From Moniliella sp. 'wahieum' (lineage: Eukaryota): a stretch of DNA of 64,000 nucleotides. The notes below the pieces were generated by a model, which worked only from the letters and a program-made list of their open reading frames with translations, made no database searches and was not told where the DNA came from. This document shows positions 1 through 64,000 of the stretch, in pieces; positions within the stretch are counted from its first letter, which is position 1, and each line of letters begins with the position of its first letter. The translations under genes were made by a program, and so were the position numbers. The DNA lies in the NCBI GenBank assembly GCA_003971905.1, contig RSEE01000016.1, forward strand, positions 248,001 to 312,000, given 5' to 3'.

Positions 1-499
1 CCTGCACAGTATAGGTTTGCTAACCCCACCTGGGCCATATTCCGAATGGCGGAATTGGGCCACAGGATCACGTGATCGTAAATTGCGGCGCCGAGGCTGA
101 CGCAGACCGCGGGGTGGTGGGCTACTGGTTTGGGATTGGCGGCTTGCATGTCTTGGCAGGGCGGCTACACGGTCTTGGCATTTCTGGTTTACCGGGTTTA
201 CCTGCCGTGATAGACCCCACCGTCCGTTACAAACTTGGCGTGGTTGATGTCGGGACGATGGCCATGTCTTCGCCACCACCCTCTATCACCTCCACCCTCA
301 TCGCCTCCGCCAGCGTAACAGCTGTAAGGAGAGCATGCACATTCTCCTTGTTCTTTTGCTCCTGGCTGTTCACGTGCAGTTCGCGCTCGCCCTGCCCCAT
401 CTTGCACGCGCTGGCAGTGGTGGCAGCTCTGACGACGGCTCCTGTGCCACCGCCTGGTCCGACGTGGGTTTGATTGCCCCCGGTGCCCTCAGTCCTGGC

Positions 500-1180
500 A
501 CATGTGCTTGCTAGTATGTTGCTATTCATCGATAACCCCTTTCCCAGTACCGCTACTGACACGGCTGTTGCAGCTTCGACCAGGTGACGGCATATTGCTG
601 TCAGTACCTTGGAGGGCAGGAACAAACATCAACCTTTATCCGGGACAATACTACATTAACCTACACAACCTGCTCTCCATCGGGATCGTTTAGGACATGC
701 TGGCCTGCTTCAACACAGCTACGGCTCAGCATTGTGGGGACTCCCAACCCTGTATTCCCTACAGGACTGTGTAACTCGACTAATTCTGTCACGACCACCC
801 CAACTTCTTCTCTCAGTACTTCAGCATCCCCTCCTCTCCTTTTGCATGAAGCTTTCGTCCGAAGGAGGGATGCATGTGCGTTGCTTCTGGGTCTCCTCAT
901 TTCGCTTGGTCTAAGTTGGTTCTGGTGAATTCACTAGTATTTATCCCATTGAACCTAATTACTATTACCTTATCCAGCCTCAATGACACCTTACCCTGCT
1001 GGCATTTGTATCCTCTTTGTCTATTACATCCATTCTTGACTTCTACATCTTGCTTGGTACTCCCCAGAGCTCAGATGTGAGCTAGGATAGGAGCTTCCTG
1101 TATACCATACTCAAGTCAGGCCTAAGCAAGGTAGGCCAGTGGCAGACCCAGACTCAAATCCAGTTCAAGGCGGTTTGATG
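500..1180 (+). pseudogene. Degenerate coding relic (gene or transposon remnant), family unknown
   Basis: One + frame has C-ending codon bias (tac tac att aac cta cac aac ctg ctc tcc atc) but is interrupted by TAG/TAA/TAA/TGA; no CpG between 905 and 1170; no recognisable motif. Confidence 0.3.
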
Positions 1181-1309
1181 GCATGATCGGCCCAGAAGCC
1201 TGAGAAGGGCGCAAGAGAGACACTCCAATATTCATTCTCATTGAGCAATAAGGCCAAAGGGGAAAACAGGAAGAGCGAGATGCGAATTCGAAGTGAGAGA
1301 TCAAGTTGC

Positions 1310-1510
1310 GAAATACCAATATTTGCTTCTTGGCGCATCGTGCACTCATCATTGCGACATGTTGGGGCGGTCCAACTCGTCACGTTTACTTTCGCACATC
1401 CGCAGATATATGTCTCTCTTTCTCGCGTCTTCTCCGGTCACGGGCTCGAATTTCTTCCCCCAGCTGCCAGGATCACTCGCAGCACTGTCTATCACCAGGT
1501 CATCGAGTAT
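1310..1510 (+). mobile_element. Helitron RepHel / PIF1-family helicase C-terminal remnant
   Basis: Translation SLRHVGAVQLVTFTFAHPQIYVSLSRVFSGHGLEFL...TRSTVYHQVI resembles the Helitron helicase end (SLxxVG...F(S/A)HGQLYVALSRV...TKNIVYxEVL). Upstream motifs are missing or degenerate. Confidence 0.6.
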
Positions 1511-3202
1511 ACGCTGAGGGTAAGATGCTGATTGAAGTGGTCGAAAATGCTCCCAAGGATGATTGCGACTGCCCGTTCGATGCGGGCATTGAATGGCAAC
1601 CTGGAACAGAGAAACATTGACAACGCATTACGCGACTTGGAGGACATTATGATAGGTATACAGTTCCGATGGGCCTCCTGCCGACGTCCCCGAGAACCAT
1701 ATGTGGGCTTTGGCATCAGATGCACCTTTTGCACGAGATGGACGAGGATGAGCTGTGAGATCGATGAGATCTAATCTCTCCCTGCTATCACAATGAACAA
1801 AAACCTTAATAGTGGCGCTGCATATACCAGTGATTCCAACAAAACAGCCCAACCTTCGCTCCATGCCAGTACCACACACGCATATAACAACCTCTAAACC
1901 AAAAATACTCACCAGGCCTGATATAGTTGGCTCGGTGGTCCTCTTAATCTTGTTGGTAAAATGTGGGGAGTGTGTTATATAGACGTGTGGGGCGGAAAGA
2001 CCTTATTTTTGCTTCTCGGTGTCATGACATGCGGGCGCGCGATCGATGGTTCTGTACACATCCATCTTCCCATCTGCTGGTCCCTCAGGGCCTGAGCCTC
2101 AGGCCTCATCGATCATCTCTATACTGCACCCATGATGCCTCCCTCTCCACTGGCAGGATTTGATGCCCCTGAGAGGCCTGAGGCATCAGGTGCGCATGTG
2201 TGCTCCGGGGGTTTTTATAGTATTTTGCCGGAGAGCGGGGTGCGCAAAAGGCGTCGAGACCCCCCCATCCCTCGCGAAAACCTGTTGTGACATGTGATCA
2301 TCGATCATGCAGCCCAACAGAGGCACTGCAACTGGCAACAGAAGTGCGTTTTGGGCTGGCAAGAAAAAGAGGGGCGGTCAGGCTTCAGCCTGCTGCTATA
2401 TTACCATTGAATATTGACACTACGCCCATAGAGGGGGCAATCCATTTGGTGACAAAGGAAATATATGGCGTGGAAGAGACCGGTATAGAGAGAAAAATGA
2501 GAGGTGGCAGCGAGAAAAGGGGCCGCGAAAGAGGCATATGTGCAACGGAGTGCACTCTGATGCCTCGCTGTTCTCCCCATTAAAACTATCAGCCTGGGTT
2601 GCTGACGTGGCAAGGTGTAACCTCAATTGAACTTCAGCAAGAGAGACTCCTTGGCCCGCCGCGGCTAGGTTATACACTCCATGCCGCCACACCTCTACTG
2701 CCAGTGTGGTGTTACGCCTTTTTCGAGCGTTTGGTGCCGAGGGTCATCGGCATGCCGTCCGCGCACGAGAGTAGGAACAACACCCAGCTTCGGCACCCGA
2801 AACCTCTGCCAGAGCGCGCAGGGACGGTGGGATGTGCGCTGGCCCTATAAGCACTGGTTAATTACCGGTTAGTAACCGGCTATAGCCAGACCAACACAGG
2901 CAGGGCTTTGCGCAGCCTCGCACAGGGGCGGTCGTGGTGAGTGGTGGCGCAGCGGGAAACACTGCCCTGTGCCTATCTGTGGCGCGCGATTCTTGTAAGT
3001 CAATATAGGTGCAAAACGGGCGTTGGCGTCTTCCCACGTCCCAACCCCTGACGCGTATAACTCTTCCCCCATCGATCTCTTGGTCAATCCTCTTCTCTTC
3101 CCCCCCACATCTACCCCCCCATTCCCCATCCCCCATTCCCCATCCCCTATCACGCCCCCACGACCCTACACGACTCACGTTCACGAACCCCCCCATCTCA
3201 TC

Positions 3203-6200
3203 ATGTCTGCCCCGGTTAAGCACGCACCCGAGCCCGACCCGGACGCCCATGCCCCCTCCTCCCCCCTGGCCCCAACTCCGGGGCCTGAGGAGGACGCCCC
3301 TCCCATGGACCTCTCCATGGAAAAGATTGGTGATGCGGCTGTCTCCCCTGGCAGCCCCAAAGCCACCCCCCACAAGACCAAAGTGCGTGTGACGGGCACC
3401 CCCCAGCGCACCCCCGCTTCCCCCCGTCACCCGCCCGTCAGCGGGCGGACCCCAGGTCATCAGCGCACCCCCTCTGCTGGCCGCCGTCCGCTTACCGCTC
3501 CCACTCGAGCGTCCGCTGCGAAATCTGCCTTTGCCCAGGGCTCGACACCGGGTATATCCCATGGCCAGACAGAGGGCCGCCGCTCGTCGACAATGGGCCA
3601 TCATGCTAGCCACTCTTCCGGTTCTGGCACCAATGGCAACCCTCTCCATGTTTCCGCTCCACGCGCATCGGTTGTCACAGCGAGTGCGGTTCTTGCTACC
3701 GGCACCCCAGCACCCACGGCACGCAAGATCACCAGCTCCATCCCTTCCCACCGTGTCCAACGCAACACCACCAAGCCTGCCCGCGCCTCGGTACCTCCTG
3801 CCTCTGGCCCTGCAGCAGGTGCCGCTTTGACTTCTTCCCCAAAGAAAGACGAGTTGCAGGAAAAGTTGGACAAGGCATTGTTGGAATTGAGTGAGACCAA
3901 AAAGGCCCACCAAGCGGCCTTGGATGAATTGACCCGTCAACACCGTGAGGATTTAGCCCGCACCCGTGCCACTTCCGAGGAGCTGGAGGCAGCCAAAAAG
4001 GCGATCCAAGAAGGCAAGTCAGCTCATGCTCAGGCCGTGAAAGACTTGACCGAAGCCCAAGCCGTTCACCTGCATCAGGTGCAGGAGGAGCAAGCCCAAG
4101 CCTTTCAACTTCTCACAGCAGAAAAGGAGCAGATTGCTGAGCGCTCTAAGGCGGTGGAAGAGAATTTGCAGCAGGCCAAAAACGAGTGTTTGGCCCTGCA
4201 AACTGATCGGGAAACTCAACTCGCTTTGTTGAAAGAAGCTCACGAGGCTCAATTGGCTGCCCTGAAGGCTGCTCATGCCGAGTCTTTGGCTGGGCGCGAG
4301 GAGGAAATCGCATCCCTCCGTAAAGAGCTGGAGGTTGTACAGCAAGCGCAGGAACAGTCTAGCAGCGCTGTGGAGGAGCTCAAGAAACTCACTGCTGCCT
4401 ACGCTCAAGAGGAAAAGCAGGTTCAAGCAGCGCAGCAAGCGCTACTTGTTGCTGAAGAGGGAAAGAGAAAGAGCGACACCCTTCTGCTTGAGATGCAGGG
4501 TAACGTTCAAACTCTGGAGGCTCAACACGAAGAGCAGCTCTCTGAGACGACCCGCCGTCTCGAGAAGGAGCTTACGACGGTGAAGGAGGCTCTTGCAGAA
4601 GCCGAAAAGCAGCATCAACTGACCCTTGCTACTCTCACTGAGGAGAAGGGAAAGGTTGAAACCGTGTCGCGAGAGGGTGCCGAGTACAAGTCAACAGCTG
4701 AAACGGCCTCTCTTTCTCTGAAGGCTGCACAAAAGAGCTTGCCACGGTCCAAAAGTCTCACGCTGATGCACTTGCCAAGCTCACAAAGGAAAACGAGGAA
4801 AAGATCCGAACCCTTCTTGAGGGGAAGGACAAGGAAGTTAAGGAGGCAGCCCAAAAAGCTGAAGAACAGCTTCTGCTTGCCCAGGCTACTTTACGCTCCG
4901 CCCAAGAGGAACATGCCCTTACCGCATCCAAACTCGAGGAGGAGCATAAGGCTGTTCTTGCTGCACATGTAGAGCAGACGCAAAGCACCGCCAAGGCTGC
5001 CGCGGAAACAGCTGAAAAGGAACTCTTGTCGGCTAAGGATGCCCTCACCCAGGCCGAGAAGGAGTTTGATACTGCAAAATCCAAAATGGCGGTGGAACAC
5101 GAGGGTCAGATCAAGCTTCTAACTGAAACTCATGACAAGGCATTGAAAGAGGCACTTGCCAAAGGGGAAGCCGATGTTCATGCTGTTCAGGATGCCCTTA
5201 CCATGGCAGAAGAGAAGACCAAGCAACTTGGGCTCGAGTTACACAGCAAAGAGGAACAGATTCTGCGGTTGACGGAAGCGCAGGAAAACCACACTCTTGC
5301 CGCTCAGGAAGAGATCAAGTTGGCCAAGGAAGATGCGGCCTCGGTTCGAGCCGAATTGGATCATGCGCTGAAGGTCTCTGCCGGTCGAGCAGAGCAGATC
5401 ACGGCGCTCACCGCCCAGCTGGACCAGACTGCATCTAAAATTGCCGAGGCTGAACACGGCGAAGGCACTAGCTCAGGATGCGTTCGCCAAGGAATTGGAA
5501 GGCCTGCGGGACACCCTCACCAATGATCACCGGACGGCGCTGGAAGGGCAACGGAGCGAGATGTCTCGACTGCGCCTTGAAGTCGAAACCGCGGAGCGGG
5601 TTCATGCCAAGGCGCTTCAAGATGCTGAGGCTCAGCGCTCGACCGAAGCCGCAGCCGCCAAAGCCGACCATGACCACGTTCTTCGTCAGCTGGAGGAGTC
5701 CCAACAACATTTGGCTATCGAGGAGACAAAGCGGGTTCAGGCTGAGAAAGACCATACCGCCCTTCTTGCTCAGCTGAAGGAGGTCAAGTCGACGTACTTA
5801 CCCCCCAGGAAAAGAAGGCACTCGAGGCCCGACTGGCTGCCATTGGTAAGGACCTTTCACAGGCACAGGCTGAGAAAAATAAGTCCGTGCAGGAGGCCGC
5901 TGAGCATATTGCTGCTCTTGAGAAGGCTCGGGATGAAGCCGCCGTCCAGGCGGCTGAGAAGCGCGCTCAAGATCAAGAGAATACCCGGCTGGTGGTATTG
6001 GAAAAGGAAAGGGCGTTTGCCGCTGAACTCAAGGAAAAGGATGCAGTCTTGACGGTATGTCCATTTCGCTTGTGCCCACCCCAAGGGCGAAGAACACTAA
6101 CAGGCGATACAGGCAACCAAAGAGCAACTGGCGGATGCATCACAGGAGCGGGACAGTGTCTTGGCCAAGCTTCTTGCGCGAGTGGAGCCAGTGGAGGTAA

Positions 6201-9200
6201 GCCGGGTACAATCTGACGACGACCCGGCCGACTTGGTGGAGCAGCATGCACGGCACGTGCGCGAGGTGGCTGCACTGACCAAGACCCACGACGCGCGGAT
6301 CACTGAGCTGCAACGGCTCCAAGCGGCGCATGAACAGAAGGAGGCGCTGGCGCAAAGCTCCATGCGGCGCTCGTCGGGCCACCTCCAACACCAACTCCCA
6401 TACCAAGCCCAGCAACGCAGGTGAGTGATTTGTCCAGCAGACGTGACGCGTGACGCGTCACCGTGGCTTGCCTCAACTTGAATACTGACGCGGATTTTGC
6501 ACCTTCCGCTTTTACCAGCACCAGAGTACCGACAAGAAAGATGAGCCCGTTGAGGACACAAGTGTGAAAGTTGCCTCTTTGGCTCATGCCCTGATCAAGA
6601 ACAATGCCGAGGCCGCAGAAGCATCCAAAAGCATCAACAGCCAAATTGAAGACAGGGAACTGAACATTGGGGCCGAACAGGCTACTGCCGCTACGGCCCA
6701 AGAGGCTAATGTTCAGGCTGCTCCCGTTCCTCCCAAGGATGTAAAGGCCGAGGAGAAGGCTGCTACGCCCAAGGAGGAGGTGAAGGTCGAGCCTGCTCCC
6801 GCTGCTCCCCAGGAGGAGGCCAAGGTCGAGGAGAAGGCCGCTGCCCCCAAGAAGCAGGTCAAGGTAGGGGAGAAAGCCGCTGCCCCCAAGGACGAGGTCA
6901 AGGTTGAGGCTGCCCCCGCTGCTCCCAAGGAGGTGAAGGCCGAGGAGAAGCCTGCTGCTCCCAAGGAGGAGGTCAAGGTTGAGGCTGCTCCCGCTGCCCC
7001 CAAGGAGGAGGTCAAGGTTGAGGCTGCCCCCGCTGCTCCCAAGGAGGTGAAGGCCGAGGAGAAGCCTGCTGCTCCCAAGGAGGAGGTCAAGGTTGAGGCT
7101 GCTCCCGCTGCCCCCAAGGAGGAGGTCAAGGTCGAGGAGAAGGCCGCTGCCCCCAAGGACGAGGCCAAGGTTGAGGCTGCCACCGCTGCTCCCAAGGAGG
7201 TGAAGGCCGAGGAGAAGCCTGCTGAGCCCAAGGAGGAGGTCAAGGTTGAGGCTGCCCCCGCTGCTCCCAAGGAGGCGAAGGCCGAGGAGAAGCCTGCTGC
7301 TCCCAAGGAGGAGGTCAAGGTTGAGGCTGCTCCCGCTGCCCCCAAGGAGGAGGTCAAGGTCGAGGAGAAGGCCGCTGCCCCCAAGGACGAGGCCAAGGTT
7401 GAGGCTTCCACCGCTGCTCCCAAGGAGGTGAAGGCCGAGGAGAAGCCTGCTGAGCCCAAGGAGGAGGTCAAGGTTGAGGCTGCCCCCGCTGCTCCCAAGG
7501 AGGCGAAGGCCGAGGAGAAGCCTGCTGCTCCCAAGGACGAGGCCAAGGTTGAGGCTGCCACCGCTGCTCCCAAGGAGGTGAAGGCCGAGGAGAAGCCTGC
7601 TGCTCCCAAGGAGGAGGTCAAGGTTGAGGCTGCCCCCGCTGCTCCCCAGGACGAGGCCAAGGTTGAGGCTGCCCCCTGCGCCCAAGGAGGTGAAGGCCGA
7701 GGAGAAGCCTGCTGCCCCCAAGGAGGAGGTCAAGGTTGAGGCTGCCCCCGCTGCCCCCAAGGAGGAGGTCAAGGTCGAAGCTGCACCCGCTGCCCCCAAG
7801 GAGGAGGTCAAGGTTGAGGCTGCCCCCGCTGCCCCCAAGGAGGAGGTTAAGGTTGAAGCTGCACCCTGCTCCCAAGGACGAGGCCAAGGTTGAGGCTGCC
7901 ACCGCTGCTCCCAAGGAGGTGAAGGCCGAGGAGAAGCCTGCTGCTCCCAAGGAGGAGGTCAAGGTTGAGGCTGCCCCCGCTGCTCCCCAGGACGAGGCCA
8001 AGGTTGAGGCTGCCCCCGCTGCGCCCAAGGAGGTGAAGGCCGAGGAGAAGCCTGCTGCTCCCAAGGAGGTGAAGGCCGAGGCGAAGCCTGCTGCTCCCAA
8101 GGAGGAGGTCAAGGTTGAGGCTGCCCCCGCTGCTCCCAAGGAGGTGACGGCCGAGGAGAAGCCTGCTGCTCCCAAGGAGGAGGTCAAGGTTGAGGCTGTC
8201 CCCGCTGCTCCCAAGGAGGTGAAGGCCGAGGAGAAGCCTGCTGCCCCCAAGGAGGAGGACAAGGTTGAGGCTGCCCCCGCTGCTCCCCAGGAGGAGGCCA
8301 AGGTTGACGCTGTCCCCCTCTCCCAAGGAGGTGGCCAAGCTCGAGGAGAAGGCCGCTGCTCCCAAGGACGAGGCCAAGGTTGAGGCTCCCCCCGCTGCGC
8401 CCAAGGAGGTGAAGGCCGAGGAGAAGCCTGCTGCTCCCAAGGATGAGGCCAAGGTTGAGGCTGTCCCCGCTGCTCCCAAGGAGGTGAAGGCCGAGGAGAA
8501 GCCTGCTGCCCCCAAGGAGGAGGACAAGGTTGAGGCTGCCCCCGCTGCCCCCAAGGAGGAGGTCAAGGTCGAAGCTGCACCCGCTGCCCCCAAGGAGGTG
8601 AAGGCCGAGGAGAAGCCTGCTGCTCCCAAGGAGGAGGTCAAGGTTGAGGCTGCCCCCGCTGCTCCCCAGGAGGAGGCCAAGGTTGAGGCTGTCCCCGCTG
8701 CTCCCAAGGAGGTGGCCAAGCTCGAGGAGAAGGCCCCTGCTCCCAAGGACGAGGCCAAGGTTGAGGCTCCCCCCGCTGCGCCCAAGGAGGTGAAGGCCGA
8801 GGAGAAGCCTGCTGCTCCCAAGGATGAGGTCAAGGTTGAGGCTGCTCCCGCTGCCCCCAAGGAGGAGGTCAAGGTCGAGGAGAAGGCCGCTGCCCCCAAG
8901 GACGAGGCCAAGGTTGAGGCTGCCACCGCTGCTCCCAAGGAGGTGAAGGCCGAGGAGAGCCTGCTGCTCCCAAGGACGAGGCCAAGGTTGAGGCTGCCCC
9001 CTGCGCCCAAGGAGGTGAAGGCCGAGGAGAAGCCTGCTGCCCCCAAGGAGGAGGTCAAGGTTGAGGCTGCTCCCGCTGCCCCCAAGGAGGAGGTCAAGGT
9101 CGAGGAGAAGGCCGCTGCTCCAAGGACGAGGCCAAGGTTGAGGCTCCCCCCGCTGCGCCCAAGGAGGTGAAGGCCGAGGAGAAGCCTGCTGCTCCCAAGG

Positions 9201-12200
9201 ATGAGGCCAAGGTTGAGGCTGCCCCCGCTGCTCCCAAGGAGGTGAAGGCCGAGGCGAAGCCTGCTGCTCCCAAGGAGGAGGTCAAGGTTGAGGCTGCCCC
9301 CGCTGCTCCCAAGGAGGTGACGGCCGAGGAGAAGCCTGCTGAGCCCAAGGAGGAGGTCAAGGTTGAGGCTGCCCCCGCTGCTCCCAAGGAGGCGAAGGTC
9401 GAGGAGAAGCCTGCTGCTCCCAAGGAGGAGGTCAAGGTTGAGGCTGCTCCCGCTGCCCCCAAGGAGGAGGTCAAGGTCGAGGAGAAGGCCGCTGCCCCCA
9501 AGGACGAGGCCAAGGTTGAGGCTGCCACCGCTGCTCCCAAGGAGGTGAAGGCCGAGGAGAAGCCTGCTGAGCCCAAGGAGGAGGTCAAGGTTGAGGCTGC
9601 CCCCTGCTCCCAAGGAGGCGAAGGCCGAGGAGAAGCCTGCTGCTCCCAAGGACGAGGCCAAGGTTGAGGCTGCCACCGCTGCTCCCAAGGAGGTGAAGGC
9701 CGAGGAGAAGCCTGCTGCTCCCAAGGAGGAGGTCAAGGTTGAGGCTGCCCCCGCTGCTCCCCAGGACGAGGCCAAGGTTGAGGCTGCCCCCGCTGCGCCC
9801 AAGGAGGTGAAGGCCGAGGAGAAGCCTGCTGCTCCCAAGGAGGAGGTCAAGGTTGAGGCTGTCCCCGCTGCTCCCAAGGAGGTGAAGGCCGAGGAGAAGC
9901 CTGCTGCCCCCAAGGAGGAGGACAAGGTTGAGGCTGCCCCCGCTGCTCCCCAGGAGGAGGCCAAGGTTGACGCTGTCCCCGCTGCTCCCAAGGAGGTGGC
10001 CAAGCTCGAGGAGAAGGCCGCTGCTCCCAAGGACGAGGCCAAGGTTGAGGCTCCCCCGCTGCGCCCAAGGAGGTGAAGGCCGAGGAGAAGCCTGCTGCTC
10101 CCAAGGATGAGGCCAAGGTTGAGGCTGCCCCCGCTGCTCCCAAGGAGGTGAAGGCCGAGGCGAAGCCTGCTGCTCCCAAGGAGGAGGTCAAGGTTGAGGC
10201 TGCCCCCGCTGCTCCCAAGGAGGTGACGGCCGAGGAGAAGCCTGCTGCTCCCAAGGAGGAGGTCAAGGTTGAGGCTGTCCCCGCTGCTCCCAAGGAGGTG
10301 AAGGCCGAGGAGAAGCCTGCTGCCCCCAAGGAGGAGGACAAGGTTGAGGCTGCCCCCGCTGCCCCCAAGGAGGAGGTCAAGGTCGAAGCTGCACCCGCTG
10401 CCCCCAAGGAGGTGAAGGCCGAGGAGAAGCCTGCTGCTCCCAAGGAGGAGGTCAAGGTTGAGGCTGCCCCCGCTGCTCCCCAGGAGGAGGCCAAGGTTGA
10501 GGCTGTCCCCGCTGCTCCCAAGGAGGTGGCCAAGCTCGAGGAGAAGGCCCCTGCTCCCAAGGACGAGGCCAAGGTTGAGGCTCCCCCCGCTGCGCCCAAG
10601 AAGGTGAAGGCCGAGGAGAAGCCTGCTGCTCCCAAGGAGGAGGTCAAGGTTGAGGCTGCCCCCGCTGCTCCCCAGGACGAGGCCAAGGTTGAGGCTGCCC
10701 CCGCTGCGCCCAAGGAGGTGAAGGCCGAGGAGAAGCCTGCTGCTCCCAAGGAGGAGGTCAAGGTTGAGGCTGTCCCCGCTGCTCCCAAGGAGGTGAAGGC
10801 CGAGGAGAAGCCTGCTGCCCCCAAGGAGGAGGACAAGGTTGAGGCTGCCCCCGCTGCTCCCCAGGAGGAGGCCAAGGTTGACGCTGTCCCCGCTGCTCCC
10901 AAGGAGGTGGCCAAGCTCGAGGAGAAGGCCGCTGCTCCCAAGGACGAGGCCAAGGTTGAGGCTCCCCCCGCTGCGCCCAAGGAGGTGAAGGCCGAGGAGA
11001 AGCCTGCTGCTCCCAAGGATGAGGCCAAGGTTGAGGCTGCCCCCGCTGCTCCCAAAGGTGAAGGCCGAGGCGAAGCCTGCTGCTCCCAAGGAGGAGGTCA
11101 AGGTTGAGGCTGCCCCCGCTGCTCCCAAGGAGGTGACGGCCGAGGAGAAGCCTGCTGCTCCCAAGGAGGAGGTCAAGGTTGAGGCTGTCCCCGCTGCTCC
11201 CAGGAGGTGAAGGCCGAGGAGAAGCCTGCTGCCCCAAGGAAGGACAAGGTTGAGGCTGCCCCCGCTGCCCCCAAGGAGGAGGTCAAGGTCGAAGCTGCAC
11301 CCGCTGCCCCCAAGGAGGTGAAGGCCGAGGAGAAGCCTGCTGCTCCCAAGGAGGAGGTCAAGGTTGAGGCTGCCCCCGCTGCTCCCCAGGAGGAGGCCAA
11401 GGTTGAGGCTGTCCCCGCTGCTCCCAAGGAGGTGGCCAAGCTCGAGGAGAAGGCCCCTGCTCCCAAGGACGAGGCCAAGGTTGAGGCTCCCCCCGCTGCG
11501 CCCAAGAAGGTGAAGGCCGAGGAGAAGCCTGCTGCTCCCAATGAGGTCAAGGTTGAGGCTGCTCCCGCTGCCCCCAAGGAGGAGGTCAAGGTCGAGGAGA
11601 AGGCCGCTGCCCCCAAGGACGAGGCCAAGGTTGAGGCTGCCACCGCTGCTCCAAGGAGGTGAAGGCCGAGGAGAAGCCTGCTGCTCCCAAGGACGAGGCC
11701 AAGGTTGAGGCTGCCCCCGCTGCGCCCAAGGAGGTGAAGGCCGAGGAGAAGCCTGCTGCCCCCAAGGAGGAGGTCAAGGTTGAGGCTGCTCCCGCTGCCC
11801 CCAAGGAGGAGGTCAAGGTCGAGGAGAAGGCCGCTGCCCCCAAGGACGAGGCCAAGGTTGAGGCTGCCACCGCTGCTCCCAAGGAGGTGAAGGCCGAGGA
11901 GAAGCCTGCTGCTCCCAAGGACGAGGCCAAGTTGAGGCTGCCCCCGCTGCGCCCAAGGAGGTGAGGGCCGAGGAGAAGCCTGCTGCCCCCAAGGAGGAGG
12001 TCACGGTTGAGGCTGTCCCCGCTGCTCCCCAGGAGGAGGCCAAGGTTGAGGCTGTCCTCGCTGCTCCCAAGGAGGTGGCCAAGCTCGAGGAGAAGGCCGC
12101 TGCTCCCAAGGACGAGGACAAGGTTGAGGCTGCCCCCGCTGCCCCCAAGGAGGAGGTCAAGGTCGAAGCTGCACCCGCTGCCCCCAAGGAGGTGAAGGCC

Positions 12201-15200
12201 GAGGAGAAGCCTGCTGCTCCCAAGGAGGAGGTCAAGGTTGAGGCTGCCCCCGCTGCTCCCCAGGAGGAGGCCAAGGTTGAGGCTGTCCCCGCTGCTCCCA
12301 AGGAGGTGGCCAAGCTCGAGGAGAAGGCCGCTGCCCCCAAGGACGAGGCCAAGGTTGAGGCTGCCACCGCTGCTCCCAAGGAGGTGAAGGCCGAGGAGAA
12401 GCCTGCTGCTCCCAGGGACGAGGCCAAGGTTGAGGCTGCCCCCGCTGCGCCCCAAGGAGGTGAGGCCGAGGAGAAGCCTGCTGCCCCCAAGGAGGTGGTC
12501 ACGGTTGAGGCTGTCCCCGCTGCACCAAGGAGGAGGCCACGCTCGAGGAGAAGGCCGCTGCCCCCAAGGATGAGGCCATGATTGAGGCTGCCCCCTGCGC
12601 CCAAGGAGGTGAAGGCCGAGGAGAAGCCTGCTGCTCCCAAGGACGAGGTCAAGGTTGAGGCTGTCCCCGCTGCTCCCAAGGAGGTGAAGGCCGAGGAGAA
12701 GCCTGCTGCTCCCAAGGAGGAGGTCAAGGTTGAGGCTGCCCCCGCTGCTCCCCAGGAGGAGGCCAAGGTTGAGGCTGTCCCCGCTGCTCCCAAGGAGGTG
12801 GCCAAGCTCGAGGAGAAGGCCGCTGCCCCCAAGGACGAGGCCAAGGTTGAGGCTGCCACCGCTGCTCCCAAGGAGGTGAAGGCCGAGGAGAAGCCTGCTG
12901 CTCCCAGGGACGAGGCCAAGGTTGAGGCTGCCCCCGCTGCGCCAAGGAGGTGAAGGCCGAGGAGAAGCCTGCTGCCCCCAAGGAGGTGGTCACGGTTGAG
13001 GCTGTCCCCGCTGCACCCAAGGAGGAGGCCACGCTCGAGGAGAAGGCCGCTGCCCCCAAGGATGAGGCCATGATTGAGGCTGCCCCCGCTGCGCCCAAGG
13101 AGGTGAAGGCCGAGGAGAAGCCTGCTGCTCCCAAGGAGGAGGTCAAGGTTGAGGCTGCCCCCGCTGCTCCCAGGAGGAGGCCAAGGTTGAGGCTGTCCCC
13201 GCTGCTCCCAAGGAGGTGGCCAAGCTCGAGGAGAAGGCCGCTGCTCCCAAGGACGAGGCCAAGGTTGAGGCTGCCACCGCTGCTCCCAAGGAGGTGAAGG
13301 CCGAGGAGAAGCCTGCTGCTCCCAGGGACGAGGCCAAGGTTGAGGCTGCCCCCGCTGCGCCCAAGGAGGTGAAGGCCGAGGAGAAGCCTGCTGCCCCCAA
13401 GGAGGTGGTCACGGTTGAGGCTGTCCCGCTGCACCCAAGGAGGAGGCCACGCTCGAGGAGAAGGCCGCTGCCCCCAAGGATGAGGCCATGATTGAGGCTG
13501 CCCCCGCTGCGCCCAAGGAGGTGAAGGCCGAGGAGAAGCCTGCTGCCCCCAAGGAGGAGGTCAAGGTTGAGGCTGCCCCCGCTGCTCCCCAGGAGGAGGC
13601 CAAGGTTGAGGCTGTCCCCGCTGCTCCCAAGGAGGTGGCCAAGCTCGAGGAGAAGGCCGCTGCCCAAGGACGAGGCCAAGGTTGAGGCTGCCCCCGCTGC
13701 CCCCAAGGAGGAGGTCAAGGTCGAAGCTGCACCCGCTGCCCCCAAGGAGGTGAAGGCCGAGGAGAAGCCTGCTGCTCCCAAGGAGGAGGTCAAGGTTGAG
13801 GCTGCCCCCGCTGCTCCCCAGGAGGAGGCCAAGGTTGAGGCTGTCCCGCTGCTCCCAAGGAGGTGGCCAAGCTCGAGGAGAAGGCCGCTGCCCCCAAGGA
13901 CGAGGCCAAGGTTGAGGCTGCCACCGCTGCTCCCAAGGAGGTGAAGGCCGAGGAGAAGCCTGCTGCTCCCAGGGACGAGGCCAAGGTTGAGGCTGCCCCC
14001 GCTGCGCCCAAGGAGGTGAAGGCCGAGGAGAAGCCTGCTGCCCCCAAGGAGGTGGTCACGGTTGAGGCTGTCCCCGCTGCACCCAAGGAGGAGGCCACGC
14101 TCGAGGAGAAGGCCGCTGCCCCCAAGGATGAGGCCATGATTGAGGCTGCCCCCGCTGCGCCCAAGGAGGTGAAGGCCGAGGAGAAGCCTGCTGCTCCCAA
14201 GGACGAGGTCAAGGTTGAGGCTGTCCCCGCTGCTCCCAAGGAGGTGAAGGCCGAGGAGAGCCTGCTCCCAAGGAGGAGGTCAAGGTTGAGGCTGCCCCGC
14301 TGCTCCCCAGGAGGAGGCCAAGGTTGAGGCTGTCCCGCTGCCCAAGGAGGTGGCCAAGCTCGAGGAGAAGGCCGCTGCCCCAAGGACGAGGCCAAGGTTG
14401 AGGCTGCCACCGCTGCTCCCAAGGAGGTGAAGGCCGAGGAGAAGCCTGCTGCTCCCAGGGACGAGGCCAAGGTTGAGGCTGCCCCGCTGCGCCCAAGGAG
14501 GTGAAGGCCGAGGAGAAGCCTGCTGCCCCAAGGAGGTGGTCACGGTTGAGGCTGTCCCCGCTGCACCCAAGGAGGAGGCCACGCTCGAGGAGAAGGCCGC
14601 TGCCCCAAGGATGAGGCCATGATTGAGGCTGCCCCCGCTGCGCCCAAGGAGGTGAAGGCCGAGGAGAAGCCTGCTGCTCCCAAGGAGGAGGTCAAGGTTG
14701 AGGCTGCCCCCGCTGCTCCCCAGGAGGAGGCCAAGGTTGAGGCTGTCCCCGCTGCTCCCAAGGAGGTGGCCAAGCTCGAGGAGAAGGCCGCTGCTCCCAA
14801 GGACGAGGCCAAGGTTGAGGCTGCCACCGCTGCTCCCAAGGAGGTGAAGGCCGAGGAGAAGCCTGCTGCTCCCAGGGACGAGGCCAAGGTTGAGGCTGCC
14901 CCCGCTGCGCCCAAGGAGGTGAAGGCCGAGGAGAAGCCTGCTGCCCCCAAGGAGGTGGTCACGGTTGAGGCTGTCCCCGCTGCACCCAAGGAGGAGGCCA
15001 CGCTCGAGGAGAAGGGCTGCCCCCAAGGATGAGGCCATGATTGAGGCTGCCCCCGCTGCGCCCAAGGAGGAGGCCACGCTCGAGGAGAAGGCCGCTGCCC
15101 CCAAGGATGAGGCCATGATTGAGGCTGCCCCCGCGCCCAAGGAGGTGAAGGCCGAGGAGAAGCCTGCTGCTCCCAAGGACGAGGTCAAGGTTGAGGCTGT

Positions 15201-16353
15201 CCCCGCTGCTCCCAAGGAGGTGAAGGCCGAGGAGAAGCCTGCTGCTCCCAAGGAGGAGGTCAAGGTTGAGGCTGCCCCCGCTGCTCCCAGGAGGAGGCCA
15301 AGGTTGAGGCTGTCCCCGCTGCTCCCAAGGAGGTGGCCAAGCTCGAGGAGAAGGCCGCTGCCCCCAAGGACGAGGCCATGATTGAGGCTGCCCCCGCTGC
15401 GCCCAAGGAGGTGAAGGCCGAGGAGAAGCCTGCTGCTCCCAAGGACGAGGTCAAGGTTGAGGCTGTCCCCGCTGCTCCCAAGGAGGTGAAGGCCGAGGAG
15501 AAGCCTGCTGCTCCCAAGGAGGAGGTCAAGGTTGAGGCTGTCCCCGCTGCTCCCAAGGAGGAGGTCAAGGTCGAGGAGAAGGCCGCTGCCCCCAAGGAGG
15601 TGAAGGCCGAGGAGAAGGCCGCTGCCCCAAGGAGGTGAAGGCCGAGGAGACGGCCGCTGCCCCCAAGGATGAGGCCAAGGTGGAGGCTCCCCGCTGCTCC
15701 CAAGCCGGTGAAGGCCGAGGAGAAGCCTGCTGCTCCAAGGAGGAGGTCAAGGTTGAGGCTGCCCCCGCTGCGCCCAAGGAGGTGAAGGCCGAGGAGAAGC
15801 CTGCTGCTCCCAAGGAGGAGGTCACGGTAGAGGAGAGGCCGCTGCCCCCAACGACGATGCCAAGCTTGCGGATAAGCCGGCTGCTCTGCAGCAGGTTAAG
15901 CAGGAGGACTCTCAGCCGGTTCGTTTGCTCGCCCCACTTCTTGCGGCCATAACTTCTCTGACCCTCCTCATTTTCTTCGTTCTTTCGGATTTGTTCCCTG
16001 GTCCGCTGCTTGTTCCCTTTTAGTATGGTTTATGTCCACTCAACAGTCGATGGAGTTGTCCCTGATGTTTCCAAGCCCTCTCCTTCTCTTTCCGATAGGT
16101 CTGCACGCGACCAGTCGGCCTCGCCTGTGGGCTCGTTCTCCTCGGTCTGGGCCGTGATCCCGCCCGCCAAGGACATTGATGCCAGCTCGACTGACACGCT
16201 GCACGAGGAGCCCGCTTTGGTCAAGCCCGAGCCCCTTGGCGCCCAGCATACTGATACGAAAACCAAGGTCAGCCATGATGTGATGATTGTTTCAAGCGCT
16301 CAAACCCACATGCGCCAATGGATTTTTATCTTCAGACCAAGTACCAGCACTGA
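3203..16353 (+). CDS. Giant coiled-coil plus Ala/Pro/Lys/Glu/Val tandem-repeat protein (about 4,300 aa, reconstructed across frameshifts)
   Basis: ATG at 3203 (MSAPVKHAPEPD). S/T/P/R-rich head to about 3840, then E/K/A/Q/L coiled-coil-like ORF pieces to about 6370. Introns 6055-6112 (GTATGT..ACTAAC..CAG) and 6421-6518 (GTGAGT..CTGAC..CAG). Repeat to about 15850. Probable introns about 15919-16047 and 16268-16335, then TKYQH-stop at 16351-16353. Confidence 0.75.
6710..15860 (+). repeat. Coding minisatellite of 39-bp (EEVKVEAAPAAPK type) and 36-bp (EVKAEEKPAAPK type) units, roughly 240 units
   Basis: Directly visible: gaggaggtcaaggttgaggctgcccccgctgctcccaag and gaggtgaaggccgaggagaagcctgctgctcccaag and variants repeated over about 9.1 kb. 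Unit count estimated as length divided by about 38. Confidence 0.98.
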
Positions 16354-19300
16354 TCCATATTGATTTTCTCGTAGTAAAACGGCTGTTAAACGCAACCAGC
16401 TGTAAATGCGTAGAAGAACATAGGCTCCCATGCGAAATGATTATAATGAACGGTTGAACTTCAACCTTGAACCCTTGCCTCTTGGCCAATCTATTAGCGT
16501 AGCAGATCGCTACTATATTGCACACGTTCCAACCCAGGATAGTAGGAGCTGAAGGATTGACGGTGATACAGGCCGGCCTGTTCTGGTTCCTTCGTGCATC
16601 GATCCATAGCATCGTGGTCCGTTTGATTAAAATGATTTGTGCTTACTCGTGTTGCGAATCCATATTCATAGAAGGAGACCAAAAATGGAATCGGGTCTTT
16701 ATAGACCCTCTCTTTTTTGCCTCTCCCGCCAACATTCGCTTCCAAACTGAATGATCCACAAGTGTATACGCACGAGCGCATCGGAAATAGAACGATGGGC
16801 CATGCTGGCATAGTATTATCTGCGCGTCGTCACAAATAAACCAAGAGGATGACGAATGGCTCTATTGAGTGCGTCCCTGCTGTCATTTGTTGGCATTCTT
16901 GTCCAATTGCGGTTACTGCAAAACAGTGAAAACAACTCTCCTTTTCTCCCGAACGGCATTCGCACGCTTCCCGGTTTTTTCTCGTGTTGAGAGCCACCGC
17001 CCTCCGGTACGTAACCATGCTCTTCATCTTTCCCGAGAGAGCTCCTGCAGGTGTGGTTTACCTCCATTCTACTCCTTCCAACGCGCCCAGGAGTAGTCCC
17101 ATTATGCCGTAGTCCGTTCGTCTGCCTTCTGCCCACACCGCAGCTATCATAACATCATCGTCCCAGAAGAGCGTACGAGCTGGAGGATTCTAGCGCCCAA
17201 CAGCCTCATGCAAAGCGCGCTAAACTTGGATTGAGTGTATGCTGGTGCAATAAACAAAACTCAAGAAATAACAGTACTGGCTCATGAGCACGTTAAAGTA
17301 ATCAGTCTTCGTCAGTCCCTACTACCTAAGGGGTTCTCGTTCCCCCGGACCAGCCGACACCCCATTATACAGAAGAAAGCATCACTCTTTTGGCCAGCAC
17401 ATCGCTCACCCCCTTCAATAACTGAATTATTATATGGAACGAAGCAAGTGGCAAAGTTTGGTTTGTAGGTATAGCTGAGAGTAAAATACCGTCATATGCA
17501 TCCCTTTCGAATTGAAGGGTAATTGGTAATCATTCTATCACAATTGAACTTGGACATATGCCTTCCTGCCTTATTGCCTCTCGCTCATGGTCCCGAAGAG
17601 CCACGACAGGCGACAGTCCTCATTTCCCATGCAAACGGACCCGCAGGACGTGGTTGCTGGTTGGGCCACACAGTGTTCGGTCAGTGGGTTTTGCCCCAAC
17701 CACACAGAGTTTTATATTTTAGCACAGGATCGCTGTGAACACGACGTTTACGCCTTATTTGTATACCCACACCCTGAGAAAGTAACTCTCTCTGTAGTGA
17801 ACTTGTCCACATGTCTATGGAGATGAGGAGATGCACTCAAAGCAGGCGGGGTCTCCCCTACACCGAGACTCCCTGAAATAGATCGATGAGACCTCAGACT
17901 GAAGCAGGCCTGAAGCCTGAAAAGGGCCTGAGATCACTGACCTCTGTGTGAGAACAAACTCGATGAGGCACCACCCCCAGTTTCTTTCGAACTCCCAATG
18001 TCATCCGCAGCGCGTATATAAGGCGTAAGGCCTAAGGTCCAAGGCTGCTTTTGCTATTCACTGTTCCACAATGCAGCAGTCACATATACCCCTGTCTGGC
18101 GGCTGCGGCGTCGTGGAGGGCGATGGATACATAATGCAGGAACACAGGGGCCGAAAACGGCAAGGTAGTGGAAGGATGCAGTGCGGGCTCAACGTATAGT
18201 TAAAGCGAATAACGGGGGTTTTATATGCGGTGTGCATGTGCATATGTGAAGCTTGATAAAGTGAGTGATGCAGTGACTTAGAGATGGTCGATGGTGGATG
18301 TGCCGGAGGGCTGGGCGTGGTAGAGGATGGAGGGGCCGCGGAGGCTGTGTGAGATGTATAAGGGGGACTCAGGTGTCGGTACCTGTCGGTACCTGTCCGT
18401 GTACTCAGTGTCGGACTTATGAGGGTTAGCGCTCAGGGTGACGGTGATGCTGGTGATGGGCGGTAGCCGGTGCCAGGCGGTAGCCTCGGGTTGATATATG
18501 ATAGGGTGTCCGTGGGACGAAGCCGCTGGGTTCCAGAACCCTCCGCAGTGGGCCTGATATATGATAGGGCTTGATGTATATGAGGACTTGACGCGTCCGA
18601 ACGGGCCGGCTGCCGAGACATGGGTGCGGCACATGGGAGGCGCAGGCCAAGTCCACCGTGTGGAGCTGGCAGAAGCGGAGCCAGTGGAACCCACGCACCT
18701 GTCGAGTGTAAGCGCCTGATGATCGATGACCTGCGATGCATGATGCACGTGATGATCGATATACGATGCGCCCATCTTCGTCCGACGTGCGCGTGTTGCG
18801 GGATGAGTGTGATGCATGATGTATGACGCATGCAGCCAATCGATCATCATGCATCATGCATCATGCACCATGGATGCAGGGGCCAGGGGTGCACAGGTGC
18901 CCCCGTGGCCTGTGAGACATGTGACAAGTCGGAATCGAGGTGGGGTGCTACGCGCGAAAAATGCATAATGCATCCAACGCCCAACAGCCATCCAATATCC
19001 ACCCGCCATTCTCGGCCGGCCGCACCAGCATCGACGAACTGAGTGATTATAATCACAGTGAATACTGCATTGCTGATCGAAATGCCCCCCCCTTCTCTGT
19101 CTGCGTCGCACATACCAGCCGCCTGTCTTCGTGACCTTCTTTGGCCCCACGCCCTTTGGCCATCGCGCGCGCTTCCACCCATGGGCCTCCCCTTGCCTAG
19201 CTGGGCCACCGCTCCAGCCTCCGCCCATTTTGGAAGAGGCGGGATGCTCCTTCGCCCCCATCCGCTTCCGCCACAGACCCCACCATCCCTGCCGCCATCC

Positions 19301-19358
19301 CTCCCACTCCTCCGCCCCGCCTCCATCCTAGTCTGCCCCCCCCTCCAGCGATACAGCG

Positions 19359-22300
19359 ATGGCTAGGACGCAAGGCCCCGCGTCCGGACCCCTCATCAGA
19401 CTACTCGTGCCTTTCAGAACCGCTGCAGCTATCGCCGTCGCCAGCAGAAGATGATAGGAAGAAGCGCCATTCCTTGTCTCTTTTCCGCCGCTCCTCCCGC
19501 TCTCGCCACTCCTTTTCCCGCCGTTTCTCTCTGGGCCACACCCTGCCGGACAACAATCCTCAACCATGCCTGGATGACAAGCTCGAGAACGGGCCATCGC
19601 TGGAGGTTCAACTACCGCCTGATATTCTCACAGCGAATGGACTTGTGTCCCATGCACTGCCTCCCTGCCCCAGTCCCAGCGTCGGTGGCAGCGCAGACGT
19701 TAGTGGTAGCGGAAGCGCTAGTGGCAGCGTCAGTGGCAGCTCTGTGTTGGGATCAGTTTCGCCCCCTTCCTCAGATGGGGAGTTTCAATGTTCTCCCCCG
19801 GCCCTCTTCCTTACGTGGTGTACGCCCTCTCTGTCTTCTGACCAATCGTTGGATCCCCATCCGCCGGCAAGTCAGCTGCCTCAAGATTTCCCACCGCTGC
19901 ACCGTCAGCTGGGGACATGCCACACGTGTCTCCCTCACAAACCCTTCCCACCACTGAGGGAATCGAACCCTTTCCTCGCTCTGGGACTGCACGGCGGCCC
20001 TTGCCCCTCGCGTCTGCTAGGGCTAGGCGCCCCTCACGACCTCACGCCCCGATACCTTCCGCGTGGAATTGCCCTAGTGTGTTGGCCAATGGCCCTCTTG
20101 CAGCCCCGCCCCCGCACACTCCAAACAAGTCCACCCCATTACCCTCGCCAAGGCCAGCTTCCAAGGTGGTGGGGCAGGCGGGGGTTCCAACATGGATACC
20201 GCCCAGTTCTTCCAACAACGTTTTTGCCTTTAACACTAAGCCCACCAAGGATAATTCCCTACCGGCAATGGCGTGGTGTGTCATGGAATCAGCCTTGGGA
20301 AAGTTCCGCCAAGCCACCCCGCGGAAAGAAGCAGGAAAGCCCACATTTGAGCGCATAAAATCCTCCGTATGATCCTCGAGCCCTTTCTGGCAATGGAACA
20401 TGTCGCCCTCTTGTTCGCCCGGATTCAATCGCCTCCGCCTCTGCTCCGGTTAGTGCCGCAGGAAGTACAAGCGACCTTAGTTCCACCTCCTTCTCTCCCA
20501 CTCAGTCGGCTGTCACGCTCGCCCTTGACACCTACGCCCCGCTGCTGCCGCTGCCTCCCGTTTCGCCCGCGTGTAAGCCTGATGTACACTGGACGGGTTC
20601 CGTCGATTCAGCGATGGCAACAAGCGCCGCGAACTCATTCTGACTTGGATAAACGAGCTTATGGTTGCTATTCAGACGGCCAGCGCCCCGCCGACCGGAT
20701 CGCCATGCTCGACAACATTTGTCTCCTTCTCGAAGCGCGCAATTTGAGTAGCATGGCCCTGGATGCAGATGGGAAGTCTGGTTCTTTGACACACTCTATA
20801 CATGTCTTGAATACGCCATTCACGAAATTAACAAAAAAGGCGTTTACCACAGCAACCTCCTCTTTGCTGGTCGACTGCTTGCCTTGGCCATGATCGCATC
20901 CTCTGCGTAGCAGAAAAACTGCTGATTAACCTTCCCATCACACGTCCGGTGCTTCAGCGCATGGCCAAGGAAGCTCAATGGGACCGCATCCGCCCACGCG
21001 GGAAGAATGGCACGTGTTTCTCACTCATTTTCCACCTACCTTCGGGCCTTTTGTTTCGACGATGCCGGCCTCTATCTGTCACGTGTGCGCGCCTACGTCC
21101 TCCGCGCAACCCCGACACAGAGTCTTCCCAATCGCAACAGGCGTACTTGGTGTTTGACAGGGGTAGGGGCAGGGGAATTGCCATGAAGGGAAATTGGCTC
21201 ACTCGGTTCCAGTCAGACGACTCGGAACTCATTTTCTCTTCTCCGCAACTTCCATCGCAACCTCGAACGTCTTGTTCATACCCACCTTCCCTGGGGCTCG
21301 CACCTCTTCTTTGGAGCACCGGGCATGGCACATATCGCAGCGCTGATCCAGGCCAAGTGCCTCGCTCTCGTCCATCGGTCCCTTACCTCGGTCACTACGC
21401 AGCATCCAGTTTCCTTCAATTTGTATGTCACTTCTTTTTTTGACAGTGTGAATAACGACTGACGTACGCGTTAGCAACCCGGGTGATACAGCAAACGTCC
21501 TATTGGGTAGCACAACGGGTAAACCAAAGGAGCTTGAGGCAGCGACACGCAGGTGTGTAGCCGCAGTATTGGACACTTCAACCTTTGGTGATCCTGCCAG
21601 CAATACATTGCGCACCCATATTTTCCTTCCCTTCATTCAATGGCACCTCGCCGCCTTGGTCCGTGGCACTTCCCTCTATGATGTGCAAGGCTTTTGTTGT
21701 TTGACTGGGCAGACGCGCTGTTGGAAAGCATGATGGGGCCCTCGCTTCAGCCGGCGGAAGTGCTGGATCTTTCATTTGTCATCGACATTTGCCGGCGCAT
21801 CCTCCAAGAGACCGACCATACCGTCACTATCATCCGCACTCTATCATTCCTCTACTGTCATTTTGGTCTCTTGGTCGCCACACCGGGCTTACTTGAAGAC
21901 CTTGCCACTCTCACCCTTCTTCGCCCTGATATCTTTTACAAACTCTTCCTTTCCTGGTCTCCGACCATCCGTGCTTACTTTCTGCATACCATTGTTTTTC
22001 GCTTTGGCCATCTCACCGAGTTCCCCCTCCAGGACACGAACGGGAGAGAAGTGTTAAATTATACTCTTCTCCTGCACCACCGCCTGCAGGACGCTCGCGA
22101 CCGGTACCTCTACCTGGCCGCCTTAACCCCAACGGGAGCCGGAAGAAACACTGCCACCGCTGAGGTGCGGACGCTATGCCCCCCAGCCTACCAACCCCCT
22201 GCCCGCATCACATCTCCCGCCAAGACTGAGGATAGGGCGATGGCGTCCACGAAGCAGGGCCTCAATTGGGCGCGTTTCAAGCTGCGTACTGGTAGTACAC

Positions 22301-22845
22301 CCGCTGCGCCTCGCACGCTCAGTGCACGACCCTCTACCCCCCGTGCTGGATCCGAGACATTGCATGCACAAGAGCATCTTGCTTCCAACGCGTTTGACCT
22401 TCAGGCCGCTACGTTATCGTCCATGCATCCGGCCAGCTTGCCTTTCCTCCACCGCCCCACCCTTGTGTCTGGGCCCGCAGGACATGCCTCATCGCGCTCT
22501 TAGAAACTAGTCCCGTACTTCCAGCACGGGGAAAGTACGAGTACCCCCAGTCACTTCAGCCGTACGCTAGCATGTGTCTGCGCGAGTTGGAGGCGACGAT
22601 TGCTGTACGTCTCGGTCCTTATTACACATGACCTCCCTCCAGCTGATGAGAAGAAGTTGGAATTTTTTGTTGTCGGAGGTTGTCAGAGAGTTCCGCATGC
22701 TGACCTTCTGCTGTGTTGATATGGGGTATAGGAGCACGACAACCTTTTTGCCTCGCACCCGTTGGAACAACAGACTGAGGTGCCCAACCTCATTGTCGCT
22801 TGGCCTGCCGTGTGGGGTGAAGCTTCCGGAATGATTTCTGGCTAG
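19359..22845 (+). CDS. DUF1765 / UPF0592-like protein (yeast YDL073W-like family), multi-exon, frameshifted
   Basis: Segment FDWADALL...LDLSFVIDICRRIL..DHTVTIIRTLSFLY...FYKLFLSWSPTIRAYFLHTIVFR resembles DUF1765. S/P-rich N-terminus, several introns, C-terminal YASMCLRE...VPNLIVAWP. Confidence 0.7.
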
Positions 22846-23677
22846 TACGACCTCCACCATGTCTCGTGCACCTACCCACTTCCTACGGACAAAGAAGGGA
22901 GAGAGGCTCCCGCCTCTCATTGTTCCACTTGTTCTTTTTTTGGCATATCGACTCAAATGCTTCTTGCCCGTTCAGTGTGCCCATCATGTTTCACGACCCC
23001 GAAAGGAGACCCAGTGACGACCTTTTGTTTTCGTCGAGCCACAACCCCCCCCCCCCCATTCTTGTACGCATACCGTTTTGCTCACTTCGTTTTGCCCTCC
23101 CTCCAGCCATGCTGCATGCCCCCCTTTGGTCTCTTTTCGAGACATGCTTTGTATCTATTCCTCCGTTCTTCCGATCTTCGTCTCCTCATATCCGTAAACA
23201 TACATCAATGTCCTCCTACAACTTTATAGGCAGTCGGGCAAGTACGGCAAAGGAGATCGACGGGGGCCTGGCCAGTCAGCCTCCATGCCTCGTCTAGAAA
23301 AAGCTTGTGGAAAGGTGCCAGACCATGATTATTGGAAGTGGAAAAGGAATACTCAGGAACACTGCGAGAGGGCGTACCAGCCAGAAAGAGCGATGAGCGG
23401 TAAGCCAAGAAGCAGAAGTACAGGAAAACAAAAAGAGTTGAGTCGGATCCTCGGGCGCAGTGGTACTTTTGAATAGACCCAAGAGTCAACCAGTACCACG
23501 CGGGCCCATACGACGGAACGATTCACGGAGAGATGTGGATGTATACACAAGAACGCGAGTGGGACAACAGCAAAAAGAGACCCAGTGCAGGGTTAAGTGT
23601 ATCAGAATGGGTAAAGGGGAAGCGAGTCCAAGAAAATGTTGGCTCAGCCAAGACAGAGCAGATCGGCCACGCCTCGA

Positions 23678-24910
23678 CTAGGTTCTACACCGCAGGATGA
23701 TGGGTAAAGACAGACCCTTGTGGGAAGAGTCGTTGTGGGATGGCGGGTGGGTGGAATGCAGGCTGGCGGAGGCCGAGAGGGTCATGTGGGCCGAGAGTTC
23801 ATCGACTGAGCTGCGCTTTGGCTCTCCAAGTTGGCCAGGTAGGCCGAAGCCAGGCGAGAGTGGGCCTCCTTCTCTTGTGAGGTGCTGATGCGCACCTCGC
23901 TTGCACAGGGGGGAGGGTAGACTGCTGGGGGGTTGCGCTGGGAATTCTCCGTTGGGCCGAGGCAGAGAAGAGCATGGGCTTGGTTGCCGGTCGTTGTTTG
24001 GACCATGCGCCCCATAGATTGCTTGTACGGGCTGCTTTGGGCGGACCTCATCGGCTGATGAAGTCTGTGAAGCCGTCAACAGCGATCCACTTCGGCGCGT
24101 GTTGAGCGTTGACAAGAGTGAGTTGGTATAGAGCTTGGGCATGATCACACAGAAGAGTACGTGCAACAGGTTCGCAGGCTATCATAACATGGTCAGTTTG
24201 CCCCATCGCTCTGATCAGTCAAAGCCTAGAACGGCATGGGGGGGGGGGACGTACCTCAATGGCTACGATGATAAGGTGGAGAAGATCGATTCATGGTCAA
24301 GACCGAGGTTTGGAGAATGAGGTTCTTCATCTTCACCATCTGCGAGTCATTGTTGTTTAGAGTATTGATATCTTTGCGTAGCGTCACGACCAACGTAGAA
24401 GTGGTGATCATATCGCACAGAACACCCCGCGCAGCACCAAACAGAGAGTGACGGATGGAATCTCGTTCCACTTGGCCACATCTGCAGGATGGAAAGACCG
24501 ATCATCGTGCCAATGCTGCCCAGCAGCCCGCACAGCGACAACGCCACAATGATGGCAGTCAACCACCATTGACGGCGTAGACGATGCACTCTCCACGCCA
24601 AAAAGCATTGCACCAGCAGCAGGCCGCTGCGGCACCTGCCTGTACGGCACAGATGAAGCTGCGCGTGACTTTTCGAGGTGCGACGGCTCACCGAAGTACC
24701 GCACAAGCCAGGTGAAGATGGCCACACAATCCGCCACACTGTTGACCACATCCAAACACACAAGAGCCACCACCACAAAGTTTGAGGACCCAAGGGTCCT
24801 TGCGGTGCGCGTGTAGTACAACCAGCTTTGCACCAGGGTCACGCCAAGAGGGCAAGGTTGATGTAGACCCCAATGAGGACGTAACCCACACCTTTCGCAG
24901 GAGAGCCCAT
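23678..24910 (-). CDS. Basidiomycete multi-pass membrane protein, DUF6534-like
   Basis: Starts MGSPAKGVGYVLIGVYINLALLGVTLVQSWLYY; successive hydrophobic helices; last helix IMPKLYTNSLLSTLNTRR matches the family KLYxNSLLxxLNxR motif; intron near 24175-24255. Confidence 0.75.
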
Positions 24911-25326
24911 ATTCCAAAAGTGAGGGAAGTGCCAGGTAGTGGTGTTCGGAGGTAGGAGTTCCCTTGCTGTGGTGGTAAGAAAGAGAAGAGATAAATAAAC
25001 TGCTGCACCAACTCACCCCTAAGCTGCAGTGTTTTGTAGTGGCGCTTGGTTGAGGCTGGAGTTGGAAGCTTGCTATCTAAGAGCAGTAGTAGTAGCTATT
25101 TACAAGCAGGTACAAAATCTAAAAGCCTCAGGCCTCTGGGCATCTGGGCTGCCTCTCGATCTCACTGGGCCTGGTGAACCGGTGACCGGTGAGATCACAC
25201 AGCCTCACCGCCTCAGTCTCGCTACCAGCCTGCTGCAGCAGCACACCTTTTGTGTGTGATACGTTTACCGTTCCAACATCATAGGTTCGCTTCTTCAGGG
25301 GTGGTCGAAGGATGGTCGGACAGGTC

Positions 25327-25785
25327 GCAGCGCCCCCGCGAGCTTCTGAAGGCGAGGCGCTGGCGTGTGGCGCCAAAGAGCATCGCCGCTTTCTTTGGTC
25401 TTTCGGCTCTTCTTGGCGTAGGTTTGGGGTCCGCCTCTGGACCCCACGCCATGGCGCCATGGTGCCATCGACCATCGATCGATCGTCGACACGCGTATCA
25501 GATCTCATGGGAGTCACGCGTCACATGTCACGCGTCACATTTCATGTCGCATTCAATATGGCGGCAAGCTGCACTAGAAATCTTGAGTGGCCAGTGGCTG
25601 GTTCACATGGCACAGTCATCGCAGTCACAGCTGAGAAGTGACTAGTGACTAGTGACTAGTGGCTAGTGACCGGTGAGCAGATGTGAAAGATGCGCCCAAG
25701 AAGAGCCGCAAGACCGCAGAAAGCAGCGATGCTCTTTGGCGCCACACGCCGCGCCTCGTCTTCAGAAGCTCGGCGGGGGCGTTGC
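25327..25785. mobile_element. About 95-bp imperfect inverted repeat pair with about 270-bp spacer (MITE/foldback-like)
   Basis: 25327-25420 (gcagcgcccccgcgagcttctgaaggcgaggcgc..ggcgtgtggcgccaaagagcatcgc..) is the reverse complement of 25691-25785 with a few mismatches and indels. No target-site duplication identified. Confidence 0.6.
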
Positions 25786-26418
25786 TACTGAGCAACTGAG
25801 CACTCAGACTGTTCTTGCTCCACCGCCCCACCAGGCCCCTACCTTCCCCATCCCAGTACGCTGAATTCAAGCTTGAGCTTGAGGGGGCTGAGTGAGGTCA
25901 CCGGTCGCAGCACCCTACCCGTCACCGCGTCACGCGTCACCCCGGTTACCTACACCGCCTTTCCTCTTTTCTAGATGTGGAAGCTACATTTTATCAAGTT
26001 GAGGCCTGAGCGCCTGAGGCGTGCAGGCCAGCCACGTGCACATCCCCATTCCCTTTCTCTTTCGTTCATCACGTTTATCGCGAACTTCGTACTTGTTTAC
26101 CACTGCCGATCGATCTGCGCCAGTAGAGATATAGGCCAGAACCTTCTACTACGCGCCGCTCCGCCATAGTGAGATTTAGGAGATGTGACGACCTCCATTG
26201 GATAACAACTAGTGAAGGAATACGGCCAGCAGAGATCTGAGTTCTGCGAGGATGTAGTGAGGTGAACAGAAACAGATGCTGCGGTCATATAGCGCGTAAG
26301 TAAATGTGGAAAACAAGCAACGAAGGAAGAACCAGATACTATTGAAGCGCTGGCCAAAAGAAAAACGACAAAAACGTGATGAAGCTGCGAGGGAGTGTGC
26401 CAGTATTCCTCCATACTT

Positions 26419-28729
26419 TTACCAGCCCACCTGTTCCATAGGGTCAACAAGAGGAGACACGCCCTCGAGGGATAACGGAACACAGTCCCATAAGGATGGG
26501 GAAGGAGGAGGCTGTTCGGTATCCGCGCCCCCATCCATCAGGGACCAGACGAACGAGCCTAGTGAGTCGTGGAGTCGGGATCCCACAGATCCGTCGATTC
26601 GAGCCCCGCCGATGCCCCTGGTGAAGCTTCCGTCGAAGTGCCCGTCGGAGCACCCGTCGAAGGTCCTGTCGGAACAACGGTAGGGGCGGAGGGGGAGGAA
26701 GACTCGGCGGGGATGCCCATCGATGATGCCCAGGGCACGGGGAGCCAAGCGGTAGTCAGCTGCCCGTCAGGAAGCAGATGAGCGAGCTGCCCAGCGTCCA
26801 GTCCGATGACCGATGCCAGTGGCTCAAGCACCCCTTTAAGTCGGCGGAGGTCAATAAGGGATTGCGCTTCTTGGGCTGGAATTGGGGATGCTCGGGAGGT
26901 GGACACAATGCGTGTCGCCACATAGTGCTGCAGTAACAGTGCACAGGGTAACACCTTATGTGCCATCATGAACTGCCATTGCCCCTTACTGGGGCTGCTT
27001 TCTTCCGTTGGTTCTGGTGGTGGCGTCCATGCAGTGTTGTCCATGCAATCAAGGAACGCCTCCACGGAATACCGTGCTGCTGGAACACATCGCTCCTCTG
27101 CCTCGTGTTGCCGAGGATCATCCATCCACCATGTGAGGACGAACCGGCCATAGATGGAGAGCATCAGTATGTTCAGTGCTAGCTCCATCCTTTCTTCCAT
27201 GGAAATCGACAACAAGGCGTTTTCCCTGCCCTGGTACTGGGCCTTGCGCCGTTTGACCCGGACGTGCTGGTCTTGACTAGCAAGTCGGAGGTCGGCGGGG
27301 ATATGGTCCAGCAGCTCATCCACTTGTGTTTGAATCTTTTTCGTCTCCGCCCAGGATGCATCGAGGGATAGACTGGCATGCTGCATATTGAGCGTCAAGG
27401 CCTGATTCATGATCAAAGTCGCCTCAAATGCAATCTGAGGTGAGGAGAAATAAAGTTAGTATGCGCCTCTTCCCTCAAAATCAGGGTGCCGCACCTTCAG
27501 AATTACATTCCACCCTTTCTCTTCCTTCCAGCTAACGGGCGAATAGATGAAGGAAGGCGTGTTGTGTGTTCCCCGTGCGGAGATCAAAGGACAACGGGGG
27601 GGGCGGAAATGGGAAGCAGTGAAAGAATCGAGCATGGTGACGAAGACCCATAGGCGCACACGATCCAGTACTTGATCCCGTGGGAGCCCTGGGGGAGGCT
27701 CAAGGTGAAGCCCTGCGGAAAAGGCATTGCTTACGGTTAAGAGAGTCAACGCCATGAGTGCCCGATCCGAGCGGAATAGCATCATGCTGGTCAGAAGCAA
27801 AACCTGACCACGAACCGACTCGATCGTGGCCACTTGAAAGGTCTGCGAGGCGTCCAGGGCATGGATCGCCATGTCAAGAAACGCTGGCAGATCATAGCCG
27901 GCAAGCAATGATGAGGGAAGAGCATCAACACCCGTCTCAACCATCACGATGGCGCCATGGCACAGATCAAAGCACAAAAGTCGACGTGGTATTGCACCAT
28001 CTCATGAGACAGATGAGACAGAAGAGGGAGCTGGCGCAACTTGTGGAGAGCCTCAAGACGTATATCGAAGAGGGAACGGTCCAATGATCCAAGACAGGAA
28101 TGGGACATCAGCAAAAAAAATGTGGGCAATGGCAGTAATGGCAAGTGTCGGTGGCAGCATCTGTAGCAGCTGGGCTAGTACGTCGGCCTTGTTTTCAGTA
28201 GGGAAAAGATGGTTGGACAAAGCTTCCGGGGGCAGCCCAGGAGGGGAGAGCACATCGGGGGTGAATGAGTGGGGGTGCAGATGTGAACGGGAATGGGGAT
28301 GGGGTGGGAATGGGAATGGGATGTGGATGTGATCAAGGTCGATTGAGGAGACTGAGCATTGGGTGTGGGTGGGGCGGAGTAGCGGAGGCAGAAGCGGAGG
28401 CGGAAGCGGAGGCAGAAGCGGCGTTGGTGCCGACGCCCAGGTGGCGGGCGAGGGAGAAAGCCAGGTGCTCGATTCGGTCCAGACGACTCTGGACGGCGGG
28501 GGTTAAGGCGGCGGCGGGTGGGCTGGGGCGAGCGATGGGGTGGGTTCCGGGGGCCAGATGCAGCGGTCAGTCTCGTTGCGACTGATGCACCCAGAACAGG
28601 GCTGGTGGCGATCGCATTTGAGCTTGCGCACTCGACAGTTCTCGCAGCTTTGCCGGGTGCTAGGCCGGGGGAAAGTCGGACGCGCTTGCGCTTGGCAGGC
28701 CGCTCGGCCTCACCCAAGGTGCTGCTCAT
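26419..28729 (-). CDS. Zn(II)2Cys6 fungal transcription factor with middle homology region
   Basis: 28555-28650 minus translates SCENCRVRKLKCDRHQPCSGCISRNETDRCIW. Downstream AFSAGLHLEPP...DRVRLWVFVTMLD fits the fungal-specific TF domain. Basic NLS-like PAKRKR near the start. C-terminus uncertain (26559 or 26419). Confidence 0.9.
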
Positions 28730-30459
28730 GGCGCACATGCTGGTGGTTCAGTGTCGTACGCAACTGAGCAGACGCTTCTTCTGCGATGATTTAGAGCCGG
28801 AGCTGGCTCGGGGGACCTCGGCGAACGCGGCGACGCCGAGGATGATTTGTGAGTCGTTGACAGTTAAGCGGCAGCCCAGCGGTTTAACTTCAACAACGTC
28901 TCAGTGTCTGAAAGATGATCGATGGTGCCCCTGGCTGGACAGACTGGCCTAGACCGAAGCAAGGCTCAAGTGCTCAGGTGCTCAATTGCTCAGGGGTGGG
29001 GATGAGGTGGTTGAGGGGTATTCGTGGAGCAGAGAAAGGAGGCCGTGGCCACCAGCGCACCCTTTGCTGAAATACCCCCAACGTGCAACGCCAGCTAAGT
29101 GCAATGGGGTTCTGAACTGTGGACTGCGCCTTAGCTTCAAGCCTTGAGCGTCACGCATCACGCTGCAAGCTTCAAGCTTCACTATCACTAGTCACTAGCT
29201 AGTCACTAGCACTCTCCCTTCCCAAACGCTCTCGCGCCGCCTCACACTCCGCCAGGCGCTTCCCTGCTCCTCCGCGGACTGTAGGACACTATTAGTGCAG
29301 TATGCCCGGGCATTGCCAGACTCTGGCGCTCCCAACTACTTCCACCCGACTGCTAGCTCCGCTAGTTCCGCCGTGCGGAAGTCTGGCAGTCCGACGTGCC
29401 TCCTCTGGTCAAAGCTTCGGCAGTCGTAGCTTAGTCTTCCCTCTCTTCCACTCCCTCCTCCTCCCTCTCTCTACTATCGCTCACCAGCAATCAATCCCTG
29501 TCGTCTATTTGACGTACTGCTCTTATTGAGCAGCTTGATTAATGATTGCCGTTTCACTTGGCACGGGATCCGGTCACGTGCCACGCATGTCACATCAGTT
29601 CTGAACTGGTTGGTGGCTCCGAGAGGAGAACTAGGGACAAGGAGTGGCCACTCAGCGTATAGCAGAGGCGGCAGACGCAGGCGTGTGGCGAGCTGCGTAT
29701 ACACCGGCTTCTTTTTCGGCAGTAGTGACGTCTCTGAATCCTCCGGGTCTTAGATACGGGGGAGGCAGCGAGGACAACCAATGCCAGAGCTGAGCGCTGT
29801 GAGATCTGAGACTCGAAGGAGACGGGTTACGCGTTACGGGGAGGCTGGGAGAGAGAGCCCACGCGCCGAGGCTGTTGGGACTGAACTGTCCGTGGCAAAG
29901 GAGGGCTCGCCCGAATTGACTGTGATGGGGCTGAGACTGAGAGCGCAGGAGGACGGGAGCTAAAAGGCGGGGACGGATGGAGAGAAGGCAACGAAGGGGA
30001 GAAGATGTTGTCTGACCTGGATCAATTGGATGGGAATGAGCAGGTGGTGAACAGGAGGGCGGAAGGGAACGAAAATGGAAGGCGAGTAAAGATCCCCCAA
30101 GAACCATCAGGGGTACAAAGTAGGTCTCTATATGATAAAAGGGGAAACAGACGCAATATGGGCGCGTAGAGAGGAATAATAAGAAACGGTGGCTTGGTTG
30201 CCACAGGCGTAAGAGAGAAAGGTACTAGAGGTAAGCAGGGACGCGACGACAATTGTCGCAAAGATACCAACGGCCTCGTGGCCTCATTGTGATGACCGAC
30301 TTGTTCAACATGAGCACGACAGACACTATAAGTTGTCGCGCGGATGCGTGGCCATTCGGGCCATCGTAAATGGTTTGACCGACAACGGTCAAACTTAGTT
30401 TTAGGCTTGGAAAAGCACGCTCTACTTGGAATGGGTAGAGTATAGGCATGCCTTAGCTC

Positions 30460-30516
30460 CGTTCAGACTTCCATCTCAGGTCCGTCGCCGCCTGTAACAC
30501 AAAGCCTCATCAACGT
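30460..30516 (-). ncRNA. Candidate intronic box C/D snoRNA in a non-coding host transcript
   Basis: Minus strand: TTGATGA (30513-30507), CTGA (30479-30476), CTGA (30466-30463), short CGTT/AACG terminal stem. Lies between a GTGAGT donor (30558-30553) and a GCTAAG branch-like site with TAG (30424-30422). Short for the class; no guide target established. Confidence 0.4.
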
Positions 30517-30750
30517 TGTGCTGAGGAATAGAAAAGTGGATCGCTCCATCACACTCACTGCCAACACACCTTTTTGGCAGCGAGACTTGGGGACGAACAA
30601 GGCCAAGAAGTGATGAGGGTTACACAACTGGAGACACCACACCTCTGGGAGTGAGGGAACAAACATTAATGCTTGCGAAGGCGGATTGCGAGAAGAAAAA
30701 TGGTGAAGAACAGTACACCAGACGGAGGGACGGATCCAAAAAAGTTGTGT

Positions 30751-30762
30751 TTTATTTATATA
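30751..30762 (-). promoter_or_regulatory. TATA box (TATATAAATAAA)
   Basis: Canonical TATA on minus strand in otherwise GC-rich DNA, followed by a pyrimidine-rich leader with no convincing ORF. Confidence 0.45.
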
Positions 30763-31483
30763 CCCTCACTGCGGCAAAATGAGACGAAGGCGCCAGAGAC
30801 TTAGCCACCAGCATTGAGCCACGAGGTCGGGCGCGTAATATCTCTGTGACTATAATAAGGTTCTTACAGTCCTCTTCACAGGCCTTTCAAGCCCTTCAGA
30901 CCCATAGGATCTTTGCTAACGTTTGCACACTTTGCGATGGCGATCGTGATGGTCAAGGTAGTCAAGGCTTCATCGAATCCCACGCGTAAACGGTTAAACG
31001 TATAACGCGTTAAACGTTAATGCGACGTAACGTTAAACGTTGAACCCGGCGTATATGCGACATATGCGACACACTGACCAGGTGAGGCGAGCAAGCGGTT
31101 GCGGCCCATGTCCGGCACACTGCCCCTGCGCTAAACTCCGAAATGCCCTGACAGCACTGGCCGTTTGCCCGTCGTCCCTGGGGGAGTACCCCTGCGCCGT
31201 AAGAGACGGCACACAGGCGCTGTTGCAGAATCTACGTCACATTTCCGAAGGCGCTTGGCTCGCTTCGTGCGTCCCTGCCCCGCACCCGCTCGTGGTGCCA
31301 GCCTCCAAAACTCAACGATGATTTCGATTTCGATGATTGACTGCCCAGTGTGGCCGCAGCAACGCTCTCGGTCGAACCTCGCCCCACCATCTCCCCATCT
31401 GCCCGCACCACCACCGCCACCACCGCCACTGCCATCGCCTCCTTCGACGCCCCTCTTTCCTTCTTTTATCCCATTGAGACAAG

Positions 31484-32224
31484 ATGACCTCCCGCCATAG
31501 TTTTGGCGATGGAAAGCGCACCTCGGGCGTTGGCCCGCGCGTATCGTTCGCAGAACCACCTCCCGGCGCCGACCCGATCATCTGGTGTGTACCGATTTGA
31601 GCACGCGCTCTCCTCCTCCGTCTCCTATGTTCAACAGCTCACCTCTCGCCTCGCTCATCTGTTTTCCTCTAGGAAATACTTTATTGCTGTTGATACCAAC
31701 CGGTCGGTGCGATCGATGCCACCGAGTTGCAACGTGCACTTGTCAATGGCGACTTCACCCATTTTGACTTTGCCACGATCACCATGCTGTTATTCCAGTT
31801 TTCAGGCCAGAGGTCGGGCGAGTTGGTGTATGATGAATTCGCTGCCCTGTATACTTACATTCTCCAGTGGTCTGACTGCTTTCGGAAGCGGATCGGATGG
31901 ATCGGGGACAATTGATGAGCAAAATGGGAGTTGCACTGCGCAACTTTGGTTTCAACCTGGACCCCACCACGCTCCACATCATCATGCTCAAGTACAGAGG
32001 GGTTGACGCGCAACCAGGCATCACGTTTACCGCTTTGTTCGCGCATGTGTGGTGGTCAGAGCTTGACTGAGAGCTTTCAGCGCTCGATCCCCAACGGAAA
32101 GGTTATGCCACGATGTCCTACTTTATGGAAACCCGTGCGTCTACCTTTTCCTGCCTACATTTATGTGCGGGGGCAATGTGCTGATATGTCATTCACTGCA
32201 TACCCAGACTTTAAAGCACCTTGA
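31484..32224 (+). CDS. PEF1: Penta-EF-hand calcium-binding protein (Pef1/ALG-2-like)
   Basis: PPPGADPIIWKYFIAVDTNRSG..ELQRALVNGDFTHFD..YILQWSDCF..DGSGTIDE..NFGFNL..ITFDRFVRACVVV..LTESFQ; introns about 31585-31670 and near 32135-32207. Confidence 0.85.
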
Positions 32225-33312
32225 ACTTGAATCGCCCCCGTTCCTTGAAACTACGTACCAAGCCGAGCAGACTGGGTGCCAAGCACTAGAACCGCACCCA
32301 TCCTCGGATCTGAATATGAGTCCCTGTATACCTGTGTTTGTTTGGTTACGAATCCCTTCTTATGCTCGTTTTCAAGGCGCCCCTACCTCCTCCCTTGGTC
32401 TTACCTTAGGAGTGCTTTTTAACGTACCTTTCGCGCAATCGAGTCGGGCGAATGCCTTAATGAATTTGCCCCTCCTAATATCGGTGCTCTCAACTATTTT
32501 CCGCTCTGTGGCCCCCAGCGGGCCCCCTAGAGATGTCAAGATCAATCTGTTACTAGGGCTGATATGAAACCTGGCATCCCCGATGGCCCTTTTCTCTAAG
32601 TCTTCGGTGCTAGGCGAAGGATAACAGTGCTCATCTCGTCATAGACTGAGTGCAGCTGGGCGAGAATGCCGGGGCGCGCGACTTGCGTAGGAAGCATAGT
32701 TGATCTGGAGGGTCTCGAGATGACCATGTTCAATGAAGGATCTGTGGTTTGTTTTCCAGCATGCAGTCCTGAAAGTTTGGGACCATGATGTATGATACCA
32801 GAGAAGAGAACTGGCTGAGAGTTGAGGCAGCAAGCGAGATGCAGTTGACAAATAGCTCACGAAAAGGTGATGGCGGCCAACGATCAAACCGAATAGCCAG
32901 GAACCCTGTGGCTATGATCAATGGGGGCAAGTTAGCATCGGCTAGACCAAGAAAGGACAGCGACGGACTGGCGGCATACTCGATACGCATGCGGCGCATG
33001 CTCAGGGATACGGACTCCGGTTGCCATGACCATTCGGCATCGACAGTTAGCTGTGGACCCGAAGCTTGGCCCAGCACCCCTTGTGGCGGTTTGCACGGCC
33101 AACCAGAGCCAAGTCGCAAGTTGGTCCCGACAAATGGAGGTCACGTGAGCACGTGATCAGTCAAGCGCCAACAACCATCACACGTCACCGGTCACCCCGC
33201 CCGGACCATTCCGCCTCCCCATTCCGCAACTTCTTAGAGCCCACTTTAGCAACAGTAAAACAAGCAAGCGCCGCATTCGGGGGTTCCCTCAAGTCCACCC
33301 ACGCCACCTCGC

Positions 33313-34525
33313 ATGAGCCGCCCCCGGGTCTGCCCGCGCGCAGCCGCCACGCTGCTCCGGCTGCCCGAAGGCGCTGGAGACTCGCACCAGGTCTCCCCTC
33401 GTCACGATCCTTATCTTCCTCCGCCGCCTCGGCGCACATCAACCCCTCCGCTTCTGCTGCCGCCGACACATGGGATTTGGGCAGCATGGGCATGCCTTAC
33501 GACTTCCGGGGCAATCTGCCCTGTCCGCACGAATCCGGCACCACCTCCCTCGCATCTTCCCTTCATGTTACTGGATCTCCACGACCGCTAATGTCCGAAG
33601 GCGTGCTGGTGCCCGAAGACCGCCAGCCCATCCCCGCTTGCGTCTTGCTCACCAACTGTCCCCATAGCATCCTTCCTATTGAGGTACAGCATCTCGCTGG
33701 TACTCACCTCGCCGAAGAGGTGAAGTCGGTGGAGTTGCTGTACGATGGTACGGCCACATTTCGCGGCAATGTTGTGGTAACACTTTCCTCGCCACAGGCA
33801 GCCCAAAGGTATGCCGCGTGGACCTCACGCTCCTTGATGTCCGGCCGAGCACTCTCCTCCTCCATCCTCACGCTGGCCGAGGGAAAAGACTTGGTCTTTC
33901 CGTTTGACCCAACCGTGCCACGCGTAAAACGGTACAATGGTTTATCAGGCAAATCCCTCTTTGCTTCCTTTCTCATTTCCCGCTTTGGGGGGCGCATCGC
34001 TGTCCTCACTGGTATGCCGCGCGGCATAAACACCAGAAAATGGGCGACCTCTTGTGGCATGGCTCCTGGTCGCTTGAACCATCAAAACGCAATACAGAAT
34101 GGAACCTCCTCTTGACCCGGCAGTATTACCGTATGCGCGCTGCACAAGCCAGGCCCGAGCACTTCTCCCCCAACGCGCTCGAGGCGATCATCCGCTCTTC
34201 CCGTGACTCGGGCGCCCGGTCACGAGGACTGCACCTGAATGAGTATCCTACCAAGGAAGGTCTTATCGATGCAGGTCGATTGGATGCAATTTTTCCCTTT
34301 ACCCGTTCGTCCTCGCCCTTCTCCTTTCCTTTCCTTCGCTCTCCTTCGCCCCCTGACATTCTCTCTTTCTCTTTGTAGAATGACAGACTTGCATGCGTGC
34401 ACGTTCTTGGTTGTGCTGGCGACCGAGGCGGAAGCGCACCGTTTTTATCGTCGCTTCCACGAACAACCCTTTGCTCCGGCGGTAATGGCTGGGAGCATAT
34501 TACCACAGCCCGCATCTTGCAATAA
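33313..34525 (+). CDS. Hypothetical protein with degenerate RRM-like folds, possibly mitochondrial
   Basis: Arg/Ala-rich start MSRPRVCPRAAATLLRL; VLLTNCPHSI..VVVTLSSPQAAQRY and AVLTGMPRGI..FLVVLATEAEAHRFYRRFH show an RRM-like pattern; pyrimidine-rich intron ending at about 34378. Confidence 0.55.
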
Positions 34526-34977
34526 CCCACTCACCTCGCCCCACCCAGCCTGCAGGGGTCGGGGATTTTGCTTACCTTGGCACTGTCGAGGTGCCCCCTC
34601 GCACTCACATCTTTATGCATACCGTACTCCCCACTCGGGTGTACCCCGACTTTTACTGAAATGGTTCGAGCTACAGCACCAAAAGGGAAACGGCGACAAA
34701 CATTCCAAAAGAGGGATGAGAGAAACAAGAGAATATCTAGGCTAGCTCTGGTCAGATGGCAAAGGGGAACGTGCTGGGTAAAAAGGAGGCGATGCTCCCG
34801 GGTTGCCCAGATGCGAAAGAGAGCTAACAAATGGTAGTGGAGAGAGGCGACGACCGAGGCATTCGACGTCGAACAAAAAGCAAAACAAATAGGTGACGGT
34901 GTGGGGTGTACATCCACGAGGGTACCATACTGTGTTGTGTGAAAACGTGGGGCATCAATGTGCGATACCCCCAGTCT

Positions 34978-36972
34978 TTACTTCAGATGTGTCTGGAAAA
35001 AGTCCTTGACCAGGTACGCCGAACCAAGGTACGTCCGCGGCAGCTTGGGCTGAGTGTAATCGACACTCTGCAATCCAAACCGGGGCTCCTTGCCCACTTC
35101 CCACTCGACGTTGCAGGTAGCGGACCACAGCCAAGCACCCGAAATTTTGATCCATCAGTCTGGATGGACTCGAGTATCTGGTTGAGGTAGCCGTAATAGT
35201 ACGATTGCCGTCCTGCGTCCATAACCAACTGATGGAACGACGTCTTCTTTGCTTCGTCGCGTTCGGCCCAGCCAAATTCAGAAATGACAATCCCATTAGG
35301 GGTAGGCCAGCGCTTGCTAAGGTACTGCAAGTGGGACCGCAGCGCCCGGGGTGGAGGAGAGCCAGGATCCAACCGTGTCGTCCGGGTACTCCTCTGCGAT
35401 GGGCCAACCATCGGACAGTGTGTAGTTGCCCCGGTTGCACTCAGGCCAACTTGGATGATCCACATTGCCAAAGCAGCTGTCCGCTTTGGATTTGGGCATG
35501 GAGCGGATAATGGAGCTAGAATAATAGTCCGTACCATAAAAGTCGCCCGAGTTTTTGAGCCGCTGCTTCTTGGTCCGTCAAGGCTGGCAACCAGGCCGAT
35601 GGAACCTCCTTCTTGACTATATCCGGATAGTCGTGCGAAGCAGAGTGGATGGGATCGCTGAACAGTCCCAAGCCAAAGTCCAAATCCCGCTCCACGGCAT
35701 CGACATCGCGTTGGTTGTTCTGGTCCCAGGGAAAGTTGAGGCTGCCACTGTTCTTGAAGGACAGCAAGGCCGACTTGGAGACCGTCCCGGTTTTTTGGTA
35801 TTTGCGGAATAATTCGTTCATCCGTCCGTGGGCTTTGATCGTCGTGGCCGAGCACGTCCACCGCGTGGATTGGGGGGCTGAATCGTACCCATAGATGCCG
35901 GTAAGCACAAGGAGGTAGCGAATGCCGCAATGGACTTGTGGCTCATTGTGAGAGACCCAATGCTAAAAAGAGGTGATGTGAAATGTCAGATGTAGTCAAT
36001 AAGGCGGAACGGGAGATGCACAGGTGGGGGTGGGGCATGGAGGAAGAGAATCAAAAACATACTTTGACCCCCATTGGACCCAATGCTTTGAGCATCACAT
36101 CTGCGTACTCGGCGAATGCATCAGCATACGTGAGGTTTGCATTCCATTTTCTGCAATCTGTAGGTAGAGTGGAAGGTCCCAATGCTGGAGCGTGACGGCA
36201 GCTTCCATCCCGTTGTTGTGGATTTCAGTCACCAGGTCCTTGTAGAACTGCAGCCCCTGTTGCGACACGTATCCGCGGCCCAGCGGCATGACACGAGACC
36301 AAGAGACTGTGAACGAGTACAGCTTGGCACCCATTGTGGCAACCCGTTTAATGTCAAGTGGATACATGTACCGGAAATTGGTCGCCACATCAAACGTGTC
36401 GTTATCGCGCATGCCATTGGTGCGGTGCGCGTACCAGTCCCAGACTGAGGGTCCACGCCCATCAGCTTTCACCGCACCTTCGACCTGAGCACTGGCAGAT
36501 GCATACCCCCACAAGAAGTCGGATGGCAGAGTGACATTGTCCTGCGTTGTGCGATGAAAATCAACCTGGTATGGACGAGCACTGATGCCAGTCGAGAGCA
36601 TTCTGTACTCGTTTTTGGTGAAGTTGCGGTACTCGTACTCAATCGCGGCATGCTCGACTGGCTTGTACTTCTCCACTTGTGACCAGAGGTATTTGACACG
36701 CCCTTTGACTGCGGCCTCGTTGTTGTAATCGATGGGTTCAGCGCCAGAAGGGACCGTTCCACCAGCTTGGACGTTGGGATTGCTATTGGAGTTGCTGGTG
36801 GTGGTTTTGGCTGCATGCGGTGGGACAGCGTTGGGATGACGGGGACTCCTACGTCCCAAGACGCCCATGTGCCCCAAAGGGGACGCCGACGATGCTGAGG
36901 CACCTGTGGCTCGTGCAAAAGAGTGATGGCGGCTGTCATGCCAGCGGCCATGGCAGCAAGAGAGAGGCGCAT
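34978..36972 (-). CDS. Glycoside hydrolase family 1 beta-glucosidase, probably secreted or cell-bound
   Basis: LPSDFLWGYASASAQVEGAVKADGRGPSVWD, YSFTVSWSRVMPLG, TLQHWDLP, acid/base motif HNEP (about 35940), nucleophile motif ISEFG; hydrophobic N-terminus MRLSLAAMAAGMTAAITL; intron near 35965-36060. Confidence 0.92.
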
Positions 36973-37716
36973 GGTGGGGAAGGAGCGGCGGTGGCGCGGG
37001 CTGCGTGTGCGATGGAGGAGATGAGAGGGTTGGGCTGCCTGGATGTGCACAGGGCAATCCGTCGGCCCGTAGGCCTTATTGTTGTACGTTGTTGAATGCC
37101 CACCGCCGTGTGGGGCCCTGGGCTAGGCTCGGCCGGCCCCCCACGCCGCGCCACACACACTGTCCCTACGCCTTGCTTGGCGTGTGTCTCCACCCACGCA
37201 GCAGGGCAGTGTGGATGTCTCGGCACAAGCGCGTCCGCTGGCCTGGTACCTGGGCGATCGTCGAGGTCGCCCGGTCGGTCATACTCCTAGGTCATCGGTT
37301 AGCGCTCAGCGCCAGCGCCCAGCGCTGAGCCAAGCAGAGCCCAGAGCTGCCGCGCGCCGAGCCACCTGTCAGGATTGCAGTACGGCCCGCTTTGGCCGCG
37401 TGGCGTAGCTCCAGAAGAGCCAGCTGGTTGTAGCCGCCTTTCGGGGCCTGGGCTGAGCTTCGAGCGTTTGCGACCACATGTATCTCCAGAGGAGCCATAT
37501 ATCGTCTTTCCGTGCTGTCTTTTAGCTGTCCACCTACAGCACTCCTGTCTTTCAGTGGGCAGGCAGTCCTGGTCGTCTTTTGATGCGAGGTTACAATCAG
37601 GTATCCCCCTGGCCAACCCCTATTAGGAAACAGTTGGCACAAGCCGACCAGATACTGGATCAACAGCTTTATCTAAAAGGAGCATATTCAATTCGGTGCC
37701 GTAGAGGCAGATATAT

Positions 37717-40721
<3,005 letters not shown>

Positions 40722-41060
40722 GGCGGAAGGGCAGATGCGGGTGGTGGAGGGGGCGACGGAAGGGAGACGAGCTCGGGCTGCCAGTCGTCGAGGGAGGCAG
40801 CAGCAAGCATGCCCGAGTCCCGTTTTAGCTCAGAAGCAGCCGCCTTGGTGCTTCGAGTCAGAACAGGTCAGAACCGGAACCCCCGCCACCCCCTTCCGCC
40901 CGTGGGCGGAATTCGAAAAATGATAACCGCTAACTGGTAGCGCTAACGGGTAACGCGTAGCGGGTAGCCCCCACGACAGGCCTGGCTTTTGTTTCGGTTC
41001 CGGGGCCTGCTGGTCGCTGCGTTTGCCTGCCACCGCCGCTCCCATTGCTTCGTCTGTGCC

Positions 41061-41428
41061 ATGGTACGCGCTATCACTGCTTTGGCTCTCGGTTCTCTTC
41101 CCTAACTCTTTCTGACGATGCCCATTCCCCCCACCCCTCTAGATTATTCCTGTGCGCTGCTTCTCTTGCGGGAAGGTCGTGGGCGACAAGTGGGACCTGT
41201 TCATGGGCATGATCAACGTCGACATTGAGGAGGGCCAAGCCCTGACCGAGCTCGGTCTCAAACGCTACTGTTGTCGCCGCATGGTTCGACTCACGTCGAT
41301 TTGATCGAGAAGCTACTGCACTACAACAGTACGTCCGTGTTTGCTTGCCATCGCAAGCACCTTCAGCCTTATCCTGCTACTACTAATAGTCTATGCCCCC
41401 AGTCCACGACCGGTCCCAGGACGAGTAA
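41061..41428 (+). CDS. RPB10: RNA polymerase I/II/III shared subunit RPABC5
   Basis: ATG, intron 41064-41142, then [17 protein letters not shown]...[24 protein letters not shown]; second intron from about 41329; exact stop uncertain. Confidence 0.95.
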
Positions 41429-42294
41429 TCAATCCGCTGCTCCTCACCAAAACGTGTACCATATCCTTATTGTACCCTTTCCCCAAAATGCACGTGGCTT
41501 ACTTAGTGTTCAACATTGTGCCAGTGCACCGCGTGCTGTGCGTGCACGTATGATTACTAGGATAGCCGTATGGACGCGCTTCTGAGGTCATGGGAAGGCA
41601 ATCTCCCTTATGTCAAGGCAACTTTCCTTACCGCAACGGGAAGATCGAAAAGTCGAGGGAGAGGTATAACCTCTCCAGGCCGGAGGGAGGAGAAGGGCAT
41701 GTGGAGGCAGCAACTTCCTACCCCACGCGGCAATAGCGGTCACTACTCCATTTTTCACATGGGAGCCTGAGAGATGACAGCAGCACGAACCCGGAGGGGT
41801 GGTGCTAGGTGCCATGCCTTGGTCGCCTCCTGACCCACCCATATCGGAAGGGGCGTGAAAAGAACAAGTGGGCTGGCTGTGGGCTGGGCGAGCTTGACTG
41901 CGACCCCCACGAGCCAGTCCCTGAGAGTAAGGATGAGAAGGATTAACTGCGTGGTGGTGGTGGGCTGGAAAAGCCCAATGACTCTGTGATCCCATCCCCC
42001 CCCTTCCTCCCTTTAAAGCCCTTGTCCAGTTGAGCAGCGCTTACGATGTCACACATAGGCCCTCTACATTTCAATATTCATCCAATCCACTTTTCTGCGC
42101 GCAGCCTAGCAGCGCGCTGCATGCCGGGACAGTGGCCCTGTGCTGTTGTTGGGCGGAATGGAGCGGAATAAGAGAGGGGTGGGGTTAGTAATTGTTAGAC
42201 AGCCCTTGAGGCTGCCATGCTGGGAGCGGACGCAGGCAATGGGCTCGGGACCTACAGCTGGGACACGGGCAGCGCACCACCACCAGCTTTGACG

Positions 42295-42574
42295 ATGCCC
42301 AGCCCGTCGTCCCCCGCGTTGGCCAAGTTGGCCATTCGCTCTAACGGAAATGCTCTCAACGTGCCCCGTGTGAACCCCTGGATCTTGCGTACGAAGGCGA
42401 TCGGCGTGTCGCTGTGTTTGCCAGCTTCGCGGGCGCTGTCGTCTACAAGATCGCAACCCGCCCGTATGTCGGTTTCTGCACATCTACCTACCCCTCTGGA
42501 TCTACTGACCAAGCATGTATCTTTACAGCAAGAAGGAGGAGCCTTGGGTCCGGGTTAGGTCCTACGGCTTTTAG
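42295..42574 (+). CDS. Small (about 72 aa) single-pass membrane protein, unknown
   Basis: MPSPSSPALAKLAIRSNGNALNVPRVNPWILRTKAIGVSLxFASFAGAVVYKIATRP, intron 42464-42528 (GTATGT..CTGAC..CAG), then KKEEPWVRVRSYGF-stop; needs one indel correction. Confidence 0.55.
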
Positions 42575-43203
42575 GCGGGACACCAGATGCAGCCAGCTTC
42601 CTAGCAGGGCCGCGCTCCACTGTCAAATCAAAGACTGCTGGGGGAGGAGCCGCCAAGGCTTGTCTTCTGCAAGGCAATGACAGTCGTGAATGTTGTTCTA
42701 TGCATCGCACATCTCCATTCTCTAGACCACGAGGTGTAATAGACACGTCGCTGAGGCGCAGCCTTTCGTCCTTTCGATGTACGTGAGCATGGGAGGGTGC
42801 GGATAGGTCATGTGACTTGGTGTCAATTTGAACGGAACATGGGCACGCGAAGCAGACGTCCGAAGTGCAAACCACCAACTTCGCTTCTCACGCTTCCCCT
42901 TCTCAAGTGTCCCTTGTTCTCTTGCGCCCAAAATACCAATGAAGGGGCCTGCTCCGCCTACACGGTCGGCCGGCACGCCGTCGATCAAGAATGCCCCACC
43001 CATGAAGAGTCGCCCTGCCTTGCGCAGCAACTATAAACCCCTCCCCCCCGCCCGCCTCCCTGGCTCTATTACGCAAAGATCTTCGCAGTCTCGACCGCCA
43101 TCACCACTGTCGCTGCAGGGCTGATCTTTACGGCAAACGAACGCAAGGTAAGCCTGCTCCATGGGGTAATATTCTGTGGCTAACGTCTCTTTCCAGTTGC
43201 AAG

Positions 43204-43507
43204 ATGTCCCAGCAACAAGAGGAACTGCTACAGCCGACTGCCCCGGAACCCGCTCCTACGCGCACGACAGCCCATGCCCCCAACATCCTCTCGTCTGCTA
43301 TGGCTAAAGACGAACCGCCGCGCAAAGTTGGTTTGGTGGGGGCGCACCCCCTCTCCCGGGCCTGCCCAAAAGAGTTCCGAAACCACGCCTGAGATACCGA
43401 CGACAACCGCTGCGCTTTCAGCGCCTGACGTGACCGGGGTGCCTACTGAACGAGATGCCGAACCTAATCGAACCAGTCGGTGGAGTTGGCTGCCATGGAA
43501 AAAGTGA
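43204..43507 (+). CDS. Small (about 100 aa) disordered hypothetical protein
   Basis: TATAAA at about 43032; 5' UTR intron 43148-43196 (GTAAGC..CTAAC..CAG); ATG 43204; two ORF pieces join across a frameshift and end RWSWLPWKK. Confidence 0.5.
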
Positions 43508-43736
43508 GGCCTACTTCTAGCAAGAACGCCATGGCTTTGTCTCTGCAACGTGCTTATTCGCTTGGCTGCTTATACACCCTTTCACTCATACATGTGCATT
43601 GATTGAGAAACACTTTTGGGGAGAACTAACCAAAACTCAGATGCAAGAGAAAAGGCTAGTGGGATAATTAGGATGAGGGTGTGTGGATGTGACATAGGAC
43701 GTGCTTGAGCTTGCATGTCCTAAGCGAACGAATAGA

Positions 43737-44850
<1,114 letters not shown>

Positions 44851-45075
44851 TCACAGTCATATCACCACTGCGTGCATCACATCACACCTCTCAGTATTTC
44901 CTCGGCGGCATCCTTGACAGCTTGATGAACGCGACGAACACAGTACACATTTTTTTCATCGCTGCCGCGAGAGCTAACTTCCTTGTTCTACCTCCTAATA
45001 TAGAGTGAGAGCGTGCTCGTGACACACAGAGTTACAACCACAAGAACGCATGTATGCAAAGTGCGGGAAACCACA

Positions 45076-46707
45076 TTACTCGATGTCGTGTTGCTGGATC
45101 ACATCATCAATCTTGAGCACAGCGCGGACGAGCTGGGTGGCCAGCAGCAGCTGCTGTCGCTTAGACACCAGCGGGTCCCACACATACGCTTTCTTCATGT
45201 CGCCCGCCCCATCCGCCGAGGTGCCCATGCAGTCGATCCCCAATCGCGGGTTGGACTCGAGCGCTTGCCTGCTCTTCGCCGCCGCCAGGCTCTCGATTGG
45301 GCTCAAGCCACTGTTGGCCGCCAGAGCGAGAGGGGTGGCATCCAGTGCCTGGCTGAAGGCACGGATGGCATACTGTTCCACAGATGGCTCCTTATCCGCC
45401 ACAGCGCTCACTGCAAGCCCAGCGGAAATCTCGGCCGCACCACCGCCATAGACCACGCGGTTGTCTCGCACCAACGAACGGACGACACTCATGGCATCGT
45501 GCAGGGAGCGGCGCCTCATCGACAATCATCTTGTTGCTCCCGCGGACAAAAACAGTCACCGCGCGCGCATTGGCGCACTCCTCAACCACAAGCATCTTGT
45601 CCCGCGTCGTGCCAAAGCCCACCTGGCGCACCACGCCAGCCCGTCCTAACTTGGCGGGGGCTAGGTCCTCGAATCGAGGAACAATCCGACCCCCCGTCGC
45701 GATCGCAACAAGCTCCATCTCAGGTCCACCAACCCATCGGACGGCGGGGAGATTGTGTTGGAGCAGCAGGTGGTTCGCTTCGTCATCAAAGCCCCACTGG
45801 CACACGACCAGGTTGGCTCCCGCATCTTTGACTTGCTGGATCATCTTTTCGAACGTCTCCCGTTCGTACGTCTCAAGCTTACGGTACTCTTCAACGGTCG
45901 TAATGTCGAGCTTGTGCTTCGTCTTGGGACGGGGTGGCTCGAAGGGGCACGTGAGGATCGCAATCCGGGCATCATGAACTGCCCGGGGCATTTGCGGGTG
46001 GCTAAAGTCCTTGTCGAGTACCACGCCATGCACCAATGTGGTGTCATCGAGGGAGCCTCCGACCTTGCCGTCGACCTTGATCAGCTCGAAGTCCACATCC
46101 CGCCGCTCCAAGTCAGCAACAGAAAGAACTGCATCAACAGCAATCTGAGCAAACTTGTCGCTTGACTTGTTTACAATCTTGGATCCCAGCGACGTCTTGG
46201 CTACCTTGAGTAGCTCGCTCGTGTTCTCACGGCTAAAGGGGATCGTGTCGGCAACTTTCTCCAGCTCAGCCACCGCGATCTCGCAGGCACGGTCGTAGCC
46301 ATCTGCAATGCGGATGGGGTGAATGCCTTGTCAATCAAGGCCTCCGCCTGCTCGAGAAGAGCCCCCGCCAAGACGACGACGCCCGTCGTACCATCGCCGA
46401 TTTCGTCGTCTTGGGCCTTAGAAAGCTCAACAAGTAGCTTGGCCACCGGATGCTCGAGCTCCATGTTGTTCATGATCGTGGCGCCATCGTTGGTGACTTG
46501 GATGTCGCCATCGGGGCCGATGAGAATCTTATCCAACCCACGCGGGCCGAGGGAGGTCTTGACAATGTTGGCAACCGTCTTGGCAGCGGCGATGTGAGCC
46601 TTGATCGCCTCAACACCATGGGCACGTGTCTTCTTGCCTTGCTCACGCACGACAATAAACGGACGCCCGTATTCGTCCTGAGCGTATGCCACCTGCGGCT
46701 CAGCCAT
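45076..46707 (-). CDS. CCT5: T-complex protein 1 subunit epsilon
   Basis: [77 protein letters not shown]. Confidence 0.98.
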
Positions 46708-47391
46708 GATTGACGTGGTGGTGGCGAAGAGGGGGGGGTGGTGGGAGAAGGAGGAGAAAAGACGAATTGGACACGACGCGCTGCCGCGCTACCAGTGGTG
46801 CACCGCAGGCTCGCGCCCTGCTGGTGGGCGGAACGCTTCGGCTTGCTTCTTCCCGCCCGCATGCATTAGCATAGCATGCCCCCACTGCCCCGGCGCCCGG
46901 CATCCGAGGGAGCACAAGACCAGTGTACGCCGTCTTCAATGTTCAATTCCCAGCCACAGGACATTTGGCGCAGGCCGCTTCTGCTCCTTCAGACAGGGGC
47001 CCGGGCCACCCCAGGCAAGCCCCCGCCGCTTCCTTTCCCCAACACCCAGTCCATCCAAGCACCTCACGTTTTACGCTTTTCCCACAAGTTGTACAAACGC
47101 CAAGTGGAACGTTGGATAGGGCATCGAGCATGGCGGCGCTCACAACTATCGACCTAACAATTGCCTGCCAATAACGCGTACGAAAGAAAGACGAACACAA
47201 CTCCTCGCAACAAGAAAGTCCCACATGCATGCAATGCGACAGGCGATGGCCACATGTAGGAAGGTACGAGGCGGGATTTATGGTGGACAAGGATGACAAT
47301 AACACCAGTTGGAGCACAGATGTTGTTGGCGATTCGATGCCCCGGTAGCAAGGGCAGGGAGACCGAAGGGTGGCGCAGATTGTGTTCACAT

Positions 47392-48331
47392 TTACTTGTA
47401 AACCTTGCCAAATAGCACTTCCTGGAGCTTGTCGTAGCCCGAAAGCACACCAGCACCGGCCACACCACGAAGAATGTTGGCACCAGCACCCTTGAAGAGC
47501 GACTTGACGCCCTCCTTGGCGACAATCTGGCGACCGGCGTCGAACATGCCGTTGTAGTGGGTCTTGCCGCCCGAGGTCATCATCATGCGACGGCGGATCG
47601 TGTCCAGAGGGTACGACGCAATGCCGGCACCGGTGGTCACCACCCAGCCGAGAAGGAAGGAGGCAAGGAACGAACCCTCAAGAGGGCCAGTGATAATAAC
47701 AGGCTTGACCGAGTCGTACACACCGAAGTAGAGACCACGGTAGACCACAATACCGACAACCGAGGGGATAAAGCCACGGTACAGACCAGCGACACCGTCC
47801 GAGGCAATCGTCTTGCGGTAGACGTCAATGAGGCCGTTGAACTGGCGCTCACCACCCTTGCCGGCCGACTTGGCGTCGTTGGCAAGACGGGTACGGGCGT
47901 AGTCGAGGGGAGTAGACAAAGAGAAGCGACGAGGCACCGGCGGCACCACCCGAGGCAATGTTGGCGCTGAGCTTCTTGACGTAGGGAGCATCCTTGGGCA
48001 CCTTGAACAGGGCCTTGAAGTAGTCCTTGAAGGCAAAGTTGAGAGCCTGGGTGGGGAAGTAGCGGATAACGTTGGCCGTGTTGCCGCGCCAGAAGGAGAC
48101 AAGGCCTTCCGACTTGTAGGTGCGGGTAAAGGTGTCGCCGAGACCGCTGTAGGGGCGGTCGAGACGGCCCTGCTTGATCATCTCATCCTGGTTCTGGATG
48201 AGGAGCTTGACACGCTCAATGGGGGCAGCCGCCGTCTTGGAGACAGCGGCCGAGATGCCACCCATCATGAAGTCGGTGAAGAACGACGACGCCGTCTTGG
48301 GCTTCTGCGCAGGGTCGACAACGGCACCCAT
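47392..48331 (-). CDS. AAC: Mitochondrial ADP/ATP carrier
   Basis: [55 protein letters not shown], signature RRRMMM. Confidence 0.98.
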
Positions 48332-48899
48332 GGTGGAAATGGAGAGGTGGTGGTGAGAAGAAAAAGATGCCGCAGCGCCGCAGTTCAGCTGGTAGATAGC
48401 AAGAATCCAGGCGATACAGGCGCTGTGCCGGACAGGGGCTGGGTGGGTGGGTGGCACGGGGGCAGTAGGTTTAGGAGCATGCGGTACTGGCTGGCGCCGT
48501 GCCGGCAGGCTGTCTGCTGTTGCTGCTGTGCTGTCCAAAGGTTTTGAAATCGGCTTCGCCTTTGGAATCGAAGATCCAACCAGGCCCGGCAGTGGCCCGG
48601 CCGGTCCAGCTGGTCCGGCTGGTCCGGCCTAGCTTTCGCCGGCTATGACGCGTGACGCGATGACGTTTGCATATAGGTAAGCGGAGCTATGCACGACCAT
48701 CTATGTGCGCTGGAGCCCGCAAGCACACCAGAAGGAGGGACTGCTGTGCGATTCGCTGCTCCGAAAACAATCCATGGCGGTTTCCTGAGGATCGTTCTGC
48801 TCGGCCGTGTTCCATTCCTCGGGCAACAACCGCCATGCAGTCGGAGAAAGTCTATGGTGGCGGTTGCACGCATCCATCTTCCATCACAGGGATCATTGT

Positions 48900-50554
48900 G
48901 GGAGCCAACAGGAGTAGAGAGGCACTCCATATAGTAGAGGGAAAAAAGAAACACATAAACTAAGGCCAATAACCGCACAGAATCGTCGTCACAAAGTCGG
49001 AGAACGGAGGACAAGGACAGGCTATCCATCAGTACCGTGCAGCGCACTGACCTTTGCGTCCAGAACCAAAAGATTCAGCACGGAAAACAACACGAATAGA
49101 TAACCCAGCCAGCGCCACCACCACCGCGGAGACGTCCAGGGCGCTTTCCTGGTCTCAGCTTGGTCCCTTTCCGGTTGGCCTTCGATGGTATCCAACGCCG
49201 CCGATGTGGGTGGAGAGCAATGCTGAGTGGACAAGACCAACGGCGACCTGAATTGCACATGATAGCTCTCGCCCGTCTCTTGGAGGAAGGCTGATGGAGG
49301 CAGGACGTCCTACCACAGCTGTTTCCTCCTTCGGATTTAATTCGAAGGATGTACCTCCTGTAGTGCTTGGAGGAATGGCTTCTCCCTCTCGCCATTACTT
49401 CTTTGAAGGACCAATACGGAGCCCATTTGCCTCGGCTGAATCTGGGAATCTTTCTCTTCGTTGGTGCGATAAAGAACTGTACTATTAATCGGAAGGGACG
49501 CCTCGTCTGAAATTGGGATCTCAGCACGGTCAGAAGGCACAGGCCGAGTGGTTGGGGAGGAATGTTTGGTGGTCGGGCCATCCTCCATTGGCCAACACGA
49601 TCGTGCCCCCCTTCCGCAGCGATGCCCCCACTGCGTGTGCCACAGCGATCGCCAATCAACTTGGAAAGTGATGGAAGAGGAGGGACTTGGTTCCAAGATG
49701 ATTGACTTCCTGAGACGGGCAGCCGCTTGCGGCGCTTAGAACGACTACTCGGAAGGGATGCGATGCTGTTGTGCCGGATGGATGAATGTGCAAAGGCCCA
49801 CTTATTCTTCCAGCACTAGACACGGATTGGCGGGCTCCATGGCTCTGCCCCAACTGATGGGAGAGGAGAACTGGAGCAAGTTGGGGATATGGCTGAGCCA
49901 AAGAGAGTCGAGCCGAGCACATCAGGGTAAGGTAAACTTTGACCTGTTGCAGGACTCTCGCAAAGGTTGGTAGAGCCAGCGGGGATTGTGAGTGCTGCAG
50001 GCTTATGGCGCCGGGGGGGCGATTCAAAATCGCCCACGTTATGGGCACTGTCGGTATTGAGCATAGTGTCAGGTAAAGGATGAATAGAAAGGGTGGATGT
50101 CGGACGAGTATGTTGGCTGGAGGTGACCGAAATGTAGCTCAAGTGGGCCTGAGGCTCATGATCCGCATTCCTTCCCCAGTTCTGTCAATTCTGGGGCGAC
50201 CATACCGCGCTCCATGAAGTTATGATACTGGGAGAGGGACAGGTGGCCCTCTGCACCAGGAAAAACCACACCGGAATTGCAGGATTGGGTATAACCGAGG
50301 GCAGGAAGGACATGGCCAAAATGGAAGATGACGATGGGGAGGCCAGCCACTCTTCCCCAGCATCGTCGGTGCTGGCGGTTAGCCTTCTGTCGGTCTCTTG
50401 GCTGTAGACAGACGTGGGTGTTGGCATAGAGTCGGGAGGAAGAAGGATAGATGGAAGAGGATGAAATGATATTGGATACTCGTTCTTTGGATGAACATCG
50501 TGACGGAGACCCCGACCCGCAGTTCTCAATAAGCACCGGAGGTGCCGTGGTCAT
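48900..50554 (-). CDS. Hypothetical Ser/Pro-rich protein with C-terminal hydrophobic segments
   Basis: Chain of overlapping minus ORF fragments, S/P/T-rich, ending WWWRWLGYLFVLFSVLNLLVL and LLALVYVFLFSLYY; no family motif; boundaries uncertain. Confidence 0.4.
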
Positions 50555-51156
50555 GTTCCTTGTTGTCCTATATTGTGCCTGCCAAAGCGACTAAAACTAT
50601 ATACGATAGCGTTCCCCCTGTCCCAGCCTTAAGCTCTGCCAATGAAATGGACGTGATCGAGAAAGGGACAGAGCACAGGTTTGAAGTTGAATGGCAAAGT
50701 TTTCGAAAAGCAGTTGGGTTTTCCTGTTGCGCTCCGGACCCTCCGACGGAGAGTATTCAATGCGGTTTTCCTTGCACCAAGGGCTAGTGGCGTTGCTATG
50801 GGGAATACCGCGTGAGGATGACCGGTGAACGTTGAACGTTCAACGTTGAACGTTGAACAGGGATCGTGCGATTCGCGACCAATGATCGAAATGATCGGTC
50901 GACCAGAAGCGTTCCGCTCGCAGTACAAGCTGGGCGCTTTTCTTGTTCTTAGCGCTTCCGGCATCGCCGTGTGACATGGGCATCACATGTAACGCGTAAC
51001 AACATTGCAAAACAAATGTTGCACTCCCGACGGGATGAGGGTCTGTATGCCGATGATCGCTCGATGAGCACAGCTGGAGACTAGCTCGCTCGCTTGTGCC
51101 CGCGTTGAGCTCGCCATTGTCCACAAACCACCACGACCACCGAGAGCCACCTGAGG

Positions 51157-52282
51157 ATGAAAGCGTATGCAATCCACGCGTAGCTTTCGTTGAAGGACCT
51201 AGCATGGCCCCATCCGTATGGATGGTCATTTCTCCAGGGGCAGTCAACGGCGGATGAAAAATGTCCCATCAACCCAGTTTCCGCGAGCAACCAAGACCGG
51301 CGTGCAACGGGCCACGAGTCCACAAGTCCGCAAGTCCGGAAGTACACAAGTCCAGACCATATTGCATGTTCTCGCCAGGATGAAACCAGCAGAGGGAGGT
51401 TCACGTCGATACGATTGCTCTCATGCATCGCAGGTCTAGGATGAATGGTTGGGAGACATGGGGGTGCAGATGCGCCACTTCTTCGGCGGAGTGCTTGGCA
51501 AAGACGCCACTGGGTGTATTTATGGCCACCCATATGGCCGCAAGCTGGCACCACGGTCCCTGGGGATCGCGATGGTCCTCGAGGGAGGTGCAATCGCACA
51601 TTTGGAGGTGGTTGTGTTCTAAGCCAATAGCAGCACCTGCCGAGAGGAACACCCAGCAGGAAGTCGCCATCGGGTCTGGCTGCAGAACTGGGAAGACGGA
51701 AACGAGAAAACAATGGAGCTTCCAGGCCTGAAGACCGACTGAAGGGATCTTGGCCAACCGCACGAGCCACCCGGCACGCATTCGTGGTAGATGCCTATCC
51801 TTCTCGCTTATTTGGCGGTGAGAGAGGAAGTGGTGTGCGTGTGCCATCTCTACGGCCTGCTGGGACACCAGTTGTCATGCCGCGTAAGTGTGACTATCAT
51901 GCGCCTAACTTCCACCATATCCTCATGCCCACCTGATACGCTCCCAATCCACCAAGGTACGTCGAATATCTCTGGCCAAGCACTTCTGGTCGGGGATGGT
52001 CAAAAACGTACTATATCACAGCTATGTGTATCTGATCGAAAACCGTCTTTCATTCTTAAGTAGAGACTGGAAACTCTGGGAACAACAAACGCTGTCGGAA
52101 ACGATGGAGAATGGAGGTTGCCCCTCCTTCCACTGCGAAAGGGGGTGCGAATCAGGGTATTCGGAGATGTCGACTTTGCGGCGGATGAGATTATTGCCTT
52201 GGTGAAGCTGGGAGACATGACCCCGCTGTGGGAGATGGTACGGGGGGACATGGACCTCTCTACTCGAGTCAATGGACATTGA
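51157..52282 (+). CDS. Hypothetical protein (fragmented)
   Basis: Protein-like + fragments such as RRHWVYLWPPIWPQ and WRLPLLPLRKGVRIRVFGDVDFAADEIIALVKLGDMTPLWEMV; GTAAGT (about 51883) and GTACGT (about 51957) donor-like sites; model not resolved. Confidence 0.35.
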
Positions 52283-52544
52283 GACTATACAGCTGAAACG
52301 CCAGATCCGTTTAAAGAAAGCGGGGCTAAACACAGCACGTCAGGATTGTACACGCGGCGCACAAGCGCCACGAATCGATTACGGTCACGAGGTGTGGGCA
52401 TCGATGCGGTAGCCAGGGAAGAAATCTCGGCCGGAGAAAGGAACGTTTCAGCAGAGCGAAACGTATTTTAAGAGAGGATCAGGGTGGATGAAAAACATGG
52501 GGTAACAAGAAGCAAGAGAAAGGGTCAAAGTAGGGACGACAGGT

Positions 52545-54623
<2,079 letters not shown>

Positions 54624-55708
54624 GATGGGGGTGGAAGAAGTGGTGGTCGTGATGCCAACCCGAAGCTTGGCCAGCCGCGCATTAAAGACGCCCCAGCTCT
54701 TGAAGCTTCAAGTGAAGCTTCACCCGTAGAACAGAAGGAACGGGCAGGATGGAAGAGCGGACACTGCCCCGTGCTCAAGTGCGGGGAGGCGGAATGAAGC
54801 GGAATCCAAGTGTGAACACCGGAACCGAAGCAGGTCTGAAGCACGGCGTCTGTGTAGTCGGCACCGAACCGGCCTTGGCGTCATTATTCTTCGGTGCAAC
54901 CCAGACTCATTTAATTGTTTCTGGCCGCACGCAGCGAAAGCTTCTACAGAAGCTGGGTGCGTGCTGTCCAACGGGACTGTGTGGGCAGGGCATATCTCGA
55001 AATCAAGATGCGATCGGCACAAACAGGTCGGAATACAAGAAGCGCCAAAAAACAAAGCAAAAAAGGACAGTCGCTTTCGGTACATCGGCCTCTTCTGGTG
55101 TAGGGCGAAAGATTTCCAAAGAGAGTATAACTGCACCCAAGAAAAAGACGATGGCTTTTATTGACACAATTGATGCTGCGTGTCATGACATTGTGCTTTG
55201 TTTACGTCCTTCCAAAATGTGTAGACCGTCCTTCCATCTCCATTGGGAAAAGGGATGGGATGCAGATTATGCCAGTGGACAGAGCATAATGTCCCCGTCA
55301 TATGCAATTCATCACCCAAAGAGGAGATCGGATACCCGACGCGCACACTTGTGTAATGGGCAGATGATTGTTATGCAACTGCTTGACACCTCAGGCAGCA
55401 CCGGCATTACGACAACAAAGCTCTTGGCCTCGGTCGTGTACGCCATAGTCGCAATCGCCTCGGACGGTATGTGCCGCACAAGCCATTAGTTGACTGCCTT
55501 AAGCTTTAAGACGACCTATGCGGAGCGGTTGGGCGGAATGCGACTTCCGTAAGAGTGTCACCGACCACATACCAACATCACGCATCACATGTGTAGGCGT
55601 CGGCTCGTGGTTGATATTTTTTTTCGGCAGAGGATATTGGGAGGCCCCACAGCAATTTCGCATCGTTTGTGGATAATTGCCTCTGCTACCCGCTTGGGCT
55701 TCCCCACC

Positions 55709-57200
55709 ATGGCCGTTTCCACTCTGCGCAAATCGACCGGCGCTCCGGCGGGGAAGCGGATCGCGGAAGACCAAGACTTCCTGGCGCAAAAACATCGATC
55801 TTACCGATGTCGAAGCCCACCTCGAAACGACGCGCTGCCGAGCGCGGCGACACTACTCTTCTCCATGGACACCCAGGGCGATTCGGCGCTTCGCCCCAAA
55901 GGCCCGCGGCCCCTCAAGTCGCTCGACATTCTCCAAAACAAATCCGCCGTACCCGCTGTCACGCACTGCGTGGCCGAAGAAACGTGGTGAGCGCGGCTGA
56001 CGATGCGGATGCGGTGGCTCGCTTGCGTCGGGCAGGCGTGCCAGCCAAAAAGTGCGTGACCGTCTGCGTCGGGCAGCGGGCAAGGTGGTTACCGATGCAA
56101 TGGGCGGGATAAGCAAGGCGGACCAGGACAAGCTGCAGGATTACCGCGGGGTTGACCGGGTGGCCGATCGGGACTTGTGGGCCGACGGGGGGGAGCAGGG
56201 TCCGAGTGCACCAACTCGAATCAGTTATGATCCTGAGTGGGTCGCCGACCCGAGGCATGAGAAGCCCAAGCCCCCCAAGTCACTCTCGGCAGCAATGGAA
56301 GATATGCGCTCGGCGCTGGGAAAAACGCACAAGGCCAATGCGGGTCATGAGCAAGTTGTATTGGCGCGCAAGCTGGCTGCTGTACCTCTCCTCACCCAGG
56401 CATGTCGTACAACCCCGAAGCCGAGATCCACGAGGCGCCATGAAGAGAGCGTTTGAGGTGGAGATGGCTCAGGCGCAGGAGGAGGATGCGAACGACAAGA
56501 TGCGGGCGTTGTGTGGAAAAAATGAGTGCTGTGGAACGGGCAGAAGTACTTGCCAGCAATGGCGCTATGCTACCTCTTATCGGGGGATGCAGATTGATGT
56601 GCCGCCGGAAGAATCCGAGTCCGAGTCGGAGGCCGAGGCAGAAGACGAGGCAGCAGAATCGGAGATGGACCACGAAGTGGCGCTGTTGAGGGAACAACAA
56701 CGCCAAAAAGCCATCAAGGCAAGCGTAAGACTACCGCTCAGCGGCATCGTCATGCTCGGGCTCGGGCCCCCAGATGCATTTGCACCACGCTGTCAAATCG
56801 TACAACCGGTACATGTCGGCCATGCCAGGCAAGTTGCGCGAGACATCGGAAGTGGATGCAATGTCCCGGGCCCGACTGCTGGCGGCACAGCGCCGGCGTG
56901 AGGCCAAACTGGCGATCCTAGCCAAGATGGGATGAAGGGGCAGAAGGTGGCGGCCAGAGGCTGTCGATGACTATGGGACAAGGACACGATAGCGTCCAAT
57001 TGCCCGAGCACTTGTCGGAAAACTTGCGCGCCATGAAGACCGAAGGCAACTTATTCCGCGAACGCTTCCAGTCGTTGCAGACCCGTGCTCTTACGGAGCC
57101 GAAGCGCACCATCTCGGCTCGTGAGCTGAAAAAGGCTAAGGACTCACGCAAGTACGGCTGGAAGGAAGTTTGAGCGGTTCGCCTTCAAGAACTTCAGTGA
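55709..57200 (+). CDS. NOP53: 60S ribosome biogenesis factor Nop53 (GLTSCR2)
   Basis: SRKTKTSWRKNIDLTDVE, LFSMDTQGD, PLKSLDILQNKSAVPAV, C-terminal LSENLRAMKTEGNLFRERFQSLQTR; stop approximate. Confidence 0.92.
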
Positions 57201-57535
57201 TCACTGCTGCCGCCAGGCTATACATGCTTCGTTCATTTCGTACGCAATGGCTAGTATATGTTCTGGCACCGGTATGGGTCTTGTAGGCTGGGAGGGGGAA
57301 AGATGCGAGAATGAATGAGAGAGCATGACTGTCCTGAACAGGGAACACAAAAGCCAAACCATTTGACCCGGAGCATGAAAGAAGATAGAACGGGGAGAAA
57401 AAAAGTGTTCGGAGGGCTATGTCCACGCAGATGAAGAACCGGGGGTATGGATGGTGTTGAGAAAGGCATACAAACTGAAGCCTTGACTCGTAATGCATAA
57501 TGCTCATGCCAAAAAAGGGCGTGGAAGAGTGCGTA

Positions 57536-60500
57536 CTAGACCTCCAGATCACCAAAGACATGCTCCACGTCCGGCCACTCGGCGGCTGCCTCGTCTTGCG
57601 CTGGAAGCGCAGAGCGAACCTTTCTCGCGGGTGGTCCTACGTGGGCACATTCGGCGCCTTGCTGACAGAGAGCGGAAGGCTGCCCGTGTCCTTGGGACAC
57701 GATAGGGTCAAATACACGACGATCGTAAGGTTGTATGGGGTGCCCAAAGGGTGTCCCGTGAGTCAGGATCGATGGTTCGGGTGAACCAGCGAGGCTTAGC
57801 GGGGGCATTTCGCCCGCTTCTCGCTTCCGTCGTGGCCCGTTGCAGCTCCTCCAACTCAATCTTAAGAGTGTTGGCGTCCTCGAATCGGCCTGTTTCAAAC
57901 GCACGTAGATCGGGCCGCAAGCGGCAATCGGTGGGAGGCAACCAAAGATGCAGCCCCTTGGGCAAGTCATTGAGCGTGATCGCAAATGGCGGTAAGTTCT
58001 GTATCATCGTCAGCACGCTGCAGGGAACAACAGGGACAGGAAGGAAGAGAAACGTACGAAGGGAGCCGGTGGCTTCTCACTATTCTTCCATAGTAGGAGG
58101 TACTTGGCCTTCTCTTCAGGCTTAGTTCCAATGGGGGCGGATGTTCGAACAGCGTGGTCAGGATTGAGTTCGCCCACATCCGTGCCAATGCGTCGAGCAA
58201 CCAGTTGGGATTCCATCTCCCAGCAATCTCCCAGCGAAGGTTCCCCTGGGCATCGTACACGGCGCCTTTGATACCATACGCGTCCTTAGACGCCAGCCAC
58301 GCTGCTTAAACGTGAGCACACACCTGTCGCCTGTTGCGTGGTTGATCACCTCCATGTCGCCAAAGTGATCGATAGTTGTGGCCGATCAGGAAGCCACTAA
58401 CACACGTCGTAACCTTGTTCCATGTGTAGTGCTCAAAGTACTTGGGCGGCTCATCGGGCCCAAGGATACCTGGCTGTGGCTCCACTGACGCCAATTTTTC
58501 CTTGGTCCACGACGCCTCGGCCCAATCCCGTGGTACTTTGAGGTTGGCGTGCGCCACCCCCGTTGGGCGAATCTCGAACGTCCTCCCAAGGAACTTGGAC
58601 TTGGCATCAACACAGCCAAAGTATTGCCATCCAGGAGACTCGGCAAAGCAAGCCGAGATGGGAGGATGGTGGGAGACTTGCTCGCTCAAGTAGCGGAATT
58701 CCTTGCTACGAGAGACGTACTCAAACGTCTCCCCCAACATGGGGTTGAACGGCTTGGCAATCCGGCCAATGGTGGACGAGTAATTGGACATGGCGAATGC
58801 TGCCACATAGGCGATCCGCTTGGTTGAATCTTCGGTGCGCGACGCAGCGTCGAGGCACTCGCTGAATTCCATATCCTCCGCCATACGCTGGAGCATCGAG
58901 GTGGGTTCGTTGAACGAAACTGGAAAAGAGATCTTGGTCAATCCTTACCAATGTTGTTCCTCAGAACGCCCCAGAGTGACACTGAGGGCCGCACATCTCG
59001 TCCGATTGGCATCTCGTGTCGGACGTGGTCATATGGCTTGATCCCCTCCATGTGGATCAGACTCGGGTCAATCTTTTGAAGCTCCGATGGGGGCTCGGTA
59101 AGTTGCGACTCGACCGTCACATTGGCCAATGTGCCCCGTTCCACAGCGTCGTAAAACTCATCTTCCGAATCCGATGCTTCCTCTCCCGCAAGACCAAGGG
59201 CACCTTTTCCGGCCTGAAGGGACGGCCGTTCCAAAGAAGCTTTCGGTGTTTCCTGCGTCACGTTGGTAGTGGCATTGTCCTCGGACACAGGGGGCATATC
59301 AGCGCCGACTGGGTACGGAGAGCCAGCTGGTTGCGGAGCTCCTTGATCGTCCTTCGTTTCTGTGCTCCGTCGTCCGTCAGACGGGCGAGATTGTGCTCCA
59401 TCTGCTCGTACTGCTTAGCCAGAGTCTTGAGGTTCTCCTCCCACAGAAGTTTGGCCGATATCTCTTGGCTGTAGCGGCGGCGGAGGTACGCTTCCCTTCT
59501 CTCGACGACCGACTGATACTGCGCCAAGAGATCGACGATCGAGATCAGTCGTCCCGAATGGCCAAACGAGTGGACAGTGTATCGACGGCCCACCATCCGA
59601 CACAAGTCCACCGTCCGAATCGCGCAAGATTTCCGTCCCATTCGCACAGCGATCTACCATTAACTCGGAAAGAGCCTTGGCCAGCTCAGCACGGTGGTAA
59701 GCGAATTGGTGAGCAAAGAAAACTCATTGTCGAGGGTAAACCATCCTGCATCAACTTGGGATTACTCGCGTTGGACTTGCCATACAAGTCGCCCGTCATT
59801 GTGCTTCCATGATCTTCGCCATAGAGAAGAGATGCATCGTCCGCCTCCTGGATCATGTGGTGGGGTCAAGTCCGTACCCGTGTATGACACGGCATAATTC
59901 TCGTACCTAGAGGCAGGCGTAAGGGCCCGTATCACTCCGCTACTCTTTCCCCCATCGCCAGACATCGACGAAAAGGAGGGGAACGCAATGGGAGAAGAGA
60001 TCCGGCTTGGGGTTTTGACCCTGCTGGTGATGCTGCTGGCTATACGGGACAAACGGTTGCCGGTCGCCGAGGCTGGGCGGGTGGGAAGTGGGGCACTAGT
60101 AACTCCTGGGACTTAGGTCCGCTTTCCCCACCCGACAAAGACGGAAAACCCCCGTTACCGTAACCGATACTGGTGTCCGCGCCCTATATTGAACTGACCA
60201 ATCGTCGTCTGGGTTCGCCACAGATGCCACCCTGGGCTTGGGTGCTACAATAGGGGGGTTGCTGGTAGGGGGAGTGTTGGCCGGCGACCTGGGTGAGATG
60301 GAAGGATGAAGGCTGGACGGTGCAGAACCACCAACGAGGGGGACCTGGAGGCTGAGGCTCGGCCTTGAAACAGGTGATGCTCTCCGCATTCCAGGACCAG
60401 GTTCGAGATTCTCGCCCAACTCTTGCGGGTGAGCGCGGAAGTAGGCTTGCGTCTGGAACAAAAGCTGGACCCAACGGGCGCGTTCGGCCGGGTGGGATCC

Positions 60501-61787
60501 ACGCAGCAAGAGTTTCGAGTCGACGACGCCCTTCTTGCCTGGCTCGGACAGAACCTCAAATCGCAATGGGTCAGACGGGTCTGCATTCACGGTCGCGTAC
60601 TGCAGGTTAATCGAACCGCGAATCTGGCGACCTTGGTCCGATGGCGAGTGGTAGTAAGACAGGGCACCGTTCTCTAGAACAAACCACCGGGGCTTGTACC
60701 GCATATTGGTCAATTTCCCCAGCCAGCCTTTGAATGAGGGCGGTTTGATGGGGCCCGGCGACTGTTCATTTTGGAGCAGGCTCAAATTGGCGTTGCCCAG
60801 TTGACGCAAGAGGGCACGGAGACGCTCGTCCTTGTGGCTTCCAGACACGGCTGGCCGTCCCTGTCACCAGCAAAAACATCGGCCCCCTTGGCGGCGGCCA
60901 ACTCGATCATGGCAGTGTCCTTGTAGCGGACTGCAGCATGAAGCAAGGTGCCACCCGTCTCTGGCGAAGGCGCGTTGAGATCAAGGGCGCGGTAACCGGT
61001 GAGCGTTAGCAAATCGGTCAGCTTGTAAGCACCTTCCTCGCGGGATGTCTCGTATAAAGTGAGCGCACGAAGGAAGGAGGCGTTGAGTTCGGCACGGGAC
61101 ACTTGGAACAAGCTCGCGATGCCAGGGTTGGCGGCGACCTCCATCGGCTCTTGGCCTTGGTAGTTGCGGATCAAGTCGTCAATGTCGCGGCGCTGGAGCA
61201 GCTCTTTGATGGCATCGGAACGGCCACAAATGCTAGCAAGGTGAAGGGGCGTGTTACCATGCTGGATTTCCTGAGTGTTGACGTCGAGGTCTTGGTACAT
61301 CAGCATGCGAGCAATGGTGGTGTCCTCGGCACAGCGCATGGCAAGATGGAGGGGCGAGGTGAGCTCGGTGACTTCGGCGGCGGGTACGATGCCGATGGAA
61401 TCGGAAGGGAGGGGGGGCAGGTCAGTGTTGACAGAACTGGCTGTGTTGGCACGCTTGCGGGTTTTGCGAGCAATGTGACGTGCGCGAAGAAGGAAGGGCT
61501 CGAGGACCTGCGGGTCGCCGGTGCGAAGGGCGTCGAGAAGCTTGAAGGAATAAAGGGTGTCGTTGACGCGTACACTCGCCGCCCGTGAAGGAGCAGCAGG
61601 AGCAGAATCGGGGGCAGTATCGGGGGCAGGGTTGGGGCAGGGTCGAGAGCGGCATCAGCGAGGGGTTGGCCTACACCAGCGCCTGCTTCATGCTCCTCCG
61701 GCACGAGGGGGGGGTGGGAGCCACGGCGTGGGCTGGGGCGGGGTTGATGGCCGGGCGGCTGGCTCGGTGGCGCATCTTGCTGTACAT
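57536..61787 (-). CDS. OSH1: Oxysterol-binding protein, Osh1/Osh2 type (ankyrin, PH, FFAT, ORD)
   Basis: Ankyrin GNTPLHLA and GGTLLHAA; PH KGWLGKLTN..YKPRWFVLENGALSYY; FFAT EDEFYDA; ORD KPFNPMLGETFE and EQVSHHPP; LPPTDCRLRPD. Start approximate; Osh1 versus Osh2 not distinguishable. Confidence 0.93.
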
Positions 61788-61816
61788 GGCCGCCGCGCAG
61801 AGGGGGTGGGGAGGAG

Positions 61817-61890
61817 GTGGGGGCGATGGGGCGATGGGGCGATGGGGGCGATGGGGGCGATGGGCGATGGGGGCGATGGGCGATGGGGAC
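61817..61890. repeat. (GGGGCGAT)n-type microsatellite immediately upstream of the OSH start
   Basis: About 8 imperfect copies of G3-5CGAT visible. Confidence 0.85.
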
Positions 61891-63132
61891 GACGGCGGGC
61901 AGGCAGGCTCAACTCAGCATGGAGCTGGCTGTGCTGGCTGCTGGCCACCGTCCTGCGGATCTGAGATCTGACGGGCTGACCGATGAGCACGAGTGAGCGC
62001 TGAGCCTCAGCGGTGTGCTGGATGGGCAGCTCAGCTGGCTGGCGCCCTGCCGAGCCGCGCCTTCAGCTGCATGCACCCATGTCACATGTCAGCCTGCTTA
62101 GCTTGGGCTCAGCGTGCGCGCGTGACGCTGAGCCCGCGTGACGCTGAGCCCCGGCCGCCTCAGCCCTGGCGAGCTCAGCCACTCAGTAACTCAGCGCTCC
62201 GCTGGGTAGTGGCTCAGTGTTGTTAACTCGTGTTGCTGGTGTTGTGTCGGCCTGCAACCAGGTCCCAGCACCCACCAGTAACTAGTAACCCAGTCCCAGC
62301 GGCATCCCAGTGCGGCCTCAGACCGCGCACCCACCCGACCCCCCAGCCCCCGCCATGCGCGCGGCGAGCGCGTCGCTGACATCATCCTCTTCCCGCCGCG
62401 CATAGGCGCTGCTGCTCCCGTGGCCTGTTCTGCATTCTGCCTCGACCAACGCGCCTTCTCGTAGCAGCGCCTGGTAGGCATGGTGGATGGCCCGACGCGG
62501 CAACCCTAGCCAGCACCGCAGATCATGCATCATGCATGTGCACCATGCCCCATAGCATCATGTGACTCTGTTGCGTGGCAGCGCTCTGGCTGAACGAAAT
62601 GGTACCAACAACCTTTCACATTTCACCCCTCTCGCATCTCCGGCCTTTTGACGCGGCCAGCTCCTCCCTTGAAGCTTGAAGCTTGAGCCGAGGCAGCGTG
62701 CCCTGCACTATCAAAAAGCACATCCCTCCCTCCAGCGCTGCAAGCGGTTGGGGCATGACCCGCGTGGGTCAAGCTGGAGATCCGAGATCTGAGAGTGTCT
62801 TCCATCTACCCCATCTCAACTTCTCTGCGCGAGACAAGCAGGATTTGCCGAGGCCCCTTGTTTATTCGAACGAAAGAAAGATACATGGGGACTCAAGTGG
62901 AGACAGGCAAAAGTGTGGATGGTCCACGTCGCAAAGCAAAAAATGGCAATGATGGCCCTTGGCGTATGCGGGGAGGATAGATCACGCTAGCCACTTCGCC
63001 GCTCAACTCTTAAGATCGCCCGTTAGAGAAAGGGGAGAGAGGATGGCTGTTAAAAGAGAGTCCGCGGAAGCGCCAAATGCCTGAGCTTCCCAAAGCAGCA
63101 ACAAAAGCTGCATCGCGCATGGCGCTCAGGGA

Positions 63133-63831
63133 TCAGGCCTTTGGCGGCGGGGCGTATCCAGCAGGAGGATAGCCCTGCGGCGCACCATACGGCCCTCCGG
63201 GCCCGCCGTACCCCCCCGCGCCGGCTAGAGGGGGAGTGAAAGATCCGCCTGCATCGGCGCGCCATTGGCAGATCCCACAGACCCAGATGTCGTGAGATTT
63301 GAATGGCTGCAGAGCAAACAAGGGGGTCAGCAATTGCGGTTTCTCGAAAAAGACACCACGTACGATCAAAGGAACCCAGCAGAGGGAGAACCATTGGCGG
63401 GTGCGAGCCGAAACAACTTGAGCATTGTGGCAACGCGGGCTGAGGATATGGGAGAGGGACAAGTCAGTATGACGCGCAAGCGAAAAAGGAATGATTAGCA
63501 AGCGCGGGGATGCATGGGACGTGGGGAGCAGAATAAGACGGACCAGACTGAGTAGTACACAAGGGACAGGAGGATCGAAACCGGGTTAGTACAACGCGAG
63601 AGGGGGGAGGAGAGGCAGCGCACCATGGGGTGTTGTATCAGTCTGCTTGAGGTGCTCATCGCAGCCAAAGATGATTGGAATGCCTGTAAACAAGAAGGGT
63701 CATCATGCATCACGACGATGGAGGTCAGCGCGTCAGCCTCAGTACCGAGTTACCATGAAGCTTGAGGCGTGCAGGTTGGAGCTGCCCCGCGACAGGTTAG
63801 CTTGCTGTTACGCACAGAAAAAGATGTCCAT
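63133..63831 (-). CDS. Small zinc-ribbon protein (zinc_ribbon_15-like) with G/P/Y-rich tail, 5 exons
   Basis: Exons 63831-63816, 63683-63624, 63547-63544, 63439-63364 and 63306-63133 splice in frame to MDIFFCIPIIFGCDEHLKQTDTTPHVCPRCHNAQVVSARTRQWFSLCWVPLIPFKSHDIWVCGICQWRADAGG...PPPKA; two CxxC motifs. Confidence 0.85.
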
Positions 63832-64000
63832 TTCGGGGTTGGGCGATGGAGGAGGAGGAGGGAGTGGTGGTGGTGGTGGCGGCGGGGATGGCGACGGTGA
63901 AGCGAATCGGGGCACCGGGCACCCTTGGGCAGCCGATCAAAACGCCAAGCGTCTTGTCGCAGCCAACCTTGGGGTCGCTTGCTGCTTGCTCGCGCACCCG

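Follow-up and report, generated by a model that had tools for sequence, protein, structure and literature searches.

To our knowledge, giant disordered tethers in fungi are known solely from Leashin of filamentous ascomycetes. The Leashin paper describes an acidic P/E-rich repeat linker, which its authors likened to titin PEVK, and reports Leashin, HEX and WSC from Pezizomycotina only (PMC2690989). For Lah of Aspergillus fumigatus, a second paper states that a C-terminal transmembrane segment is required for targeting (PMC5345055). The locus described here was found in a 64,000-nt stretch of fungal DNA (the window), on the + strand between position 3203 and approximately position 16353. The locus is real. 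The best overall explanation, to which we give even credence, is that it is a single, intact and spliced nuclear gene. With the same balanced confidence, its product may be a cytoplasmic, long and flexible tether or spacer that is analogous, not homologous, to Leashin.

Gene organization and coding strand

The predicted product has, after frame correction, about 4,240 amino acids (about 442 kDa). Its four parts follow each other in the order basic Ser/Thr/Pro-rich head, helical heptad rod, polyampholyte array and short C-terminal part (Table 1). A previous sequence-only reading of this DNA had proposed a head, a rod and a PEVK-like array in one spliced gene, followed by a short unique tail. 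The anatomy of head, rod and array stands. The frame, however, is not continuous in the assembly, where it is broken 35 times, and the 3′ exon structure behind the “short unique tail” is ambiguous.

Table 1. Features of the locus, with positions in the window.
Feature	Positions	Strand	Description
Head	3203–3835	+	211 aa; begins at the first in-frame ATG (3203)
Rod, first exon part (pieces 1–4)	3836–6054	+	736 aa; helical, heptad-periodic
Intron 1	6055–6112	+	58 nt; GTATGT...CTAAC...CAG; direct reading; codon score −0.68
Last rod piece, then short P/T-rich stretch	6113–6420	+	Rod piece of 86 aa
Intron 2	6421–6518	+	98 nt; GTGAGT...CTGAC...CAG
Acidic unique linker	6519–6710	+	64 aa
Tandem array	6711–15886	+	~244 units of 36 or 39 nt (PKEVKAEEKPAA and PKEEVKVEAAPAA types)
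Unique post-repeat coding stretch	15887–15918	+	Continues in the frame of the final repeat block
Hydrophobic segment and stop	15919–16023	+	In frame after the array; 20-aa window, then 14 codons; stop at 16021–16023
Non-coding-looking stretch, probably intronic	16024–16114	+	Candidate acceptor sites ending at 16075, 16098 and 16114
Coding-like tail exon	16115–16267	+	51 codons; GC3 0.80; codon score 0.31
Possible last intron (16268–16335), then 5-codon end	16268–16353	+	Stop at 16351–16353; model of the sequence-only reading, tentative

The head has a pI of 11.6 and a net charge of +13, with 33 Pro, 50 Ser/Thr and 12 SP/TP sites. Its start carries no signal peptide-like sequence, as had been noted before. 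The rod totals 822 aa with 3 Pro only. Its heptad periodicity is significant in pieces 1 and 2 (z-scores of 4.4 and 2.9), where an excess of hydrophobic residues at positions a and d is also seen, and non-significant in the three short pieces. A single-sequence AF2 run predicts the first 299 residues of the rod to be one helix (residues 2–298, pLDDT 81). Supposing a coiled coil, the rod would be ~120 nm long. The acidic linker that follows intron 2 lacks a start codon and the array must therefore be spliced onto the rod.

The coding strand was shown to be the + strand. A minus-strand ORF of 1308 aa (positions 7847–11773) was rejected as a coding sequence because its codon score is 0.00, versus 0.47 for the + frame. 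Its openness is a by-product of the codon composition of the array: since TTA and CTA hardly occur among its codons, minus frames stay open opposite to it. Two lessons for annotation can be drawn from this locus, where a 13-kb gene was hidden by the combination of indel errors and a repeat, and where the 1308-aa frame that is open on the other strand is a mere shadow.

Frame breaks and the tandem array

Four of the 35 frame breaks lie in the rod (near 4733 in an A run, 5458, 5803 in a C run and 6373 in a G run) and 31 in the array. An intron was considered as an alternative to the rod breaks and dropped, as the overlaps leave no space for one. Walking the frame through the array identified 21 shifts with one base missing and 10 with two bases missing or one extra. 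At 23 of these 31 sites sister copies with identical 24-nt flanks have one or two extra bases and are in frame, and at 29 of the 31 sites the shifted form occurs only once. Runs of at least three identical bases adjoin 25 of the 35 break sites. Frame changes are also found in neighbouring genes: six, all intron-less, in the one for AlaRS (by comparison with a relative of 95% identity and with a named homolog) and two in that for CCT (as judged by continuity of the Pfam profile). The breaks behave as sequencing or assembly indels with one or two bases missing, not as decay, because no in-frame stop is found in the 3139 codons of the frame-walked array, sister copies are in frame and the essential AlaRS and CCT genes are likewise broken. 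The same observations bear on the reading in which the locus is non-functional, either as a pseudogene or because the array is an over-expanded or chimeric artefact of assembly. The 35 breaks in the assembled gene and the failure of our searches to find homologs speak for it, but the essential neighbours share both the kind and the density of the breaks, which are all deletions and in most cases have intact sister copies. We consider a non-functional locus quite improbable.

The array is real: it extends over 9.2 kb with periods of 36, 39, 75 and 114 nt, and one of its 36-nt units is found verbatim 35 times (0 expected). It codes for about 3,050 aa in units of 12–13 aa. A, E, K, P, V and D account for 2983 of the 3139 residues in the frame-walked sequence (95%), the sum of P, E, V and K being 1999 (64%). 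Ala makes up 29% of the array and Ser is found only 8 times. The array has a net charge of −198, 41.7% charged residues and 14.4% Pro, spaced at one per 3–13 residues. Its units had been described as neutral to slightly acidic, and indeed the common 12-mer has a net charge of 0 and the common 13-mer of −1. AF2, run on the array as a single sequence, predicts no helix (mean pLDDT 43). An acidic polyampholyte that is predicted to be unstructured, joined to a rod whose length is sufficient for bundling of chains, could also work as a brush, spacer or condensate scaffold, in which rod assemblies carry the charged arrays as protruding side-arms that, like neurofilament tails, define spacing or exclude volume. 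Yet no intermediate-filament rod domain was found in Pfam, the scarcity of Ser leaves no place for a KSP-type phospho-regulation, and a distinct C-terminal end module better fits a tether with two ends. We regard the brush as unlikely.

At the DNA level the array is, from the likeness of its units, very young and homogenised. Only 15 DNA versions are found among the 68 twelve-residue units and 34 among the 128 thirteen-residue units, and variation at third codon positions barely exceeds that at the other two. Exact internal duplications of up to 367 nt occur at many offsets; despite them, the autocorrelation has no peak beyond multiples of the unit and a global super-repeat was discarded. The youth of the array DNA weakens the claim of an anciently tuned spring. 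Furthermore, near-equal variation at all codon positions combined with low DNA diversity means that selection at the peptide level is not demonstrated. The length of the array may be polymorphic or mis-assembled.

Low unit diversity, near-equal variation at the three codon positions and exact duplications are features of a runaway coding minisatellite. According to this explanation an ordinary lineage-specific coiled-coil protein would have acquired a recent, expanding 36/39-nt array that is tolerated as soluble and inert, with a length that is untuned and varies between strains. That no long protein with like repeats was found among proteins of 675–2000 aa is also in its favour. The complete lack of stops after indel correction, the restriction of 95% of the positions to six residues and the codon score of the array (0.47, the highest within the gene) argue against it, as does the presence of different modules at its two ends, with head and rod on one side and the hydrophobic segment or tail on the other. 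The minisatellite is a possible explanation, albeit a doubtful one.

The C-terminal end and a proposed mechanism

No transmembrane segment was evident in the sequence-only reading. This has to be revised since the in-frame stretch 15919–16020 includes a 20-residue window with a mean Kyte-Doolittle value of 2.54, a level reached by just 29 of 17104 open non-coding windows. With a codon score of 0.09, the segment exceeds the 95th percentile of open non-coding windows (0.00) and falls at about the 5th percentile found for coding windows (0.08). Of its 34 codons, 20 have T in second position (chi-square p 0.0125). Pyrimidines make up 75% of the stretch, versus 48–55% in the two sure introns. The GTTCGT at 15919 is a possible intron donor, in which case the segment would be the 5′ part of an intron: an error-free splice from 15919 to 16075 or 16114 would delete the candidate anchor and join the strongly coding-like tail exon in frame. 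Keeping both anchor and tail exon implies one extra assumed 1-base error in the assembly. Fixation of the C-terminus would most likely occur via the hydrophobic segment inserted in a membrane, which we favour slightly; otherwise it would occur via the short tail exon.

The tail exon codes for the sole Trp of the whole protein (~4,244 residues). It lies in a W-x-x-I motif with preceding serines, which we take to be the consensus of Atg8-binding motifs. The position of this Trp could be accounted for if the protein were an adaptor of the selective-autophagy type, whose cytosolic tail would bind Atg8. However, we roughly estimate that a tail of this size would carry such a short motif by chance with a probability of a few per cent, Pfam revealed no further domain related to autophagy, and an anchor ahead of the tail would place the motif across the membrane. 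We consider an adaptor of this type highly improbable.

In the tether or spacer that we prefer, the rod, a predicted helix, would pair two chains and the array would act as an entropic spring, measuring a few tens of nm when relaxed. Its contour length, foreseen as near 1 µm, was computed to be ~1.1 µm. The basic, phosphorylatable head would bind one partner and the C-terminal end would be fixed to another structure. Leashin and tail-anchored golgins work on this principle too, though no homology to them is detectable. A more specific proposal, which we advance only tentatively, is that the protein arose by convergence as the basidiomycete equivalent of Leashin: a dimeric spring of ~1 µm contour length that would be anchored in a membrane by its C-terminus, and whose basic head would hold the nucleus, the cytoskeleton or an organelle elastically, at a set distance from the membrane. 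A unit of 12/13 residues (A/P/K/E/V) would have given rise to it within a short span of evolution. If true, to find this design in an unrelated protein from a smut-related basidiomycete would imply that such a solution for organelle positioning arises repeatedly. The extremely regular unit would also provide a natural model polymer for entropic springs in cells.

Search for relatives and comparison with known systems

The best named relatives of the AlaRS encoded by a neighbouring gene belong to Ustilaginomycotina (about 80% identity) and the host is, by this sequence measure, an Ustilaginomycotina (smut-related) fungus. Closer relatives reach 91–95% identity in AlaRS. No match at E ≤ 0.001 was obtained when the head and first rod part (521 aa) were compared by phmmer with 1.84 billion representatives, and the same query found none in a word-based search of longer proteins. 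The array with its linker matched no protein in the 675–2000 aa range. Metagenome contigs yielded no match, either in a protein scan or in a scan with the exact 36-nt unit, nor did PDB sequences queried with the array. No Pfam family scored above cut-off with the head, all rod pieces, the array or the tail; the remaining rod and the tail were compared against Pfam only. At E up to 10 the rod pieces showed no Filament match and the 57-aa C-terminal piece no match at all, including any KASH or golgin signature. The ESM Atlas returned only generic coiled-coil clusters, under the feature count that marks kin, and no match for the C-terminal piece. A literature search found neither a basidiomycete protein of such kind nor a paper with the unit peptides. 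The earlier remark that no basidiomycete equivalent was recognised therefore holds more widely, no basidiomycete or other homolog being found in the protein, metagenome and Pfam searches. It had also been asked whether the rod belongs to a characterised family, and Pfam assigns it to none (no intermediate-filament rod, Ig or Fn3 domain). Because the host has no close named relative, the lack of homologs carries little weight; with no homolog found, conservation can support no function.

The composition of the array had been likened to titin PEVK and to neurofilaments. This likeness was borne out, whereas membership of either family was not, since the protein has no intermediate-filament rod, Ig or Fn3 domain. 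The array shares with titin PEVK its short proline-punctuated units, the proportion of P, E, V and K, the lack of structure predicted by AF2 and a micrometre-scale contour length. It differs by its Ala content, by the absence of Ig/Fn3 domains in Pfam and by its non-sarcomeric context, and no homology was found. The tails of neurofilament-H/M are long, charged and Lys/Glu/Pro-rich, with KSP phosphorylation repeats. A helical rod combined with a tail of that composition is found also here, but the protein lacks KSP repeats as well as an intermediate-filament rod domain (Pfam).

Giantin/golgin-type tail-anchored tethers and KASH proteins are comparable in their very long cytoplasmic part and a possible single C-terminal anchor, which would be followed by 14 residues beyond the hydrophobic window if the stop at 16021–16023 is used. 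In the present protein this anchor is a candidate only and no Pfam signature of these proteins was detected at E up to 10. KASH proteins have a C-terminal end of the PPPX type, unlike the one found here.

Leashin/Lah is a giant fungal protein with a non-conserved, acidic, P/E-rich tandem-repeat middle and predicted coiled coil, and the present protein is similar in these respects. In its length, net charge, proline content and proportion of charged residues the array resembles such a linker, though the likeness is one of kind alone. Behind the array comes a TM-like segment, which splicing may remove. There is no detectable sequence similarity between the two, and the conserved N-terminal (Woronin-body binding) sequence of Leashin was not matched by the head and first rod part. 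Other differences are the host (Ustilaginomycotina instead of Pezizomycotina), the repeat, which is an Ala/Lys-rich polyampholyte in contrast to the strongly acidic “PELS” of Leashin, and the position of the rod, N-terminal to the array in the present protein. With its candidate anchor, the protein would be closer to Leashin than to titin or NF-H.

Gene organization and coding strand

Open-frame reading and Tandem Repeats Finder located the head, the rod and the repeat array where a sequence-only reading had placed them (see table). The head (211 amino acids; 33 Pro, 50 Ser/Thr and 12 SP/TP sites) has a net charge of +13 and a pI of 11.6. It is followed by a rod rich in A, E, L, K and Q, read in five pieces that total 822 amino acids and include only three prolines. 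AF2 modelling of the first 299 rod residues from the single sequence yielded one helix spanning residues 2–298 (mean pLDDT 81). The two long rod pieces show heptad periodicity (z = 4.4 and 2.9) and a hydrophobic excess at positions a and d (0.36 and 0.42 vs 0.28 ± 0.03); the three short pieces showed no significant periodicity. The reading frame that leads into the array is open from 6489 onward only and lacks its own start codon, so that array and rod must be joined by splicing as one gene. The summed parts give a protein of about 4,244 amino acids (about 442 kDa).

Coding potential was scored by codon-usage log-odds trained on those parts of the window's other genes that have Pfam support. 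A 1308-aa Leu/Gly/Ser-rich ORF antisense to the array was rejected as a gene on its score and is a shadow frame, open only because the array has TTA and CTA once each.

Features of the gene and of its surroundings in the window
Feature	Position	Strand	Remarks
Head	3203 (first ATG)	+	frame opens at 2999; CT-rich stretch before the ATG
Rod frame changes	near 4733, 5458, 5803, 6373	+	direct reading
Intron	6055–6112	+	standard signals GTATGT, CTAAC, CAG
Intron	6421–6518	+	standard signals GTGAGT, CTGAC, CAG
Repeat array	6711–15886	+	single array; periods 39, 75 and 114 nt; in-frame codon score 0.47 per codon
1308-aa ORF	7847–11773	−	codon score 0.00 per codon
Hydrophobic segment	15919–16020	+	candidate membrane anchor
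Stop codon	16021–16023	+	
Tail exon	16115–16267	+	coding-like
W-x-x-I motif	16184–16195	+	serines before it
Stretch downstream of the gene	16400–19200		about 2.8 kb; lower G+C; no convincing coding frame on a quick open-frame look
DUF1765 family gene	starts near 19.2 kb		next gene downstream
Glycoside hydrolase family 1 gene	34986–37075	−	in several frame pieces
Alanyl-tRNA synthetase (AlaRS) gene	37720–40754	−	six frame changes
CCT/TCP-1 chaperonin subunit gene	45079–46788	−	three frames, two frame changes
Mitochondrial carrier gene	47395–48628	−	read in two overlapping frames; probably another assembly frameshift
G-rich tandem repeat	61818–61892		short; 9-nt unit TGGGGGCGA, about 9 copies; adjoins ankyrin/PH-domain gene region

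Frame breaks and age of the array

At three of the four rod frame breaks reading is restored by one base added to a run of A, C or G. Introns were ruled out at all four, the overlaps between frames being too short. A frame walk over 6519–15925 gave 3139 codons with 31 shifts and no stop; one base is missing at 21 of the shifts, while the other 10 correspond to two missing bases or one extra. Sister copies with identical 24-nt flanks on both sides carry the 1–2 additional bases at 23 of the 31 array sites, at 29 of them the shifted version has no second copy, and 25 of the 35 breaks found in rod and array adjoin a homopolymer of three or more bases. Essential neighbouring genes show this defect too. 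The frame changes of the AlaRS gene are intron-less and leave no gap in the protein when compared to a 95%-identical relative and to a named homolog, which implies that indel errors extend across the whole window (roughly one per 400–500 nt of coding DNA). The Pfam profile of the chaperonin subunit likewise runs through both frame changes of its gene without loss. Such indel errors are typical of long-read consensus sequences. We read the frame breaks of the repeat gene as assembly errors. The lack of stops in the array counts against a decaying pseudogene, in which stop substitutions are expected. This is a genuine gene, and most likely an intact one.

About 244 units form the mosaic of the array, among which the 12-mer PKEVKAEEKPAA (net charge 0) and the 13-mer PKEEVKVEAAPAA (net charge −1) are most frequent. 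One 36-nt unit is present in 35 verbatim copies and in none of the shuffles. In the frame-walked reading A, E, K, P, V and D account for 2983 of the 3139 residues; 41.7% are charged (net −198), 14.4% are proline and the longest proline-free stretch has 22 residues. An AF2 single-sequence model of 321 array residues has no helix (mean pLDDT 43). Using general per-residue lengths, the array contour length is about 1.1 micrometre, close to the 1 micrometre anticipated earlier, and the rod, if a coiled coil, would measure about 122 nm; the worm-like-chain size of the array is 33–66 nm for assumed persistence lengths of 0.5–2 nm.

Among the clean units, the 68 12-mers share just 15 DNA versions, and the 128 13-mers share 34. 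Codon position 3 is barely more diverse (0.094 and 0.186, respectively) than positions 1 and 2, and exact duplications within the array reach 367 nt. The array is thus young or strongly homogenised and cannot serve to show that the peptide is under purifying selection. In the main rival explanation, the array would be a recent minisatellite expansion, tolerated without a tuned role.

The 3′ end of the gene

From the last repeat block the frame stays open across a unique stretch and on into the hydrophobic segment. The most hydrophobic 20-residue window of this segment averages 2.54 on the Kyte-Doolittle scale, and the stop comes after another 14 codons. The anatomy proposed by the sequence-only reading holds, except that its statement of no evident transmembrane segment is probably wrong. 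Several features favor a genuine membrane segment. Its hydrophobicity is matched in just 29 of 17104 open 34-codon windows of presumed non-coding DNA. The segment has a codon score of 0.09 (−0.37 and −0.25 in its other two frames); open non-coding windows have their 95th percentile at 0.00 and coding windows their 5th percentile at 0.08. T occupies codon position 2 in 20 of its 34 codons (p 0.0125), and its pyrimidine share is 75% vs 48–55% in the two sure introns. Against a membrane segment stands the tail exon, which is clearly coding-like in a different frame (GC3 0.80, codon score 0.31, within a 133-codon open frame). Splicing from GTTCGT at 15919 to an acceptor that ends at 16075 or 16114 would join this exon in phase with zero assumed errors and would remove the segment. 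Anchor and tail exon may also both be kept if the exon runs to a GTATGG donor at 16023, the intron then spanning 16024–16114 (codon score −0.16); this requires that the T run directly before the donor be a base longer, such a loss being the commonest error type here. Between these models, we lean slightly towards the candidate anchor being real. The protein's single Trp lies in the W-x-x-I of the tail exon, which may, as a weak lead, be a short binding motif.

Relatives and comparison with known tethers

No Pfam family was found above cut-offs for any part of the protein. A phmmer search of 1.84 billion cluster representatives gave no match to the head and first rod part, and word-based comparison with longer proteins found none for head plus rod 1 or for the array. 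Two scans of metagenome contigs and a PDB search were likewise empty; the Atlas returned generic coiled-coil clusters only. An AlaRS piece used as control found 7992 relatives, the best two at 95% and 91% identity. Its best named relatives, at about 80% (Tilletiaria, Pseudozyma, Kalmanozyma, Thecaphora and Violaceomyces), place the host among Ustilaginomycotina fungi. At this distance from named relatives a rod and head that evolve fast could go unnoticed, and the "orphan" status means no detectable relative rather than proof of uniqueness.

This unusual case, which merits experiment, depends on a single assembly with many errors, and the array, its most striking feature, is evolutionarily young. 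Two distinct ends, a very long, proline-punctuated, well-solvated polyampholyte, and a rod that would pair chains suggest that the protein is a lengthy, flexible tether or spacer, a function that we only infer. By every sequence criterion applied, the protein falls outside the Leashin, titin and neurofilament families; the likeness lies in the working principle. As described in PMC2690989, which reports Leashin only from Pezizomycotina, its N-terminal end binds the organelle and its C-terminal end the cortex, and its linker has non-conserved acidic repeats (consensus PEEVELPASP) that the authors liken to titin PEVK; according to PMC5345055, the Aspergillus fumigatus protein requires a C-terminal transmembrane segment. 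Leashin is the closest functional analogue.
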